Part shown: one piece after another, positions 1-64,000 of the stretch | How the letters are laid out: the number at the start of each line of letters is the position of its first letter | Numbering within the stretch: the stretch's first letter is position 1 | Origin: an uncultured Actinomycetes bacterium | GTDB lineage: Bacteria > Actinomycetota > Actinomycetes > S36-B12 > GCA-2699445 | DNA length: 64,000 nt | Assembly: GCA_964510455.1 (NCBI GenBank) | Contig: CAZECO010000002.1 | Location: forward strand, 2,743 to 66,742 | Direction of reading: 5' to 3' | Made by a program: the position numbers and the translations under genes | Notes under the pieces: generated by a model | Told to the model about the DNA's origin: nothing | Databases searched by the model: none | The model's input: the letters and a program-made list of their open reading frames with translations, nothing else

Positions 1-19
1 CGCGGGATGGCGAGCGTCC

Positions 20-1498
20 ATGAGCCAGCACAACGACTCAGCCTCCGGTCTCGATCTCTCGCGTGCGCCGCGAGGCGAACTCGCCGCCGCGCAACTCATC
101 GCGGCCGTGGCTGAGATCGGCGATTTCGCAGAACGTCACTACCTTGAACTCAAGGGACCGCCTGATTTGAGTTCGAAGGCAAGCAAAGCCAAAGTGGCAA
201 AATTCATTCTTGGCGCCGCGAATCGGATGCCAGACCTCGCGGCCGAAGCCTTCGAAGGATACGGCGTCATGATCGTCGGCATTACAAGTAACGGCATCGA
301 AGGTGTTCCGCCTATCGAGATGCTTGCGCTAGCGCAAGTCATACAGCCGTTCCTCGGCGCGGCTGGACCTCGGTGGGACATTGTCCGCGTGCCTGTCGAA
401 CAGTCAGCCAATCAGGTCATCGTCATCCTCGTGGACCCACCACAGATGGGACAGCCACCGTTCATCTGCCGCGCAAGCGGAGAGGGACTACAAAACGGGC
501 GACTCTACTTCAGAGGCGACGGCGAAACTCGCGAACCAACGGCAGACGAACTCGACTTGCTGATGGCGCGCGGCAATTCTCGACCTCCCGCTCCGGTAGA
601 ACTCGACGTGTCCGTCGTCGGAACAGTGGTTCCCCTGATCATTGATGCGGGCCGGACGCTCGATGAGTTCGTCGGCAAGACTCGCCAGCGCCTCCTCGAT
701 GCCATTGCCGGTCCTGAACGCGATCCGAATCGATCGTCGGAATCAGGATCTGGGCTCGGTCTTCTGGACCCACCCTGCACGGCACCGGGTCTGTCGGCCG
801 GTATGGTTCGGCTGGTCATGGGGCAGCCATCAGCGGCGCGTGGACTCGCCGCTTTCGCTGAGTCGGCAATGCCGGAGAGTCGTACGGAGGACGAATACCG
901 GGTCGAGATTGACGTCTGGGAGCGTCGCTTCCGTGAAGCATGGCCAGATGCCATCGAGCAGTTCGTCGGATGCGCTCTGCATGCGAACGAGGTGTCGGTC
1001 GTCAACAAGACGCAGACCTTCCTGCGGGACGTCGAGGTGAGACTGCACCTCAACGGAGCCGTGGAAGTGGTTGTGCACGAGGGCGATGCCGACGAACCGG
1101 AGTTGCCAGACTTGGACCTGCCTCCGCCGCCGCGCGAGTGGGGCCCAACGAGTGGGGCCAACCCCTTGAATCTCGCGAATCCAATCAACTTGGCGGCCCT
1201 CATCCCCCCGTCGTTGCACGCGTCACAGCTCCACGTGCCGTCCAGCACATCCTGGAAGACCACTGGCTCAGTAGATGTCAGCATCGACGTTGGCGACCTT
1301 CGACCCGAAGCCACTTTCACATCTGACGATGGCGAGTGCACGCTTGTGATCCGGGGAGATGTGCCCACAGCAATCGGTGGAACTTGGACCGCGACAGCCC
1401 ACGGATACAACGAGGTGTTCAGGGGCGAAGTGGAGGTAGAGGTCGCCGAACCTGCCCTTCTCACTGACATGCTTCGCCGCTTCCTCGGTCTGGAGTAA
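20..1498 (+). CDS. Hypothetical protein with an N-terminal AlbA_2/Schlafen-like putative DNA-binding domain; C-terminal ~300 aa unassigned
   Basis: 492-aa ATG ORF. Residues ~35-185 follow the AlbA_2 pattern (ERHYLELKG...VAKFILGAANR...GVMIVGITSNGIEGV...LYFRGDGETREPTADEL). The rest carries no motif I recognise. Visibly lower GC than the core genes and convergent with hsdR. Confidence 0.6.
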   Translation: MSQHNDSASGLDLSRAPRGELAAAQLIAAVAEIGDFAERHYLELKGPPDLSSKASKAKVAKFILGAANRMPDLAAEAFEGYGVMIVGITSNGIEGVPPIEMLALAQVIQPFLGAAGPRWDIVRVPVEQSANQVIVILVDPPQMGQPPFICRASGEGLQNGRLYFRGDGETREPTADELDLLMARGNSRPPAPVELDVSVVGTVVPLIIDAGRTLDEFVGKTRQRLLDAIAGPERDPNRSSESGSGLGLLDPPCTAPGLSAGMVRLVMGQPSAARGLAAFAESAMPESRTEDEYRVEIDVWERRFREAWPDAIEQFVGCALHANEVSVVNKTQTFLRDVEVRLHLNGAVEVVVHEGDADEPELPDLDLPPPPREWGPTSGANPLNLANPINLAALIPPSLHASQLHVPSSTSWKTTGSVDVSIDVGDLRPEATFTSDDGECTLVIRGDVPTAIGGTWTATAHGYNEVFRGEVEVEVAEPALLTDMLRRFLGLE

Positions 1499-1587
1499 CG
1501 GCCATTTCCAGGACTAGGCCGTCGGGGAACGGAAGGTGGCGAAATACCCTCGGAACAAGTGGGGCCTCCGCTACGTCAGCACGCGCC

Positions 1588-4500
1588 TCACGCCGCCTCC
1601 GCCCCCGCGATGACCTCCGCCTGCTGCAGCACCAGCACGGTGGCCGCCTCCGCTTTGTCCGGCGGGTACCCGTGCTTGCGCAGCAGCCGCTTGATGGTGG
1701 TCCGTAGCCGGGCGCGGACCTGTTCCTTGACGGCCCAGTCGGTCTTCGCGTCGCGGCGGACAATCTCCAGCAGCTCGTGCGCGATCTTCTTCAACTGGTC
1801 GTCGCCGAGCTCCAGGACGGCGCTGTCGTTGGTGCGGATTGCGTCGTAGAACGCCAGCTCGGCCTCGCTGAGGCCCAGGTCGTCGCCGCGCTGCTGCTCG
1901 GCCTGGAGCCGCTTTGCCAGGTCCACCAGCTCGGCGATCACCGTGGCGGTGTCCAGGGTGCGGTTCTGATAGCGCAGCAGGGTCTCGTTGAGCATGTCGG
2001 AGAACAGGCGGCCGGTGACGATGTTCCGCTTGGCGATGCGCTTGATCTCGGAGTTGAGCATCCGCTTGAGGGTCTCCAGCTGCAGCGCCGGGCGGGAGGC
2101 GGTCTGGAACTTCTGCAGGAAGTCGTCGTTGATCAGGGAGATGTCGGGCTTGGCGATCCCGGCCTCCGCGTACACGTCGATGACCCCGGCCCCGGCGATC
2201 GCCTCGGACAGGATCTGCTTGATCGCGGTCTCCACGAGGGAGTCGGGGTCGCCGACGCGCTGGTCGGTGCCCTCGATCTTGCTGATCTGGGCGCGGACCG
2301 CCTCGAAGAACGCGACATCGTCGCGGATGGCCTGCGACTCGGAGCACGGCGCGCACATCGCATAGAGGGTGATCAGGCGACGGGAGTGGCTCATGAACCG
2401 GCACCGGGCGCACGGCTCGTCGGCGGTGCACTGCTTCTCGATGGGCCCGGGATGCTGCGCGAGCAGGTGCTCGACGGTGTCGCCGAGGGTGTGCAGGAAC
2501 GCCCGTGGGTCGCCGGAGGCCAGCCCCTCGCGCCACGGAACTCCGTGCAGGATCGTGGACACGACCTCGTGCTCGGACATCATCGCGGGGATGATCTGCT
2601 CCGACACGTCCTGCCCGAGCTGGCCGGCCTGCTGGTCGCGCTTGGTGTACGACGCCAGGGCGGAGCGCAGGTCGTCGGCGATGCCGAGGTAGTCCACCAC
2701 CAGCCCGGCGGGCTTGTCTTTGAACGTCCGGTTCACCCGGGCGATCGCCTGCATCAGCGGCGCGCCGGACATTGGCTTGTCCACGTACATGGTGTGCATC
2801 GAAGGGGAGTCGAACCCGGTCAGCCACATGTCGCGGACGATGACCAGCTCCAGCTCGTCGTTCGGGTTCTTGGCCCGGTTCTTCAGGTCGCGCCGGCCCT
2901 CCTTGTTCCGGATGTGCGGCTGCAGCAGCGGGTCGTCGTCGGCCGACCCGGTGATCACGACCTTCACCTTGCCGGTGGCGTCGTCGTCGGTGACCCAGTC
3001 GGGGCGCAGCCGGCCGATCTCGTTGTACAGGTGCGCGGCGATCCGCCGGGACATGGTGACGATCATCGCCTTGCCGGCCAGCACCTCGCGGCGGCCCTCC
3101 CAGTGGGTGACGATGTCGTTCGCCAGTTCGGCGATCCGTTTGTCCGATCCGACGATCGCCTCGATCCGTGCCCACCGGGTCTTCAGCCGCTCCTGCGCCT
3201 CGTCCTCGGTGCCGGACGTGGCCTCGGCGAAGTCCTCGTCCAGATCGCGCAGGGCGGCCGCGGGCAGCTCGACCTTGGCGAGCCGCGCCTCGTACAGCAC
3301 CGGGACGGTGGCCTCGTCCTGCACGGCCTGGGTGAGGTCGTAGATGTCGATGTACTCGCCGAACACCTGCCGCGTCGACTTGTCCTTGGCGTCGATCGGG
3401 GTGCCGGTGAACCCGATGTAGGCGGCGTTCGGTAGCCCGTCGCGCAGGTGGCGGGCGAACCCGTCGATGAAGTCGTAGTTGGACCGGTGCGCCTCATCGA
3501 CCATCACGACGATGTTGGTGCGGTCCGACAGCAGCGGGAACTGCGTGCCAGCGTCGCGCTCCGGCTTGGACAGCCCGAACTTCTGGATCGTGGAGAAGAT
3601 GATGCCGCCGGACTGCCGGCCCGCCAGCAGGTCCTTCAGGTGCTCGCGGCTGGTCGCCTGCACGGGGGCCTCCGGCAGCGGGGCGCCGGGCCGGGCGGAG
3701 GCGAAGGTGTCGTCGAACAACTGGTCATCCAGGTCGTTGCGGTCGGTGAGCACCACGACGGTCGGGTTCTCCATCGCCGGCTCGCGCATGGTCTTGCCGC
3801 AGTAGCAGAGCATCTCCAGGCTCTTGCCGGAGCCCTGGGTGTGCCACACGACCCCGGCCCGGCCGTCCGATGCGACAGCGGCGATGGTTGACTGGACCGC
3901 TTTCGTGACGGCCCAGTACTGGTGGTACTTGGCGACCTTCTTGACCACGCCGGACTTCTCGTCGGCGAACACCACGAAGTTGCGGACCAGGTCCAGCAGC
4001 ACATCCGGGGCGAGCATGCCGTCAGCGAGCACCTCGAACTGCGGCTGGGCGTCGGGAGCCGTCTCGACCCCGTCGACGGTGCGCCACGGCGCGTAATGCT
4101 CCCACGGCGCGGTGAACGTCGCCGCGCGGGCCTGCATCCCGTCGGAGATGACCGTCAACTGGTTCCAGGTGAACAGGTCCGGAATGTGGGCGCGGTAGGT
4201 CTGGATCTGGTTGAACGCCCTGCGCAGCGACGCCTTGCTCTTGGCCGGGTTCTTCACCTCCACCAGCGCCAGCGGCAGCCCGTTCACGAACAGGACGATG
4301 TCCGGTCGGCGCTCCGACTTCCCGATCACCGTGAACTGGTTGACCGCCAGCAGGTCGTTGCCGCCCGGGTCGTCCCAGTCGATCAGCCGCACCCGGGCGT
4401 GTCGGATCTCGCCGGAGTTGTTGCGGTACTCGACGGGCACGCCCTGGGTCAGGAGCTGGTAGCCGCGCCAGTTCTCCGTCAGGGCCACCTGCGACTCCGG

Positions 4501-4728
4501 GCGCAGCACCGCCTTGACCGCGTCCTCGACGGCTTCGGCGGGGACGGTGGGGTTGAGGCGGTGCAGGGCGCGCCGAAGGCGGTCGGGCAGGACGACCTCG
4601 CGGTACTCGGTACGTTCCGCTGTGGGCTCGCCTGGTGCGATGGTCGGGCCGTACGCGGTCGACCAGTCCAGGTCCGACAACTGGGCCATGAACAGCGTCT
4701 CGACCTGCGCCTCGGTCAGGAACGTCAC
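1588..4728 (-). CDS. hsdR: Type I restriction enzyme R subunit (HsdR)
   Basis: 1046 aa from the GTG at 4728, which overlaps the hsdS stop as GTGA. Helicase motif I WHTQGSGKS and DEAH box VVMVDEAHRS are present, with a typical HsdR N-terminus (LPDRLRRALHRLNP). The upstream part of the 1247-aa ORF overlaps hsdS and is rejected. Confidence 0.95.
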   Translation of the reverse strand: MTFLTEAQVETLFMAQLSDLDWSTAYGPTIAPGEPTAERTEYREVVLPDRLRRALHRLNPTVPAEAVEDAVKAVLRPESQVALTENWRGYQLLTQGVPVEYRNNSGEIRHARVRLIDWDDPGGNDLLAVNQFTVIGKSERRPDIVLFVNGLPLALVEVKNPAKSKASLRRAFNQIQTYRAHIPDLFTWNQLTVISDGMQARAATFTAPWEHYAPWRTVDGVETAPDAQPQFEVLADGMLAPDVLLDLVRNFVVFADEKSGVVKKVAKYHQYWAVTKAVQSTIAAVASDGRAGVVWHTQGSGKSLEMLCYCGKTMREPAMENPTVVVLTDRNDLDDQLFDDTFASARPGAPLPEAPVQATSREHLKDLLAGRQSGGIIFSTIQKFGLSKPERDAGTQFPLLSDRTNIVVMVDEAHRSNYDFIDGFARHLRDGLPNAAYIGFTGTPIDAKDKSTRQVFGEYIDIYDLTQAVQDEATVPVLYEARLAKVELPAAALRDLDEDFAEATSGTEDEAQERLKTRWARIEAIVGSDKRIAELANDIVTHWEGRREVLAGKAMIVTMSRRIAAHLYNEIGRLRPDWVTDDDATGKVKVVITGSADDDPLLQPHIRNKEGRRDLKNRAKNPNDELELVIVRDMWLTGFDSPSMHTMYVDKPMSGAPLMQAIARVNRTFKDKPAGLVVDYLGIADDLRSALASYTKRDQQAGQLGQDVSEQIIPAMMSEHEVVSTILHGVPWREGLASGDPRAFLHTLGDTVEHLLAQHPGPIEKQCTADEPCARCRFMSHSRRLITLYAMCAPCSESQAIRDDVAFFEAVRAQISKIEGTDQRVGDPDSLVETAIKQILSEAIAGAGVIDVYAEAGIAKPDISLINDDFLQKFQTASRPALQLETLKRMLNSEIKRIAKRNIVTGRLFSDMLNETLLRYQNRTLDTATVIAELVDLAKRLQAEQQRGDDLGLSEAELAFYDAIRTNDSAVLELGDDQLKKIAHELLEIVRRDAKTDWAVKEQVRARLRTTIKRLLRKHGYPPDKAEAATVLVLQQAEVIAGAEAA

Positions 4729-5970
4729 GCCACCACCTCCCGGACCGTTACCGCGCCGGACATCAGCAGGGGGAGGAGCTCGTCGCGGGTGCGGCGGAGT
4801 AGAGCTGCCTCTGAGGCAAGCGATCCCGCCCACTGCCACAGAACCCACATTGTGGACTCGAAGTCCTCGGATTCCCCGAATACGTCGGGAAGTGGGGCGT
4901 CCAGGAACGCCTGACCCCGAACAGCCGGATATGCGCTTCCTTCCGCTCGGCTGACGAGGAAGTCGACGAACTCCTGCCTGTCCGTAGCGGCGAAGAGGGT
5001 CGCCGGGCCTGCGGAAGTGGGATGAAGAACGGCTAGGCCCGTGCTCACAACGAGGTTCTCGGGTGGTTCCAGCAACATCGCGTGAGCCCGCCGGTTCGGG
5101 CGCACTGTCGACCAGAGGGTGTCGCCATGGGATGCGAGCCGCCGAGCCCGCGACGGAGCAGAAGCCCACGGTGAAGGCTCGGGGAGAGCAATAGTCCCGT
5201 CGCCTATTGAGGCGATGTCCAAGTACGTCAACTCGCCCTCGGGCTGTGGCTTGATCTGGGCTGGATTCACCCGAGCGACTTCTCTCAGTTCGATGGTCTC
5301 GATTGCGCGCGTCGCCAGAGCCGCGAACCACGAGGCAGACAGTTGGCGCACTCGTGCGATCAACTGTTGATCGGTGTCGATGAGGTCGTCCAGTGCGCCC
5401 AGCACACCAGCAATGGTGCGTTGCGTCGGGACGTCCGGGATGCAGACGTGAAGTGCCTTTGCCTCTGGGTAGTACATCGTTTGGTGTGTGGTTCCATGGG
5501 AGAAGCGCCTGACGCTCTCCTGCTCGGCTTCAAGCAACCACATCAGATAGCGCGGGAGAATCCGGGGACTACAAACCCAATTGACGAAGTCTTGGCTGGT
5601 GGCCATCGGAACGCCCATCATCACGACGTATCCGACCGAAGCTGTGCGGGATAGGCAAACCGTTCCGGCCGGAAGGACGCGCGCCGACGAGTTCTCAATC
5701 CCCGCCGCGGAGACCGACTCACGTGTGCTTCGAATGATTCGTCCATGATTGGCTGTCGCGTCTCGGATACCCACCCAAGGGATTCCGTCGCCCCAGTACT
5801 CAGGGTGCCTGCGGCTAGGGGTATGGCCACTCTCGAGCCTGGCAATGCTCTGCAGTTCGATCCACTCAAAGCCAGCAGGGGTGCTGCGGTCCGGCTTCCC
5901 AACGCTCAGCGCCCAGCGGCCGGGAATCACACCTCCGCCTGCAGGTCGGCCGCCCGTGACTGTCGGCTGT

Positions 5971-5978
<8 letters not shown>
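4725..5978 (-). CDS. hsdS: Type I restriction-modification specificity subunit (HsdS), two target-recognition domains
   Basis: About 417 aa from the ATG at 5978, which overlaps the hsdM stop as ATGACTAA. Has two TRD-like halves with conserved spacers (TIAGVLGALDDLID...; LLRRTRDELLPLLMSG). The stop overlaps the hsdR start. Confidence 0.9.
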
Positions 5979-7602
<1,624 letters not shown>

Positions 7603-7804
7603 GGGTCTCCCTCGTTCGCCCCGTGGTTCTCATGGCCGATCTTGCCCGATGGGGTGGCGGGATGGTGTGCAGGCGTGACGCCGCGGAGCTGCACGATGTG
7701 CCGTGTTTCCTGTCAGAGTCTGCGACATCAGGGTGGGCCGTCGCGCAACACGCGCCATAGCGCCACAGCTCGTGCGGGCATCGAGACCTTGCCCAGCGGG
7801 TATA

Positions 7805-7834
7805 TCTGAGATAAAGTGCGAGTCTAGTCTCAGA
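7805..7834. promoter_or_regulatory. Inverted repeat TCTGAGA-N16-TCTCAGA in the AT-richer hsdM/7848 divergent intergenic region; candidate operator
   Basis: Read directly at 7805-7811 and 7828-7834. An AGGGAGGG RBS follows, then the GTG at 7848. Confidence 0.35.
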
Positions 7835-7847
7835 CAGGGAGGGTGAT

Positions 7848-8651
7848 GTGAGCGAAGAGGTGCCCGGCGCCCGGCCGCGGAAGAAGGGCCGCAGTCCTTC
7901 TTACCCTGCGATCGACTTGCGTGCTGCGATCAAGCGGGCCGAGGCCCTCTATGCCCACGAGAAGATGCACCCCGCCCCGATTGGGGCAATTGTGAGCCAC
8001 TGGGGCTACGCGACCCACAAGAGCGGTATCGCTTCTGTCCAGTACGCGTCCTTGAAGAAGTTCGGGCTGCTAACTGAGGAGGGCAGCGGCGATAACCGCC
8101 TAGGCATGTTGACACCGCTGGCCAACGCCATTCTGCACAACCCGGACGAGAGCGAGCGGGCCGATGCGATCAGGACCGCCGCTCTCACGCCCGAGATCCA
8201 CCGCGAGCTCTGGGACCAGTACGGATTGGACCTGCCATCTGATGCCAACCTCCGGTACCGCCTATCTGAGCGCGGGTTCACCGATTCAGGTGCAGAAGAA
8301 TTCGTCAAGGAGTACAAGGCGACCATCAGTTTCGCAATGACCGGCATCGAGGACGACCCCCGCGAAGGCAACCAGCTTGACACGACCGACCGCATCGAGC
8401 CCTCTACGGTCGGACCGACTGAGGGCGCACCCAAGGAACCGGTGTTGAGTGCGCCCGAGCACGCTCGTGGGTCGGCCAACCCGAGAACGCGCCGACATGC
8501 CATTCCACTCATCGGTGGAAAACAGGTGATCTTGGAGGGGGATTTTCCGCTAACCGAGGCTGCCTGGGCCGGGTTCATGGCCGTCCTCGAAGCCTTCAAG
8601 CCCGGCTTGGTGGAAGGGGAGCACCCGTCGTCGCAGGCGGGCGGGGAGTAG
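7848..8651 (+). CDS. Hypothetical protein (helical / winged-helix-like N-terminal half, disordered linker, small C-terminal domain)
   Basis: 267-aa ORF with a GTG start behind a strong RBS. The stop lies 4 nt before the NYN gene start. I recognise no catalytic motif. Confidence 0.6.
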
Positions 8652-8655
8652 GAAT

Positions 8656-9399
8656 ATGCGAGTCGGAATCTACATCGATGGCTTCAATCTCTACTACGGC
8701 GCGCGACTCATGTGCGGCAAGGGGACTGCGGGTTGGCGTTGGCTGGACCTTCGGGCGCTCGGCACCCAGTTGATCGCAACAAACTCAGGGTGGACGACCG
8801 TGACCGGGGATATCCGAGTCGTCTATTGCACCGCCCGGATCAAGGCCGATGCCTCCAACCCGGCTGCCGCTGGGCCACGCGAGCAGGCGGTGTACCTCCG
8901 GGCATTGACCGCCTCAGGTTCGGTGGACGAGATCGCTTTCGGAAATTACGTCTCGCGGGTTTCCACTGCCCCCCTCGCTGTCGCAAACAAGCGAAGGAAG
9001 CCGGTGCTCGTGCGGCCGGCGTGGCCTGTAATGGTGCAGGACGGCAAGTCCGGCGAGATTCCTGACGCGATCTTCATGGTTTCGGTGGCGCGCCGCGAAG
9101 AGAAAGGCTCCGACGTCAACGTGGCAGCCCATCTCCTCCTCGATGTTCTTGAAGGCCGGGTTGATGCAGCCGTCGTGGTTAGCAATGACAGCGACCTTGC
9201 CTTCCCCATCAAGGAGGCACGCAGGCGCGTCCCCGTCGGAACCGTGAACCCGACAAAGGGTTACACCGCGAGCGGACTGTCGGGAGGGCCCGCTGATGGG
9301 GTAGGCCGTCACTGGTGGTACCAGCTCAATCCGACTGATCTATATGGCGCCCAACTTCCTCATCGCGTCGGAATACTCCAGAAGCCCGCCCCCTGGTGA
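8656..9399 (+). CDS. NYN (LabA-like, PIN-fold) domain nuclease
   Basis: 247 aa. The N-terminus [16 protein letters not shown] and the later [15 protein letters not shown]...[13 protein letters not shown] give the acidic residues typical of NYN domains. Confidence 0.8.
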
Positions 9400-9768
9400 G
9401 CACCCACGGAGAGGGGGCGAATGTGTTCGGTGCCATATCTCCGCAAGCCTTCGTCCCTCCTTCTTGCTGGCGCCAACCAACTCGTGTCAGACTTAAGTCA
9501 GACCGCCCGTCTCCTTCGTGGGACGGGCTTACCTCTGTCCAGTTCTGGGCTGCGCGCACGAAGGTAGAGCGTTCCTGCTCCAGATACTTGGACCGCTGAT
9601 CGCCGTCAATGCCCTTGCTTTCGGGCATCAGTTCCACCGCGGAATTGAGCTCGCTGATGATCATGTCGCTCCACACCGGTCGGTACACCCGACCGCGGCG
9701 ATCTGGAGCAGCACGTCCCTGGTGAGGCTGGGGACCAGCACACTGGCGTCGAGCAGTGCTGAGAACAC
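9326..9768 (-). pseudogene. PIN-domain toxin remnant (frameshifted and 3'-truncated), paralogous to 54490-55089
   Basis: The GTG at 9768 gives VFSALLDASVLVPSLTRDVLLQIAAVG. A frame change at ~9688 then continues LYRPVWSDMIISELNSAVE, consistent with a 1-nt deletion. Resemblance to the intact paralog stops after ~80 aa, so the D/H-containing C-terminal half is missing. Confidence 0.6.
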
Positions 9769-9769
9769 G

Positions 9770-10178
9770 TCAGTGGGCAGACGGACGCTTGCGGGCGCGT
9801 CGCACGGCAGCGGAGGCTCTCTCCTCGGCCACGTCGTACAGTCCTATGCGTTCGGTCTCGGCAACGAGGTCGGCGAGCGCCTGCTCAGCCCTTTGACGTT
9901 GGCGGTCCCGGTAGGCCAAGAGGTCCAGGAGCCTGACTCTGCGGTGGCGGCTGGGTTGCTCGAACGGGATCTCGCCGTCCTTGAGAAGCCTCACCAGAGT
10001 GGTGCGGCTAATGCCGAGCAGATCGGCAGCTTCCTGCGTCGATAGCGCCTGGTGGACTGGTGCGACGGTGACGGCAACCCCTGCTGCATGGCCGTCGCGA
10101 CTTGCAGGAGTATCTCGAAGAACTCGGCCGGCAGTTGTACCGTCTGGTCGTCGGCAGAGACAAGACGAGTCCCCGCCC
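9770..10178 (-). pseudogene. Excisionase-type HTH antitoxin, 5'-truncated by the adjacent IS remnant
   Basis: The C-terminal 102 aa (ALSTQEAADLLGISRTTLVRLLKDGEIPF...) parallel the antitoxin at 54107-54493. Similarity runs up to ..GGDSS at the inverted repeat (10179). There is no ATG, GTG or TTG in frame until the ORF enters transposase-derived sequence. Confidence 0.55.
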
Positions 10179-10390
10179 CTGAGCTTGCGATTAAACCTCT
10201 GGGGGCGGGTCAGGCGGCCTTCTTGATGGCTGGGTGGCGTGTGCGTGGGCCGGTGCGCGTTCCGGTGGGGCGTCCTGGTCCTGCTCGGCTGGGTTTCGGC
10301 GGTTTGGCTGGTGTCCCGAGTGCGGCAGCGGTGCGCCGAAACCCTCGCCGGACGCGGGCGGGGGTGAGTCGTCCTGGTTTGGCGCGGCGC

Positions 10391-10519
10391 TCCCAGGGGG
10401 GCGATCCACTGGTAGGACCAGCCGGCCACGATCGGCTGTCCGGCGGAGTGCTTCGACGCGGAGTAGTAGAACCCGCGCTGCGGGGAGGTCTCGGCGTCGC
10501 AGCGCGCCCACATCCGCGC
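10391..10519 (-). pseudogene. DDE-transposase fragment (family not determined)
   Basis: The translation ARMWARCDAETSPQRGFYYSASKHSAGQPIVAGWSYQWIAPLG resembles, from memory, a conserved block of actinobacterial transposases. There is no intact ORF context. Confidence 0.4.
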
Positions 10520-10520
10520 C

Positions 10521-10784
10521 GGCAGCATCGCCCTGCGCCACAACCGCTGCGGAAAGCCCGCCTGCCGCTGCCACGGCGACCCGCCCCAGCTGCACGGCCC
10601 CTACTGGCAATGGACCGCCAAGGTCGCCGACAAGACCGTCAACCGCCGGCTCACCCAGGCACAGGCCGAGCTCTACACCGAGTGGATCGACAACGACCGG
10701 CGCCTGCACGCCCTCATCGAGCAGATGCGAGACGTCGCAGCCAAAGCCACCGAACTACGCCTCACCCAGGCAGCCGAGGTCTAA
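10521..10784 (+). pseudogene. DUF6788-like protein fragment (N-terminally truncated)
   Basis: The frame after the TAG TAG at 10464-10469 reads GSIALRHNRCGKPACRCHGDPPQLHGPYWQWTAKVADKTVNRRLTQAQAELYTEWIDNDRRLHALIEQM. This is the Cys-rich CGKPxCxC...HGPYxxW signature. It has no start codon, and its stop TAA is the first base of the right inverted repeat. Confidence 0.5.
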
Positions 10785-11197
10785 TCGCAAGCTGAGTGGG
10801 CGCGCAGAAACGCCTCGAACTTCGCGACTGTGTCGCCCGACCCGGGAAGGTATGCCGGCGCCAGGTCGCTGAAGCACAATCAGGCAACGGCGTGACAACG
10901 CAGCGCTGGGTCCGGCGAATGCTCATGGCATCCAAGTCGACCCTTCGACCCTCTGCCTGCCGGAATGCATGGGATCAGTGCTGCCCTGGGGCCGGCCTGG
11001 ATGATCGGCGCCGTCGTCTGCAGGAATGCATGGGCACACGTTGATCGCGATCCGTTTGCGGGGCGGATTGTGCGGCATGCCCCGAGCTGGGCACCACCGG
11101 CGCCGCTCACCGCCCACGCTCACGTGTCGCAGCAGGTGCCTCTGCTACGACGCGAGTCGTGGCCCGCGTGCCTCCGAACCGCGGCTAGGTTTGGCCC

Positions 11198-12106
11198 ATG
11201 CCACAGGTCCCGCGCGCCATCAGCAGCGCTGCCGCGAAGATCCCCGGTCCGGCCGGGGGACCCTTCCGGCCCGGCAAGTCCCTGCAGGATGTCGTGGCCG
11301 TTGTGACCGGCGGTGCTGCCGGCATCGGCCGGGCCACCGCGTCCGGACTGGTCCGGCGCGGCGCGGTCGTCGTGATCGGGGACATCGACGGCGGCGCGGC
11401 AGCCAAGACCGCCGAAGAGATCGGGGCGAAGGCCGGCATGCGACTCGATGTGGCGGACCGGCCCGGGTTCAGCGACTTCCTCAATGAGGTCGAACAGCGG
11501 TTCGGGGCGATCGGCGCGCTGATCAACAACGCCGGCATCATGCCGCTCGGGCCGCTGATGGACGAGGACGACGCGACCACCGCCCGGATCATCCAGATCA
11601 ACCTACACGGCATGATCCACGGCACCAGGGAGGCGATGCGCAGGATGGTCCCGCGCGGCTCGGGGCACATCGTCAATGTCGCATCAACCTTGGGCAAGGC
11701 GGGGCTGCCCGGCGGCGCGACCTACAGCGCGACGAAGTTCGGCATCGTAGGGTTCAGCGAATCGGTGAAGGGAGAACTCGCAGGCACCGGCGTGCACCTG
11801 ACAATCGTTCTGCCCGGAGTCGTGGAGACCGCGCTGGGGGAGGGTGTCAGGGCGCCGATCGGGATCCGCCTGGTCACCCCGGACGATGTGGCCGACGGCA
11901 TCGTGGATGCGTTGGCGAAGCCCCGGTACGAGGTGTACGTCCCCTTCGAGGCGGGTCCGGTCGCGATGCTCGGCGCGGCGCTGCCGCAGGGGATGCGCGA
12001 TGTCCTGGCCAAGGCGCTGGGACTGGACAAGACCCTCACGGGAGCGGATGGGAACGCTCGGAAGGCGTACGAGGCGATGGTGCGCGAAGCGGATCCGTCG
12101 ATATGA
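11198..12106 (+). CDS. SDR family oxidoreductase
   Basis: 302 aa. Carries the Rossmann motif VTGGAAGIG, NNAG and the catalytic YSATK. Confidence 0.9.
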   Translation: MPQVPRAISSAAAKIPGPAGGPFRPGKSLQDVVAVVTGGAAGIGRATASGLVRRGAVVVIGDIDGGAAAKTAEEIGAKAGMRLDVADRPGFSDFLNEVEQRFGAIGALINNAGIMPLGPLMDEDDATTARIIQINLHGMIHGTREAMRRMVPRGSGHIVNVASTLGKAGLPGGATYSATKFGIVGFSESVKGELAGTGVHLTIVLPGVVETALGEGVRAPIGIRLVTPDDVADGIVDALAKPRYEVYVPFEAGPVAMLGAALPQGMRDVLAKALGLDKTLTGADGNARKAYEAMVREADPSI

Positions 12107-12170
12107 ACAGGGCCTGGTGCACCCGGCTGGGATCGAGTGTCTCGATGGGGCGGATGCGCCCCTGCCGGCA

Positions 12171-12563
12171 ATGAACGAGTCGCCGGAGTCCCGGCTCACG
12201 GATGCGCGGGCCGTGCGCACGATGATGCGATCCGATCTCGTGGCCGCGATGAAGGCGCGTCAGCCCGATGCGGTGGCAGCGCTGCGCACCGCCATCGCCG
12301 CCATCGACAACGCGGAGGCGGTCGCGGCGCCCGGTGGGACGGGGGCAGCCGCAAGCGGACACATCGCCGGTGCCCAGGTCGGCCTCGGATCGACCGAAGC
12401 GGAACGCCGCGACGTGTCCATCGGTGAGGTCCGCGCGATCCTGCAGGGTCAGATCGCGGACTGCAGGGCTGAGGCGGACCGGTACCAGGCGGCAGGGCAC
12501 CACGAGGCGGCCGGGCAGCTGCGACGTCAGGCCGAAGCGCTGCGGAAGTACATGGGCACGTAG
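12171..12563 (+). CDS. GatB/YqeY domain protein
   Basis: 130 aa from the ATG at 12171. Shows the YqeY-like pattern MRSDLVAAMKARQPDAVAALRTAIAAIDNAE. The start choice is uncertain. Confidence 0.65.
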   Translation: MNESPESRLTDARAVRTMMRSDLVAAMKARQPDAVAALRTAIAAIDNAEAVAAPGGTGAAASGHIAGAQVGLGSTEAERRDVSIGEVRAILQGQIADCRAEADRYQAAGHHEAAGQLRRQAEALRKYMGT

Positions 12564-12584
12564 GCGCGCCGGTGAAGGGCCGGA

Positions 12585-12860
12585 TCAGTCCTCGGCGTCC
12601 CACTCCGCGAACCACGTCGCGTAGTGGCGGGGCCATGACCCCTCGGGCTGCTCGGCGGTGTACCGCGCGTCGGCCTTGACCAGCCATTCCTCGACGCGGT
12701 CCACGGATGGCTGCGAGTCGAGCAGTTCGAGCAGCTGGCCGTACATCCATTCGGCGTACCAGCGCGGCCAGCTCTCGTTCGGTCCGCCGTAGACGGCGTG
12801 ATGGGCGTGGGCCGCCGCCACCATCAGGTGGCGCAGGTCGTCGTACTTGGCGTCGTCCAT
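12585..12860 (-). CDS. Small conserved hypothetical protein
   Basis: 91-aa ATG ORF with non-repetitive, W/Y-rich, protein-like composition. No family recognised. Confidence 0.55.
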   Translation of the reverse strand: MDDAKYDDLRHLMVAAAHAHHAVYGGPNESWPRWYAEWMYGQLLELLDSQPSVDRVEEWLVKADARYTAEQPEGSWPRHYATWFAEWDAED

Positions 12861-12926
12861 GGGCGCGAGCCTACGCCCGGCGATACCAGGTTGATGTCGT
12901 CGGGCAGGGCCCTCAGCGGCTGCGGA

Positions 12927-13355
12927 TCATTGCGCGGATGACGCCGGGTGGGCATCCAGCCAGGCGCGCGCCCGGCGAGCGGATGCCCGCGACAGCCAGG
13001 CGTCCTGGATGATCTCGGCCAATTCCCGACGGCTCAGCTCGCCCACCCGACTGGCGCGCAGCAGCACCGAGGGATGGCCGTCGAAGTGCGCGGTGGTGAA
13101 GAACGGCGATGCCTCATCCTGCACAAGCGCAGACTTGTCGGACTCGTCCGCCACCCAGAGGACGATGACGTCGCTGTACCGTTCGCCGGTCTGCGGATCG
13201 AAGGCGTCGGGCCGGGGGGTGCGGAAGAAGATGAACGACTTCCCGCCCACCTGGTAGACGGGATTCCCGCCGGCGGAGTGTTCGACGGTGACGTGGGGCA
13301 TCGCAAGGGCGAAGTCGTGCACGTCTTGGATCCGCGCTCGCGGGACGGCCGCCAC
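12927..13355 (-). CDS. MmcQ/YjbR family DNA-binding protein
   Basis: 142 aa from the GTG at 13355. Matches the family pattern (IQDVHDFALAMPHVTVE...YQVGGKSFIFF...HFDGHPSVLLR). The upstream part of the 332-aa ORF is Arg/Pro-rich shadow sequence. Confidence 0.75.
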   Translation of the reverse strand: MAAVPRARIQDVHDFALAMPHVTVEHSAGGNPVYQVGGKSFIFFRTPRPDAFDPQTGERYSDVIVLWVADESDKSALVQDEASPFFTTAHFDGHPSVLLRASRVGELSRRELAEIIQDAWLSRASARRARAWLDAHPASSAQ

Positions 13356-13393
13356 GGTTCCAGCGTATGCGCCGTGGGGCCGCCCAACCCGTG

Positions 13394-13729
13394 TCACAGG
13401 CCGAATTCGGACCGCCGTGCTTCGGGGACGAGGTCGACGTACTGCCGGTTGGTCCGGATGTACTTGCGGATGAACGGACACTGCGGAACGACCGACAGGC
13501 CACGGCCGCGGACCTCGTCGAGGGCATCGCCGGCGAGGCGGCGCGCCAGGCCCCTGCCAGCGAAATCGGGGAACACCTCGGTATGGACGAACGTGAGCTG
13601 GTGCGCGCCGAACTCGTACTCGGTGAAGCCGGCCAGCGCTCCTCCCACGTGCACCTCGAAGCGGAACTGCTCGGGGTTGTCTGCGACGGTGACCTGGTAG
13701 TCGCTCGCCGCGTGGTCCTCGCTCGACAT
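13394..13729 (-). CDS. GNAT-fold N-acetyltransferase (YjdJ-type small GNAT)
   Basis: 111 aa from the ATG at 13729. Reads FRFEVHVGGALAGFTEYEF...LTFVHTEVFPDFAGRGLARRLAGDALDEVRGRGLSVVPQCPF. Confidence 0.75.
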   Translation of the reverse strand: MSSEDHAASDYQVTVADNPEQFRFEVHVGGALAGFTEYEFGAHQLTFVHTEVFPDFAGRGLARRLAGDALDEVRGRGLSVVPQCPFIRKYIRTNRQYVDLVPEARRSEFGL

Positions 13730-14066
13730 TCCGACTCCCGATTCTGTCTGCCCCGCCCGGCGCCGCACCGGCGCGGTGCCAGCATCCTAGCCCTGCACCC
13801 GCTGGGGGAAGCTTGCGCCGCGGACGGCTGCCTCCGGATGCGGACAGGGCGACCGATGGCCAGCCGAGGTGCTCGCCCCACGCGAGGTCCGGTCGGTCGG
13901 GTCCTCCCGGCGAGCCGATGCCCATGCATCTCGTCGACCGCTCCTGTCGGGTGCCGCAGACACCCTGCGGGCGCCGTGATCCGGTGACGGAATCGGCCAG
14001 ATCGGCAGCTGGCGACTGGGGCGATCCTTGCCCGCGGCGTGGGTCCCCAGGACTCGCCCCTTCACA

Positions 14067-14085
14067 TTCGGTTAGCCTTACCTAA
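14067..14085. promoter_or_regulatory. IdeR/DtxR-type iron box upstream of bfd-bfr
   Basis: TTCGGTTAGCCTTACCTAA matches the 19-bp consensus TTAGGTTAGGCTAACCTAA at 16/19 positions by hand. It lies 35 nt upstream of the bfd ATG. Confidence 0.65.
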
Positions 14086-14119
14086 TACTGGAGTGGCTGC
14101 CTATTGGGGGGTGTTCCAC

Positions 14120-14359
14120 ATGCTGATCTGCCACTGCTTCGCGGTGTTCGAGCGCGCGGTTGATGCGGCGATCGCGGACGGCGCCTGCAGCGTTCCCGAC
14201 CTGGCCGACGCGACCGATGCCGGGGCGGGCTGCGGCGGCTGCCATCTGGCGCTGTGCCGCCGGTTGGGTGCGGCTCACCCGAACGGCGAATGCGGCGGCG
14301 ACATGTGTGCCCGTTCCTCCTCCGACGCCTCGTCTGGCAAGATGCCGGTAGCCGTCTGA
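14120..14359 (+). CDS. bfd: Bacterioferritin-associated ferredoxin, (2Fe-2S)-binding
   Basis: 79 aa beginning MLICHCFAV, with CxC...CGGC Cys motifs. Lies immediately upstream of bfr. Confidence 0.8.
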   Translation: MLICHCFAVFERAVDAAIADGACSVPDLADATDAGAGCGGCHLALCRRLGAAHPNGECGGDMCARSSSDASSGKMPVAV

Positions 14360-14371
14360 GAGAGGAACGCT

Positions 14372-14836
14372 ATGAGGGGCAACGCCGCGGTTGTGGAGAT
14401 CCTGAACGAGGCACTCACGTCGGAACTGACGGCGGTCAACCAGTACTTCATCGCGTCGAAGATGGCCGCGGACGCCGGCTACACCAAGCTCGCCAAGGAC
14501 TACTACGACGAGTCGATCGGCGAGATGAAGCACGCGGAGGTGCTGATCGAGCGGATCCTCTACCTGCAGGGCCTGCCCAACATGCAGCGGCTCTTCCCGG
14601 TGGGCGTGGGCGAGACGATCATCGAGCAGTTCCGCCTCAACTACGAACTGGAACTGGGTGCGGTGGACCGGTACCAGCGGGCGGTTGCCATCTGCGTCGA
14701 GGCGGGCGACCCGGGCACCCGCGCGCTGATGGAACAGATCCTCGCCGAGGAGGAGCACCACGTCGACGAGGCGGAGGCAGAGCTGGTGAACCTGGAGCAG
14801 CTGGGCGAGCAGCTGTGGCTGGCCAAATGGGTGTAG
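14372..14836 (+). CDS. bfr: Bacterioferritin
   Basis: 154 aa. Reads VVEILNEALTSELTAVNQYFIASKM...MKHAEVLIERILYLQG...EEEHHVDEAEAEL, giving the ferroxidase-centre residues and the heme-ligand Met region. Confidence 0.95.
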   Translation: MRGNAAVVEILNEALTSELTAVNQYFIASKMAADAGYTKLAKDYYDESIGEMKHAEVLIERILYLQGLPNMQRLFPVGVGETIIEQFRLNYELELGAVDRYQRAVAICVEAGDPGTRALMEQILAEEEHHVDEAEAELVNLEQLGEQLWLAKWV

Positions 14837-14858
14837 CCCTCGCGGGTTGCGGGGGTCG

Positions 14859-14883
14859 GGCGACCGGCACGTGCGCGGTCGCC
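14859..14883 (+). terminator. Possible hairpin terminator after bfr
   Basis: GGCGACCG-N9-CGGTCGCC forms a perfect 8-bp stem 23 nt after the bfr stop, followed by TTGT. There is no long U tract. Confidence 0.35.
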
Positions 14884-14936
14884 TTGTCGGGCGTGGCCAT
14901 GTCCATCAGGGACACGCCCAGGCCGTAGGTGAGCAA

Positions 14937-15234
14937 TCAGCCTGCGGGCTCCCGTTCCGACAGGCAGCCGGTCGCGAGCCGTTCCGGCGGCACGAGCCGC
15001 GCCAGCCTCGCGGAGACCGAGGCGATGTCCACCGACTGCGGTGCGTGCACCGTCGCCGTCGCGTGGAAGGTGATGGTCGCGGGCGGGATCGGGGCGACCA
15101 GGGACAGCAGCAGGCCGCCGCGCCGGATGGGCACCGTGACGGCCCCCTTCGTCCCCGGAGCACAGCTGCCGCGCCTTCCAGCTCGTGGCCGCCGTGACGA
15201 TGAGGACGCGGCGGTTCGCGGCCGCACACCCCAC
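14937..15234 (-). pseudogene. Small high-GC3 ORF interrupted by a 1-nt frameshift in a C5/G5 run
   Basis: The GTG at 15234 reads MGCAAANRRVLIVTAATSWKARQLCSGDEG. The frame changes at the run 15142-15146 and continues AVTVPIRRGGLLLSLVAPIPPATITFHATATVHAPQSVDIASVSARLARLVPPERLATGCLSEREPAG*. The total of 298 nt equals 99 codons plus 1. Third positions are almost all G/C in both parts. Confidence 0.35.
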
Positions 15235-15294
15235 GCCGCTGAACCCGCGGATCCCACCGACCCCGCACACCCCGCCAGATTTCCGAACGGACCC

Positions 15295-15348
15295 GCGTTG
15301 ATCGCGGCGTTTCGCCGCACGGCTGCGGCGGTTCGCGGCGATCAACGC
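15295..15348. repeat. 54-bp palindromic interspersed repeat, copy A
   Basis: GCGTTGATCGCGGCG...CGCGGCGATCAACGC. Its reverse complement matches copy B (37000-37053) at 49/54 positions by hand alignment. Confidence 0.8.
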
Positions 15349-15432
15349 ACCAGGAATCCACGGCCCCAGCTGCTCGCCCATCTCCCTACCGTTGTGACGG
15401 CGCCGGCGTGCCCGCCCGATAGGCTCACCGCT

Positions 15433-16575
15433 GTGACCACCCCCACCCTCGCCGAGGTCGTCGCCGCCCTGCAGCGGCGCTTCCCGCCCTCGCTGGCCGA
15501 GTCGTGGGACCGCGTCGGTCTGGTGTGCGGGGACCCGGATACGGCGGTCGAGCGCATCCTGTTCGCCGTCGATCCCACGCTTGCCGTCGCGCAGGAGGCG
15601 GTCGAGGGCGGCGCGCACCTGCTCGTCACCCACCACCCGCTGCTGCTGCGCGGCGTCCACACCGTGGCCACGACCACCGGCAAGGGGCGGGTGGTGCACC
15701 GCCTCATCAGCGGCGGCTGCGGCCTGTTCACGATGCACACCAACGCCGACGCGGCACAGGGCGGCACCAACGCCGCACTGGCGGGGCTGCTGGGGCTGCG
15801 GGATGTGCAGCCGCTGGTGGCGGCCGATGGGCCGGCGATCGACAAGTTGGTCGTCTTCGTGCCGCCCGAACATCGTGCCTCCGTGATGCAGTCGCTGTTC
15901 GCCGCGGGGGCGGGGCGCATCGGGGACTACGACAGCTGCGCCTACTGGACCGACGGCACCGGCCAGTTCCGTCCGACGGCGGGCGCCCAGCCCTTCATCG
16001 GGCGGCCCGGGGAGATCTCGGAGGTGGCCGAGTCCCGGATCGAGGTCGTCCTGCCGCGCGCTCGCAGGCACGCCGTCATCGCGTCCCTGCGGGCCGCGCA
16101 CCCCTACGAGGAGCCTGCTTTCGACGTGTGGGAGACGGTCGCGCCGTCGCCGCTCGGGATCGGCCGGATCGGCACCCTGGCGCCCCCGACGACCCTGCGC
16201 GCGTTCGCCGAAACGGTGGCCGGCATCCTGCCGGAGACGTCCGCCGGGCTGCGCGTCGCGGGCGATCCGGAGCGGATCGTGCGCACTGTCGCGATCTGTT
16301 CCGGGGCGGGGGATTCGCTGCTCGCCGCGGTGCGCGCCACCGGTGCGGACGTCTACCTGACGGCGGATCTGCGCCACCACCCCGCGGATGAGCACCTCGC
16401 CGAGAACGGCTGCGCCCTGATCGATGCGTCCCACTGGGCCAGCGAATGGCCGTGGCTGCAGGGCGCCGCCGCAGACTTAGCCGCCGATCTGGGTGCAGCT
16501 GGGTTTACCGTGGAGGCGCATGTGAGTAGCACCTCGACCGATCCCTGGTCGTTTCGCGTAGGGGGCCGAAGCTGA
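15433..16575 (+). CDS. Nif3-like dinuclear metal center protein
   Basis: 380 aa from the GTG at 15433. Reads WDRVGLVCGD...LLVTHHPLLLRG...MHTNADAA...DLRHH, the NIF3 pattern with an inserted PII-like domain. Confidence 0.9.
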   Translation: MTTPTLAEVVAALQRRFPPSLAESWDRVGLVCGDPDTAVERILFAVDPTLAVAQEAVEGGAHLLVTHHPLLLRGVHTVATTTGKGRVVHRLISGGCGLFTMHTNADAAQGGTNAALAGLLGLRDVQPLVAADGPAIDKLVVFVPPEHRASVMQSLFAAGAGRIGDYDSCAYWTDGTGQFRPTAGAQPFIGRPGEISEVAESRIEVVLPRARRHAVIASLRAAHPYEEPAFDVWETVAPSPLGIGRIGTLAPPTTLRAFAETVAGILPETSAGLRVAGDPERIVRTVAICSGAGDSLLAAVRATGADVYLTADLRHHPADEHLAENGCALIDASHWASEWPWLQGAAADLAADLGAAGFTVEAHVSSTSTDPWSFRVGGRS

Positions 16576-16592
16576 AGACCGAACCGCAAGCC

Positions 16593-17315
16593 TTGCTGAC
16601 CCTGTTGCAGATCCAGGAAGCCGACCTGCAGCTGCAGCGGCTGAGATCCCGCCGCGACGCCCTGCCGGAGGCCGTCCGAGCGAAAGAACTGGCGGCAGCG
16701 GCCGCGGCCGCCCATGATCGGGCGGTGATGCGCCGGACCGAGTCGTCGGACCTGCAGCGCGAGGTCCGCAAGATCGAGGACGAGGTGGACAAGGTCCGCA
16801 GCCGGGCGAAGCGCGACGCCGAGCTGCTGGCCACTGGCGAGGTTGTTTCAGCCCGCCAATTGACCGACCTGCAGCACGAGATCGCGAGCCTGCAGCGCCG
16901 CCAGAGCGACCTGGAGGACACCGAGCTGGAACTGCTCGAACAGGCGGAGGAGGCGGCCGGAGCGTTGCAGCGGGCCGAGCAGGAGCGCGACGAACTGGCT
17001 GCGCGGGCCGCTGCGGCCAAGGGGGAGGCGGACAGTGCGATGTCCGAGCTGGCCGCCGCCTATCGGCAGACCACCGCGCAGCGCAAGGATCTCGCGGCGG
17101 GTGTTCCGAGCGACCTGTTGGCGCTGTACGAGAAGATCCGGGCCGCCCACGGCGGGACCGGTGTTGCGGAGTTCAGCGGCGACCAGTGCGGGGGATGCCG
17201 GCTGCAGATGATCCCGTCGGAACTGGCGGCGGTGAAATCGGCCCCCGTCGACGACGTCGTCCGGTGCGAGGAGTGCGGCCGGATCCTGGTGCGGTCGTCG
17301 CTGCTGCGCCCGTGA
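16593..17315 (+). CDS. Zinc-ribbon coiled-coil protein (DUF164 family)
   Basis: 240 aa. A coiled coil is followed by CGGC...CEECGRIL. Occupies the conserved actinobacterial position between Nif3 and the phosphatase. The TTG start is uncertain. Confidence 0.8.
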   Translation: MLTLLQIQEADLQLQRLRSRRDALPEAVRAKELAAAAAAAHDRAVMRRTESSDLQREVRKIEDEVDKVRSRAKRDAELLATGEVVSARQLTDLQHEIASLQRRQSDLEDTELELLEQAEEAAGALQRAEQERDELAARAAAAKGEADSAMSELAAAYRQTTAQRKDLAAGVPSDLLALYEKIRAAHGGTGVAEFSGDQCGGCRLQMIPSELAAVKSAPVDDVVRCEECGRILVRSSLLRP

Positions 17316-17998
17316 ACGGCCCCTCGCCCGAAGCCGGCCCCCCGCCCGTGACCGGACCGGCACCCGTGGCCGGCCCCGCGACGCAGCTGCCGCACCGGTT
17401 GATCCTGGTGCGCCACGGGCAGACCCGGCACACCACCGCGGAGGTGATCTCCGGCGCGGGGTTCCAGCCCGAACCGGGCCTGGACGAGCAGGGCATCGCC
17501 CAGGCGCAGGCCGCCGCCCACCGCCTCGCCGCGCTGACCGGTTCCATCGATCAGGTCGTCGTGTCGCCGCTGCTGCGCGCCCGGCAGACCGCCGAGATCA
17601 TCACCGGGCAGCTGGGGATCGGATCCGTCGACGCCTCGCTGGCCTGGTCGGAGGCGGACTTCGGCCAGTGGGAGGGCCTCACCGTGCTGGACGTCGTCCA
17701 GCGGTACCCGGGTGCCTGGGAGCAGATGATCTCCGACCCCGACATCGGGCCGCCGGGCGGGGAGACGCTTGCCGAGGTCCGTCGACGGGTGTCCGCCGCA
17801 TGGCGCGGACTGCTGGTCCCCTCGCGCACCACGCTGGTGGTGACGCACCTGACGCCGATCCGGATCGTCATCGCAGAGGCGCTGAACACTCCGCACGAGG
17901 CGTTCGGACGCGTCCTGGCGGGACCCGGAACGATCACGGTCGTCGACCGCTGGTCCGATGACGGAACCGCTGTCATCACCCTGGGTGAGCGCCCATAA
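17312..17998 (+). CDS. Histidine phosphatase family protein (CobC/PGM-like)
   Basis: 228 aa from the GTG at 17312, overlapping the upstream stop as GTGA. Carries the catalytic LILVRHGQT (RHG) motif and a later H in LVVTHLTPIR. Confidence 0.85.
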   Translation: MNGPSPEAGPPPVTGPAPVAGPATQLPHRLILVRHGQTRHTTAEVISGAGFQPEPGLDEQGIAQAQAAAHRLAALTGSIDQVVVSPLLRARQTAEIITGQLGIGSVDASLAWSEADFGQWEGLTVLDVVQRYPGAWEQMISDPDIGPPGGETLAEVRRRVSAAWRGLLVPSRTTLVVTHLTPIRIVIAEALNTPHEAFGRVLAGPGTITVVDRWSDDGTAVITLGERP

Positions 17999-18061
17999 CC
18001 GAGCATCACGCGATCATGGCTCCTACCATGCCACCATGGACGGTTACCGCGGGAAGAGCAG

Positions 18062-19960
18062 GTGATCGCGGCCCCGCCGCAGCTCGGCGTCCTCATCATG
18101 GATGACGGCCGCGAGTTCGGCGACGACGCCTGCGCGCGCCTCCCACTGGTCCGCCCGACCTCGGTGCGCCTGGCGGTGGAGGGCGCGCCCGACCGCCCGG
18201 GTGTGCGGACGGTCGGGGTGGTCCCGCCCGAGAAGTTCAACCTGCGCACCGCGATCACCGCGGCTGCTGCGGAAGGCCTGTTCTGGATCGCCGCCCCTCG
18301 GCGGGTCCACGATCCGGTGACCGTCTTCGTGGACGCCGCCCGGGGTGCGGCGGGCGTCCTGGATGAGGATCACCCGGGATTCGCGGTGGCCTTCGCGGAG
18401 CCGGGCTGGAGCTTCCGCCGGATCGCCCTCGTCGCCGATCTGCGCGACCCGGTCACCACCGGTGTCGCGGCGTGGGCGGCGGTGGGTGTCGCCACGCAGT
18501 GGGGCACCGATCTCGACGTGCTCGTGCTGGGTGCAGACAGCGACGAGAAGCCGGCCCACTGGCGCGATGCCCTGCCGATGTTCACCATCCGGGGCGAGGG
18601 CGAGCAGATGGTCTCCGATGCCCTGGAGCGCGCCGAGGAGCATGGCATCCGGCTGCACTGGGTGCCCCTGGGCTCCCCGGTCAACAAGCCCAACGCCATC
18701 CTGAGGGCCGTTGTCGACGGCGACTACGATCTCGTCGTCGATGACCTGCCGCCCATCACGGTCGGCCCCAAACCCGGCCGCCGGCGCCGCGTGCAGGCCG
18801 CCCTGTCGCAGGCCGGCAGCAACGCCACCGCCTACCGCCTGGTCAGGGATGCGCCTTGCAGCGTCGTCGTGGTGCTCGATGCGGTCCGCATGGGGCTGGT
18901 GCCGCAGGACATGGTGCGGGCGGGCGCGGCGGCGCTCGCCCTCGGCGTGGTCGGTGTCGGGATCGCGACCGCGGGCAGTGCGGCGGCCGAGACCACCGCC
19001 GCGATGCCGGCGGAGGCGGGGAGCCCGACCGGGGACGCGGTCGCAGACGCCCAGGCGGCGGCACCGGCCCCCGACATGTCCGCCATGACGGAGGCGGACC
19101 TGGCCGCCATGCAGCAGCAGCGGGACGCGGCCATCGCAACGCGCGACCAGTTGGCGGCGCAGGCGGCAGCGCAACAAGCGACCCAGGCGCAGCTCACCGC
19201 CGATCTCCAGTCCGCCCAATCGGCGCAGGCAGCCCTGGAGCCCCAGATCGAGCAGGCGCGCGCGGCGGCCGATGAAGCCACCAAGGACGCCACGTACAAG
19301 ACGATCATGTCGTCCGGTCCGATGGAGCTCCTGCCGGGCGGGCCGTCGCACGAGGAGGCGCAGCAGGCCCAGCAGCGGGCGGAGGCGGCGCGCTCGGCGC
19401 TGGAGGACCTCGAGAGCACCTACGAGGCCCTGGAGCAGCAGGAGGCAGCGCTCACCGAGAGCCTCGCCCAGGTGAATGGCGAGCTGGGGCAGACGCAGCA
19501 GCAGTTGGCCGTCGCCGAGCAGAACGCAGCCATGCTGAGCGACCAGACCGCGCAGCTGAAGTGGCAGTTGAACCCCGTGGTGGTCCCGACCGAACCGGGC
19601 TACAGCATCACCACCTACTACGGGGAGTCCGGCTCCTCCTGGAGCAGCGGCTACCACACGGGGGTGGACTTCGCGCAGCCGACCGGGGCGGACGTGTACG
19701 CGGCCAAGGACGGGGTGGTGGTCGAGGCGGGCTGGGGCGGCGCCTACGGCAACACCGTGGTGATCCAGCACTCCGATGGGACGCAGACCAGGTACGCGCA
19801 CATGTCGGCGGTCCACGTCAGCGTCGGCCAGACGGTGACGGCTGGGCAGCACATCGGGGATGTCGGTTCCACGGGCAACAGCTCCGGCCCCCACCTGCAC
19901 TTCGAGGTGATGGACGCGCAGGGCAACTTCATGGACCCGATCGCCTGGCTCGGGATGTAG
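18062..19960 (+). CDS. Membrane protein: USP-like cytoplasmic domain, TM helix, Ala/Gln-rich coiled coil, C-terminal M23 metallopeptidase
   Basis: 632 aa. A USP-like C-terminal signature (GSNATAYRLVRDAPCSVVVV) sits at ~270, a TM segment (AGAAALALGVVGVGIATAG) follows, and the M23 motifs HTGVDF...GSTGNSSGPHLHFEV lie at the end. Confidence 0.8.
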   Translation: MIAAPPQLGVLIMDDGREFGDDACARLPLVRPTSVRLAVEGAPDRPGVRTVGVVPPEKFNLRTAITAAAAEGLFWIAAPRRVHDPVTVFVDAARGAAGVLDEDHPGFAVAFAEPGWSFRRIALVADLRDPVTTGVAAWAAVGVATQWGTDLDVLVLGADSDEKPAHWRDALPMFTIRGEGEQMVSDALERAEEHGIRLHWVPLGSPVNKPNAILRAVVDGDYDLVVDDLPPITVGPKPGRRRRVQAALSQAGSNATAYRLVRDAPCSVVVVLDAVRMGLVPQDMVRAGAAALALGVVGVGIATAGSAAAETTAAMPAEAGSPTGDAVADAQAAAPAPDMSAMTEADLAAMQQQRDAAIATRDQLAAQAAAQQATQAQLTADLQSAQSAQAALEPQIEQARAAADEATKDATYKTIMSSGPMELLPGGPSHEEAQQAQQRAEAARSALEDLESTYEALEQQEAALTESLAQVNGELGQTQQQLAVAEQNAAMLSDQTAQLKWQLNPVVVPTEPGYSITTYYGESGSSWSSGYHTGVDFAQPTGADVYAAKDGVVVEAGWGGAYGNTVVIQHSDGTQTRYAHMSAVHVSVGQTVTAGQHIGDVGSTGNSSGPHLHFEVMDAQGNFMDPIAWLGM

Positions 19961-20064
19961 GGCGAGGAGGCTTCGCGCCGGCTCGGTAGGGCCCTCGATC
20001 GCAGCCCATCGCCGGAACCGCCGTGGCAGGCTGTGGGCATGAGGTCGATGATGGAGCAGATGAG

Positions 20065-20844
20065 ATGACCGACAACCAGCGAACCCAATGGCCGCCGGAC
20101 GTCAGGACCCTGGCGGTCGACATCGGCGGGTCCGGGATCAAAGCATCGGTCCTCGACCCGACCGGCGCCATGACCACCGACCGGGTGAGGGTCGCGACGC
20201 CCTACCCGTGCCCGCCCGCCACCCTGGTCGCCACGATCAAATCGATCACGGGGGACCTGCCGGAGGCCCATCGCGTGTCCGTCGGCTTCCCGGGCCTGGT
20301 CCGGGAGGGCGTCGTCCGCAACGTCCCGTCCCTGTCGCGGCGGGAGTACGGGGGTGAGGCCGATCCGGAACTGCGCAGCCAGTGGCACGGGTTCGACCTC
20401 GGCCAGGCCATGGCGCAGGCGTTCGACCTGCCCACCGTCGTGGTCAACGATGCCGACATGCAGGGATGCGCGGTCGCCCGCGGCCACGGCTTCGAGTTCG
20501 TCCTCACCCTGGGCACCGGAGCGGGTACAGCGCTGTTCAACCAGGGCCGGCTGCTGCCGCATCTGGAACTGGGCCACGCCCCGTTCCGCAAGAGCGACAC
20601 CGTGGAGCAGCAGATCGGCAACGTCGCCCGCAAGACGGTCGGCAACTCCCGATGGTCGAAGCGCGTCATGAAGGCGATCGCCGCCTATCACCAGTACCTG
20701 TTCTTCGACCACATCTACATCGGCGGCGGGAATGCCAAGCACCTGAACGCGGCCGAACTGCCGCCCCACGCGGAGCTGGTGCCCAACACCGCCGGGATCA
20801 CCGGCGGGGTGCGGGTATGGGAACTGATCGGGCCTCAGGACTGA
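20065..20844 (+). CDS. ROK family sugar kinase (polyphosphate glucokinase-like)
   Basis: 259 aa from the ATG at 20065. Reads LAVDIGGSGIKA, VVNDADMQG, LTLGTGAGTA...ELGH. Confidence 0.8.
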   Translation: MTDNQRTQWPPDVRTLAVDIGGSGIKASVLDPTGAMTTDRVRVATPYPCPPATLVATIKSITGDLPEAHRVSVGFPGLVREGVVRNVPSLSRREYGGEADPELRSQWHGFDLGQAMAQAFDLPTVVVNDADMQGCAVARGHGFEFVLTLGTGAGTALFNQGRLLPHLELGHAPFRKSDTVEQQIGNVARKTVGNSRWSKRVMKAIAAYHQYLFFDHIYIGGGNAKHLNAAELPPHAELVPNTAGITGGVRVWELIGPQD

Positions 20845-21425
20845 GCGGCGCCGCCGACTTCGAAGGGCTGCTGCGGTCGGTGCGCGCCTGCCGGCTGTGC
20901 GAGCCGCACCTGCCGCTCGGGCCGCGCCCGGTGGTGCAGGCGGACCCGCGCGCCAGGCTGCTGATCGTCGGCCAGGCGCCCGGCCGCCGGGTCCATGCCA
21001 CCGGCATCCCGTTCAACGACCCCAGCGGCGATCGGCTGCGGGACTGGCTGGGGCTGGACCGCTCGGTGTTCTACGACCCGGCACGCGTCGCACTGGTCCC
21101 GATGGGGTTCTGCTACCCCGGGAGGAGGGGAGGGGGCGACGCCCCGCCGCGCCCGGAGTGCGCCCCGGCCTGGCGGCCGCTGCTCATGCCCTGGCTGGAC
21201 CAGCTCCGGCTGACGGTCGCAGCGGGCAGGTACGCCCACGCCTACCACTTCGGACCGAAGGGCCGGGTGACGGACAACGTCGCCCGCTGGCGCGAGTTCG
21301 GCGACGTCGTCCCCGTCCCGCATCCGTCGCCGCGCAACACCGCCTGGCTGCAGCGCAACCCGTGGTTCGAGCTCGAACTGCTGCCGGCACTGCGCGCGCG
21401 GGTGGCGCAGGCCCTGGCAGACTGA
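20817..21425 (+). CDS. Uracil-DNA glycosylase superfamily protein
   Basis: 202 aa from the ATG at 20817. Reads CRLCEP...LLIVGQAPGRRVHATGIPFNDPSGDRL...PVPHPSPRN. The start overlaps the ROK gene end by 28 nt. Confidence 0.75.
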   Translation: MGTDRASGLSGAADFEGLLRSVRACRLCEPHLPLGPRPVVQADPRARLLIVGQAPGRRVHATGIPFNDPSGDRLRDWLGLDRSVFYDPARVALVPMGFCYPGRRGGGDAPPRPECAPAWRPLLMPWLDQLRLTVAAGRYAHAYHFGPKGRVTDNVARWREFGDVVPVPHPSPRNTAWLQRNPWFELELLPALRARVAQALAD

Positions 21426-21450
21426 CGGCGCCGCCCGTTGCGATACCCGG

Positions 21451-22989
21451 TCACGCCCCGGGCACGAACATCCCGATCACGGCGGCGACGCCCAGCACCG
21501 AACGGGGGTCGTAGGCCGTGCGCCACAGCCCGCCGTGGTTGGCGGCGTCGGCGAACAGGTCCATCGGGGTGTCCACGTCCAGCACCGGATTGGTGAGGCT
21601 GGTCGGGTCGCGCAGGTCCCGCACCAGCAGCGCGGCCATCGACAGGTTGCAGGTGTCCGGTTCGAACACCTCGATGCCGAACCTTCCGGCCCCGGCGTAG
21701 GCGGCGGCGAGCGCCTTGTTCTTCACCACCGACACCGTCCTCGTGGCAGGTGCCACGTTCAGCGAGACGCGCGTGCCGGAGGTGCGGGCCACCACCGCCC
21801 GGAAGCGCTGCAGCCGCTTGGCGAGCAGGTAGTTCGGGCCCTGCTGCGGCACGATGCAGTCGGCGATCCCGACCTCGTCGCCGGCATCGTTGATCACGGT
21901 GTCCTTGTAGTTCGGCTGGAACAGGCCGGCCAGGCGCATCGGGCGCCGGGTGGCGCGCGCCACCTTGTTGTGACGCCACCGCTCGCGCGCCATCGCCATC
22001 ACTTCGGCCGGCACCGCGAACGCGTCGGTCGGCGTGGCCAGGTAGGCCAGCATCACGTCGCCGCGCTGGCTTGCGACGTCTGCGGCGATCGCGTCGCACG
22101 CCATGGACAGCCGGACATGCAGGGCACCATCGGCGTAGCCGTAGTTGGCGAGCACGAAGGGCTCTTCGATCAGGTCCAGCCAGCGCCTCACACCGGGGGC
22201 GTGCGTGATCAGGTTCGCTCCCGCGATCTTCGCCAGGCCCGCGTAGTCGTCGGCCTCCGGCAGCTGCAGGCCCGGGGCGACCGGGACGTGCAGCGTGCCG
22301 GGGGAGTCGACCGCGATTTTGATCAGCCGCTCCCACACGGCGGGCCGCGGCAGGTCGACCGCCCACACATCTGCTCCCCAGTGCAGCAGCTGCTTCAGCG
22401 GACCGAGCTCGGCCCCCGCGCCGAGCAGTACGACATGCACTCCGCGCAGGTCCAGCCACTCGGAGTGGTCGACAACATTGCCGAGGGCGGTCTCGAAGGA
22501 GGGCTCGGCGATGCCGTTCTCGGTCCAGCGGGCCAGTTGCGCCCGGATGTCCGATCCGGTCAGCTGGCGTCCCCGGTACGGCAGCGTCAGCACCGGCGGC
22601 TCGAACGACCTGCTCCCCTCGACGATCATCTCGGCGAATCCAGCGGCACCCGTGTCGGCGACGGCTTCCGCCAGGTTGCGCTCCTCGCCGTCGGCGCCGA
22701 ACACGAACTGCTCATGCAGGATCTTCAGCCCCGTGGATGCGATGTGCCGGGTGTTGGCGTCGGACTTCGCTGCGACCGCTACGACGTCGCGGCAGGGCCC
22801 GAGGTAGTCCTCGCGCCAGTTGCCGACGCCATCGATCTGCCCGGCCAAAGCGGGATCGAGTTCGCGGACGCACCCGGCGAACACCTGCTTGCCCAGCCAG
22901 GTGCTGGCGCGCCTCCCCTTGTGGAGCGGGAAGTCGGCTCCCTCCGCAGCCTTGGCCGACTGCCCCTTGCCGCCCGTTGGTCCGGTCAC
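21451..22989 (-). CDS. Conserved hypothetical protein with a central Rossmann-like GxGxxG segment
   Basis: 512 aa. Reads VHVVLLGAGAELGPLKQLL..ADVWAVDL. The ATG overlaps the stop of the upstream PhaC-like gene as ATGA. Confidence 0.7.
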   Translation of the reverse strand: MTGPTGGKGQSAKAAEGADFPLHKGRRASTWLGKQVFAGCVRELDPALAGQIDGVGNWREDYLGPCRDVVAVAAKSDANTRHIASTGLKILHEQFVFGADGEERNLAEAVADTGAAGFAEMIVEGSRSFEPPVLTLPYRGRQLTGSDIRAQLARWTENGIAEPSFETALGNVVDHSEWLDLRGVHVVLLGAGAELGPLKQLLHWGADVWAVDLPRPAVWERLIKIAVDSPGTLHVPVAPGLQLPEADDYAGLAKIAGANLITHAPGVRRWLDLIEEPFVLANYGYADGALHVRLSMACDAIAADVASQRGDVMLAYLATPTDAFAVPAEVMAMARERWRHNKVARATRRPMRLAGLFQPNYKDTVINDAGDEVGIADCIVPQQGPNYLLAKRLQRFRAVVARTSGTRVSLNVAPATRTVSVVKNKALAAAYAGAGRFGIEVFEPDTCNLSMAALLVRDLRDPTSLTNPVLDVDTPMDLFADAANHGGLWRTAYDPRSVLGVAAVIGMFVPGA

Positions 22990-24122
22990 TGGTCCTCCTC
23001 GCCGATCGGTGCGTCATCCTCGGGATTGTTGTGGGCGCCGGTATCGACGCTGCGCAGGAACTCGATCAGGTAGCGCCAGGTGGTGTCGCGGGCGCGGCTG
23101 CCGGTGAGGACCCCCAGGTGCCCGCCCGGCGCGGTCTCCAGCCGGACGTGCGGCGAGTTCGGCACGAGTTCCCCGATGCGGTGCGCGGATCCCGGCGGCG
23201 CGAAGAAGTGGTCGCCCTGACCGGCGATGTTCATGACCGGGACATCGACGTCCTCCAGTTGGAGCGTGCGCCCTCCCTTCAGCGTCATCCGGCCCGACGA
23301 CAGGTGGTTGGTCCGGATGAAGGTGTGGTAGATCTGAGCGATGCTGCGGCCGGGATAGGCCTCGATCTCGTCCATCATCGCGTCGACCGCCTGGATCTGG
23401 GCGAGCGTCTCCGTATTGCCGCGGTACTTGAAGACCGTGATCGGCTTCTTCAACTGCTTGTCCGGGGACAGCCACTTGAAGATGATCGAGTTCGCCTTGC
23501 CCGGCACTCCGCCCAGCACGCGCACCAGGCCGGTGGTGAGCACCCCCTTGCTCTTGTCCTCCAGGATCCTCACCGGCTCCAGCATCTTGACCTGCTTGAA
23601 GTCGAACGGGCTGGCGACCGTCGCCACCGAAGCGATCGGAAGGTCGGGGTGGGCGGCGTCGGTGAAGACTCCGAGGATCCCGCCGAGGCACCAGCCGACC
23701 AGTTGCACGGGCTTGCCGCCCGAGTCCTCGCTCACAGTGCGGATGGCGTGCGGCACCACCTCGTCGATCCAGTACTCCAGGCCGAGGTCGGAGTCGTGCA
23801 TGCTGCTGATGTCGCCGTAGTCCACCAGGTACAGCGGCCTGCCCTGTTCCAGGAGGAACTCCACCAGCGAGCAGCCCCTGCGCAGGTCGAAGGAGACGGC
23901 GGTTCCGCCCATCGGGGGGACGATCAGCGTCGGGAGTGCGTCGGCGTCGGTCGGGGCCATCGGCGTGTACCGGCGGACCGTGCCCTTCGGGATCTCGGCG
24001 ATGACGTCGGAGGGCATCCGCTCCAGATCGGCGAATCCATCGCCGACCCAGTGCTGGAACAGGTTCTTGATCTCGCCGACAATCGCGTCCGTGTCCGGTT
24101 GCGGCAGATAGTTCGTCGCCAT
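22986..24122 (-). CDS. Alpha/beta hydrolase resembling class III PHA synthase (PhaC-like)
   Basis: 378 aa from the ATG at 24122. Has the lipase-box variant with Cys, GWCLGG (G-x-C-x-G-G), as in PhaC, and a later H in GGHLGV. Confidence 0.7.
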   Translation of the reverse strand: MATNYLPQPDTDAIVGEIKNLFQHWVGDGFADLERMPSDVIAEIPKGTVRRYTPMAPTDADALPTLIVPPMGGTAVSFDLRRGCSLVEFLLEQGRPLYLVDYGDISSMHDSDLGLEYWIDEVVPHAIRTVSEDSGGKPVQLVGWCLGGILGVFTDAAHPDLPIASVATVASPFDFKQVKMLEPVRILEDKSKGVLTTGLVRVLGGVPGKANSIIFKWLSPDKQLKKPITVFKYRGNTETLAQIQAVDAMMDEIEAYPGRSIAQIYHTFIRTNHLSSGRMTLKGGRTLQLEDVDVPVMNIAGQGDHFFAPPGSAHRIGELVPNSPHVRLETAPGGHLGVLTGSRARDTTWRYLIEFLRSVDTGAHNNPEDDAPIGEEDQ

Positions 24123-24325
24123 GGCAGAACGGTAGTGCGGGCGGCGTGCTCCATGCGCTGCAAGGGCCGATGGAGTGTCGATCCGGACGCCGGCGGGTCG
24201 CAGCGGCCCGCGGCTCGGACCGTCCTGCGAGCCCTGCGCGCGGGGCTGGCGTGCCGCTTCCCTCTCCGGCTGCGCGGGCCGGGCATCGGTCGCGGCGACC
24301 GGTTGCAGCGGCGGGGCTGCGAGGA

Positions 24326-24529
24326 CCTGCACCCGCTGCGGGGCGGATCCGGCCTGAGTCTGCACCCGGTCCCTCTTTGCACCCGTCGAGGGGGCGGATC
24401 GCCCGCGACAGACCGCAGGTAACCCGCGCTGCGGGCGCAAAGCCCCGAAACGGTGCATCAACCGGCCACGAACCACCGGAACACCCCCCGGGGGGCGGGT
24501 GCAAACCCCGGCCGAGCGGGTGCAGACTC
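24326..24529. repeat. Cluster of TGCACCCG-core repeats forming a long imperfect inverted repeat
   Basis: GAGTCTGCACCCG (24356-24368) and TTTGCACCCG (24376-24385) recur inverted as CGGGTGCAAA (24496-24505) and CGGGTGCAGACTC (24517-24529). CCTGCACCCGCTG also occurs at 24326-24338. Confidence 0.75.
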
Positions 24530-24629
24530 GCCCGACCGCCTGCAAGATTCCGAAGCACATCGGGTGGACTGCCGCCGGTTCTGGCAGATCGGCGGCAACA
24601 CCCCTGACCCGAACCAGCCCCGAGCCCGG

Positions 24630-26105
24630 CTACGACCCGGCGAGCCGGTCGAGCAGAGCGTCGAGGTCGACCAGAGCGACGCGGATCGAGGAGTCGCTGC
24701 ACCCGTAGGGCAGCACGAGGGTGCGGCCGTGGATCATCGATCCGCACGAGTAGGTGACGTTCGGGACATAGCCCTCGCGCTCGTCGGCGTTCGGTGCCAG
24801 GAGTGGCTCGGGCAGCGTCCCCACGACGGCGCGGGGATCGTGCAGGTCCAGCAGCATCGCGCCGATGCCGTACTGCCTGACCGGGCCTACTCCATGGGTG
24901 AGCACCAACCATCCGGCCGCTGTCTCCACCGGCGAGCCGCAGTTGCCCACCTGGATGAGCTCCCATGGCTGCGATGGCCGATGCACGGTGGCGGAGGGCT
25001 CCCAGTGGGAGAAGTCGGATGATTCGGCCAGGCTCGATGTCTCGCGGTCCCACCGCGACAGGGCGACGTACCGGCCGCCCACCGGGCGCGGGAACAGCGC
25101 CATCCCCTTGTTCTGCGCCGCCCGCCCGCTGGACTGCCCGACGGCGAACGTGCGGAAGTCGCTGGTCTGCAATTGCGCCGGGGCGACCCGGACCCCGTCG
25201 AACGCGGTGTAGGTCCCCCGGTACGTCGTGGAGCCGTCCGTATCGGTGAACCGGACCAGCCGCAGATCCTCCAGCCCGTGGCTCTCGGCGGGCCCGGTGG
25301 GGAGGATCACCCGCTCATCGATCGTCGACCCCTGGGGGAAGGCGAGCCCGTAATGCGAGTCGGCGATCCGTTCCAGCCGCTGCACCACGACAGCCGCCGG
25401 GCCGCGGGTCAGGCTCTGCGCGCGCAGGCCGGCCATCGCCCGGTCCAGCGCCGGGCGGTCGAAAGCATCGGGCAGCTCGTCGAGCACGTACGCCGCGGCC
25501 GCGTAGTCGTCCTCGGCCCGCAGTCCGAGCTGTTGGGCGAACAGGGTCTTGGAGTACGTCGCCGCAGTAGGGACCGCCTGCGCCAGCGGTCGGCCCGGCT
25601 CGTCGAACCGGAGTTGATCGCCGGCGTCGATGGTGCCGGTGCGGAATCCGATGCTCGAGATGTGGCCCTCTCCGACCCCCCGCACGCTCATCAGGAACCT
25701 CGTTGCGCCCGGCGGCAGGCCGTGCTGGTCGGGATGGGCGACCATCGATGGGTTGAACAGGGCCGCCGACTCGACCGCATACTCCTGCGTGAAGTACGCG
25801 CCGGCCAGCTGCTGCCGGCTCGCGGAGAGGGAACCGGGATCCTCCAGCCGGTGGGCGATCAGCCCGAACCGGGCGTCGAACGTCTCGACGAGATCCCGGT
25901 GCCGGGGTCCGAAGGCGCTGATCGCCTGGTCCAGCGCACTCTCCACCTGTGCGTCGGTCAGCGCCAGGATCCGATCCAGGACCGATGTCGCGCGGGAAAC
26001 CCCGGCGGTCATCATCTCCTGGCCGGGAAGGAACAGCGTGGTGACCACGCGCCGCGGGTCCGGGCGGAGGATGTGATCCGTCCGCACGACCAGCGGCCGG
26101 TTCAC
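24630..26105 (-). CDS. GH130-like glycosidase/phosphorylase with an N-terminal extension
   Basis: 491 aa from the GTG at 26105 (GTGA overlap). The C-terminal beta-propeller-like region reads NKGMALFPR...WLVLTHGVG...YGIGAMLLDL..P...EREGYVPNVTYSCG. Confidence 0.7.
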   Translation of the reverse strand: MNRPLVVRTDHILRPDPRRVVTTLFLPGQEMMTAGVSRATSVLDRILALTDAQVESALDQAISAFGPRHRDLVETFDARFGLIAHRLEDPGSLSASRQQLAGAYFTQEYAVESAALFNPSMVAHPDQHGLPPGATRFLMSVRGVGEGHISSIGFRTGTIDAGDQLRFDEPGRPLAQAVPTAATYSKTLFAQQLGLRAEDDYAAAAYVLDELPDAFDRPALDRAMAGLRAQSLTRGPAAVVVQRLERIADSHYGLAFPQGSTIDERVILPTGPAESHGLEDLRLVRFTDTDGSTTYRGTYTAFDGVRVAPAQLQTSDFRTFAVGQSSGRAAQNKGMALFPRPVGGRYVALSRWDRETSSLAESSDFSHWEPSATVHRPSQPWELIQVGNCGSPVETAAGWLVLTHGVGPVRQYGIGAMLLDLHDPRAVVGTLPEPLLAPNADEREGYVPNVTYSCGSMIHGRTLVLPYGCSDSSIRVALVDLDALLDRLAGS

Positions 26106-27115
26106 GTGGCCGCCACGAGCGCCGTGCGCGAGGCGATCTGCAGGGTGGACAGTGCGGCAAGCGTCGACTCGGCGCCCTGGTTCAGGTTGATGCGATCGGC
26201 ATGCAGCCCGTCGGAGCACCCGCCGGTCGAGGCGTCGTAGAGCGCCAGCCCCAGGTCGTTGGCGCCGAGGAACCAGTCGGCGCAGCTGTGCACCGCGTCG
26301 TTCCAGTGCGGCTCCCCGGTCAGTTCGTGGGCCCGCCAGCAGGCCTCGGCGAGGGCGGCCACCTCGATCGGCTGCTGGTCGAACCCGGGCCTGGCCTCAC
26401 CGGGCGCCCAGCCTCCGGCGGGGACCACGCTGATGCGGCCGTCGCGGGTCTGCAGGTCGAGCAGCCAGGTCAGCAGCGCCACCCCGTCGCGCACCATCGC
26501 CGAGTCGTCCAGCGCCGCGCCGATCGCCATGAGCGCTTCGGGGATGACCGCGTTGGCATAGGTGAGCCGTGGCTCGATCCACGGCCAGGCCGCCTCGCCC
26601 GACGGGCGCGGAAGCATGGCACGGGCGTCGCGGAGCAGCCGGATCGCAGCTCGGTGGCCGGGTCGGGCGTTCAGCACCTCGACGGCTCCGAGCGCCGCGT
26701 AGGCCATGGACCGCGGCCATGGGGACCTGGCCCGCATGGCCCGGGCCGCCACGGCCTGCGTCTGCTCGCGGGTCTCGCCCTCCGTGAGGGCCGCCGCGGT
26801 GCCCAGGGCCCACAGCGCCCTGCCCCAGTGGTCGCCGACGCTGGTGGTGTCCGACCAGGAGCCGTCGATTCGGCGCCGGTTGTGGAAGGCTCCCCGGCTG
26901 TCCTGAGCCTTGACCGTGAACCGCAGGTAGGACTGGACCATCGCCCGCGCGGCCCGGGGCGGATCGGGCTGCCGGACCGCGACGAGGAGTCCCCGCGACA
27001 CGTCGTCCAGGCAGTACCCGTGCTCCAGACGGGGGACGGTGAGTCGTGCGTGCTCGAACAATCCCAACGGGGTGGTCAAGCGTTCGAGGTGGTCGAACCG
27101 GGGCTCGGGAAGCAT
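26102..27115 (-). CDS. Conserved hypothetical protein (possible alpha/alpha-barrel glycan-binding/hydrolase fold)
   Basis: 337 aa, translationally coupled on both sides within the GT4...GH130 operon. Confidence 0.65.
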   Translation of the reverse strand: MLPEPRFDHLERLTTPLGLFEHARLTVPRLEHGYCLDDVSRGLLVAVRQPDPPRAARAMVQSYLRFTVKAQDSRGAFHNRRRIDGSWSDTTSVGDHWGRALWALGTAAALTEGETREQTQAVAARAMRARSPWPRSMAYAALGAVEVLNARPGHRAAIRLLRDARAMLPRPSGEAAWPWIEPRLTYANAVIPEALMAIGAALDDSAMVRDGVALLTWLLDLQTRDGRISVVPAGGWAPGEARPGFDQQPIEVAALAEACWRAHELTGEPHWNDAVHSCADWFLGANDLGLALYDASTGGCSDGLHADRINLNQGAESTLAALSTLQIASRTALVAAT

Positions 27116-28212
27116 CAGGCCACCGATTCGGTTGCTCGGGCGGTCAGCTGTCGCGCCGACTGGATGTAGTGCCGCGCCACCGCCGGCCAGAGCAGGCCGG
27201 GGGCGAGCTCGCGCGCCATCGCTGCCATGCCATCGGCCAGGCCCGGCTCGGTCAGCACCCGGCGCAGGGCCCCGGTGATGGCCGATGGATCGCGTTGCGG
27301 AACCAGGAGCCCGGCGCCACCGCCGAGCAGTTCGATGGCGTGCGGGAAGCTGGTGGAGACCACGGGCTTCCCTGCGACGACAGCCTCGGTGAGCACCCCG
27401 GAGGTGACCTGGTCGCGCGAGTCGTACGGAAGCAGGATGATGTCGGCAGCACGCACGATCGCACGCAGCGAGGCCCCGTCGAGGTATCGGTTGTCGAAAT
27501 GCACGGATTCGGCGAGGCCCGACCCGGCGACCTGCTCGAGCAGCGCCCGTCGGTAGGCCTCGCCCTCCCGCTCCAGCACCCGCGGATGGGTCTGGCCAAC
27601 CACCTGGTAGCGCGGACGGGGGTCCAGATCAGCCAGTCCGGTCATCGCCTCCAGCGCCCATTCGATGCCCTTGCCCTGGCCGATCAGGCCCCACGTGAGA
27701 ATCGTGGGCCGGCGGCGGCCGATGATCGGCCCGACCGGAACGGGGCGCCGACGGGCGGTGGCCCGGTTGTCCTCGGCGCCGTGGGCGATCACGATCACCT
27801 TGGATTGCGGGACATCCCATCCGTCGAGGAGCCGCTGCCGGGCGGTGCGCGTCATGGTGACCACGAGCGAGGACGCCTCGACGACCTCATCCAGCACGCG
27901 CCACTGGTTGGGGGTGGGCTCGGTCAGCACGGTGTGCAGGACGGAGATGACCGGGACCCTGGTCTCGGCCAGCACCCTCAGCACGTCTGCGCCGTCGGGG
28001 CCGCCGAAGATGCCGTACTCGTGCTGGATGACCGCGACGTCGTAGGAGTTCAGCGCGGCGGCGGCCCGGCTCTCCGCGCCGGGGCGGCCCGTCACCAGCT
28101 GATGGGCGACCAGCGGCTCGTCGGGCTGCGGAGCATCGACGACACGGACGATCCCGACGTCGGCGCCGGCCCCGCAGAGGTGCGTCACCAGGGCCTGGGT
28201 GAAGGTGGCCAA
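27115..28212 (-). CDS. GT4 family glycosyltransferase
   Basis: The 365-aa ORF starts at the TTG at 28212. It has the GT-B C-terminal pattern (LLPYDSRDQVTSGVLTEAVVAGKPVVST). The conserved GT4 N-terminal strand GILSTYPPTQCG is encoded in frame upstream of the first canonical start (see finding). Confidence 0.8.
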   Translation of the reverse strand: MATFTQALVTHLCGAGADVGIVRVVDAPQPDEPLVAHQLVTGRPGAESRAAAALNSYDVAVIQHEYGIFGGPDGADVLRVLAETRVPVISVLHTVLTEPTPNQWRVLDEVVEASSLVVTMTRTARQRLLDGWDVPQSKVIVIAHGAEDNRATARRRPVPVGPIIGRRRPTILTWGLIGQGKGIEWALEAMTGLADLDPRPRYQVVGQTHPRVLEREGEAYRRALLEQVAGSGLAESVHFDNRYLDGASLRAIVRAADIILLPYDSRDQVTSGVLTEAVVAGKPVVSTSFPHAIELLGGGAGLLVPQRDPSAITGALRRVLTEPGLADGMAAMARELAPGLLWPAVARHYIQSARQLTARATESVA

Positions 28213-28543
28213 GCCGCATTGCGTGGGTGGGTAGGTGCTGAGGATGCCGAATGATGGGCCGATGGCCGAGCCTTCCGTGGGGTGGAGCTGCGCAGCACGA
28301 TCGCTGCCGAACCTGGGCGGGGCCCGTGCTCATCCCCGGGGCGAAGGCCTCTTCGAGGCGGCGCCGCGCGCCGATCCAACCTGGCTGGACCGACAATTGG
28401 ACAGTACCACGGGGGGTATTCGCCCCGGCCGGACCGATGAGGGCCTGGACGGGCGTTGGCCTGCGGGGCGGAGTGTCGGGCGGCGGCGGCATGGTGGATC
28501 GTGGGACCGGGGCGGGGGCCGGTCCGACGGGGTCGGCGGATAG

Positions 28544-28626
28544 CTGCACCCGTTGCGGGGCTTGCTCCTGCAGCGTGGGCTCCCTGCCGCGTATCGGGGG
28601 CGATCCAACCCCGCAGACGGGTGCAA
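28544..28626. repeat. Hairpin-forming pair of TGCACCCG-core repeats
   Basis: CTGCACCCGTTGCGGGG (28544-28560) and its near-inverse CCCCGCAGACGGGTGCAA (28609-28626). Confidence 0.7.
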
Positions 28627-28843
28627 CGAGCCAGCCGGTGCCTTCTGGCGCCCGCCGGCGGGAACGGGAGCCACGGCGCACCCGCGGGCCGGCAGCCCCG
28701 TGGCCTCGCCAGCGGGAACGGCACGCCAGCCAGGCGCCGCGCGGGATTCGGGTTGCCTCTTGTCTGCCGGTGCCTTCCCGAATGTGCGGGCCACCTCCAC
28801 CGGCGTTCCGCCCCGGCCGAGACACACGCCTACACCGAGCGAC

Positions 28844-30709
28844 CTAATGCGTCGCGGACAGGTGGTCCGCCAGGAAGCGGACGATGGCGGAGGCCAGCCG
28901 TCTGCGGGAGTCGACCCGGTGGAAGACGTGGCCTTCGCCGGGCAGCTCGAGGTAGGTCACGGGGCGTCCGAGCTCCCTCAGCCGCGCCACGAGCTGCTGC
29001 GCCTCGCCGATCGGCACGTTGGTGTCGAGCTCGCCGTGCACCACCAGCAGCGGGACGTCGATCGCCTCGGCGCTGGCAAGCGGAGAGATGTCCTCCAGCA
29101 GCGCGCGATCCTTCTCGGGATCGCCGTACTTCGTCACCGCGGCCGCGGCGATCCACGGCTCGGTGTCCCGGTAGAAGGTGAGCAGGTCCGACATCCCGCA
29201 GATGTCGATGCCGGCGGCGAAGACCCCGGGGGAGAAGGCCAGCGAGGCGAGGGCGAGGTAACCGCCGTACGACCGGCCGGTGACGGCGATCCGCGCCGGA
29301 TCGGCGAGACCCTCGGCCACGAGATGGTCCGCCGCGGCGAGGACATCGTCGAAGGCGGCGTACCGGCCGTGCAGGTCGTCGGCGTGCACGAACTCGCGGC
29401 CGAAGCCGGAGGAGCCGCGGATATTGGGCGCGAACACGGTGACCCCGGCCGCCGCCAGGGCCTGGTGGTGCGGGTCGAACGAGGGCCTCTCCTGGGCCTC
29501 CGGGCCTCCGTGCAGGCTCAGCGCGGCGGGTCCTGCCCCGGTGGCGCCCGCGGGGCGGTACAGCCAACCGGTCAGGGCGAGGCCGTCCCGCCCGGAGAAT
29601 GTCTCGAGGGTCGGCACCACCAGCACCCGTTCGGGCACCTCGGGATCGTCGGTCACCCGGGTCCAGGCGCCGGTGCGGGTGTCCAGGTGCCACAGCTCGC
29701 GGGGGGAGCGCGGCCCCTCGACGCTGAGCAGGACGGCGCTCCCGTCGCGGCTGAGCACCGGCGTGGAGGCCATCCGTCCGGGCAGCCCGGCCACGGGTGC
29801 GATCTGGTGTGTTGTCGTGTCGAAGAGGTCGAGCTCGCACGAACCGGCCACGTTCCAGACCAGCAGCAGCAGACGGCCGGCGTCGTCGGCGTCCACCCAC
29901 TCCAGGTCTGCGTCGTCGCGGGCCGCGAGCGTGCGCAGTTCGCCGCGCCAGCCGTTCGGGCCGAACGGCAGGCCGAGGAGCTGGCGGCGGGGCAGGCCCA
30001 CGTCGGAGGCCAGGTAGACGTAGACCGGACCGGAGTGGTCCTCGGGCGCGGGTCGCACCAGGGCCACCTCGGTCGACCCGGTGGCGCCGGCCGGCAGCGC
30101 GCTGAAGCCCCGGCCCAGGAGGCGGTCGAAGATCGTGACGAACTGCTGCCCGCGCTCGCCGTCGCGGATGACGAGGAAGCGCTCCTCGACGGAGATGTCG
30201 AGGACGTGGATCAGCTGCCCGGAGGTGAGCGGGTCGAGCTGGCCGGTCGCCGGATCTGCCAGGTAGGCCGTGGTCGGGCGGTCCGGACCGACTCCCGGGA
30301 ACGTGATCACGAAGTGATGACCGCTGCGGCTCCACGGACCCAGCTCCGCGTGCGTGTCGGCATCGCCGGCGATGCGCCGCGCGTCGGTGCCGTCGGGGCG
30401 GACCACCCACACCTGGGTGCGCACCCCCCCGTCCGTCGCCACGGCGCAGGCCAGCCAACGGCTGTCGGCCGCCCAGCGGACGGCGACCACCGGGTCGGCC
30501 GAGAGCGGCAGGTGCCGGGCGGGCGCCGGCGGGCCGTCGAGAACGACATCCTGGACCCACAGCTGCGGGATGCCCGACCGGTCGCTGATGAACGCGACCC
30601 GACGGGCGTCCGGCGTCATGTTCGGGCCCCAACAGCCCCAGGCGTCGACGAGCGTCTCCGCGAGGGCGACCGCCTCCTCGACGGTGGTGGTGGGCGCCTG
30701 CGTCGTCAC
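28844..30709 (-). CDS. S9 family serine peptidase (prolyl oligopeptidase/DPP type) with an N-terminal beta-propeller
   Basis: 621 aa from the GTG at 30709, overlapping the asnB-like stop as GTGA. Has the PD40-like repeat (RVAFISDRSGIPQLWV), the nucleophile elbow GRSYGG, and D...GEGH at the C-terminus. Confidence 0.85.
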   Translation of the reverse strand: MTTQAPTTTVEEAVALAETLVDAWGCWGPNMTPDARRVAFISDRSGIPQLWVQDVVLDGPPAPARHLPLSADPVVAVRWAADSRWLACAVATDGGVRTQVWVVRPDGTDARRIAGDADTHAELGPWSRSGHHFVITFPGVGPDRPTTAYLADPATGQLDPLTSGQLIHVLDISVEERFLVIRDGERGQQFVTIFDRLLGRGFSALPAGATGSTEVALVRPAPEDHSGPVYVYLASDVGLPRRQLLGLPFGPNGWRGELRTLAARDDADLEWVDADDAGRLLLLVWNVAGSCELDLFDTTTHQIAPVAGLPGRMASTPVLSRDGSAVLLSVEGPRSPRELWHLDTRTGAWTRVTDDPEVPERVLVVPTLETFSGRDGLALTGWLYRPAGATGAGPAALSLHGGPEAQERPSFDPHHQALAAAGVTVFAPNIRGSSGFGREFVHADDLHGRYAAFDDVLAAADHLVAEGLADPARIAVTGRSYGGYLALASLAFSPGVFAAGIDICGMSDLLTFYRDTEPWIAAAAVTKYGDPEKDRALLEDISPLASAEAIDVPLLVVHGELDTNVPIGEAQQLVARLRELGRPVTYLELPGEGHVFHRVDSRRRLASAIVRFLADHLSATH

Positions 30710-32496
30710 GAGGCCGAGCCCTCCACCTTCTGCAGCCACATCTCCAACAGCGCCAGTTGCCACAGCGCGTTGGAGCCCAAGGTCGTGCGGGCGGCGTTCG
30801 GATCTCGCAGCATGGCGTCCACCGTATTGGGCCGGAACAGGCCGCGCCGCCTTGCCGCGGGATCGGTCAGTGCTTCGCGGACGCGCTCCAGGTACGGCCC
30901 CTCGAGCTGGCGGATGGCGGGGACGGGGAAGTAGCCCTTGGTGCGGTCGATCACCTCGTCGGGGACGACGCCTCGGCTGGCGCGCTTGAGCACGCCCTTG
31001 CCGCCGTCGGCGAGCTTGAGCTCCGGAGGGATGCGCGCGGCCAGCTCGACGAGCTCGTGATCCAGGAACGGGACGCGGGCCTCCAGCCCCCATGCCATCG
31101 TCATGTTGTCGACCCGCTTCACCGGGTCGTCGACGAGCATGATCGTGGTGTCGTTGCGCAGCGCCGCGTCGACGGCTGTGGCGGCTCCGGGCCGGGCGAA
31201 CCGCTCGGTGATGAACGCGCTGGGCGCGTCGTCGCCGATCAGCCACTCGGGCTGCAGGATGTCCGCCATCGCCGACCAGCGCCGGTCGAAGAACACCCGG
31301 GAGTAGGCCTCGACGGCGTCGCCCCGGGCCGCGCCCGCCAGCGGCGGGTACCAGTCGTAGCCGCCGAGCACCTCGTCGGCGCCCTGCCCGGACTGCACGA
31401 CCTTGACGTGCTTGGAGACCTCCTCGCTGAGCAGGTAGAACGCGACGGCGTCGTGGCTGACCATCGGTTCGCTCATCGCCTCGACCGCGGCATCGATCCC
31501 GGGGAGCAGGCGGGAGGTGTCGATCTCGATGCGGTGGTGGTCGGTGCCGAACCGCCGGGCGACCAGCGACGAGTACTCGAACTCGTCGCCGGACTCCCCG
31601 CCGGCCGACTCGAACCCGATGCTGAACGTCTGCAGACCGGTCTGCCCGCCCTCCGCCAGCAGCGCGACCACGAGGCTGGAGTCGATGCCGCCCGACAGCA
31701 GGACTCCCACGGGAACGTCGGCGACCATCCGCCGCTCGACGGCGACCCGCAGCCGCTCCAGCAGCGCCACCTCCCAGTCGCGGGACGTCCACTCGCTGCG
31801 TTCCTCGTCGCGGGTGAACTGCGGGTCCCAGTAGCGGGTGTCGTAGAAGGTCCCGTCGGCTTCGATGACCCGGACGGTGGCGGGCGGGAGCTTGCGGATG
31901 CCGGTGAAGATCGTGTGCGGGGCGGGCACGACCGAGTGGAACGTCATGTAGTAGGCCAGTGCCGTGGAGTCGATCGAGGTGTCCACGCCGCCGGCTGCGA
32001 CGAGGGCCTGCACCGTGGAGGCGAACCGCAGGCGGCCGGGCCGGGCGTCGAGATACAGCGGTTTGATGCCGAGCCGGTCGCGGGCCAGCACCACCCGGCC
32101 GCGCAGATGCTCGACCACCGCGATGGCGAACATCCCGTGGAAGTGGTCGACGAAGCTCGTCCCCCACTGGGCGTAGGCCTTGAGCACCACCTCGGTGTCC
32201 GACGTCGAGAAGAAGCGGTGGCCGGCGGCGGCGAGCTCTTCGCGCAGCTGCTGGTAGTTGTAGATGATCCCGTTGAAGACGACCGTCAACCCTTCGTGGG
32301 GATCCACCATCGGCTGCGCGCCCAGCGGGGACAGGTCGATGATCGACAGCCGCCGGTGCCCCAGTGCCACCGGGCCGCGGGCCCAGACGCCGGAATCGTC
32401 GGGGCCGCGCTTCTCCAACCGTGCGGTCATCCGCTGCACCGCGCCGACGTCGGCCGCGGCTCCGTCGAAGCGCACCTCACCTGCGAGTCCGCACAC
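30706..32496 (-). CDS. Glutamine-hydrolysing asparagine-synthase-family amidotransferase, NAGGN-amidotransferase-like
   Basis: 596 aa. Begins with the N-terminal nucleophile MCGLAGE and carries the PP-loop LLSGGIDSS. The N-terminal 110 aa closely parallel my recollection of Pseudomonas AsnO/PA3459 (MCGLAGELRFD...ALGHRRL.I.DLS...AQPM...FNG.IYN...DTEV.LK.Y..WG). Confidence 0.85.
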   Translation of the reverse strand: MCGLAGEVRFDGAAADVGAVQRMTARLEKRGPDDSGVWARGPVALGHRRLSIIDLSPLGAQPMVDPHEGLTVVFNGIIYNYQQLREELAAAGHRFFSTSDTEVVLKAYAQWGTSFVDHFHGMFAIAVVEHLRGRVVLARDRLGIKPLYLDARPGRLRFASTVQALVAAGGVDTSIDSTALAYYMTFHSVVPAPHTIFTGIRKLPPATVRVIEADGTFYDTRYWDPQFTRDEERSEWTSRDWEVALLERLRVAVERRMVADVPVGVLLSGGIDSSLVVALLAEGGQTGLQTFSIGFESAGGESGDEFEYSSLVARRFGTDHHRIEIDTSRLLPGIDAAVEAMSEPMVSHDAVAFYLLSEEVSKHVKVVQSGQGADEVLGGYDWYPPLAGAARGDAVEAYSRVFFDRRWSAMADILQPEWLIGDDAPSAFITERFARPGAATAVDAALRNDTTIMLVDDPVKRVDNMTMAWGLEARVPFLDHELVELAARIPPELKLADGGKGVLKRASRGVVPDEVIDRTKGYFPVPAIRQLEGPYLERVREALTDPAARRRGLFRPNTVDAMLRDPNAARTTLGSNALWQLALLEMWLQKVEGSAS

Positions 32497-32497
32497 G

Positions 32498-35035
32498 TCA
32501 TGGCCCTTCGTCGCTCGGTCCGGTCACGATCCAGGTGTCCTTGGCCCCGCCGCCCTGCGAGCTGTTGACGATCAGACTGCCCGCCGGCGCGACCCGCGTC
32601 AGGCCCAGCGGTGCCAGCCGGCAGTCCTCCCGGCCGGGTCCGGTCAGGTACACGAATGCCCGCAGGTCGACGCGCCTCGGCTCGAGCTGCCCCGCCGCCA
32701 GGCACGGCAGCGAGGACAGGGCGACGACCTCCTGCGCGACCCAGCGGGCAGGGTTGGCGGCGATCTCGGCGCGGCGCGAGGCGACCTCGGCCGCGGTGGC
32801 GGCGGGCCCGATGAGCACGCCGGCCCCGCCGAAGCCGTCGACGGGCTTGGTGACCAGCTCCCCGACGCGCGCCAGGACGGTGGTGCGCTCGGCCTCGTCT
32901 GCCGGCCGGTAGGTGGGGACCGACTCGACGGCGGGCCGCTCGCCGAGGTAGTACGTGATCAGCTCGGGCAGGAAGGGGTAGGTGGACTTGTCGTCGGCGA
33001 CCCCGTTCCCGGGCGCATTCGCCAGCACCACCCCGCCGACCGCGGCGACGTCCATGATCTGCGCGCCGATCGCCCGGCCCGAGCCGTCGCGCAGGTCGAT
33101 GAGCTCCCCGTCCAGCCGCAGGTACAGGACGCCGATGGGAACCCCGGTCCTCCGGTGGACCACGGTCCCGCCGGCGATCACGATGTCATCGGGCCGGACC
33201 AGCGCGAGGCCCGCCCCGTCGGCCAGGTGCCGGTGCTCGAACCAGGCCCCGGAGGCGGGGCCGCTGGAGAGCAGAGCAGCGCGGGTGCCGGGCTCGGCGT
33301 GCGCGAGCAGCGTCGAGCGGAGCAGCTCGTAGCCGGCAGCCGGGTGGGCGGTGCCGGGAGGCCTGGGCAGGTCCGGCATGACGTCGTCCATCAGAGCGCG
33401 GACGGCGATGGCGTAGGCGACGCCGCTGGGCGACATGACGTTGTCCTCCAGCACGCGCCAGCCGCCGTACTCGTTGCGGACCAGATCGAACCCCATGATG
33501 GGGGCCCGCACGACGTCCGGGGGAAGCCGGGCGGCTTCGTCCCGCCAGCCCGGGGAGGACTCCACGACGTCGCGGGGGAGGACCCCGTCCCGCAGGATCC
33601 GTTGCTCGCCGTACACGTCGCGGATGAATGACTCGATCGCCCAGGCGCGCTGCGTGAGCCCGACCTCGAGCTCCGCCCACTCGTGCGGCCCCAGGATGCG
33701 GGGGACCAGGTCGACCTCGAACGGCCGGTGCTCCCCGTGGACGACGTAGGTGAGGTCGTTGCGCACGGCCCAGGAATCCCGGGCCTCGGCGCGCTCGGCG
33801 AGCTCGGCGGGTCCATGGGCGACCAGGGCCGTCATGACGTCCCGGTAGGCGGGGCGCACGACGGAGCCGGGGCCCAGGGCCTCGTCCCCTGCCCGCACGC
33901 GGTAGCGGCGCAGCGCCGGCAGGGACGCAGCCGCGTCCGAGGTCCGCCCGTGGCTCTCGGCGACGACCAGCCGCATCACGTCCTCGAGGCTGCCCCGCTC
34001 GGCGTAGGCGGCGCGCTGCCGATCGGCGGAGTTGCCGCGCGCCAGCATCGTCTCGGCCAGTTCGGTGACGGTCTCCCAGTCGCCGAGCTCCTCCAGCTGC
34101 GGCCGCAGCCGGTCCACCAGGTCTCGGACCACCTCGGCCGCCGGCCGCGGCGTCGGGCTGGCGACGCCGTGAACCAGATTGCGCGACAGTCCGCTGCGGG
34201 CGGCCTGCCAGATCGCGGCGCGGTGCAGCGGAGGTGCGGGGGCGGTGAACGGGCTCCCGGCCTCGAGGTCGAGCTCCGCCGCCCGCACCAGGCCGCGGAA
34301 GATGCCCGCGATGAGGACGACGTCGTCCACGAGCGGGCAGGCGTCGCAGACGCGCAGCTCGAGGGTCGGCGCATGCGACGAGGGCCGCACGTCGAAGTAG
34401 GCCATCTTGGCGTCTCCGATGACGCCCGAGGCGATGAGGTCGTCCAGGAGGTCGTCGTACTCGGCCGAGGAGGAGAGCGGGCCGGCCGAGCCTGCCGTGG
34501 GCCACCGCTGCCAGATGATCGTGCGGATGCTGGCGTAGCCGGTGTCGAGCCCGTTCCAGTAGGGCGAACTGGCCGAGAGGGCCAGCAGCACGGGGAGGTC
34601 GGGGGCGATCCGCTGGACGATCTGCACGGCGAGGTCGCGGTCGGAGACTCCCACGTGCACCTGCGTGCCGCAGATCAGCTGCTCGTCCACGAGCAGCCGG
34701 TACTCCTCCTGCATCTTGCTGTAGCGCCCGGTGCTGGTCAGCTCGAAGTCGGCGTGGGTCGACAGGGCGGCGGTGCCGACCGCGGCGATGCCCAGCCCCT
34801 CCGACGCGGCCACGTCGATGACGCCCTTGCGCAGGCGGACGAGTTCGGCACGCAAGTCCGACAGCGACCGGACGACCGGCGTATTCGTCTCAACCGTGGT
34901 CCGCTGGATCTCCGCGGCGTAGGAGTCCTTCGGCAGCCTCGACAACAGCTGCGGGGCCCTGGCCGAGAGCTCCCACAGGTCGAGGTCGATGAGGTGCAAC
35001 TCCTCTTCGGCGCCGAGAGTGAGTTCAGCGCCCAT
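32498..35035 (-). CDS. Fusion protein: GCS2/YbdK-type carboxylate-amine ligase (N) + circularly permuted type-2 ATP-grasp ligase (C)
   Basis: 845 aa. The N-terminal ~370 aa reads TLGAEEELHLIDL...GTQVHVGV...RPSSHAPTLELRVCD, the GCS2 pattern. The C-terminal ~450 aa reads MGFDLVRNEYGGWRVLEDN...ANAPGNGVADDKSTYPF...VTKPVDGFGGAGV...SSQGGGAKDTWIV, the CP_ATPgrasp_2 pattern. Confidence 0.85.
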   Translation of the reverse strand: MGAELTLGAEEELHLIDLDLWELSARAPQLLSRLPKDSYAAEIQRTTVETNTPVVRSLSDLRAELVRLRKGVIDVAASEGLGIAAVGTAALSTHADFELTSTGRYSKMQEEYRLLVDEQLICGTQVHVGVSDRDLAVQIVQRIAPDLPVLLALSASSPYWNGLDTGYASIRTIIWQRWPTAGSAGPLSSSAEYDDLLDDLIASGVIGDAKMAYFDVRPSSHAPTLELRVCDACPLVDDVVLIAGIFRGLVRAAELDLEAGSPFTAPAPPLHRAAIWQAARSGLSRNLVHGVASPTPRPAAEVVRDLVDRLRPQLEELGDWETVTELAETMLARGNSADRQRAAYAERGSLEDVMRLVVAESHGRTSDAAASLPALRRYRVRAGDEALGPGSVVRPAYRDVMTALVAHGPAELAERAEARDSWAVRNDLTYVVHGEHRPFEVDLVPRILGPHEWAELEVGLTQRAWAIESFIRDVYGEQRILRDGVLPRDVVESSPGWRDEAARLPPDVVRAPIMGFDLVRNEYGGWRVLEDNVMSPSGVAYAIAVRALMDDVMPDLPRPPGTAHPAAGYELLRSTLLAHAEPGTRAALLSSGPASGAWFEHRHLADGAGLALVRPDDIVIAGGTVVHRRTGVPIGVLYLRLDGELIDLRDGSGRAIGAQIMDVAAVGGVVLANAPGNGVADDKSTYPFLPELITYYLGERPAVESVPTYRPADEAERTTVLARVGELVTKPVDGFGGAGVLIGPAATAAEVASRRAEIAANPARWVAQEVVALSSLPCLAAGQLEPRRVDLRAFVYLTGPGREDCRLAPLGLTRVAPAGSLIVNSSQGGGAKDTWIVTGPSDEGP

Positions 35036-35449
35036 GCAAGGAATCTAGTCGCGCACGTGCTCGGCTGGGAATGGGCGGGCGGGTGCGAAGTGCGTGCCTG
35101 CGATGTGTCGGGCGTCACAGCAGCGGCCTCGCCGCCGCGCCGGAAAAGGGACGATGCCGCCCAATTGGCTGCCGGCTGGACTATCGTCCCGACGCTGCCC
35201 GGACCAACCCTGTCCGGGCTGGCGACGGGAGGCACGCGGCGGCACAGTCAGTGCGCCGATGCACCTCGGGTGCTTGCACCAGGTCTTGTCGGATACCCCG
35301 AAGCGCCTTCGTGGACGAACCGCCGCCGATGTCAGAGATCTGTACCGGCAGTGTGGCGTCCCGCGCGCTGAGAACCGGCCGCCTCGTTCGATCCAGCCTG
35401 TGCGTGGCCCGGGTCGACAGGTCCCCGAGGTGAGGCCGACGATGGCGGC

Positions 35450-36118
35450 ATGCCGTTCTTCGCGCCGCTGCCCCAGCCGCAGCCGGAAGCAGATCAGCCG
35501 AACCCGGTGTTCTTCAGCTTCCCCTGGCAGGAGCCGGAGCACCGTCTGCCCGGTCTGGGACCGGCGGGGACCGTGCTGGCCCGCAACGCCACCACTGCGC
35601 TGTACCTGTCGGTGACGGGGGTGTATCGGACCGTGCTGGCCCTTGCCGTGCGCGGGCGCTTCCACCCCGACCATGTGGACGAACAATGGCCGCCGCGCCG
35701 CCATCAGGGGCCGATGGACGACCTGCGATTCGGGCTGCAATGGGCGGACGGGTCGCGTGCCGAGGTCGAGGAGTCGTGGCCGGAGCCGGGAGGCACGGCC
35801 GGTGACAGCGGATTCCGGCTCGCCTTCCGCCACGGTTCCGCAGGGGGGCTGGGCCAGGACTGGGGCCTATGGCTGTGGCCGCTGCCGGCCCCTGCGGCGG
35901 TCACCGTGCACGTCCTGTGGGAGCGGCGCGGGATCCCCGAGACGGCGACCGAGTTCGACCTGTCGACGATCGTGGGCTGGGCGGCGCAATCGGTGGAGCT
36001 GTGGCCGCTGCCAGCAGCTCCCGACGATGGCGCGTGGGTGGCCTACTCCCCGCTCAGCGCACGGGCCACCGCATCCGGCGCCGTCCGGGCCGACGAGCCC
36101 GAGGCGGATGGCACGTGA
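35450..36118 (+). CDS. Hypothetical protein
   Basis: 222-aa ATG ORF with W-rich, non-repetitive sequence. Divergent from the ligase operon. Confidence 0.5.
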   Translation: MPFFAPLPQPQPEADQPNPVFFSFPWQEPEHRLPGLGPAGTVLARNATTALYLSVTGVYRTVLALAVRGRFHPDHVDEQWPPRRHQGPMDDLRFGLQWADGSRAEVEESWPEPGGTAGDSGFRLAFRHGSAGGLGQDWGLWLWPLPAPAAVTVHVLWERRGIPETATEFDLSTIVGWAAQSVELWPLPAAPDDGAWVAYSPLSARATASGAVRADEPEADGT

Positions 36119-36217
36119 GCGGGGATCCGGGCATGCGTGGGCCGCGTCAGGAGGGATCCCTTCGTGTGGGCCACCGAGGTCGTGCCGACCATGTAGCACG
36201 TGTGCTACATTGTCGCG

Positions 36218-36466
36218 ATGGCGACGGTGGGCGTGCGGGAACTGCGGCAGAACGCCAGCGAGATCCTGCGAGCAGTAGAGGCGGGGGAGCCGACGACGGT
36301 GACGGTGGCGGGGCGGCCGGTGGCGCAGATCATTCCGATCCGCGCCGAGCGTTGGACGACGTGGGACAGGGTCCGCTCAGTCTTCGACAGCCCGACCGAC
36401 AATGCCTGGGATGACGAGCGGCGCGAATCCGGCGCACGAGGTCTTGATGATCCGTGGGCGCGTTGA
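36218..36466 (+). CDS. Phd/YefM family antitoxin
   Basis: 82 aa from the ATG at 36218. Reads MATVGVRELRQNASEILRAVEAGEPTTVTVAGRPVAQIIP. Confidence 0.85.
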   Translation: MATVGVRELRQNASEILRAVEAGEPTTVTVAGRPVAQIIPIRAERWTTWDRVRSVFDSPTDNAWDDERRESGARGLDDPWAR

Positions 36467-36846
36467 TGCTGTCCATCCTGGACACGAGCATCCTGATCGC
36501 CGAGCACCCCGAGCCGGTCGCGGGTGAGATCGCGATCAGCGTGGTGTCCGTGGCGGAGTTGCAGTTCGGCGTGCTCGTCGCTCCTGATCATGAGCGCCGC
36601 GCCCATCGCCTGGCTCGGCTCAGTGCCGTCCTGCGGGGTTTCGAGCCGTTGCCCGTCGACGCTGCGGTGGCCGCGAGCTACGGCGAACTCGCCGCCGCGA
36701 CCCATCGAGCCGGGCGCACGTCGAGGGCTCGCAGCCTGGATCTCATGATCGCCGCCACCGCGCACGCGCACGGAGCGCGTCTCGTGACCGCCAACCTCAA
36801 CGACGTCAGCCATCTCGAGGGGCTGATCGAGGTCGTCCCCGGGTAG
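36466..36846 (+). CDS. VapC-type PIN domain toxin
   Basis: 126 aa from the ATG at 36466 (TGATG junction). Reads MLSILDTSILI...AELQFGV...DLMIAATAHAHGARLVTAN. Confidence 0.85.
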   Translation: MLSILDTSILIAEHPEPVAGEIAISVVSVAELQFGVLVAPDHERRAHRLARLSAVLRGFEPLPVDAAVAASYGELAAATHRAGRTSRARSLDLMIAATAHAHGARLVTANLNDVSHLEGLIEVVPG

Positions 36847-36999
36847 TCGCCACGGCCAGGCTCAATCTGGCGTGCGCGCACGCACGGCCGCAGCCCGATC
36901 TGCATCCACAGCACACTCCCCCCGACCTGCACATCGCGCCAGTCCGGAGGGTCCCGTTTCGATCGAAGACGCCGGCGCCCGGCAGCGGCAGGTCGCTGG

Positions 37000-37053
37000 G
37001 CGTTGATCGCGGCGAACCGCCGCAGCCGTGCGCTGAAGCGCTGCGATCAACGC
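37000..37053. repeat. 54-bp palindromic interspersed repeat, copy B
   Basis: GCGTTGATCGCGGCGAACCGCCGCAGCCGTGCGCTGAAGCGCTGCGATCAACGC. Matches the reverse complement of 15295-15348 at 49/54 positions. Confidence 0.8.
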
Positions 37054-37383
37054 CGCCCAAGCGGAATCGCCGCGCCGGCACGTCGGCCCGGATCCGCCGC
37101 TCACCGCGTTCGGCAGCGCATTCCACTCCGCGGATTCCGAAGCCGAAGGAGCCCTCGATCCAGGACGAGCAGGGGGGCGCGGGGCACGCATCGCCGGGCG
37201 CAGACCTCCGCGCACCCGCCCCGTTCGTCGGCGCTGACCGACCGTTCGTCGCAGGCCGCAAGACCGATCGTGGGCACCGTCGGACCACTCGCCGCAGGCC
37301 CCCGATTTCGCATTCCGAAGGTCCATCCGGCGGGCCTAGCGTCGCAGCACACGGACCAGCAGCCACGACAGGGAGGCCGCGCC

Positions 37384-37737
37384 ATGACCATCATCGAAGG
37401 CCCGCCCAAAGTCGGGGGGCAACCCGACCCGCAGGCCTATCTCATCGCACAACAAAGCCCCCAGTTCGTCGAACTGCGCCGCCGCTACCGGGGTTTCGCC
37501 TTCCCGATGACGGCCGCGTTCCTCGTCTGGTACTTCGCCTTCGTCCTCGCCGCCGTGTTCGCGCCGGACTTCCTGGCGAAGCCGGTGTTCGGGAACATCA
37601 ACGTCGGCATCGTCTTCGGCCTGCTGCAGTTCGTCTCCACCGGCGTCATCACCTGGCTGTACGTGCGGCACGCCAACCGCAGGCTCGACCCGCTGGCGAC
37701 CGAGATCCGTGAGGACCTGGAAGGGATCGTCCGATGA
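37384..37737 (+). CDS. DUF485 (YjcH-like) small membrane protein
   Basis: 117 aa from the ATG at 37384 with two TM helices. Overlaps the actP start by 4 nt. Confidence 0.85.
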   Translation: MTIIEGPPKVGGQPDPQAYLIAQQSPQFVELRRRYRGFAFPMTAAFLVWYFAFVLAAVFAPDFLAKPVFGNINVGIVFGLLQFVSTGVITWLYVRHANRRLDPLATEIREDLEGIVR

Positions 37738-39389
37738 GCGCCATCGCCGCGGCCGACGCCGCGACCACAACGGGCACCGTCGCCGGCAGCCCCTGGCTCA
37801 ACATGGCGATCTTCATCGCCTTCGTGGCCGGGACCATGATCATCGTCATCCGGGCGTCGAAGTCCAACAAGAGCGCCGCCGACTACTACACCGGCGGCCG
37901 CTCGTTCACCGGCGGCCAGAACGGCACCGCGATCGCCGGGGACTACCTCTCCGCCGCGAGCTTCCTCGGCATCACCGGCGCCATCGCGCTGACCGGCTTC
38001 GACGGCTTCCTGTACTCCATCGGCTTCCTGGTGGCGTGGCTGGTCGCGCTGCTGCTCGTCGCCGAACTGCTGCGCAACACCGGCAAGTTCACGATGGCCG
38101 ACGTGCTGGCCTTCCGGATGAGGCAGCGGCCGGTCCGCACGGCAGCTGCCATCTCGACGCTGGCGGTCAGCTTCTTCTACCTGCTGGCCCAGATGGCCGG
38201 CGCCGGCGGCCTGGTCAGCCTGCTGATGGGCGTGACCGGCAACGTGGGGCAGTCGATCACCATCGCCGTCGTCGGCGTGCTGATGATCGTCTACGTCCTG
38301 GTGGGCGGCATGAAGGGCACGACGTGGGTCCAGATCATCAAGGCCGTCCTGCTCATCGCGGGCGCCGGCCTGATGAGCGCGTGGGTCCTGAGCAAGTACG
38401 GCTTCAGCTTGTCGGCCGTGATGGGCGCGGCGGCGGACAACAGCCCGCTGGGCGAGGAGATGCTGCAGCCGGGGGCCAAGTACGGGGCCACGACCCTGAC
38501 GAAGGTCGACTTCATCTCGCTGTCGATGGCGCTGGTGCTCGGCACCGCCGGCCTGCCGCACGTGCTGATGCGGTTCTACACCGTCCCCACCTCCAAGGAT
38601 GCGCGCAAGTCGGTGGTGTGGGCGATCAGCCTGATCGGACTGTTCTACCTGTTCAGCCTGGTGCTCGGCTTCGGCGCCGCCGCACTGGTCGGGCCGGAGA
38701 CCATCATGAGCGCTCCCGGTGCCGCGAACTCCGCCGCTCCGCTGCTGGCCTACGAGCTCGGCGGCACGCTCCTGCTGGGCTTCATCTCCGCCGTCGCGTT
38801 CGCCACGATCCTCGCGGTCGTCGCCGGGCTGACGATCACCGCAAGCGCCTCCTTCGCCCACGACGTGTACGCCAACGTCATCAAGAAGGGGGAGCTGGCC
38901 GCCGACAAGGAGGTCCGGGTCGCACGGATGGCCGCCGTGGTCATCGGTGTGGTCGCCATCTTCGGCGGCATCCTGGCCAAGGACCAGAACATCGCGTTCC
39001 TGGTGGCGCTGGCGTTCGCCGTGGCGGCGTCGGCCAACCTGCCGACCATCCTGTACTCGCTGTTCTGGAGGGGCTTCACCACCCGCGGCGCGGTGTGGAG
39101 CATCTACGGCGGACTGATCACCGCAGTGACGCTGATCGTCTTCTCGCCGGTCGTGTCCGGGAAGCCGATCAACGAGGTCACCGGCAAGAGCGCCTCGATG
39201 GTGCAGGGGCTCGACTTCCACTGGTTCCCGCTGGACAACCCGGCGCTGATCTCCATCCCGGTCGCGTTCTTCCTCGGCTGGCTCGGCAGCGTCACCGACA
39301 AGGAGAAGCCCAACCGGATGAAGTACGCCGAGATGGAGGTCCGCTCGCTGACCGGCGCGGGCGCCGAGAAGTCGGTCGCCGTGCACTGA
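37734..39389 (+). CDS. actP: Cation/acetate symporter (SSS family)
   Basis: 551-aa polytopic protein. Reads GGRSFTGGQNGTAIAGDYLSAASFLGI...GLPHVLMRFYT. Sits in the canonical yjcH-actP-acs context. Confidence 0.9.
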   Translation: MSAIAAADAATTTGTVAGSPWLNMAIFIAFVAGTMIIVIRASKSNKSAADYYTGGRSFTGGQNGTAIAGDYLSAASFLGITGAIALTGFDGFLYSIGFLVAWLVALLLVAELLRNTGKFTMADVLAFRMRQRPVRTAAAISTLAVSFFYLLAQMAGAGGLVSLLMGVTGNVGQSITIAVVGVLMIVYVLVGGMKGTTWVQIIKAVLLIAGAGLMSAWVLSKYGFSLSAVMGAAADNSPLGEEMLQPGAKYGATTLTKVDFISLSMALVLGTAGLPHVLMRFYTVPTSKDARKSVVWAISLIGLFYLFSLVLGFGAAALVGPETIMSAPGAANSAAPLLAYELGGTLLLGFISAVAFATILAVVAGLTITASASFAHDVYANVIKKGELAADKEVRVARMAAVVIGVVAIFGGILAKDQNIAFLVALAFAVAASANLPTILYSLFWRGFTTRGAVWSIYGGLITAVTLIVFSPVVSGKPINEVTGKSASMVQGLDFHWFPLDNPALISIPVAFFLGWLGSVTDKEKPNRMKYAEMEVRSLTGAGAEKSVAVH

Positions 39390-39502
39390 CCGCGCACCAC
39401 CCCAGGTTCGGGCCCGCCCGAACACCCCCCACAGACTGCCCGGGCGCCGGTACCCCCCCCGACCAGGCGCCCGGGCATCCAACCCAAGGAATGAGGCCCA
39501 CC

Positions 39503-41461
39503 ATGACACTGACCGCCCAAGCCCCCGCCCTCGACAGCGCGTCGGAGCGCAGCTTCCCGCCCCCCGCCGAGCTTGCCGCGTCGGCGAATGTGAATGCCTC
39601 CGCCCAGGCGAGCGCAGAGGCCGACCGATTGGCCTTCTGGGCCGCCGCCGCAGGGCGCCTGGAGTGGGACACCCCCTGGACCGACGTCCTGGACTGGTCG
39701 CAGGCGCCGTTCGCCAAGTGGTTCGTCGGCGGACGGCTCAACGTGAGCGTCAACTGCGTCGACCGCCACGTCGCCGCCGGCAACGGCGGCAGGGCCGCGA
39801 TCCTGTTCGAAGGCGCGGACGGGACTGCCGACACCATCTCCTACGCCGACCTTCTCGTCCGCGTGTCGAAGGCAGCCAACGCCCTGTCCGGCCTCGGTGT
39901 CGGTCCCGGCGACCGCGTCGCGCTGTACATGCCGATGGTCCCCGAGACCCTCGTCGCGATGCTGGCCTGCGCCCGGCTCGGCGCGGTCCACTCGGTGGTG
40001 TTCGCCGGGTTCTCCGCCGAAGCGCTGCGGTCGCGGATCACCGACGCGCAGGCGAAGGTGGTCATCACCGCCGACGGGCAGTACCGCCGGGGTTCCACGC
40101 AGCCGTTGAAGCACGCCGTCGACGACGCCGTGGTGGACTGCCCCAGCGTGCAGCGGGTCCTGGTCGTCAGGCGCACCGGCGACGCCGTCGCCTGGCACGA
40201 CCACGACGTGTGGTGGCACGACGCGGTCGACTCGGCCCCCGATCACCACGATCCGCAGGCCTTCGACAGCGAGCACCCGCTGTTCGTGCTGTACACCTCC
40301 GGCACCACCGGAAAGCCCAAGGGCATCCTGCACACGACCGGCGGCTACCTGACGCAGGCCACATGGACGCACCACGCCGTCTTCGACATCCGGCCGGAGT
40401 CCGACGTCTACTGGTGCACCGCCGACATCGGGTGGATCACCGGCCACACCTACGCGCTGTACGCCCCCCTGGCGAACGGCGCGACGATGGTGCTCTACGA
40501 GGGCACCCCGGACACGCCCCACAAGGGCCGCTGGTGGGAGATCGTCGAGAAGTACGGCGTCACGATCCTGTACACGGCACCGACCGCGATCCGGACGTTC
40601 ATGAAGTGGGGCGCGGCGCTCCCCGCCCAGTACGACCTGTCGTCCCTTCGCATCCTCGGATCGGCGGGAGAGCCGATCAACCCCGAGGCTTGGCTGTGGT
40701 ACCGCAGCGTCATCGGCGGCGGGCGGTGCCCCATCGTCGACACGTGGTGGCAGACCGAGACCGGGGCGATCATGATCAGCCCCTTGCCGGGCGTGACCTC
40801 CTGCAAGCCCGGCTCGGCGATGCGGCCGGTTCCCGGGATCTCCGCCGCCGTGGTGGACGACGCGGGCGTCCCGGTCGACCCGGGCAGCGGCGGCGGCTAC
40901 CTGACGCTGACGCAGCCCTGGCCGGCCATGCTGCGCGGGATCTGGGGCGACCCGCAGCGCTACATCAAGACGTACTGGTCCCGGTTCCCGGGCAGCTACT
41001 TCGCCGGCGACGGCGCGAAGCTCGACTCCGACGAGGCCATCTGGCTGCTCGGCCGGGTCGATGACGTGATGAACGTGTCCGGCCATCGGATCTCCACCAC
41101 CGAGGTGGAGTCGGCGCTGGTGTCGCACCCGGCCGTGGCCGAGGCGGCCGTGGTCGGCGCCACCGACACGACGACCGGCCAGGGCATCGTCGCGTTCGTG
41201 ATCCTGCGCGCCGACGCGACCGCCGGCGGCGACGACCTGCCGGAGCAGCTGCGCGCGCACGTGGCCAGGGAGATCGGCCCGATCGCGAAGCCCCGACAGA
41301 TCCTCGTGGTCAAGGAACTCCCCAAGACACGCAGCGGAAAGATCATGCGGCGCCTGCTGCGGGATATCGCCGAACAGCGCGAGGTCGGCGACACCACGAC
41401 GCTGGCCGACGCCGGGGTCATGGCGCAGATCCAGCAGGGTCTGGGCACGCCCGCCGGGTAG
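39503..41461 (+). CDS. acs: Acetyl-CoA synthetase
   Basis: 652 aa. Carries the AMP-binding motif YTSGTTGKPKG and WWQTETG...SGHRISTTEVESAL...PKTRSGKIMRR. An alternative ATG at 39491 is in frame. Confidence 0.95.
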   Translation: MTLTAQAPALDSASERSFPPPAELAASANVNASAQASAEADRLAFWAAAAGRLEWDTPWTDVLDWSQAPFAKWFVGGRLNVSVNCVDRHVAAGNGGRAAILFEGADGTADTISYADLLVRVSKAANALSGLGVGPGDRVALYMPMVPETLVAMLACARLGAVHSVVFAGFSAEALRSRITDAQAKVVITADGQYRRGSTQPLKHAVDDAVVDCPSVQRVLVVRRTGDAVAWHDHDVWWHDAVDSAPDHHDPQAFDSEHPLFVLYTSGTTGKPKGILHTTGGYLTQATWTHHAVFDIRPESDVYWCTADIGWITGHTYALYAPLANGATMVLYEGTPDTPHKGRWWEIVEKYGVTILYTAPTAIRTFMKWGAALPAQYDLSSLRILGSAGEPINPEAWLWYRSVIGGGRCPIVDTWWQTETGAIMISPLPGVTSCKPGSAMRPVPGISAAVVDDAGVPVDPGSGGGYLTLTQPWPAMLRGIWGDPQRYIKTYWSRFPGSYFAGDGAKLDSDEAIWLLGRVDDVMNVSGHRISTTEVESALVSHPAVAEAAVVGATDTTTGQGIVAFVILRADATAGGDDLPEQLRAHVAREIGPIAKPRQILVVKELPKTRSGKIMRRLLRDIAEQREVGDTTTLADAGVMAQIQQGLGTPAG

Positions 41462-41711
41462 GACGTGCATGACCGCAGGCGATCGGGCAGCCCGCTGCGA
41501 CGTCCCGGCCCTTCGGAATCCGGCGGGAGTCCTGGGACGGGTGCGCAGGCCGGCTGGTGGCGTGCCGGCGCGGGTCGGGCGCTCGGGTTCTGCCCGCACG
41601 CTGCGGATCCCAGGTTCAGCGGCGGCTGCACAACGGCGGGGATGCCGCGCGGGGATGGGTCGCTGGCCGCTGTTCCTCCCCGGCGGGGCGCCAGCAGGCA
41701 CCGGCTGCCTG

Positions 41712-41796
41712 TTTGCACCCGTGGGTGGGCGGATCGTCTCCGTGCTTGCACCCGGTGGGGGCTTTGCATCCGTGGCGGGAGCGGATCGCGCGCGAC
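41712..41796. repeat. Two 34-bp TTTGCAYCCGT...GCGGATCG...units plus an intervening CTTGCACCCGG core
   Basis: 41763-41796 matches 24376-24409 at 29/34 positions by hand. 41712-41745 is a third copy with a 1-nt indel. Confidence 0.75.
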
Positions 41797-41903
41797 CCCC
41801 GCCGCGGCACAGATGCGGGAGGGTGCCCCGAAGTGCATCCGGGTGCCCGCCAGGCCGAGCGGCACCGCCACGCCTGCCGACCGGCATCGGATACGGTCGG
41901 CTG

Positions 41904-43073
41904 GTGACGTCGTGGCTGCTCGCCCTGGCCGCCATCTCCGCTGCCGTCGCGGCCGGCATCGTCATCGCCGTGGTGGTGCAGCGGCGCTCCAGCATGGCCA
42001 GCCCGGGCGACATCGCCACCTACCGGACGCTGCACCTGGCGAGCCTCGCCGCGCCGTCGCTGCGGGGCGGGCTGACGACCGCCTCGGCGCAGCGCAGCGT
42101 CAAGAACCTCAAGAGCCTGCTGGGGGTCGAGGCGCTGGCCATCACCGACCGCTTCGCGACCATCGCGTGGGACGGGGTCGGCGAACGGCACCGCGAACTC
42201 GCGGCCGAACACGCCCGCTCAGCACTCGACTCCGGCTCCTCGGTCGTGCTCCCGGTGGCCGACGCCAGGAGGGTCTCGGAGATCCTGCGCTCCGCGGTGG
42301 CAGCACCGCTGACCTCCGACGAGGTCGTCATCGGCGCGCTGGTCGCCTACTCCAGCCACCAGCCCGGGCCCGCGTTCGTGCGGGCGGTCGAGGAGGTCGC
42401 GGCGTTCGCCTCGGGCCAGCTGGACCTGGCCGAGCTGGACCGGACCCGCGCGCGCACCGCCGAAGCCGAGGTCCGGGTCCTGCGCGCACAGATCTCCCCG
42501 CACTTCATCTACAACTCCCTGACCGCGATCGCCTCCTTCGTCCGCACCGATCCCGACCGCGCCCGCGACCTGCTGCTCGACTTCGCCGAATTCACCCGCT
42601 ACAGCTTCCGCTCGCACGGGCGCTACACGACCCTGGCCGAGGAGCTGCACTCCATCGAGCAGTACCTGCTGCTGGAGCAGGCGCGCTTCGGCGACCGGCT
42701 GCAGGTGAAGCTGCGCGTCGATCCGGAGATCCTGGGGGTGCGGATCCCGTTCCTGTGCATCCAGCCGCTGGTGGAGAACGCCGTGCGGCACGGGCTGGAG
42801 GGGCGCGAAGGTCCCGGGCTGATCTCCCTGGCCGCCCTCGACCGGGGCGCGGAATGCTGGATCAGCGTCGAGGACGACGGTGTGGGCAACGACCCGGCGG
42901 TGATCCGGCGCAGCCTGTCCGGCGAGCCCGGCGACCACGTCGGGCTCGCCAACGTCGATGAGCGGCTGCGAACCGCCTTCGGCGACGACCACGGACTGGT
43001 CGTGGAGACCGCGCCGATGGCAGGCACCAAGGTCAGCATGCGGATCCCCAAGTACGCCGAGGCGGTGAGCTGA
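41904..43073 (+). CDS. LytS/YehU-type sensor histidine kinase (single N-terminal TM)
   Basis: About 389 aa from the GTG at 41904. Has the His_kinase motif QISPHFIYNSLTAI and the HATPase motifs PLVENAVRHG...DDGVG. The start is uncertain. Confidence 0.8.
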   Translation: MTSWLLALAAISAAVAAGIVIAVVVQRRSSMASPGDIATYRTLHLASLAAPSLRGGLTTASAQRSVKNLKSLLGVEALAITDRFATIAWDGVGERHRELAAEHARSALDSGSSVVLPVADARRVSEILRSAVAAPLTSDEVVIGALVAYSSHQPGPAFVRAVEEVAAFASGQLDLAELDRTRARTAEAEVRVLRAQISPHFIYNSLTAIASFVRTDPDRARDLLLDFAEFTRYSFRSHGRYTTLAEELHSIEQYLLLEQARFGDRLQVKLRVDPEILGVRIPFLCIQPLVENAVRHGLEGREGPGLISLAALDRGAECWISVEDDGVGNDPAVIRRSLSGEPGDHVGLANVDERLRTAFGDDHGLVVETAPMAGTKVSMRIPKYAEAVS

Positions 43074-43074
43074 G

Positions 43075-43818
43075 GTGGCCGGACTGCGGCTGCTCGCCGT
43101 CGACGACGAACTGCCCGCCCTCAATGAGCTGGCGTTCCTGCTGTCCCGCGCCGAGGGAGTCGACCAGGTGACGACCGCCGGCTCGGCTGCTGCAGCGCTG
43201 GAGGCCCTGCAACAGTCCGACTTCGACGCCGTGTTCCTGGACATCCGGATGCCCGGCATCACCGGACTCGGACTGGCGAAGATCCTCGCCCGGTTCGCCA
43301 GCCCGCCGGCGATCGTCTTCGTCACCGCCCACGACACCCACGCGGTGGACGCGTTCGAGCTGGAGGCGGTCGACTACCTGCTGAAGCCGATCCGCGCGGA
43401 ACGGATCGAGCAGGCGCTGCACCGCGTCCGGCGGGCGATCGCGGGCCCCGCCCAGCGCACCCCGGAGCCGGAATCGGCCGACGAGACCATCGCCGTCGAG
43501 CTCGGCAGCGTCACCCGGTATGTGAAGCGCTCCGACGTCGTCTACGTCGAGGCTCAGCGCGACTACGTCCGGCTGCACACGCGCTCGGCGAGCCACCTCG
43601 TCCGCACGCCGCTGGCGGCGCTCGAGGAGCGCTGGGTGGACGCCGGGTTCCTCCGGGTGCATCGGCGGTTCCTGGTCAACGCCAGGTTCGTCGAGGGGCT
43701 GCGCAGCACCGCAGGCCACCTCAGCGTCGACCTCGGCGGCCAGCAGGCGGTGCCGGTCAGCAGGCGCTTCGGGGCCAGCGTCAAGGAGGCGCTCGGCGGG
43801 CGGGGCTCGGATGGCTGA
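43075..43818 (+). CDS. LytR/AlgR (LytTR) family response regulator
   Basis: 247 aa. The receiver domain reads LLAVDDE...FLDIRMPG...YLLKP. The LytTR C-terminus reads YVEAQRDYVRLHT...RVHRRFLVN. Confidence 0.9.
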   Translation: MAGLRLLAVDDELPALNELAFLLSRAEGVDQVTTAGSAAAALEALQQSDFDAVFLDIRMPGITGLGLAKILARFASPPAIVFVTAHDTHAVDAFELEAVDYLLKPIRAERIEQALHRVRRAIAGPAQRTPEPESADETIAVELGSVTRYVKRSDVVYVEAQRDYVRLHTRSASHLVRTPLAALEERWVDAGFLRVHRRFLVNARFVEGLRSTAGHLSVDLGGQQAVPVSRRFGASVKEALGGRGSDG

Positions 43819-44185
43819 GCAGCCGCCCAGGCGGGAGGTCGTCACCGGTCCCCGGCGGGACGTGCGCCGCGCGCCGCGCCGCTCGGCGACCGACGACATC
43901 GATCAGCAGACGCAGCTCGGTGCGATCTACCTGCGCTCCCTGATGCGCACGCAACTGCTGCTCGGGACTGCCACGGTGGCCCTCGTCGTGGTGCCGCTGG
44001 CGCTGCTGCCCCTGGTGTTCGCCATCTGGCCCGCGCTGTCCGACCTGCAGGTCGGACCGCTGCCGCTGTGGTGGTTCGTGCTCGGGCTGCTGGTGTACCC
44101 CGCGATCCTGGCGGTCGGTTGGTGGTACGTAGGTCATGCGGATGCCAACGAGGAGCAGTTCGCCGATCTGGTGGAGGGGCGGTGA
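43811..44185 (+). CDS. Small two-TM membrane protein (DUF485-like) preceding the symporter
   Basis: 124 aa. Overlaps the regulator stop, and its own stop overlaps the symporter GTG. Confidence 0.65.
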   Translation: MAEQPPRREVVTGPRRDVRRAPRRSATDDIDQQTQLGAIYLRSLMRTQLLLGTATVALVVVPLALLPLVFAIWPALSDLQVGPLPLWWFVLGLLVYPAILAVGWWYVGHADANEEQFADLVEGR

Positions 44186-45927
44186 ACGCGCAGGCCGCCG
44201 CATTCGGGATGACACTGACGGCCGCGGTCACGATCGCCCTGGCCATCTACTCCTCCCGTCGGGCCCGGACCACCGGCGACTTCTACGTCGCATCGCGCAG
44301 CGTCCCGGCCTGGTGGAACGCCTCGGCGATCTCGGGGGAGTACCTGTCGGCGGCGTCGTTCCTGGGCGTTGCGGGCCTGATCCTGGCCGGGGGCGCCGAT
44401 GCCGTGTGGTTCCCGGTCGGCTACGCGGTGGGCTACGTGCTGCTGCTGGCGCTGGTCGCCGCACCCCTGCGCCGGTCTGGCGCCTACACCCTGCCGGACT
44501 TCTGCGAGGCGCGGCTGCGTTCGGCACGGGTCCGGTTGGCGGCCAGCGTCCTGGTCGTGCTCATCGGTTGGCTGTACGTGGTGCCGCAGCTCCAAGGCGC
44601 CGGGCTGGCCATGCGGACGCTGCTGGGCACCCCCGCGTGGCTGGGCGGCGTCCTGGTCGCACTCACCGTGCTGGCGGTGATCGTGGGCGGCGGGATGCGC
44701 AGCGTGACGATGGTGCAGGGATTCCAGTACTGGCTGAAGCTCGTGGCGATCATGGTGCCGGTGCTGTTCCTGCTGGCCGCCTGGCGCGGCGACGGGGCCC
44801 CGAGCGCGCTCGGGCCGGCGCCCCCGCAGTTCGCGGTGGCCACCACCGTGCGGTTCGACGAGACGGTGACGGTCGACGTCGTTGCGCCGGTGACGCTCGA
44901 GGCCCAGGGGTCCGTCGACGGCGTCCCGGTCGACGGCGACGTGCCGCTCGGCGCCGGCGAGCATGTGATCGCCGCGGGCACGACGGCGACGTTCCCGGCG
45001 GGGGCGGCCGTGCCCCACGCCGAGCGCACCCCGGCGATGACCGGCGAGTCGTGGGGCAGGCCGCTGCATGGCGGCGCGGAACACCCGCTGTACCGCACCT
45101 ACGCCCTGATGATCGCGCTGTTCCTCGGCACGATGGGCCTGCCGCACATCCTGGTCCGCTTCTACACCAACCCCGATGGTCGGGCCGCGCGCCGCACCGC
45201 GCTGGGCGTCATCGGACTCGTCGGCCTGTTCTACCTGCTGCCGTCGGTGTACGGGATGCTCGGCCGCCTCTACACCCCCGAACTGCTCATGACGGGACAG
45301 ACCGACGCGGTCGTGCTGCTGCTGCCGCAGTCGCTGATCGGCGGAGCGGCCGGGTCCGCGCTGACGGGGCTGGTCGCCGCAGGCGCCGCAGCGGCCTTCC
45401 TGGCGACCGCGACCGGGCTGACGGTGACCGTCGCGGGCGTGCTGAGCCAGGACGTGGTCAGCCGCCGGGTCGGCAACCCCATCACGTCGTTTCGGATCGC
45501 AGCGGTCGCGGCGGTGGTCGTCCCGCTGTTCCTGGGGGTGCTGGCGACGTCCCTGCCGCTGGCGCAGAGCGTCGCGCTGGCGTTCACCGTGGCGGCCTCG
45601 ACGTTCTGCCCCCTGCTGCTGCTGGGCATCTGGTGGCCGCGGCTGACCGACGCCGGGGCGGCCTCCGGCCTCGCAGTGGGCGGCGTGCTCGCCGTGGGCG
45701 CGATCCTCGCCTCCACCGTGCTGCCGGATCTGGGCGGGTGGCCGGCGGCGCTGCTGTCCCAGCCGGCGGCGTGGGCGATGCCGCTGGCACTGGCGACGAT
45801 GGTCGGCGTCTCGCTGCGCACGCAGTCCCGGCTGCGCAGCGACGTCAGCCGGATCATGATCCGCCTGCACACCCCGGAGTCCGTCGCCGTCCGCCGGACC
45901 TGGAGCGCACGAGGGGGGCGGCGGTGA
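44182..45927 (+). CDS. Sodium:solute symporter family transporter (monocarboxylate/acetate-type)
   Basis: 581 aa from the GTG at 44182. Reads ASRSVPAWWNASAISGEYLSAASFLGVAG...GLPHILVRFYT. Confidence 0.85.
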   Translation: MNAQAAAFGMTLTAAVTIALAIYSSRRARTTGDFYVASRSVPAWWNASAISGEYLSAASFLGVAGLILAGGADAVWFPVGYAVGYVLLLALVAAPLRRSGAYTLPDFCEARLRSARVRLAASVLVVLIGWLYVVPQLQGAGLAMRTLLGTPAWLGGVLVALTVLAVIVGGGMRSVTMVQGFQYWLKLVAIMVPVLFLLAAWRGDGAPSALGPAPPQFAVATTVRFDETVTVDVVAPVTLEAQGSVDGVPVDGDVPLGAGEHVIAAGTTATFPAGAAVPHAERTPAMTGESWGRPLHGGAEHPLYRTYALMIALFLGTMGLPHILVRFYTNPDGRAARRTALGVIGLVGLFYLLPSVYGMLGRLYTPELLMTGQTDAVVLLLPQSLIGGAAGSALTGLVAAGAAAAFLATATGLTVTVAGVLSQDVVSRRVGNPITSFRIAAVAAVVVPLFLGVLATSLPLAQSVALAFTVAASTFCPLLLLGIWWPRLTDAGAASGLAVGGVLAVGAILASTVLPDLGGWPAALLSQPAAWAMPLALATMVGVSLRTQSRLRSDVSRIMIRLHTPESVAVRRTWSARGGRR

Positions 45928-46832
45928 GCGAGCTGATCGAACGGGCGCGGACCGCCGGGGATGGGCAGGTGCTGTCCGACGCGGCCGACGAGCGGACCCG
46001 CGAGCTGATCGACGGATTCGTCCACCAGGCGGGCCCCCCTCCGGCAGCGTTCTGCTGGGTCGCGCTGGGGTCGCACGCCCGCCGCGAGCTGCACTGCGCC
46101 AGCGACCAGGACCATGCCCTGGTCTGGGAGACCGGCCGCGCGGCGTCGGGCAGCTACGCCGCCGACCTGGCCGGCACCGTCATCGGCGGGCTGGAGTCGT
46201 TCGGCATGCGCCGCTGCTCCGGCGGGTACATGGCCGACCGATGGTCGCACTCGCTGGCGCAGTGGGTATCGGTCCTGCGCGGCTACCTCGAGGCGCCGAC
46301 CCCGCAGGCCGTGCTCGACGCGGACATCTTCCTCGACATCCGGGCCCTCGGCGGCGGCCTGGGCATCGACCCGGCCGAGGCCGTGCTGCGCGCCGGGGCC
46401 GACTCCGATCGGCTGCTGCACGGACTGGCCACGAACGCGAACTCGTTCGGCGCGGGCCTGGGCGCCTTCGGCAGGCTCCCCGATCGGCTCGACATCAAGA
46501 AGGGCGGGCTCGCGCCGCTGGTGATGCTCGCCCGGCTGTACGGCCTGCAGTCGGGGAGCCGCGCCGTCGGCACCGTGGGCAGGCTGCGTGACGCGGCTGG
46601 GCGAGGGGCACTCAGCCCGGACCTGTCCGACCGGTTGATCGACGCGTTCGCGGTGCTCAGCGACCTGCGGTTGCGGCACCAGCTGGCCCAGTGGGAGCAG
46701 GGGGAGCCGCTGTCCGACGTCATCGACACCACGGCGCTGCCCAGGACCGGACAGGCGGAGCTGCGCGAGGCGCTGCGCGCCGTGAAATCGGCCCAGTCCG
46801 TCACCGCCGTGACCTTCCGGACGGATCTGTAG
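45924..46832 (+). CDS. DUF294-type putative nucleotidyltransferase with substrate-binding domain
   Basis: 302 aa from the GTG at 45924 (GTGA overlap). Reads WVALGSHARRELHCASDQDHALVW, and later IKKGGLAPLV..ARLY. Confidence 0.75.
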   Translation: MSELIERARTAGDGQVLSDAADERTRELIDGFVHQAGPPPAAFCWVALGSHARRELHCASDQDHALVWETGRAASGSYAADLAGTVIGGLESFGMRRCSGGYMADRWSHSLAQWVSVLRGYLEAPTPQAVLDADIFLDIRALGGGLGIDPAEAVLRAGADSDRLLHGLATNANSFGAGLGAFGRLPDRLDIKKGGLAPLVMLARLYGLQSGSRAVGTVGRLRDAAGRGALSPDLSDRLIDAFAVLSDLRLRHQLAQWEQGEPLSDVIDTTALPRTGQAELREALRAVKSAQSVTAVTFRTDL

Positions 46833-48233
46833 ATGACCAGATGGCGCGTCCTCGCCCTCGTCGCGGCAGCCACGCTGGTGCCGGCGCTGACCGTGGCCGT
46901 CGTGCTGGCGGACCTGCCGGAGCAGCAGCGCCGGGCCCTGCTGAACGCCGTGCAGGGTCAGCTGGTCGTGCTGGGACTCGGGCTGGTGGTGCTCGTCAGC
47001 CTGATCGGCGTGATCGCGTGGAGCACCCGGCGCGCCGAGGAGCGCGCAGCAGCACGGACCGCGGCCGCGATCGACGTCATCGCGGATGCGAACCCCGGCC
47101 ATCGGCTGACCGGGGAGTCGGCGGTGGAGGAGGCGGTGAACCGCCTTGCCGAGCGGCACAGCTCCGCCGAGGCGCGGCTGGCCGACCGGCTGGCGGCGGC
47201 GCACGAGGAGCTGCGCCGCGAGCGGGACGGGCTGCTGGCGGTGCTGTCCGGGTTGGACGTCCCCGTGGGCGTGGTGGATGACGCCGGCCGTGTGCTGCTG
47301 GTCAACCCGGCGGCACGGCGCGAGCTCGCCGGGCGCAGCCGGACCCCGATCGCGGCGGGGCGCAGCATCTTCAGCGTCTTCGACGCCGAGGACCTGATGC
47401 CGCTGCTGAGCGCCGCGCTGAGCGGGGACCGCCCGGCCGCCGTCGTCGGGGACGCGGCGGTCCGGCTGGTGCGGATCACCGGACCGGACGAACCGGCGAT
47501 GGTGCTGATCGTCGGGACGCAGCCCTCCCAGGACCCCGGCGCGGTGATCGGGCTGTCGTCGGACCTGGCACGACCCTCGCGCCGGATGCCGCCGCGCGCG
47601 GAGTGGCTGGACACCCCGCTGGATCAGATCGTGTTCACCGTGCTGGACTGCGAAACCACCGGACTGCATGTCGGCGCCGGCGACCGGCTGATCGCGCTGG
47701 GGGCGGTCCGGGTCGACGGCGGCGTGGTGCGCGCCGACGACACCTTCGATGCGCTGGCGCATCCCGGCCGCGCGATCCCCGCCGCCTCCGTCGCCTTCCA
47801 CGGCATCACCGACGATCTGGTGGCGGACGCGCCCGCGCCGGAGGCGGTGGTGGCCGACTTCGCGGAGTACGCGGCGCAGTCGGTGCTCGTCGGCCACCAA
47901 GTGGCCTTCGACCTCGGCTTCCTGCTGCCGGTCGCCGCGTCCGCCGGCGTGGACCTCGAACCGTTGACGCTGGACACGATGCTGCTGTCCGCCGTCCTCG
48001 ATCCGGATCCCGACGCGCGGCACGGCCTGGACGCGGTGTGCCGGCGGTTCGGCGTCGATGTGATCGGGCGTCACACCGCCCTCGGCGACGCGCTGGCGAC
48101 GGCGGAGGTCATGGTGCGGATGCTCCCGCTCCTGGCGCAGCGGGGGATCGTGACCCTCGGCGATGCCCGCCGCGCCTCCGCGCAGACGGAGGTGGCGAAG
48201 CGGCTGCCGGCGGCGGAGGGAGAGGCGGGGTGA
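46833..48233 (+). CDS. Membrane-anchored DnaQ-like 3'-5' exonuclease with a PAS-like middle region
   Basis: 466 aa with two N-terminal TM segments. Exo motifs are FTVLDCETTGL, HGITDD, VGHQVAFDLGFL and HTALGDALATAEV. Confidence 0.8.
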   Translation: MTRWRVLALVAAATLVPALTVAVVLADLPEQQRRALLNAVQGQLVVLGLGLVVLVSLIGVIAWSTRRAEERAAARTAAAIDVIADANPGHRLTGESAVEEAVNRLAERHSSAEARLADRLAAAHEELRRERDGLLAVLSGLDVPVGVVDDAGRVLLVNPAARRELAGRSRTPIAAGRSIFSVFDAEDLMPLLSAALSGDRPAAVVGDAAVRLVRITGPDEPAMVLIVGTQPSQDPGAVIGLSSDLARPSRRMPPRAEWLDTPLDQIVFTVLDCETTGLHVGAGDRLIALGAVRVDGGVVRADDTFDALAHPGRAIPAASVAFHGITDDLVADAPAPEAVVADFAEYAAQSVLVGHQVAFDLGFLLPVAASAGVDLEPLTLDTMLLSAVLDPDPDARHGLDAVCRRFGVDVIGRHTALGDALATAEVMVRMLPLLAQRGIVTLGDARRASAQTEVAKRLPAAEGEAG

Positions 48234-48254
48234 GGCGGGGGGTGCGCTGCGGGA

Positions 48255-48533
48255 ATCAAGGCGCTGACCGACTTCCCCGATCAGCGCGACTGGCTCACGG
48301 CGGACCTGCCCGGACGGATGCCGAGCGCGGTGGAGGAGATCGTGCGTTGGGCGAGGCCGATCATGACTTCCGCCGCACCGCGGCCCGGGACTGCGACCTG
48401 CGAGGTCAGCGCATCGAAGCGCGTGCCGACTGGGGTGCTGGTCGTGCTGGATCCCCACGCCGGGGAGCATCCGCGCGAGCTGGCTCTGGAAGCCGCGGCC
48501 GCGTGCCCGGCACAGTCGTTGCGGGTGTACTGA
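48255..48533 (+). pseudogene. Fused remnant of a cytochrome P450 (K-helix region) and a small ferredoxin C-terminus
   Basis: IKALTDFPDQRDWL...AVEEIVRWARPIM carries the P450 ExxR motif. The next conserved P450 block, DFRRTAARDCDLRGQRIEA, is only readable in another frame. The Cys-heme loop is absent. The same ORF ends ...VLVVLDPHAGEHPRELALEAAAACPAQSLRVY, a ferredoxin-like tail. Confidence 0.55.
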
Positions 48534-48562
48534 GGCAGTGCCCTCCATCGGGGCCGCGCCCG

Positions 48563-48988
48563 CTACGGACGTTCCAGGCGCAACGGCGCCAGACCCCTAC
48601 TCGTCAGTACCTGGCCCCAGGGCCCATGGCCATGTTTGGTGATCTGCTGCTCAAGCCGTGGCAGGTACCGCTCGAAGAGGGCGGCTTGCTCCGACGGCCG
48701 AAGGTCCTTCTTGCCTCCGAACCAGACCATTCGAAGACCAGATTCCATGAAGGCTTGGGCTTCCGCAGGCCGGTAGCGAATACGCCGGTCACGGGCGAAG
48801 GCGACCCAGCCGACCTCGGCGACGATGGGGATCCAAATGGTGTCGAGGGATCCGAGCGGCAACTCCGGCACGAGAGGATGTCCGGGGTAAACGACATCGT
48901 CTCGTGACTTGCTGAGCGCCTTTGCGGCTCCCAGGAGCGACTCGTCGAAGTACCAACGGATGGTGTCCCGGTGGCTGGCTGGAACCAT
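48563..48988 (-). CDS. DUF5615-like PIN-fold protein (VapC45-like putative toxin)
   Basis: 141 aa from the ATG at 48988, 1 nt after the stop of the DUF433 gene. Reads IRWYFDESL..., a Mut7-C/DUF5615-like pattern from memory. Confidence 0.55.
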   Translation of the reverse strand: MVPASHRDTIRWYFDESLLGAAKALSKSRDDVVYPGHPLVPELPLGSLDTIWIPIVAEVGWVAFARDRRIRYRPAEAQAFMESGLRMVWFGGKKDLRPSEQAALFERYLPRLEQQITKHGHGPWGQVLTSRGLAPLRLERP

Positions 48989-48989
48989 G

Positions 48990-49670
48990 TCAGGCCACGG
49001 CGCTGGCCGCAGCCCGCATCTCGTACCGAAGTGCTGCTTCGACGTCGACGACATCCAAGTCGTAAAGCCCTGCCAGCGCGGTGGTCGACTCGCCCGCGCG
49101 GAACCCTTCTGCCAAGACCTCGGAGGGCACGCTGCGGATTGCTGGTCGACCCGCCGCACGCACGGGGTTGGCGCGGACCCTGCCCTCGTCGAGGAACAGC
49201 TCCTCGACGACTCCGTCGGAGTATCGGGCGCGATCCACGAAGGTCTGCGTCGGGGATGACAGCATCAGCTGGCCCGAGCGAACGACGACGAGCGAGAGTT
49301 TGTCGTCCAGTCGGGTGGAGTCCTGGATACGGAGCACAAGTTCCCGACCCGCAACGTCCAAGAGGGTGTGCTGGGCGGCGAGGGGATAGGGCATGCCGAG
49401 TTCCTCGCGCAGGCGTTCGACCGCTGGGCGCAGGCGCTGGAGGGAGACGCCACGGTCCCTGAACTCCGCTAGGAGCCGGGTCTCGACGAACTCTCCCCAA
49501 GTCACGGCTTCATCCCCGGTGGTCCGCGCACGGATGACCGGGCCGTAGCTCCGACCACCCTTGGTGTAGCCGTCGATCCAGCGCCGCGCGGTGCCGGGGT
49601 AGAGGCCGATGTAGCGGTCCACGTCAGCCATGACGTAGATGCGCCGATGGAGCACGTCGATGGTTGCCAT
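48990..49670 (-). CDS. DUF433 domain protein with a long N-terminal extension (VapB45-like putative antitoxin)
   Basis: 226 aa from the ATG at 49670. The C-terminus VRANPVRAAGRPAIRSVPSEVLAEGFRAGESTTALAGLYDLDVVDVEAALRYE fits DUF433. Confidence 0.6.
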   Translation of the reverse strand: MATIDVLHRRIYVMADVDRYIGLYPGTARRWIDGYTKGGRSYGPVIRARTTGDEAVTWGEFVETRLLAEFRDRGVSLQRLRPAVERLREELGMPYPLAAQHTLLDVAGRELVLRIQDSTRLDDKLSLVVVRSGQLMLSSPTQTFVDRARYSDGVVEELFLDEGRVRANPVRAAGRPAIRSVPSEVLAEGFRAGESTTALAGLYDLDVVDVEAALRYEMRAAASAVA

Positions 49671-50095
49671 TGCGGCATCGTGGCACACCGGCCTGGACCA
49701 CATTCGCCATATCCACATCGGGCCCCAGGGATGTGCGGGCGCCAAGACTGACGCGCCGAGGCCGGCCAACGCCTCGGTAATACACCCGCCGGGCGATCGA
49801 GAGGCTGCGGTGGACGAGCGCCGGCGCCGCGATAGCAGGCATGGTGACGCGGATCCTGGAGTCCGAGGTTCAAAAAACGGGGCCGAGAGACAAGCCGATC
49901 ACCTTGTCCGAGCGGCCGGGAAGACCGCACCCATCGGCTACGAGCGCGCGCCATGGCGGGATCTGGGGGGCGGTGTCCTTCGCGGCGGAAGGGGCAGCCT
50001 TGTCGAGCTGGATGGCCTCTGGCTGCGCGTCGCTGGCGCGGAGCGCAGCCAGCGTTGGTCTACCGCAGACCCGATTTACGTTATACGATATTTGC

Positions 50096-50329
50096 ATGGT
50101 GAGCGAGGAACAGATCCAGCAGTGGGCGGACGAGGCCGAGGCCGGGTACGACGTCGAGGAGTTGAAGCGCCGCGGGCGTGGACGGCCGGGGCGAGGCGCC
50201 GAGCCGATGCAGGTGGTGGCGGTGCGCCTGACAGTAGAGGAAGTGGCGGCGCTGGATGAGGTGGCCGAGCGGGAGCACCTGTCGCGCTCTGAGGCGATCC
50301 GACGAGCGCTGGCCGACTTCGCCGTGTGA
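50096..50329 (+). CDS. Ribbon-helix-helix (CopG-like) antitoxin
   Basis: 77 aa. Reads QVVAVRLTVEEVAALDEVAEREHLSRSEAIRRAL. The stop overlaps the next gene's GTG. Confidence 0.75.
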   Translation: MVSEEQIQQWADEAEAGYDVEELKRRGRGRPGRGAEPMQVVAVRLTVEEVAALDEVAEREHLSRSEAIRRALADFAV

Positions 50330-50568
50330 AGGTTCACCAGAGCGCGCTCAAACACGGGGTGTCGAGCGAGGACGCGGTGCAGGCAGCCGACTGGTCGCAG
50401 TGGATCGAGCCTCTTGGGGACGACGAATGGCCGCATCGTGAGTTGCGCCTCGGCTTCGACACCCACGCGCGGCTGCTGGAAACCATCGTGCTGATCTTCG
50501 AGGGCGGCGAGGAATTGGTGATCCACGCCATGCCAGCGCGCAGGCAGTATTGGGAGCTCCTGCCCTGA
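50326..50568 (+). CDS. Small toxin-like protein partnered with the RHH antitoxin (family uncertain)
   Basis: 80 aa. Reads SALKHGVSSEDAVQAA...LLETIVLIFEGGEELVIHAMPARRQYWELL, resembling small actinobacterial TA toxins from memory. Confidence 0.55.
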   Translation: MKVHQSALKHGVSSEDAVQAADWSQWIEPLGDDEWPHRELRLGFDTHARLLETIVLIFEGGEELVIHAMPARRQYWELLP

Positions 50569-52143
50569 CCCCCGCACAAGCCGAGGCGGAACCGCCGAAA
50601 GCCGCGGAGGATCGCCACCCGTCGCGGCGAAGCGCCAGATGTTCGCGGCGCAAGCCGTGCGGCACCAGACGAACACCGCGCGGGTCACCCGGGCCGGCCT
50701 CAGTGTGTATGGGCCGTCGATCAACGGACCGGGGAGCCGGTGAACGTGGACCTGACCGAACACGACGCGTTGGCTTGGCTCAACATCACGAAATGGCGGC
50801 TCTGAAGCTCGCAGACTCCCTCATGCCGAGCCTCTCCGAGGTGGCGTTCCGCTGACCGATCGGAATCCGGCGCCTGCGGTGCGCGTGGCCCGCACCCGGC
50901 CCCACACTGGGGTCGATCGAGCCGCCGACGATTGGATCGTGGACTGCCACACGACAAGCCGGGGACCGCCCGCGTCACTCCGGGCGAAGTGACGCGGCCT
51001 GCTCAGGTTGGCCGCGCGACCCAGACCAGGCTCTTGATTTGCCGGGATCGCGACCGTCACCACAAGCAGCAGCGCAGACGTCCTCGGCCCCCGCTGCGGG
51101 GATCCAGGGCGGCTACACGGACGCGCCAGGGGAGTGATCTGGCCGCAGCGACCACGAGACATGGTTGCCCGCGGCCAGGCATCGTCCCGCCGGCGTCGGG
51201 GGTGCGGGTGGCGAGCCGGTCTGTAAGCCGGGTTCGGGGCTCGCGAGGCAAGTGACCGACAGTCAGCGCTGATGGCGTTGGTTCTGAGCGTGAAACGGGC
51301 ACTTCCGCGACAGTCCGTGAGAGTGACTGTCGAGAGTCTTGCGGACTGTTTGCGGACTGCGGGGCGGTGGACGACGTTTGATCCGGGTGGCAACGAGAGC
51401 CCCGCAGGCCATCCTGGCGCGAGTGACTCAATGCAAGGCCCCTGACGATGAGGCGGCGCCTCCACCGCGAACAGGGGGCTCGCGGGGGTCGCTGCTGCTC
51501 AGACATGAACACGATGGCTCATAATCAGAAATGATGCGCCAAGATCAACACCGCTGTAGGGCAAGGCCTTAAAAGGTTCATCCGTCGGGCGTGATGCACG
51601 GACGTATCCGCTCGGATACGGGGTTTCCGGAGCTACTACACCTCTTGGAGCAGACCCCGCGACGCGGCGGGTCTCTCCCGGGCGGCGCTCGCAGAGCGCT
51701 CCCGGCACGCCGCATCGGCCGCCTTGACGTGCTGCTGCGCCGGCGGCGTCCGGAGGCCTACGGTCTATCGGGGAGCTGGCGCACGCTCTCGCGGACCCCG
51801 ATGACGAGCAGCGAGCCGCCTCAAAACGGGTTCGCCACCGGCTAGATCGAGGCCGAGATTGCCCGAGGGAGCCGCACTCCTCATTCAATATCACAAGGCT
51901 CGTGTCCCGCATCGAGGCGCTGGACCGCGTCAGTATCGGGGTGCCTGACCCACGCTCATCAATCCGGCGGCGAGTAGGGCTGTTCGCGGGGCAAGGATGG
52001 CTTATGACGGTCACGATATGCCACACGCGCAAAGGCTGTTTGCGTGGTGGGTCGGATTCCCGGACGCGGCGGAGCCCAACTGGCAAACTTCTCTTCGTGT
52101 CAAGGAACATCTCGCCGCAGTTCATGCCCGCAGGAGCCTGACC

Positions 52144-53955
52144 ATGTCGTTTCAGACGCCGCGCAGCATCCAGGAGATGCTCACCGCGATCCACCGGAAC
52201 GAGTACCTCATGCCGGCGATCCAGCGGGAGTTCGTGTGGGGCACCGACCAGATCATCAAGCTCTTCGACAGCCTCATGCGCGGCTACCCGGTCGGCTCGT
52301 TTCTGCTCTGGGATGTCAAGCCCGAGACCGCCCAGTCCTACACGTTCTACGAATTCCTCACCCACTTTCACGAGCGAGACAACCCTTACGCCGATAAGGC
52401 CACAGTCCCTGCCGGTTTCGGAACGACTGCGGTACTCGACGGGCAGCAGCGCCTGACCTCGCTGAATATCGCCCTCTACGGGAGTTACGCGGAGAAGAAG
52501 AAGTACGCCTGGTGGAACAGCACCGACGCGTTCCCCCTGAAGAAGCTGTATCTGAACCTTGTGGAGGACCCCGAGGGCGAAGAACTCGGGCTGAAGTACG
52601 ACCTGCGCTTCCTCACCGAGCGGGAGGCTTCACCCGAGCAGGACGGCGAGGACAAATGGTTCCGCGTCGGCGCCGCACTGGACCTTGCCAACTCCGGTCC
52701 GGCGATCATGAAAGGGCTGGAGGAGCGGCGCATCGTGAACTCGGGAGCGGCCTTCCAGCGGCTCTACGACCTGTACGAAGCCGTCCGCGTGCTGAAGCCG
52801 ATGAACTACTTCGTTGTCACCGACCAAGACCCCGACAAGGTGCTTGAGATCTTCGTTCGGGTCAACAGCGGTGGCACCACGCTGTCCTATTCCGATCTGC
52901 TGCTCTCGATGGCGACGAACCAGTGGCAGGAGCTCGACGCTCGCGAAGAGGTCCGATCGCTCGTGACTGATCTGAACACAATCGCCGGGCGCCAATTCTC
53001 GTTCTCAAAGGACGTGGTCCTCAAGTCGGCGCTGACGATCGCCGGCGTCGACGTCCGCTTCAAGGTCGCGAACTTCACTCAGGCCAATATGGCGAAGGTC
53101 GAGGATGCTTGGCCTCAGATCAAGGGCGCGTTGCTGAGGGCGGCGGCCCTCCTGCAGCAGTTCGGGTACAACGAGCGCAACCTCACCGCAAACAGCGTCG
53201 TGGTCCCGATCGCTCACTACCTGCATCTGCGTGGAGCGGGCGACTCGTATCTCGACTCGAGCGCCGACGCCGCCGACCGACTTGCGCTCCAGCGTTGGGT
53301 CACGCGATCTCTTATCAAACGCGGCATCTGGGGCTCGGGACTCGACACCACGCTCACGCGGATTCGCGACGTTCTCACGGCAAACACGACCGGGGGGTTT
53401 CCCGTCGCCGAGGTCGAGGCGGCGATGGCGACTGTCGGCAAGAGCCTTGCAATCGACTCTGCGGAAATCGACGAACTCCTCAATCTGAAATACGCCGGGC
53501 GGCGAACCTTCTCGGCCTTGTCTGTGCTCTACCCGGGGTTGAATCTCGGCATGCAGTTCCACGAGGACCACATCTTTCCGAAGTCGCGCTTCACCAGGAC
53601 GAAACTCGCAGCCGCCGGCATCCCCGCAGACAAGATCGACGCCTACTTGGACGCCGTCGACCTCTTGCCCAACCTGCAACTCCTCGCGGGCACCGCAAAC
53701 ATAGAGAAGCAGGCCACGCTTCCTTCCGACTGGATCGGATCCGACGTGGTCTTCCCGAGCGACGAGAAGCGCAGGACCTACCTCGAAGAGAACGACCTCG
53801 ACGGGCTCCCACTCGACCTTGCGGACTACCTCGACTTCTTTGAGCAGCGGAAGGCCAAAGTACGGAACCGCCTGATCACAGCCCTTGGGGCGTCATCAAT
53901 ATCGGCGGCTGCTGAGGATGGAACCGGGGGACAACCATTAGGGCAGCCGACTTAG
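52144..53955 (+). CDS. GmrSD-type DUF262 + DUF1524 (His-Me finger) protein; putative type IV modification-dependent restriction enzyme
   Basis: 603 aa from the ATG at 52144. The DUF262 motifs IQREFVWG and DGQQRLTS lie at the N-terminus. The C-terminal nuclease motifs are FHEDHIFPKS...LPNLQLLAGTANIEKQ. Lower GC than the core genes. Confidence 0.85.
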   Translation: MSFQTPRSIQEMLTAIHRNEYLMPAIQREFVWGTDQIIKLFDSLMRGYPVGSFLLWDVKPETAQSYTFYEFLTHFHERDNPYADKATVPAGFGTTAVLDGQQRLTSLNIALYGSYAEKKKYAWWNSTDAFPLKKLYLNLVEDPEGEELGLKYDLRFLTEREASPEQDGEDKWFRVGAALDLANSGPAIMKGLEERRIVNSGAAFQRLYDLYEAVRVLKPMNYFVVTDQDPDKVLEIFVRVNSGGTTLSYSDLLLSMATNQWQELDAREEVRSLVTDLNTIAGRQFSFSKDVVLKSALTIAGVDVRFKVANFTQANMAKVEDAWPQIKGALLRAAALLQQFGYNERNLTANSVVVPIAHYLHLRGAGDSYLDSSADAADRLALQRWVTRSLIKRGIWGSGLDTTLTRIRDVLTANTTGGFPVAEVEAAMATVGKSLAIDSAEIDELLNLKYAGRRTFSALSVLYPGLNLGMQFHEDHIFPKSRFTRTKLAAAGIPADKIDAYLDAVDLLPNLQLLAGTANIEKQATLPSDWIGSDVVFPSDEKRRTYLEENDLDGLPLDLADYLDFFEQRKAKVRNRLITALGASSISAAAEDGTGGQPLGQPT

Positions 53956-54106
53956 GAACGAGCCAGGTCCCACGGAATCCGCTCCGTGCAGGTCACCCCG
54001 CAACTGACGGGATCCCTCGCACAGGGCGCCTGCAGGGGGTGAAGCTCCGATCCACAGGGGTTACAGTTGAAGCAGTTGCTATCAGATACGTCGGTTGGAG
54101 ATCGCA

Positions 54107-54493
54107 ATGTCCGAAGCTCTTGCCGATGACGTCCAGGTGCTTCGCGCCGCACTGGCAGGCTCACGCGACAGCGTGAATGTCACGCTGAGCCTGCCTCGCA
54201 AGAGCGCCGAGAAGGTGTTGGCCCTGCTGGACGCCGAGCGAACGACAGGCGCGGTGGTGGTCCCGATCAAGGAACTGTTCACCACCACAGAAGCGGCCAC
54301 CATGCTCGGGCTGTCGCGGCCGACATTGATGAAGCTCGTGGAGTCCGGCGAGATCGACCACGTCAAGGTTGGCACCCACCACCGGATTCCGGCCGAGGCG
54401 ATCCTGGACTTCCAGCGTGCCCGTCGGGCTCGGCGCGAGAAGGCTGCCGAGGCGCTGGCAGATTTCTCCAACGAAATCGGGTTCGTCGATTGA
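54107..54493 (+). CDS. Excisionase-type HTH antitoxin
   Basis: 128 aa from the ATG at 54107. Reads TTTEAATMLGLSRPTLMKLVESGEIDHVKVGTHHRI. Confidence 0.75.
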   Translation: MSEALADDVQVLRAALAGSRDSVNVTLSLPRKSAEKVLALLDAERTTGAVVVPIKELFTTTEAATMLGLSRPTLMKLVESGEIDHVKVGTHHRIPAEAILDFQRARRARREKAAEALADFSNEIGFVD

Positions 54494-55089
54494 CGATCTC
54501 CGTAGTCCTTGCGGACGCCAACATTCTCTTCTCTCGGACCCTTCGCGACTACTTCCTGTACCTGGCGGACGAGGGTGCCATCGAGATCCGCTGGAGCCAA
54601 CAGATCCTCGATGAGATGTCACGCAACCTGCGCGAAACCATCGGACTCAGCCAGGCCGACACCGATCGGCTGGAAGCCCTGATGAACGAGTACATCGAGT
54701 ACGCGTGTATCGAGGTCGTCTCCGAGGACCTGGCAATCGTTCATGGTATCGAGATGGACGCGAAGGACCGCCATGTCCTGGCGGCTGCGCTCTCCGTCGA
54801 CGCCGACATCCTTCTAACCGAGAACACCAAACACTTCCCGCGTGAGTGGATGGCTGACCGCGGCATCGAACTGTTGACGGCAGGCGAACTCCTTGCCCGA
54901 TTGGTCACCGAGTTCCCTGACAGGGTGCGGGCAGCGCACGAGGCGACTGTGCGCTACTCGCGCAAGCCAGGGGCCGACGTGCTCGCCACGCTTGAAGGGA
55001 TTGTCGGTGGGGAGGCCGCGGATACCGTCCGCGCGGTACTGAGGTACCTACGTCGAGGCCTCAATGAGGGACTGCGGATACCTGAATGA
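54490..55089 (+). CDS. PIN domain toxin (long VapC-like, paired with the HTH antitoxin)
   Basis: 199 aa. The TTG start overlaps the upstream stop as TTGA. Reads VLADANILFS...DAKDRHVLAAAL...LLTENTKHF. Confidence 0.75.
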   Translation: MTISVVLADANILFSRTLRDYFLYLADEGAIEIRWSQQILDEMSRNLRETIGLSQADTDRLEALMNEYIEYACIEVVSEDLAIVHGIEMDAKDRHVLAAALSVDADILLTENTKHFPREWMADRGIELLTAGELLARLVTEFPDRVRAAHEATVRYSRKPGADVLATLEGIVGGEAADTVRAVLRYLRRGLNEGLRIPE

Positions 55090-55814
55090 TGGGATTCCGC
55101 CAGGGGTCCATCTGCGGTCCGAAGCATCTTCCAAGCTCGACAACCTGGCCGAGCGCCGACCCGGCTCGCCACCCGCCGCCGTGATCGACTCTTCGCGAGA
55201 CGTCAGGAGTCAGCAGGTGTGCCAGCCGAGTTCCCGAAGGGGCGGAAGGTTCCAGTCATCGGGTACGAGGACCTTGGGAACCTTCGTCGGCATTTTGTCG
55301 ATGCTCTTGCGTTCGCATACGCCATGGGTTCTGGGCTGGTAGCCATCCCGCCTAAGCTGGGCCTGCGGGGCCGGGCCCCAATGCTCGCAGGCGAGACCTT
55401 CGGCCAGCTCTCACGCCGTTGATTGAGACGATCCGCCTACGCCGTGGGCCGCGCCGGCCCAGGATCGTACAGACGGCCTCGCCAACCCCAAGTCATGGGC
55501 CGAACAAGCTGCCTGCCCGGAGTGACGAGGGGAAGGATCGCCAGCGCCAACCACCCGGCCTGGGACGGCGCCGGCCGGCTGCCTGCTCGTGGCGGCCACC
55601 AGCTGGTGCGACTTGAGCATGATGCGATGGGCGCTCTCGATGCGGTTCACGAGGGTGTGCTCAAGGACCGGAGACCTCCTCGGCAGCGCGAGCGACGACG
55701 GATCGGATCACCGCCCGCGGCCAGTGCCTGAGCCGGACCTCTCCTTGGCGTGACGTGTCGGAACTGCTTGGCACATTTGCACACGTCGTGCGGCGGGGTC
55801 GGAGGTGGCCTGAG

Positions 55815-58634
55815 ATGTTGACGTTGGCGAAACTGGGCGCACATTCGGTGGCCTACTACGAGTCGACGGTGGAGCGGGACGGTCGGGGCGCGGACGGGCT
55901 GACCACGTACTACGCCGAGGGGAACGACGTCCCGCCGCGGGTGCTCGTAGCCGGCCGGAACCAGGCCGCCGCAGCGGCCCAGTATCGCGACCGGCTCTTG
56001 CTGGAGGACGGCGCAGCGCTGACTGCGGAGCAGGTGGCGGCCTGGTTCGGGCAGCCGGTGGCGCCGAACGGCGAACCGCTGGGCCGTCCGTTCGGGGATC
56101 GCTCGGTCCGCGGCTACGACTTGACCTTCGCGGCGCCGAAGTCCGTATCGCTGCTGGCTGTGTTCGGAGGGGAGCGGACGGCCGCTGAGGTTACCGCCGC
56201 GCACCGGGCGGCGATCGGGCCGGCGATGGCCTATCTGTCGGAGCACGCCGGCTACACCCGCATACACAACCGCGAAACCGGCCGCAAGGACGTGGTTCCG
56301 TTGGCGGGACTTTCGGCGGCCGTCTATGAGCACGGGGCGTCCCGCGCCGACGACCCCCACCTGCATACGCATGTCCTGTTGCACAACCGGCAGCTGCGGC
56401 ACGACGGTCGGGTGGGGTCGCTGGACGGAACGAGCCTGTACCACGAGGCGCGAGCGGCGGGCATGGTCTACCAGGCCACCCTACGCGCCGGGCTGGCGCA
56501 GCGGCTCGGCGTGCGGTGGCGGGCCGTGGACCCCGACACCGGGATGGCCGACCTGGTCGGCATGGAGCAGGGCGTGCTCGACGCTTGGTCGCGGCGGCGC
56601 CGGGAGATCGATGATTGGGTGGCCGACCGCTGCGACACCCGAGGCGGCGGCGGCCGCGACGCCGGGCAGACCGCGACGGGGCAGCGGGCCACCAGGGAGG
56701 CCAAGAAGCACGGCCGCGACCACGGTTGGGACTTCGACCCGCGCGCCGCCGCGATCGACACGGCGGCAGTCCTGGACCGGGCCCCGCAGCGGGATGCGCA
56801 GCCGTCGCCGGAGCAGGTCTTGGCGCACCTGGCTGAGCGGCGGTCCACGTTCACTCGCGCCGACGTGGTGGAGTCGATCGGTGCGCTGTGGCAGACGCCG
56901 GACCAACCGCCGCGGCGGATCCTGGACGCGTTTGAGGAGTTGGCAGGACGGGTGTTGGCGGCATCGGTGCAGCTGTCCCCGGACCCGGTCCACCAGGTCG
57001 GGCGTCGACACGGGCACGAGCGCGAGGGCAGCCTGCGCTACTCGAGCACCCTCGTGCTCCAGCAGGAGGCGCGGCTCCTGCAGCAGGCACTTGCGGTGGA
57101 CCTCGCGCTGGCCGCATCAACGCGGAGCATTCCGCAGATTGAGGGCATCCGGCTGTCGCCAGAGCAGGCTGCGGCCGTCGCGGCGATCGCAGCGTCTCCC
57201 CAGCGCGCCACTCCGCTGGTGGCCGCTGCGGGTACCGGCAAGACCACGGCGCTCGCGGCGCTGCGCTCGGTGTACGAGGCGGACGGCCGCACAGTCGTCG
57301 GTCTGGCGCCCACCGGCCGGGCCGCCGACGAGATGGTCCGCGCCGGCGCGGCCGGGTCTGCCGCGACCATCGCGTCGCTCCTGCTAGCCGCCGACAACTG
57401 GCGCTTGTCCTGGGACGCCCGGACCGTGGTCGTCATCGACGAGGCCGGGATGGTGTCCACGCCGCACCTCGCGAGGCTGGTCGACCTGGCAGAGCGGGTC
57501 GGGGGAAAGGTAGTGCTGGTGGGCGATCCCGCTCAACTCGCGCCGGTGAAGGCCCGCGGCGGCGCGTTCGAAATGCTCGCGGCTGACAGTCCCGACACCG
57601 CGACCCTGAGCGAGGTGTGGCGGCAGCGAGACGCTGGCGAGCGGCAGGCCGGCTTGTGTATGCGCGACGGCAGCCACGCCCAGGCAGCGGCCGCAGCGGA
57701 TTGGTACGCCCGCACCGGGCGGCTGGTGTCAGGCAGCCCCGCAGCGATGCTCGACGACGCCTACGCCGCGTGGTCGGCAGACATGGCCGCCGGACGCGAC
57801 GCGCTGCTGCTGGCGCCCACGCGCGACTGGGTCGCCGCGCTGAACGCCAGGGCCCAGCACGACCGCACCGCCGCCGGCCAGGTGAACGGCCAAAGGGCTC
57901 AGATCGGCGAACGGCAGCAGGCCGGCTGCGGGGACATCATCCTGAGCACCCGGAACGACCGCGACATCCCCGTGTTCGGCGACGGGCGCCGGGCGGGTGG
58001 GGTGCGCAACGGTCAGCGCTGGCAGGTTGCGCGGGTCGGAGAGGACGGCTCGCTGCTCGTACGGCGACTCGGCGACGGAGCGGCTGCTCGCCTGCCCGCC
58101 GAGTACAGCGGAAGCCACGTCCGGCTGGGGTACGCCACCACCGTCCACGCGGCACAGGGCGCCACCGCCGACACGTGTCACGCGCTGCTCGACGCTGCCA
58201 CGAGCCGCCGGTCGCAGGCCTACGTCGCCGCGACCCGCGGCCGCGACGCCACACGTCTGTACATCGCGGAGCGGCGTGCGGGAGACGACTCGCACCAGCA
58301 CGCCGGTGCCCGACCGATCGAGGAGCGCCGGGACGGCTCCGCCGAGGCCACCGATCACCTTCTGCACATCATCGGCCGGGAGGACCGTGACCGGTCGGCA
58401 CACGATGTCCTGCGGGAACTGCGACACACCTACCGGTCGGCGGGCGGCCTGCCGGCGGTGCCGCTCACCGAGGCAGATCTGCTCGACCGGCGGCGCGCAT
58501 CGACTGGCGCTGCCGCTGCGGATGCCTTGGAGCATCTATCCGCCTGTTCGACCGACGACCCGTTGGCCTGGGACAGCGCGGAGGGGTGGGGTGACGACTG
58601 GGGACGTCAGGTCGCGGAAGGACCAGTGTTGTAG
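55815..58634 (+). CDS. MobF/TrwC-type conjugative relaxase with a C-terminal RecD-like helicase
   Basis: 939 aa from the ATG at 55815. Reads MLTLAKLG...YY, with the His triad DDPHLHTHVLLHN, Walker A AAGTGKTT, Walker B VVVIDEAGM and VLVGDPAQL. Confidence 0.9.
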   Translation: MLTLAKLGAHSVAYYESTVERDGRGADGLTTYYAEGNDVPPRVLVAGRNQAAAAAQYRDRLLLEDGAALTAEQVAAWFGQPVAPNGEPLGRPFGDRSVRGYDLTFAAPKSVSLLAVFGGERTAAEVTAAHRAAIGPAMAYLSEHAGYTRIHNRETGRKDVVPLAGLSAAVYEHGASRADDPHLHTHVLLHNRQLRHDGRVGSLDGTSLYHEARAAGMVYQATLRAGLAQRLGVRWRAVDPDTGMADLVGMEQGVLDAWSRRRREIDDWVADRCDTRGGGGRDAGQTATGQRATREAKKHGRDHGWDFDPRAAAIDTAAVLDRAPQRDAQPSPEQVLAHLAERRSTFTRADVVESIGALWQTPDQPPRRILDAFEELAGRVLAASVQLSPDPVHQVGRRHGHEREGSLRYSSTLVLQQEARLLQQALAVDLALAASTRSIPQIEGIRLSPEQAAAVAAIAASPQRATPLVAAAGTGKTTALAALRSVYEADGRTVVGLAPTGRAADEMVRAGAAGSAATIASLLLAADNWRLSWDARTVVVIDEAGMVSTPHLARLVDLAERVGGKVVLVGDPAQLAPVKARGGAFEMLAADSPDTATLSEVWRQRDAGERQAGLCMRDGSHAQAAAAADWYARTGRLVSGSPAAMLDDAYAAWSADMAAGRDALLLAPTRDWVAALNARAQHDRTAAGQVNGQRAQIGERQQAGCGDIILSTRNDRDIPVFGDGRRAGGVRNGQRWQVARVGEDGSLLVRRLGDGAAARLPAEYSGSHVRLGYATTVHAAQGATADTCHALLDAATSRRSQAYVAATRGRDATRLYIAERRAGDDSHQHAGARPIEERRDGSAEATDHLLHIIGREDRDRSAHDVLRELRHTYRSAGGLPAVPLTEADLLDRRRASTGAAAADALEHLSACSTDDPLAWDSAEGWGDDWGRQVAEGPVL

Positions 58635-58680
58635 CCTACACATACAACGCTATACAACATACAGGTTGGGAGTATTGGCC

Positions 58681-59286
58681 ATGGCGCTGAGCTCTGAACA
58701 GATCCACGCGGCAGCCGACGAACTTGACGCGCAGGGGGTGCGCCCCACACTGGCTGCAGTGCGAAAGAGACTGGGGAGTGGATCGTTCACCACCATCAGC
58801 GAGGGCATGTCCACCTGGCGCACCGCCCGGATCGGCGAGCCAGCACGGGCCGAGCCAATCCCCGAGGTCGTCGCGGAACGGTTCGAGGCCATGGCGCGCG
58901 ACGTCTGGGCCGCGGCCGTCGCCCAGGCCGAGGCCCGCCTCGCTGCGGAACGCGAGACGCTCGCGGTTGAGCGCGCCGAACTGCTCTCAGTGCGCGACGA
59001 CGCCCTTGCCACGGCCGACGCGCTCACAGTCGAGTTCGATGAGCACAAGGTGCGAGCGATCGCGGAGGCCGAACAGTTGCGGGAGGCGATGCTCGCAGCC
59101 GAGAAGCGCACCGATGCCGAGCTGGCCCGCGCAGATGAATCGCGGAATGCGGCGGAGAAGGCTCGCGTCGAGTTGGCCGAGTTGGCCGGCCGGCTCACGG
59201 CAGTGCTGCAGGAGCGCGACCGTCTCGCAGCCGACCTAGCAGCCGCGCAGAAGCAGATCGGTCGGTTGACGCCGAAAGGCGCTTAG
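58681..59286 (+). CDS. KfrA-like N-terminal DNA-binding + coiled-coil protein
   Basis: 201 aa. Reads IHAAADELDAQGVRPTLAAVRKRLGSGSFTTISEGM, followed by a long Ala/Glu/Arg coiled coil. Confidence 0.7.
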   Translation: MALSSEQIHAAADELDAQGVRPTLAAVRKRLGSGSFTTISEGMSTWRTARIGEPARAEPIPEVVAERFEAMARDVWAAAVAQAEARLAAERETLAVERAELLSVRDDALATADALTVEFDEHKVRAIAEAEQLREAMLAAEKRTDAELARADESRNAAEKARVELAELAGRLTAVLQERDRLAADLAAAQKQIGRLTPKGA

Positions 59287-59339
59287 CGAGGCTCGCTTTC
59301 CCATCGATGCACTACAAAAGTGTCAGAATTAAGGATACT

Positions 59340-59354
59340 CTTGCAGTATGCAAG
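59340..59354. promoter_or_regulatory. Perfect palindrome CTTGCA-GTA-TGCAAG overlapping the abiEi start codon
   Basis: Read directly. Lies at the end of an AT-rich stretch (59307-59347). AbiEi antitoxins are known autorepressors. Confidence 0.3.
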
Positions 59355-60454
59355 CCCTCGCATCCCTCAGCGTCCTCGCTGAACTTTCCAGCGGCCAGTG
59401 GGGGATGTTCACCGCAGCGCAGGCGGGTCGCCGCGGGGTCTCCCGGCTGGTCCTGTCGCGGCTGGCGGCCGACGGTCACGTGGAGCGACTGGCGCACGGC
59501 GTCTACCGGGACGCCGGGGCTCCAGGCGACGAGCGGGACCAGCTGCGGGCGACATGGCTCGCGATCCGACCAGCGAGCACGGCGGAGGAGCGGCTGTCTT
59601 CGGATACTGCTGAGGCCGTCGTATGCGGAGCGACAGCGGCGTGGCTGCATGGGCTGGGGACCCAGAGGCCCGAACCATACGAGCTCTCAGCTCCGGGCCG
59701 GCTGCAGACTCGACGGACTGACGTGCGGTTCCGGAGGCGCACCCTGGACCGTGCTGGATTCACGATCGTCGGAGGACTGCCGACGACCACGGTGGCCCAG
59801 ACGGTCGCGGACCTGGTGGCCTGGCGGACGGATCTGTCGATAGTCGGGGACGTGGTCGCAGACGCCGTGAGGGCAGGGGTGCTGGACACACGGGAGGCTG
59901 CCGCCCGGCTGGCGCCACTGGCCAGGCGCCACGGACTGCCTCTGAACGACGGGGCGGCGCTGCTGGCCAGGCTAATGCGAATCGGCGGAGTGGACCCCCA
60001 TGCCGTCGCCGCCCGCACCGCTCGAAGCGCGATCGGTGGGCTCGTGGCGGCCGAATACACCGCAGCCGTAGCGCGACAGCTCCAGGCCATAGCGGTCCCC
60101 GACCAACTCATCGAGCAGATCGCGGCGCTCTCGGTGGCCCTCGGGCCGGTTGAGGATGCCCAGCGGGCGATCGGCGAGTCCCTGAGGCAAACGCTTGTGC
60201 CGATGACGGCAGCGATGCGGCAGGAGCTCGAGGCGTCCGAATCCGTGCGGGCGGGTTTCGAGGCCATGGCGGCGCAGAGTCAGGCGATGAGCCGGCAGAT
60301 CGCCGAGTCGGAGTCCGTGCGGAAGACACTCGTGCCGATGGCGGAGGCGACCCTTCAGCAACTCACACAGCTGGCGCCGCTGCTGGAATCTGTCGCCGAG
60401 ATCACCCGCCAGTCCGAGGCTCTCACCGTCGCGGTGGCGAAGGCCGCCTCGTGA
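59348..60454 (+). CDS. AbiEi family antitoxin/transcriptional regulator with an extended repeat-containing C-terminus
   Basis: 368 aa. The N-terminal AbiEi_4-like wHTH reads GMFTAAQAGRRGVSRLVLSRLAADGHVERLAHGVYR. The stop overlaps the abiEii start. Confidence 0.8.
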   Translation: MQALASLSVLAELSSGQWGMFTAAQAGRRGVSRLVLSRLAADGHVERLAHGVYRDAGAPGDERDQLRATWLAIRPASTAEERLSSDTAEAVVCGATAAWLHGLGTQRPEPYELSAPGRLQTRRTDVRFRRRTLDRAGFTIVGGLPTTTVAQTVADLVAWRTDLSIVGDVVADAVRAGVLDTREAAARLAPLARRHGLPLNDGAALLARLMRIGGVDPHAVAARTARSAIGGLVAAEYTAAVARQLQAIAVPDQLIEQIAALSVALGPVEDAQRAIGESLRQTLVPMTAAMRQELEASESVRAGFEAMAAQSQAMSRQIAESESVRKTLVPMAEATLQQLTQLAPLLESVAEITRQSEALTVAVAKAAS

Positions 60455-61395
60455 CTGCCACTGGTCCGTACCCTGACGGCCGTGCAGTAGAGGCGGCGAT
60501 CAAGCGGGCCGCCAGCATGGCAAGCGCTAGGCATCCGAGCCGAGGCACGGCGGATCTCATCCGGCAGGCATACTTCGACCGCTTCCTGTGCCGGGTGTTC
60601 AGCGACGACGACTCGGGGGAGTGGGTCCTCAAAGGCGGCACCGGGGTGCTGGCTCGGGTGGCGGACGCACGAGCGACGGTTGACGTCGATCTGCAGCGCG
60701 CCGTGACTGGCCTTGATGTGGCCCTTGCGGAACTGCGCAGAATGGCCGAACGCGACCTCGACGATCACTTCCGCTTCTTGTACCGCTCCCATGAACCGCT
60801 CCACGCCGCACAGACACAGCCGTACGTCGAGGGGGTCCGGGTCCATTTCGCGCTGATGCTGGGGGCCAAGGAGATCAGCAGTGGCCTCAAGGTGGACCTC
60901 GTCGTCGGCCCGTCGCCCATTGGCTACGTCCGGACGTCGACCCCCGCCAACCGCCTGGATCTTCCGCGCCTGGAGACCTGCGACTACCGGCTCTATCCCG
61001 TGGAGGACCAGATCGCGGACAAGGTGTGCGCCACCCTCGCCCAGTACGGAGGCGATGCTTCAAGCCGCGAGAAGGACCTGGTGGATCTGGTCGTGCTCGC
61101 GACCACCAGCGACCTCGACATGGCCACGCTGCGACGGGCATTGCGGACCGAGACGGGACGCCGCCGCCTCGAGCCATTTGAGGCCTTCGCGGTGCCGCCC
61201 CAGTGGGGCAGGGCGTACATGAATATGGCGGCGGGCGTACCGCTGTGCCGGCAGTTCCCAGACGCGCAAGCCGCTGAATCGCTGATCGCAGGAATGCTCG
61301 AACCCGTTCTAAGCGGAAGCGGTAACGGGACATGGATTCCGACGGCGGGTCGATGGATCACCGAGATCCGGGATGCGCCAGGCCAGACGAACTAG
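60451..61395 (+). CDS. AbiEii/AbiGii family nucleotidyltransferase toxin
   Basis: 314 aa. Reads WVLKGGTGVLARV...RATVDVDL, the NTase G-G and DxD motifs (DUF1814 pattern). Confidence 0.85.
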   Translation: MTATGPYPDGRAVEAAIKRAASMASARHPSRGTADLIRQAYFDRFLCRVFSDDDSGEWVLKGGTGVLARVADARATVDVDLQRAVTGLDVALAELRRMAERDLDDHFRFLYRSHEPLHAAQTQPYVEGVRVHFALMLGAKEISSGLKVDLVVGPSPIGYVRTSTPANRLDLPRLETCDYRLYPVEDQIADKVCATLAQYGGDASSREKDLVDLVVLATTSDLDMATLRRALRTETGRRRLEPFEAFAVPPQWGRAYMNMAAGVPLCRQFPDAQAAESLIAGMLEPVLSGSGNGTWIPTAGRWITEIRDAPGQTN

Positions 61396-61811
61396 CGCAA
61401 CCCGCCTCGGCCCCTGGCGAACGACCGCGGCGGCGGCTCTGCGATCGGGTCGTCCCTGAGGGGTTCAGCGAGACCGAACCCTTGTCCTCACGCTTGCATC
61501 GCCCGGGAAGTACGTCGAGGCGGGGCGGTATAGCGGGTCGCCGAGGCCTCGGGCCAGCGGATCAGCGCTGCGGCGCCGCGCTGCCGGACGGCTAGAGGAC
61601 TGTTCGTTTGCGTCCTCGGCCGTGCTTGGGGAAGCGTCGTCTTTGGGGCTGGGTGCTCGAAATTCCGTCATGGCGCACGGTTGCACGGGGCTCCGACGCA
61701 TGGCCAGAGACCCACCTTGGCTGATCCTGGCTGATCGCACGCTTGACGAGCGTTCGGTGCCATGAGCAAGGGCACGCTCGCCATCGTTGGCGAGATGTCC
61801 GGTCTCAAGGT

Positions 61812-64000
61812 TCACGTGGTGGATGCGGATTCCTGAGCCGTCGTGAACAGTCGTTCTCGCTCGGCCGCGATGACCTCACGTGCCAGTTCTGCCTCTGACA
61901 CGTCGACTGCTTCCGGCGCGCTGGCAGCGGTCTCGCTGAGCCTCGCGAAGTCGTCGAAGAGCCTCCGCTTGCGAGCCAGGATCTCCGTGACCCGCTGATC
62001 GACGCCTTCTTCGGAGAGCAGCCGATGGACTTGGACCAACTCGAGTTGTCCCATCCGGTGCGCCCGGGCGATGGCCTGCCACTCTGTCGTGGGCTTGAGT
62101 TGCGGTTCGCAGATCACGACGACCGAGGCCGCTTGGATGTTTAGGCCCACACCGCCAGCCTCGATCTGTGACACGAGAACTGCGCCATGTCCGGCAGCCG
62201 AGAATTGGTCCACCATGTCCTGACGTACGGGCGGGCGCGTGGATCCAGTGAGCGGTCCGAATACTTCACCGGGCAGGATCTGGGTCAACTGGTCCAGAAC
62301 CTGGCGGAAATGCGAGAACACGATCACCCGGCGCCGGTTCGACTCGGCCTCCGCGACCAGTTCGATCAGCCGCTGCACTTTTGCGGATCGCGTCCCTTGG
62401 GACATCGCGGACTGCCGCATCGCCATGAAGTTCCCGATAGCCACCGCCTGCCGGTATGACGCGAAGTCCTCGGCCGACATCGGCAGATACTCCTCCACCT
62501 CCACCAGGTCGGGGAGTTCGAGGAGGACATCCTCCTGATTCCTACGCAGGTAGGCAGGTGCCACTTGCTGCCTGAACCGTCGGGGTGCGAGTTCTTGGGC
62601 GTCCACGACAAGGTCTGGTCGCAGGTAGGCGATCAGGTTGCGGAACTCATCGATGCGGTTCTCCAGCGGCGTTCCCGTCATCAGGATGGCCAGGTCGGCC
62701 GACTCCAGAACGCGGGCGACCCTCTGTGAGCGCAGGGCGTTGGGGTTCTTGATGTAGTGGGCCTCATCGACCACGACACAGCCGAGGTCGATGACGCTTG
62801 ATAACTGTTCCTGGATCGAGCCGAGCGTCTCGAAGGTCGTGACAGCCACGCCTCCGTCACGAACCCAGGTGGTGGCGGCGCCAAGGCGCTGTGGACCGTG
62901 CACCCGATGTGGTCGCAGCGCGGATTTGGACGACACTTCACGGATCCAGTTGGTGACCACGGCAGCAGGGCAGACCACTAATGCGTGCGAAGAACCGTTC
63001 GCCCGCAGATGGGCCAGGACTGCGAGCGCTTCAACGGTCTTCCCGAGGCCCATCTCATCGCCGATGATCACTCGACGTTGAACAATCGCGAAACGGGCGC
63101 CGAAGCTCTGGTAGCCGCGCAGCGATGCGGACAGGTAGCTGGTGTCCAGTTCCAGGGCCCTGACTGCTTCGACGATGTCCTCCGGCAGGTCACCGTGCGT
63201 CTTCTGTTCGTCCTCCAAGATGAAGCCGAGTTCGGACAACATCGCGAAGTAGTCAGCCGGACGAGCCATCAAGTCGTCCCAGGGGTTCACCGCGGCCACT
63301 GAGCTTGGCGCACGCGAGACGGTTCGGGCGAGGCCGATCACTCGCTGGACATCTTCAAGGAGTCCGCCCAAGGGTTGTCCCCCGGCGGCGAACACCGCCA
63401 GGTGGCTGACACTCGGATCGAGCGAGCGGGCGAGGCCCGCCAGGGCCTCGACAAGGTCCAGGTCGGCCGCGGACCGCTTGAATCTGCGGACGGCGTCCCA
63501 AGCAGCGAGCCGGCGGACGAATTCAGTTGTCAGATCAGTCGGATTCGTGACGTCGATCCGCGCTGGCATCTCATCGAATGTCGTTTGCCAGATCGTGTGG
63601 GCGGCCCCACGGATCCGGGTGGCGGTGGTCGGGCCTATCCCGGGGTACAGCTCCAGCCGGGTACCGTGGTCGAGGACGGACAGCACGGTGGCGAATCCCG
63701 CATCCGTCAAGGCGCCGACCCGCAGCCGGTCCCGGGTTGCCTCCCGGAGCCGGTCGACTGGCATCTCGGCCAGGAGCTTCCGTGTCTCGGCACTTCGGAT
63801 GTCGTTTCCCGCCTGCACAGCGGATGAGCGGTGGGCCGACTCCTGGCTCAGGGCATTCTTGATCGTTGACAGTGCCGAGGGCAGACCTGCGACGCCGCCC
63901 GCCGAGAAGATGTCCCGGTTGCCTCCCAGGTCGTTCAGCCGAGGTGCGAGTCCAACCCAGTCGGCCAATGCGTCCTCGACCCGGACGCCATCAGAAGGGC
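61812..64000 (-). CDS. SNF2 family helicase (partial; reading frame stays open to the window edge)
   Basis: Carries LRGYQSFG, DEMGLGKT, the DEAH box VVDEAHYIKN, LMTGTPLENR and the C-terminal motifs QAIARAHRMGQ. The TTG at 63968 is the first in-window start, but the frame continues (..PSDGVRVEDA) to base 64000. Confidence 0.85.
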   Translation of the reverse strand, partial: PSDGVRVEDALADWVGLAPRLNDLGGNRDIFSAGGVAGLPSALSTIKNALSQESAHRSSAVQAGNDIRSAETRKLLAEMPVDRLREATRDRLRVGALTDAGFATVLSVLDHGTRLELYPGIGPTTATRIRGAAHTIWQTTFDEMPARIDVTNPTDLTTEFVRRLAAWDAVRRFKRSAADLDLVEALAGLARSLDPSVSHLAVFAAGGQPLGGLLEDVQRVIGLARTVSRAPSSVAAVNPWDDLMARPADYFAMLSELGFILEDEQKTHGDLPEDIVEAVRALELDTSYLSASLRGYQSFGARFAIVQRRVIIGDEMGLGKTVEALAVLAHLRANGSSHALVVCPAAVVTNWIREVSSKSALRPHRVHGPQRLGAATTWVRDGGVAVTTFETLGSIQEQLSSVIDLGCVVVDEAHYIKNPNALRSQRVARVLESADLAILMTGTPLENRIDEFRNLIAYLRPDLVVDAQELAPRRFRQQVAPAYLRRNQEDVLLELPDLVEVEEYLPMSAEDFASYRQAVAIGNFMAMRQSAMSQGTRSAKVQRLIELVAEAESNRRRVIVFSHFRQVLDQLTQILPGEVFGPLTGSTRPPVRQDMVDQFSAAGHGAVLVSQIEAGGVGLNIQAASVVVICEPQLKPTTEWQAIARAHRMGQLELVQVHRLLSEEGVDQRVTEILARKRRLFDDFARLSETAASAPEAVDVSEAELAREVIAAERERLFTTAQESASTT

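Follow-up and report, generated by a model that had tools for sequence, protein, structure and literature searches.

A bicistronic cassette beside a type I restriction-modification operon

The locus lies within a 64,000-nt stretch of actinobacterial DNA (the window, meaning the whole stretch that was analysed), in which a bicistronic cassette of ~1.7 kb, made up of two genes that we term A and B, adjoins a type I restriction-modification (R-M) system. Its features, in window coordinates, are as follows:

4725-5984: hsdS (Pfam Methylase_S), with hsdR, likewise confirmed by Pfam, below it
5971..7602, minus strand: hsdM of the type I R-M system, divergent from gene A (Pfam N6_Mtase, 2e-104; HsdM_N)
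7803..9540, plus strand: transferable cassette, consisting of the operator-like repeat, genes A and B and the 3' hairpin, delimited by DNA homology with the related locus L167
7803..7836, plus strand: operator-like inverted repeat, TATCTGAGA-N16-TCTCAGACA, overlapping the likely promoter; arms kept in L167
7848..8651, plus strand: gene A, GTG start, 267 aa
8656..9399, plus strand: gene B, ATG start, 247 aa
9505..9528, plus strand: terminator-like hairpin GCCCGTC-N10-GACGGGC at the 3' end of the cassette, read from the sequence and kept in L167
9541..9768, minus strand: PIN toxin gene remnant, frameshifted and 3'-truncated, outside the cassette (NCBIfam NF046100)
9770..10060, minus strand: HTH_17/excisionase-type gene upstream of the PIN remnant, an antitoxin-like partner given for context (Pfam HTH_17, E=2.6e-13; NCBIfam 'excise' domain)

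The list of open reading frames and the sequence bear out the gene coordinates and the 4-nt gap of the initial annotation: the TAG stop codon of A (8649-8651) is followed by GAAT and then by the ATG of B at 8656. The ribosome-binding sites are also present, each gene having its own (GGGAGGG at 7837-7843 for A and GGGGAG at 8643-8648 for B). The 7-bp inverted repeat noted earlier does exist, with arms TCTGAGA (7805-7811) and TCTCAGA (7828-7834), a 16-nt spacer and a -10-like TAGTCT (7825-7830) within the operator-like element, and its arms are kept in L167, but taken alone it is within chance, since 21 of 100 shuffles equalled it. The arms of the L167 repeat form a perfect 9-bp match (shuffle p=0.02), and a comparison of the two loci shows conserved arms around a diverged spacer. 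Folding of the 3' region (9395-9545) gave z=-2.3; a scan of 7550-9800 for consensus promoters and terminators called no sigma-70 promoter and no terminator, the hairpin at 9505-9528 included.

The cassette is indeed AT-richer than its surroundings, with a GC content of 0.62-0.65 compared with ~0.67-0.69 in hsdRMS and 0.70-0.74 further right. Its position between hsdM and a PIN remnant was likewise borne out, by Pfam for the hsd genes and by NCBIfam for the remnant, and a divergent gap of 245 nt separates hsdM from gene A. The remnant belongs to the RSP_2648 family of PIN proteins (NCBIfam NF046100, E=5e-9) and covers profile positions 1-46 of 177; it is thus truncated, as had been claimed, and frameshifted too, the frame shifting after LLQIAA, and its end coincides with the end of the cassette homology. 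This identification comes from NCBIfam alone, searches of Pfam and of PDB sequences having returned no match. A transposase fragment also lies at the locus. A search of positions 1-12000 against Rfam returned nothing but one sub-threshold L19 leader.

Proteins encoded by genes A and B

The claim that the A protein is winged-helix-like was supported by structure prediction of the 267-aa protein, whose AF2 model has a pLDDT of 84.5 over the full length and 96.2 over the N-terminal domain. The model comprises an N-terminal winged-helix domain (residues ~20-165) of topology H-H-H-beta-beta, then an acidic, disordered linker (166-211) and, at the C-terminus (212-255), a conserved 45-aa beta-beta-alpha domain. 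Foldseek searches of PDB and BFVD, run with both the full-length model and the N-domain model, returned nothing at E<=0.001, the weak winged-helix neighbours being of the MarR/ArsR/PadR type (best E=0.009-0.05), and a PDB sequence-profile search found the Csa3 wHTH alone (E=1.2). The prediction is confident of a winged helix, set in a new helical scaffold. Profile searches against Pfam, NCBIfam, PADLOC and PHROGs gave no match. Within the family, the wing residues G79 and R84 are invariant and K71-F72-G73 is conserved, and the C-terminal motif FP(L/I)xExxWxxFxxVLxAxKPxLV is kept whether the neighbouring nuclease is NYN, DUF3800 or Abi_2. The family comprises 363 word-indexed homologs and, by profile, 6135 cluster representatives at 50% identity. 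It is nearly absent from phages and plasmids (0 phage records, one distant megaplasmid match and one of 2.9 million viral contigs); the possibility that A is a phage or plasmid gene was rejected on these counts.

B is an NYN (PIN-like) RNase-type protein, in agreement with the initial annotation: Pfam PF01936 scored 26.6 bits against a cut-off of 24.2, over residues 147-191 only, and is also carried by B homologs. More than 6854 homologs were found, and conservation was judged on 26 of them, among which D8, N11, E148, E149, D153, N177, D178 and D180 are invariant, as are the motifs DGFNLYY, EKGSDVN and SNDSD across B homologs. B also matched phrog_7929 of PHROGs (E=1e-23) and HEC-09 of PADLOC (E=1.2e-26, 91.7 bits), the latter in two separate stretches because B contains a family-specific, actinobacterial insert at about residues 100-140; its C-terminal tail is conserved. 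A PDB sequence-profile search with B gave no match. B is thus a predicted RNase with its catalytic residues intact, from which we infer activity. As the initial annotation had supposed, the pair corresponds to no named defence system, but its NYN half is already catalogued in PADLOC.

HEC-09 (Hma-embedded candidate 09, PADLOC PDLC04163) is a single-gene candidate lacking any partner (Payne et al., bioRxiv 10.1101/2024.01.29.577857) that gave no protection against the phages tested in E. coli (bioRxiv 10.1101/2024.01.29.577857). Like B, it is a stand-alone NYN/PIN-like predicted RNase with conserved aspartates, and genes of its type occur in or beside multi-gene defence systems; unlike HEC-09, B has the actinobacterial insert and tail, flanks a type I R-M system instead of Hma, and is co-operonic with A. 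Eukaryotic NYN proteins of the MARF1/LabA type share with B the PIN-like fold and acidic pocket (Pfam PF01936; structural comparison of HEC-09 in bioRxiv 10.1101/2024.01.29.577857), yet are distant in sequence and differ in domain context and biology.

Distribution and partners of the A and B families

The tandem order A then B was found only in the window and in one close relative, L167, the two being 75% identical over 1754 nt. Homology is confined to 7803-9540, with unrelated flanks, and opens exactly at the left repeat arm (7803), 45 nt before gene A; the 200 nt from hsdM to 7803 have no counterpart in L167. There the two genes form a 1.74-kb unit in a different context, next to genes for an excisionase-like HTH_17 protein and a tyrosine integrase and with no hsd genes. 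These data support the view of the initial annotation that A and B travel as one transferable unit.

The further proposal of a co-conserved sensor-plus-effector pair did not hold when co-conservation of the exact pair was tested from the A side and from the B side. In 80 genomes that carry B, no A gene turned up within 8 kb of it, and the 80 B loci showed no other recurrent upstream partner, by which a pairing of B with some different conserved gene was rejected. B relatives of 75-76% identity (P0128 and P0127) stand without A, alone beside housekeeping genes, and B in other genomes is usually such a lone gene. In the window B flanks the type I R-M operon, lying outside it, and shares an operon with A; members of the B family also accompany A, at 41% A-identity, in divergent order in L120 and L123. 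A search of the literature turned up no description of a wHTH+NYN system.

On the A side, linkage to nucleases was scored within 3 kb on 77 non-redundant A loci, revealing NYN genes at 13, DUF3800 genes at 6 and Abi_2 genes at 3. The background in 959 kb of distal flanks was one NYN and no DUF3800 or Abi_2 gene, giving 0.28 NYN genes expected near A against the 13 observed (Poisson P ~1e-17). The A family shows strong linkage to three nuclease folds (NYN, Abi_2/HEPN and DUF3800) and, unlike the exact pair, passes its part of the test set in the initial annotation, being enriched beside nucleases and defence genes. The NYN partners fall into at least four lineages, at 85%, 57% or 31% identity to B or, in some cases, at the limit of alignment, and are arranged in tandem, divergently or on transposons. 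The nuclease gene is divergent from A, and not co-operonic with it, in many loci; elsewhere A shares 8 or 44 nt with an overlapping Abi_2 gene, or is followed after 8 nt by a DUF3800 gene. The partner switches even between A homologs 59% identical to the A of the window, and about a quarter of well-flanked A loci have no recognisable partner.

The defence context of A was seen in ~30 long loci. A DUF3800-A cassette lies within a DISARM operon (DrmD, DrmMI and DrmA; L086), A accompanies DrmA, DrmB and an integrase in L178, HmaC in L116 and a ThsA-like protein in L146, and in L151 it stands 100 nt upstream of brxA-brxB-brxC, that is, in the position of BrxR. R-M systems are missing from most A loci. 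Some A cassettes lie near tRNA genes and integrases, and 21 of the 77 A groups carry a divergent IS1-family transposase gene, in which case tnp, A, a gene for a 113-aa protein and sometimes an NYN gene lie between conserved terminal repeats (GGTAGTG...). Cassettes lacking tnp occur inside DISARM and before BREX.

Half of the well-flanked A groups (33 of 66) have a tRNA-Ala/tmRNA-like gene at a fixed distance upstream of A, which never occurs together with a divergent upstream nuclease gene. In the tRNA-like RNA, G3:U70 and A73 are invariant, CCA is often encoded, the T-arm is canonical and the anticodon-like loops vary by lineage. A -10-like TAnnnT beside the gene was supported; TTGAC as its -35 box was ruled out, the spacing of 7-8 nt being wrong. 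Structured RNA motifs associated with DUF3800 (DUF3800-I to -XI, drum and skipping-rope) form an unexplained recurrent link with that gene; they may point either way and are often accompanied by terminators (Weinberg et al. 2017, PMC5737381). The A loci similarly join DUF3800 genes with an ncRNA-like element; unlike those motifs, the RNA is tRNA/tmRNA-like and is linked to A instead of DUF3800. No DUF3800 motif of Rfam was matched in A loci, and the literature search gave no description of the tRNA-like element.

Possible roles of the cassette

Taken together, the best reading is that A-B would constitute a new variant of regulator-plus-RNase module. We tentatively favour, short of calling it probable, a role for A as a DNA-binding regulator or sensor in company with stand-alone nuclease effectors, with the cassette as a small mobile bicistronic unit. 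A would most likely bind the inverted repeat over its own promoter and control expression of the A-B operon, and B, an HEC-09-type NYN RNase with its fold and residues in evidence and its activity predicted, would be the effector. The job of the A family appears to be to partner stand-alone nucleases of the NYN, Abi_2/HEPN and DUF3800/RNase H-like kinds, in tiny cassettes that are lodged in defence loci, within IS1-family transposons or close to tRNA genes and integrases; the cassette of the window presumably inserted between the promoter side of hsdM and the HTH_17-PIN pair, leaving the PIN gene truncated. Its context suggests that it likely functions either in defence of an abortive-infection or toxin type or as an addiction module.

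The closest functional analogy to A would be with the WYL regulators BrxR/CapW and with RptR, a 79-aa bZIP-like repressor of defence islands (PMC12255303), all of which co-localise with diverse defence systems (PMC12255303). A does so too, occurring with BREX (L151), DISARM (L086 and L178), Hma (L116), a ThsA-like protein (L146) and the type I R-M system of the window; unlike BrxR/CapW, it has no WYL/WCX domain in Pfam or NCBIfam and it matches none of these regulators in sequence or fold. If A is a regulator or sensor, its family would rank third among the large families of defence-island regulators, following the WYL/BrxR-CapW and RptR types; it spans more than 6,000 protein clusters and escapes Pfam, NCBIfam, PADLOC and PHROGs. 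Because A cassettes recur within DISARM, BREX, Hma and R-M loci, they form a concrete 'guilt-by-embedding' candidate, and the regulator reading, if true, would offer a handle on how stand-alone RNase effectors (HEC-09-like NYN, AbiD-like HEPN and DUF3800) are silenced or switched. The value of the window itself is modest, as it holds one cassette in one lineage.

It is unlikely that A and B are coincidental neighbours, that is, independent island genes juxtaposed once and co-transcribed with no functional link. Such an origin would suit the junkyard character of the locus (truncated PIN gene, transposase fragment), as well as two families that live mostly apart and meet in tandem only here and in L167, but it does not account for several NYN lineages recurring beside A far above background, for the B family pairing with A in divergent order as well (L120/L123, 41% A-identity), or for the pair having moved together with a common promoter repeat and terminator.

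We assign a small but real chance to a broader proposal, in which A would represent a widespread, hitherto undescribed mobile module whose winged-helix protein is joined either by a tRNA-Ala/tmRNA-like RNA or by an RNase of the NYN, HEPN or RNase H-like kind. A would then sense or control tRNA-centred conflict (decoy or bait tRNA mimics, tRNA-directed nucleases), the A-NYN operon of the window being the nuclease-bearing version in a defence island. The tRNA-like gene of related loci could raise a separate question, namely why transposons and mini-cassettes carry an alanine-identity tRNA mimic.

That A belongs primarily to mobile-element or RNA biology, as regulator or binder of the tRNA-like gene or as an accessory of IS1-family elements with the NYN gene as cargo, seems rather improbable. 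The frequency of the tRNA-like gene (33/66 groups) and of the divergent IS1-family transposase (21/77), the conserved terminal repeats around A and the exclusion of a divergent upstream nuclease gene by the tRNA-like gene all fit this idea; it is countered by the tnp-less cassettes inside DISARM and before BREX, and by the window. There, no tRNA gene was found, the tRNA-like gene of other A loci is absent, no IS1 transposase was matched and no terminal repeats GGTAGTG(T/G)CC... were found near the cassette, so that the A of the window is no IS1-family passenger of the kind seen in those 21 groups.

A distinctly improbable alternative is a type II toxin-antitoxin module, with B as RNase toxin and A as an antitoxin whose C-terminal domain would neutralise B by binding and whose winged helix would autoregulate. 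The layout resembles VapBC and AbiE: small co-directional genes on an island, the DNA-binding one first and translationally coupled across a 4-nt gap to a toxin-type enzyme, a disordered linker with a small C-terminal domain, and a promoter repeat. Yet no homology between A and either VapB or AbiEi was detected (no AbiEi_4/AbiEi match in Pfam or PADLOC), and B lacks the regular cognate antitoxin of a VapBC system: in each of 80 genomes, and likewise in the 75-76% identical relatives, it stands with neither A nor a conserved upstream partner. The nuclease is often divergent from A instead of in the same operon, and A, far from keeping to one toxin fold, occurs with NYN, Abi_2/HEPN or DUF3800 nucleases, with the tRNA-like gene or with nothing. 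Since the C-terminal domain of A is unchanged across these unrelated partner folds, a regulator or sensor of a common signal is likelier than a fold-specific neutralising antitoxin.

Control of the adjacent type I R-M operon by A, in the manner of a C-protein or RptR, is scarcely credible despite the divergence of A from hsdM over 245 nt, the precedents of RptR and BrxR heading R-M or defence islands and the A homolog in the BrxR position of L151, because the DNA shared with L167 opens only 45 nt before A and leaves out the hsdM-proximal 200 nt, and because L167 has no hsd genes and most A loci no R-M system.

Anatomy and setting of the cassette

The cassette (7803-9540) carries a winged-helix-type gene, A, followed after 4 nt by an NYN gene, B, with a purine-rich ribosome-binding site ahead of each.

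Features of the cassette and its surroundings in the window
4725-5984, hsdS, type I R-M operon, with hsdR below it (Pfam)
5971-7602, hsdM, type I R-M operon left of the cassette (Pfam)
7805-7811 and 7828-7834, inverted repeat TCTGAGA/TCTCAGA upstream of A (raw sequence)
7848-8651 (+), gene A, GTG start, 267 aa (ORF list, raw sequence)
8656-9399 (+), gene B, ATG start, 247 aa (ORF list, raw sequence)
9505-9528, conserved hairpin at the 3' side of the cassette
9770-~10060 (-), HTH_17/excisionase-type gene right of the cassette (Pfam, NCBIfam)
after the HTH_17 gene (-), PIN remnant, first ~47 residues (NCBIfam RSP_2648-family PIN)

The initial annotation had described both genes, their 4-nt spacing, a strong ribosome-binding site and a 7-bp inverted repeat in an AT-richer promoter region; the ORF list and raw sequence bore out the genes, the spacing, the ribosome-binding sites and the repeat. 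GC content is 0.62-0.65 over the cassette, compared with about 0.67-0.69 for hsd and 0.70-0.74 to the right of it. The claimed position between hsdM and a cut-off PIN gene also held: hsdM was identified by Pfam, and the PIN remnant, which shifts frame after ~26 codons and loses homology near 9600, matched positions 1-46 of 177 of the NCBIfam model (E=5e-9), with no match in Pfam or a PDB sequence search. By the truncated PIN gene, the N-terminal part of the 9770-10543 ORF (~10330-10510, -) matches a stretch of the putative transposase family NF041680 (positions 91-145 of 439) and is another decayed mobile-element remnant. The GC content is 0.60-0.69 across the R-M/cassette/TA-remnant block (1-10500) and 0.70-0.74 beyond (10500-20000); this step at ~10500 would fit an island gained by horizontal transfer. 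The whole window yielded no tRNA gene.

The AlphaFold2 model of A was confident (pLDDT 84.5 at full length, 96.2 for the N-domain alone) and confirmed the suspected winged helix, an H-H-H-beta-beta arrangement within the N-terminal helical domain (about residues 20-165), followed by a disordered, acidic linker and a conserved ~45-aa beta-beta-alpha C-terminal domain. A had no match in Pfam, NCBIfam, PADLOC or PHROGs. Its homologs nevertheless numbered 363 in the word index and 6135 representatives of 50%-identity clusters in a profile search (1858 at E<=1e-30), but collections of phages and plasmids contained almost none. The assignment of B as an NYN RNase-type protein stood, with a Pfam NYN score of 26.6 (gathering score 24.2) and a further match to phrog_7929; since SNDSD and the preceding NYN motifs are invariant among 26 aligned homologs, the enzyme looks intact.

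Distribution of A and B

The two genes had been proposed to form a sensor-NYN pair, but they are not co-conserved. The A profile found nothing within 8 kb of B in 80 B-anchored genome loci, and the neighbours of B in 54 close loci included no recurrent partner; two B relatives (75-76% identity) stand alone, one by a pullulanase gene and one by thiC. A B-family NYN gene occurred in only 3 of 80 A-anchored metagenome loci, divergently oriented and not downstream. The tandem order was kept only in the nearest relative, L167 (76% identity in A, 85% in B), whose DNA homology with the window spans exactly 7803-9540, with the repeat's left arm at one end and the conserved hairpin (9505-9528) at the other. 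Downstream of its cassette, L167 has an AlpA/excisionase-like gene plus a gene for a tyrosine integrase; upstream, the sequence reads like a tRNA-type gene of which the contig end leaves only the 3' part. From these homology limits, and because the tandem order is kept there alone, A-B is a single transferable 1.74-kb unit of a narrow lineage, and in the window a genuine mobile operon.

ORFs around A were clustered and annotated, and a profile census then covered 77 non-redundant A groups. At distances of up to 3 kb from A, it revealed a divergent IS1-family transposase in 21 groups, an NYN gene in 13, a DUF3800 gene in six and an Abi_2/HEPN gene (also matching PADLOC AbiD and PD-T4-5) in three; a 113-aa gene lay directly downstream of A in 13. 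The same profiles detected one NYN gene and no other partner in 959 kb of distal flanks; in the 271 kb around A, 13 NYN genes were observed versus 0.28 expected (Poisson P about 1e-17). The most similar of these NYN partners is 85% identical to B and the most distant can barely be aligned with it; four arrangements occur. With this enrichment on one side and the solitary B relatives on the other, we consider it unlikely that A and B are coincidental neighbours.

PADLOC scans of the A neighbours extended the anticipated enrichment to defence genes: a DUF3800-A cassette lies within a DISARM operon (DrmD, DrmMI, DrmA) in L086, DrmA, DrmB and an integrase lie near A in L178, HmaC adjoins an IS1-A element in L116, a ThsA-like protein is encoded near A in L146, A precedes brxA-brxB-brxC by 100 nt in L151, and type I R-M is beside A in the window. 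The proposal was half right: the mobile operon and a new, defence-associated A family stand, whereas the co-conserved sensor-NYN system does not.

Tight two-gene cassettes recur in the annotated contexts. A divergent DUF3800-A cassette was also found in L171 and another in Micromonospora, the latter inserted into a Thioredox_DsbH gene that it splits; A overlaps a following Abi_2 gene by 44 or 8 nt, beside tRNA-Leu or an integrase. DUF3800-A cassettes are flanked by direct repeats, diverged in sequence, of the host gene that they interrupt (L086, 6336-6773 versus 8920-9356, 440 nt, 83% identical, drmMI 3' part; L168, 8736-8898 versus 10832-10994, 163 nt, 72%, Thioredox_DsbH 5' part), which suggests that the cassette brings along a fragment of the donor's copy of its target gene. 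The ~113-aa protein (VWEGTVQVFDL..HP...CYAWSH...RRF.AVLHQGP.DSP..AVRAAI) had no match in Pfam, NCBIfam or PADLOC; its gene overlaps or abuts the end of A in L117, L118, L125, L128, L132, L142-L146, L148, L150, L153 and L158.

A tRNA-like element and IS1 transposons in related loci

Of 66 well-flanked A groups, 33 have a ~70-nt tRNA-like candidate gene, similar to tRNA-Ala/tmRNA TLD, which is oriented opposite to A and lies 118-244 nt upstream of it. Among 30 distinct sequences, the 7-bp acceptor stem covaries at pairs 4-7, G1-C72, G2-C71, G3.U70 and A73 are invariant, CCA is often encoded and the T-arm is canonical; the anticodon-like loop varies by lineage. Pairs read in the tRNA-like sense comprised 358 Watson-Crick, 48 G.U and 13 mismatched, and on the other strand 358, 2 and 59, respectively. 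The Rfam tmRNA model aligned both ends of the L112 element below the gathering score (E=2.6e-11), with no other Rfam match and no ARAGORN call. In 28 of 32 cases, a -10-like TAnnnT on A's strand directly adjoins the element. Between the element and A, at least 17 loci carry a GC-rich hairpin with a covarying stem and conserved loop GGUUNCNGCC. With an A-run on one side and a U-run on the other, this hairpin looks like a bidirectional terminator; it has no Rfam match.

The element is absent whenever a nuclease gene is divergent upstream of A with no transposase between; nhmmer found none in the window or the 80 B-anchored loci, and none outside A groups in 3.9 Mb searched. Many loci that carry it are IS1-family transposons with conserved terminal inverted repeats (GGTAGTGTCCTAATTTG...). 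Besides tnp, they contain as passengers the tRNA-like gene, A and the 113-aa gene, in some cases also an NYN gene, in hosts of 36-66% GC; an 8-bp target duplication was seen in L103.

Examples in A-homolog loci
L112 42-113 (-), tRNA-like element
L136 456-529 (-), tRNA-like element
L103 3098-3169 (-), tRNA-like element
L170 9767-9835 (-), tRNA-like element
L103 ~3173-3202, hairpin
L113 ~5919-5950, hairpin
L121 ~560-591, hairpin
L158 1761-4855, IS1-A element
L150 151-3246, IS1-A element
L146 3080-6228, IS1-A element
L148 6412-9809, IS1-A element
L128 260-3212, IS1-A element
L131 87-3047, IS1-A element
L103 1623-4504, IS1-A element
L098 1558-4994, IS1-A element
L145 123-1730, IS1-A element, looks like a transposase-less derivative

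Alongside these associations, a primary role of A in RNA or transposon biology is rather improbable. A TPP riboswitch just outside the left end of the L098 element (1400-1511, -) and an FMN riboswitch ~650 nt downstream of A in L130 (9471-9620, +) are probably incidental insertion neighbours.

Proposed regulator and effector roles

We tentatively favour A as a regulator or sensor and B as a nuclease effector, and from sequence and context infer a regulator-plus-RNase kind of module in which A would bind the conserved inverted repeat and control the operon, and B would act as the RNase effector. The occurrence of both tandem and divergent arrangements would fit a regulator-target relation, as would the A homolog in the BrxR position ahead of BREX; defence-island repressors have precedent in BrxR/CapW and RptR (PMC12255303 and references therein), to which A is unrelated. 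The pair had been noted as unlike any named defence system; its NYN half, B, matches the PADLOC model HEC-09 (E=1.2e-26), a single-gene 'Hma-embedded candidate' described as a putative NYN/MARF1-like RNase, which failed to protect against the phages used to challenge it (bioRxiv 10.1101/2024.01.29.577857). B is a catalogued, unproven candidate.

A classical toxin-antitoxin system, with A as the simple antitoxin of B, is doubtful indeed, chiefly because the C-terminal motif of A is kept with a PIN-like, HEPN or RNase H-like neighbour or none, and also because B normally occurs without A. That A, lying beside the type I R-M operon, is instead an hsd controller is scarcely credible. At the far side of that operon, a 492-aa ORF adjoining the hsdR 3' end (20-1498, +), without a match in Pfam, PADLOC or NCBIfam, may be a further island or defence gene.

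Follow-up and report, generated by a model that had tools for sequence, protein, structure and literature searches.

Few dipeptide compatible solutes have a solved pathway, and N-acetylglutaminylglutamine amide (NAGGN) belongs to these few. Its locus, asnO-ngg-M42 (SMb20481/SMb20482 in S. meliloti, PA3459-PA3461 in P. aeruginosa; TIGR03104/TIGR03103/TIGR03106), combines a glutamine-dependent amidotransferase, a ligase (Ngg) built from a GNAT domain and a classic ATP-grasp domain, and an M42 metallopeptidase. The operon described here, which occupies positions 28844-35035 on the minus strand of the window (the whole stretch of 64,000 nucleotides analysed), follows the same logic of ligase, amidotransferase and peptidase in an equally tight arrangement and encodes an orthologous amidotransferase. 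However, its ligase joins a GCS2 domain to a circularly permuted ATP-grasp module and includes no acetyltransferase, its peptidase is an S9 serine enzyme, and its gene order is ligase-AsnO-peptidase instead of AsnO-ligase-peptidase. Compared family by family with the NAGGN trio, the operon thus matches TIGR03104 but neither Ngg nor M42, and the initial annotation proved right both on the makeup of the known locus and on the non-orthology of the ligase and the peptidase.

Several other described systems share parts of this design. GshF/GshAB and the GshA to GshB/GSS route likewise place a glutamate-cysteine-ligase-fold domain ahead of an ATP-grasp peptide ligase, and the circularly permuted eukaryotic glutathione synthetases are among the nearest structures to the C-terminal module of the fusion. 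GshF, however, pairs GshA with a D-Ala-D-Ala-ligase-like ATP-grasp, whereas here GCS2/YbdK is paired with CP_ATPgrasp_2 in a locus that also supplies an amidotransferase and a peptidase; the fusion falls outside the GshF family and resembles it at the level of fold (3ln7, 2hgs). The triad of CP_ATPgrasp_2, alpha-E and transglutaminase proteins (Tsukamurella L085; M. tuberculosis Rv2411c-type) contains the same ATP-grasp family at ~40% identity, and, according to Iyer et al. 2009 as cited in PMC3597751, stand-alone CP_ATPgrasp_2 proteins normally have alpha-E and transglutaminase-like companions, with which they form a predicted system for peptide modification; in the 80 loci compared here, alpha-E and transglutaminase are missing from the conserved neighbours and the ATP-grasp is fused to GCS2. 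Similar in arrangement are the stand-alone GCS2-AsnO-S9 trios of Streptomyces viridifaciens pKVP1 and Nonomuraea gerenzanensis, which share the AsnO clade (63-66% identity), the GCS2 family (50%), the S9 family and the gene order, but lack the ATP-grasp module and so have one ligation fewer. An atypical asnO locus is also mentioned in papers on Frankia, where its Ngg is called "<15% identical". No published account of a GCS2/ATP-grasp fusion with AsnO and S9, nor any assignment of the locus to a pathway was found in the literature searched, in line with the initial annotation's view of a candidate undescribed system, outside which Iyer 2009 and Sagot 2010 lie.

The three genes (Table 1) are translationally coupled. 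The first two are separated by a 1-nt gap (TGAcGTG, read as ccaTGAcGTGtgc) and the second and third share a 4-nt GTGA overlap (read as tcGTGAcg). The frames are real coding sequence, since GC3 reaches 0.87-0.95 in all three, compared with ~0.5 at codon position 2, and the arrangement is not due to chance, because most of 80 independent genomes show the same order of genes.

Table 1. Features of the operon and of its upstream region (positions in the window)
Feature	Position	Strand	Basis
Gene 1, 845-aa protein in which two ATP-dependent amide-bond ligases are fused	32498-35035	-	
GCS2/YbdK carboxylate-amine ligase domain, residues ~1-365	33941-35035	-	Pfam, NCBIfam, PDB, Foldseek
Circularly permuted type-2 ATP-grasp module, residues ~382-845	32501-33892	-	Pfam, PDB, Foldseek
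Gene 2, AsnO-type glutamine-dependent amidotransferase, 596 aa	30706-32496	-	TIGR03104
Gene 3, cytoplasmic acylaminoacyl-peptidase-type S9 serine peptidase with N-terminal beta-propeller, 621 aa	28844-30709	-	
Candidate -10 promoter hexamer TAGATT	35042-35047	-	6 nt before the gene 1 ATG (35035)

Six related loci keep a TANNNT hexamer with this spacing to the start codon, although the remaining upstream sequence cannot be aligned among them. The operon mRNA is probably leaderless, since no Shine-Dalgarno sequence precedes the ATG of gene 1. A scan with generic sigma-70 promoter and terminator consensus patterns returned no match, and Rfam at gathering thresholds found no riboswitch or other RNA element in the whole window. 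On the downstream side, a GT4 gene, an unknown ORF and a GH130-like gene were considered as parts of the system and rejected, being kept in none of the 80 related loci; a 630-bp region, in which one tested ORF has no Pfam match, separates the operon from these genes. No conserved GNAT, regulator, transporter or osmosensing element occurs near the fusion in the 80 related loci, and the best upstream neighbour cluster, present in just 21 of them, reflects lineage synteny.

Both halves of the ligase fusion are well supported. The N-terminal half matches Pfam GCS2 (PF04107; residues 7-283, 158.9 bits), TIGR02050 (253 against a cut-off of 176) and NF010041 (353 against 332), as well as the YbdK structures 1r8g/1tt4 (residues 5-353) and, by Foldseek, YbdK and the plant glutamate-cysteine ligase 2gwc; among 50 homologues, the motif T6-L7-G8-x-E10-E11-E12-x-H14 near the N-terminus is invariant together with many other residues. 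With stand-alone GCS2 proteins the domain shares 50% identity where these are linked to AsnO and 52% in the case of an unlinked one from Mycobacterium branderi. The C-terminal half covers the whole CP_ATPgrasp_2 model (PF14403; residues 445-816, 358.6 bits, model positions 1-374 of 374) and aligns with 3n6x (residues 382-837, E 2.6e-83; Foldseek TM 0.85), followed in Foldseek by eukaryotic glutathione/homoglutathione synthetases (TM ~0.63) and further by glutathionylspermidine synthetase, YgiC/YjfC and the E-64 ligase Cp1B. An AlphaFold2 model of the protein has a pLDDT of 83.4 and a pTM of 0.83, and every one of the 80 genome loci, like each of the 16 divergent metagenome loci checked, encodes the fusion as one ORF. 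Neither a GNAT domain nor TIGR03103 is found in the three operon proteins (NCBIfam, Pfam), and tblastn with S. meliloti Ngg as query gives no match in the window or in the 80 related loci.

The second gene encodes GATase_7 and Asn_synthase domains (Pfam) and scores 960 bits against the TIGR03104 equivalog model over residues 1-590, where the cut-off is 570. Its start is set by the obligatory Cys2 nucleophile (V-C-G-L-A-G), which is invariant together with the SGGxDS PP-loop. Identity is 59.4% to S. meliloti AsnO, 59-63% to the Ngg-linked AsnOs of Sinorhizobium and Azospirillum, 59-65% to Ngg-linked AsnOs at large, which resemble each other to a similar degree (64%), and at most 35% to ordinary AsnB, so that the protein first described as AsnB-like belongs to the TIGR03104 clade. 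Within it, the GCS2/S9-linked AsnOs, this one included, form one monophyletic clade adjoining a high-GC Ngg-linked clade. When Ngg-linked (n=39) and GCS2/S9-linked (n=42) sequences were compared at columns at least 90% conserved in both groups, 226 of 227 columns carried the identical residue, and a search for specificity-determining positions that would mark a changed substrate pocket found almost no differences between the groups. The chemistry and the part of the substrate contacted by the enzyme are therefore very probably conserved, and the moiety amidated is probably NAGG-like. The initial annotation's proposal of a different product, such as a gamma-glutamyl di- or tripeptide amide, stays an inference and is correspondingly narrowed: this near-identity limits how far the product may depart from the NAGG type.

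The third gene carries a Pfam Peptidase_S9 domain (residues 409-618, 162 bits) behind PD40/TolB-propeller-type matches (NCBIfam) that support an N-terminal propeller, and no M42 homologue is encoded in the operon. Its best PDB match is the acyl aminoacyl peptidase 5l8s over the full length (E 5.8e-40), and other matches include the acylamino-acid-releasing enzymes of Aeropyrum and Deinococcus; these nearest solved relatives release N-acylated amino acids. The Ser-Asp-His triad of S480 (GRS480YGG), D562 and H594, kept in at least 97% of 41 orthologues, together with the alpha/beta hydrolase domain and the propeller, places the enzyme in S9C. Altogether, the gene coupling and the three identities given in the initial annotation agree with the ORFs, the junctions and the Pfam and NCBIfam matches.

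The operon is real and conserved across many Actinomycetota. The fusion has at least 373 species-level genome matches; in the 80 species-level loci sampled, AsnO lies directly downstream in 67, and both AsnO and S9 are kept in 61. The trio is found in Geodermatophilaceae, Kineococcus, Microbacteriaceae, Propionibacteriaceae and Mycobacterium; Mycobacterium shigaense also carries it. The co-conservation expected at the outset is thus seen, while the three-gene unit is more modular than had been assumed: variants include trios with GCS2 only (the Streptomyces viridifaciens and Nonomuraea gerenzanensis loci) or with ATP-grasp only, fusion and S9 lacking AsnO, and a solitary fusion. In about 12 genomes neither AsnO nor S9 adjoins the fusion, and Dietzia has two tandem fusions with S9 and M20 and without AsnO; the ligase product would therefore be useful without amidation. 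The Streptomyces viridifaciens trio adjoins a LuxR regulator and natural-product-type genes.

A separate set of 80 metagenome loci reveals strict sorting of partners. Ngg, with or without M42, occurs in 37 loci, GCS2, circularly permuted ATP-grasp and/or S9 in 38, and AsnO only in 9; no locus mixes Ngg or M42 with GCS2, ATP-grasp or S9, and M42 (19 of the 80 loci) occurs only in the Ngg type, never beside GCS2 or S9. Within the group of 38, the fusion or its ATP-grasp half lies upstream of AsnO in 28, while the remainder comprises six loci with S9 only, two with AsnO-S9-ATP-grasp, one with GCS2 alone and one aberrant locus. Such sorting, combined with a single AsnO clade, is the pattern expected from a single non-orthologous displacement. 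The Micromonospora NAGGN producer was considered as a carrier of the GCS2/S9 locus type, a proposal left unsupported by the supplement, which gives a canonical M42 peptidase.

We give about an even chance to the reading that the operon is a NAGGN-type compatible-solute pathway with a non-orthologous ligase and peptidase. Ngg would then have been displaced by a GCS2-fold ligase and a glutathione-synthetase-like circularly permuted ATP-grasp, and the M42 peptidase by an S9 acylaminoacyl-type enzyme. Its product is probably a small, N-capped peptide amide related to NAGGN, whose most likely role would be that of a compatible solute under osmotic or desiccation stress; the desiccation or salt tolerance of the host taxa Geodermatophilaceae, Kineococcus and Dietzia is soft evidence for such a role. 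The glutamine-synthetase/GCL-fold ligases characterised so far (GS, GshA, PuuA, PafA) are all known to activate the gamma-carboxylate of glutamate. The GCS2 domain would do likewise and join the activated glutamate to an amino acid, probably glutamine, so that a gamma-glutamyl cap would probably take the place of the N-acetyl group. The ATP-grasp module, which resembles glutathione synthetases, enzymes that extend a gamma-glutamyl dipeptide, would add a further residue via an acyl-phosphate; in both Ngg and the fusion, a capping domain precedes the peptide-ligase domain. AsnO, whose family assignment is firm, would turn the C-terminal alpha-carboxylate of this predicted substrate into a carboxamide with ATP and ammonia drawn from glutamine, as for N-acetylglutaminylglutamine, and the S9 enzyme may hydrolyse the N-blocked peptide and thereby turn over the pool. 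How many ligations take place, and in which order, is uncertain, because some loci with GCS2 only or ATP-grasp only also carry AsnO and S9. Several observations count against this reading: the lack of a conserved transporter, regulator or osmosensing element and of any Rfam match, the loci that have the fusion but not AsnO, the single-ligase trios, and a GCS2 domain no closer to AsnO-linked stand-alone GCS2 than to the unlinked one of Mycobacterium branderi.

A bolder form of this reading, put forward tentatively and with more doubt than belief, is that Actinomycetota (among them Mycobacterium, Streptomyces, Dietzia and rock-dwelling Geodermatophilaceae) make unrecognised gamma-glutamyl-capped glutamine(-yl) amides as stress-protective solutes without an acetyl-CoA-dependent step. 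Candidates may be gamma-Glu-Gln-NH2 for GCS2-only loci and gamma-Glu-X-Gln-NH2 for fusion loci, with the fusion as a GshF-like two-ligase builder. The locus shows that the NAGGN amidotransferase has exchanged its partners for two unrelated ATP-dependent ligases and another peptidase, a set that has since spread through Actinomycetota. If gamma-glutamyl amides are indeed made, the automatic label "N-acetylglutaminylglutamine amidotransferase" would be wrong on substrate in hundreds of genomes, a systematic annotation error that could be corrected; a subset of two large "orphan" families, YbdK/GCS2 and circularly permuted ATP-grasp, would gain a physiological role, and desiccation- and salt-tolerant actinobacteria would gain a new class of solute. 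The compact three-gene cassette makes these proposals directly testable by heterologous expression.

The product might instead be NAGGN itself, with the fusion as a functional Ngg analogue in which one ligase domain N-acylates glutamine from free acetate and ATP and the other forms the Gln-Gln bond. The conserved residues of AsnO, essentially those of its Ngg-linked counterparts, fit this explanation, as do the two-domain architecture parallel to that of Ngg, the cleavage by S9 acylaminoacyl peptidases after N-acetyl amino acids, and the general precedent of PurT, which with formate shows that an ATP-grasp enzyme can N-acylate from a free small acid. It nevertheless seems unlikely: no acetyltransferase is present in the operon or conserved in the 80 related loci, GCL/GS-fold ligases are generally known only for activation of the glutamate gamma-carboxylate, the GCS2-only and ATP-grasp-only trios contain a single ligase, and the NMR-proven actinobacterial NAGGN maker, Micromonospora provocatoris, has a canonical M42 "NAGGN system" peptidase.

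Mycothiol and ergothioneine already serve Actinomycetota, and no reductase or peroxidase is conserved near the fusion, both of which argue against a glutathione-amide-type thiol or redox peptide, gamma-Glu-Cys-X-NH2, made by a GshF-like fusion and amidated at its C-terminus by AsnO. Such a peptide would agree with the NF010041 "glutamate--cysteine ligase" match, with glutathione and homoglutathione synthetases as the nearest characterised folds of the ATP-grasp module, with the glutathione amide generally known from purple sulfur bacteria, and with fusion-only loci if a non-amidated tripeptide is useful. The name of that match, however, is generally understood to go back to a weak in vitro activity of YbdK-type enzymes, and the near-identity of AsnO to NAGG-amidating enzymes favours a C-terminus of the Gln type over Gly, so that a thiol product is improbable.

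Modification of a macromolecule, or assembly of a specialised metabolite unrelated to stress protection (a peptide tag, an envelope component or a signal) that the S9 enzyme would process or remove, is improbable: the usual company of stand-alone CP_ATPgrasp_2, the protein tagging known from the GCS2 relative PafA and the surroundings of the Streptomyces viridifaciens trio lend it some support, but the conserved surroundings of the fusion include no alpha-E, transglutaminase, precursor-peptide or target gene, S9 beta-propeller peptidases are generally known to bar large substrates, members of the AsnO family act on small molecules, and the trio of Mycobacterium shigaense sits among housekeeping genes.

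The operon is classified as an N-acetylglutaminylglutamine amide (NAGGN)-type system in which ligase and peptidase are both non-orthologous; it comprises a fusion of a GCS2/YbdK ligase with a circularly permuted type-2 ATP-grasp, an AsnO amidotransferase and a beta-propeller S9 peptidase. All three minus-strand reading frames described in the initial annotation were recovered, together with the junctions it had claimed, namely a 1-nt gap (TGAcGTG) between fusion and AsnO and a 4-nt overlap (GTGA) between AsnO and S9; each frame is coding by codon-position GC within high-GC actinobacterial DNA (window GC approximately 72%). In Pfam and NCBIfam searches, residues 7-283 of the fusion matched GCS2 and residues 445-816 matched CP_ATPgrasp_2 in full; the GCS2 acidic N-terminal motif is invariant across 50 homologues. 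The searches also detected Peptidase_S9 with N-terminal TolB/PD40-like propeller signals in the third protein, in which S480, D562 and H594 are present. The proposed affiliation of the AsnB-like protein with TIGR03104 was borne out (NCBIfam, 960 bits; cut-off 570); its Cys2 nucleophile and SGGxDS PP-loop are both intact, and it shares 59-63% identity with S. meliloti and Azospirillum AsnO, as opposed to at most 35% with ordinary AsnB.

Features of the operon, its surroundings and selected comparison loci
Feature	Position	Strand	Remarks
Fusion (protein 1)	32498-35035	-	845 aa
AsnO (protein 2)	30706-32496	-	596 aa
S9 peptidase (protein 3)	28844-30709	-	621 aa
Stretch between S9 stop and next gene	28213-28843		630 bp, GC-rich; unusually long for a gene-dense region
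ORF downstream of S9	28330-28827	-	no Pfam match
GT4 glycosyltransferase	27115-28212	-
ORF without annotation	26102-27115	-	listed at 337 aa
GH130-like protein	24630-26219	-	529 aa; C-terminal half resembles GH130 beta-1,2-mannobiose phosphorylases, well below cut-off
Overlapping gene pair	21451-24560	-	524-aa alpha/beta hydrolase and 512-aa protein
PIN-domain toxin gene	36454-36846	+	VapC-like
DUF485 membrane protein, then MctC-type monocarboxylate/cation symporter	37003-39389	+
L168, Dietzia sp., CP024869.1	4309-12654		two tandem GCS2+CP-ATP-grasp fusions (861, 872 aa), then S9, then M20
L101	5890-11214		AsnO, S9, stand-alone 486-aa CP_ATPgrasp_2
L087, Polaromonas naphthalenivorans pPNAP02	3375-6833		most divergent TIGR03104-like AsnO seen, 52-56% identity
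L083, Mycobacterium branderi pJCM12687	5981-9668		stand-alone GCS2, 52% identical to fusion N-domain, not AsnO-linked

Canonical NAGGN loci, including those of S. meliloti and Azospirillum retrieved here, are instead ordered asnO-ngg(-M42), and their Ngg carries a GNAT domain ahead of a classic ATP-grasp; no Ngg homologue was found in the window or in the best 80 related loci. In a metagenome sample of 80 loci retrieved with an AsnO alignment and typed by their neighbours, 37 were AsnO-Ngg(-M42) and 28 carried the fusion (or its ATP-grasp half at a cut contig) upstream of AsnO, S9 being present or absent. The remaining types were AsnO-S9 (6 loci), AsnO-S9 with a stand-alone CP ATP-grasp after it (2), GCS2-AsnO (1), an ATP-grasp-like match ahead of an AsnO that clusters with the Ngg-linked set (1), and AsnO alone (9, mostly on short contigs). 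Ngg never occurred with S9, nor GCS2 with M42, and all 16 divergent metagenome cases checked encode GCS2 and ATP-grasp in one ORF. In a neighbour-joining tree, the GCS2/S9-linked AsnOs, with one exception, form a single clade beside a high-GC Ngg-linked clade, a topology that fits the replacement of both ligase and peptidase in one ancestral displacement.

The amidotransferase itself has hardly changed: in 226 of the 227 columns conserved at 90% or more in both the Ngg-linked and GCS2/S9-linked groups, the residue is the same. The amidation chemistry and the part of the acceptor touched by AsnO are therefore very likely those of N-acetylglutaminylglutamine, while the remainder of the acceptor must either be different or arise by another route, since no acetyltransferase is present. 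Only six positions (389, 391, 528, 529, 570 and 574) are group-specific, and they are candidate contacts to a differently charged N-cap; arginines are gained in the GCS2-linked group at R391, R529 and R570, and position 574 is Arg in Ngg-linked and Gly in GCS2/S9-linked enzymes. Speculatively, the gained arginines could bind the free carboxylate of a gamma-glutamyl cap.

All characterised GS/GCL-fold ligases are known to activate the gamma-carboxylate of glutamate. The C-terminal module of the fusion has 3n6x as its closest structure and, as its closest characterised enzymes, glutathione and homoglutathione synthetases, which extend a gamma-glutamyl dipeptide; the nearest solved relatives of the S9 protein are acylamino-acid-releasing enzymes. 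Taken together, these relationships suggest a Gln-terminated di- or tripeptide amide that is N-capped, probably by a gamma-glutamyl group; in this scheme the fusion would build the peptide, amidation would fall to AsnO and breakdown of the amide to S9. A role in stress protection is proposed by analogy and from host ecology. Micromonospora provocatoris, the only actinobacterium with NMR-proven NAGGN, has the canonical M42-type system, so nothing ties the GCS2/S9 locus type to NAGGN itself. The NCBI pipeline names GCS2/S9-linked AsnOs 'N-acetylglutaminylglutamine amidotransferase' and the fusions 'carboxylate--amine ligase/circularly permuted type 2 ATP-grasp protein'; a literature search, not exhaustive on the closest work, found no description of the fusion, AsnO and S9 combination. 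Such a ligase- and peptidase-swapped NAGGN-type locus deserves direct biochemistry.

Co-conservation of the three genes is widespread. Relatives of the fusion, sought in one genome per species, occur in at least 373 genomes; the best 80, from Geodermatophilaceae, Kineococcus/Quadrisphaera, Microbacteriaceae and Propionibacteriaceae, have AsnO directly 3' of the fusion in 67 loci and both AsnO and S9 in 61. All-against-all clustering of neighbouring ORFs in these 80 loci recovered fusion, AsnO and S9 as the only conserved families, with no common GNAT, transporter or regulator. Divergent fusions (identity down to 37%, about eight clusters at 50% identity) extend to Streptomyces/Streptacidiphilus, Corynebacterium, Dietzia, Rhodococcus and Mycobacterium, and Mycobacterium shigaense retains the trio amid housekeeping genes. 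The operon most similar to that of the window (contig CAZWXF010000098.1, 90% protein identity) lies in a MAG labelled 'uncultured Bifidobacteriaceae'; this contig is probably mis-binned, given that Blastococcus and Geodermatophilaceae come next in similarity.

The unit is nevertheless modular. In about 12 genomes neither AsnO nor S9 adjoins the fusion, Quadrisphaera and Dietzia combine fusion(s) with S9 without AsnO, and the Dietzia locus L168 is a version of the system without the amidotransferase. Some loci use one of the two ligases alone: Nonomuraea and Streptomyces viridifaciens have GCS2-AsnO-S9 trios with a stand-alone GCS2, and L101 and L099 share a third architecture, with GCS2 absent within 6 kb upstream. 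Lineages thus differ in how many ligations are made, in what order, and in whether amidation is needed. On the Polaromonas plasmid (L087), a 536-aa protein without Pfam or NCBIfam matches, encoded 16 nt upstream of AsnO, may be another partner type; transaldolase, phosphoglucomutase and phosphoketolase genes lie downstream. The M. branderi GCS2 (L083), with CsbD-, DUF6131- and DUF5994-family neighbours, indicates that the GCS2 family serves other contexts as well; CsbD is a family of stress proteins.

No Shine-Dalgarno sequence precedes the fusion ATG at 35035. A TAGATT hexamer lies 6 nt ahead of it, and TANNNT recurs at the equivalent position in six related loci whose remaining upstream sequence is unalignable, which together suggests a leaderless operon mRNA. 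The long stretch beyond S9 had no Rfam match, and the tabulated ORF was the sole one tested there. The downstream GT4, unannotated and GH130-like genes were rejected as part of the unit because they are not conserved beside the trio in any of the 80 related loci; they may form a glycoside cluster (24630-28212). Farther downstream, the 524-aa hydrolase has weak, sub-threshold PHA-synthase-like matches, and its 512-aa partner matches no family. Near the operon on the opposite strand, the MctC-type symporter scores 884 bits against NF058657 (cut-off 670). Window GC falls from a background of about 0.70-0.74 to 0.62-0.65 in 1-2000, 8001-10000, 52001-56000 and 62001-64000, segments that may be acquired DNA.
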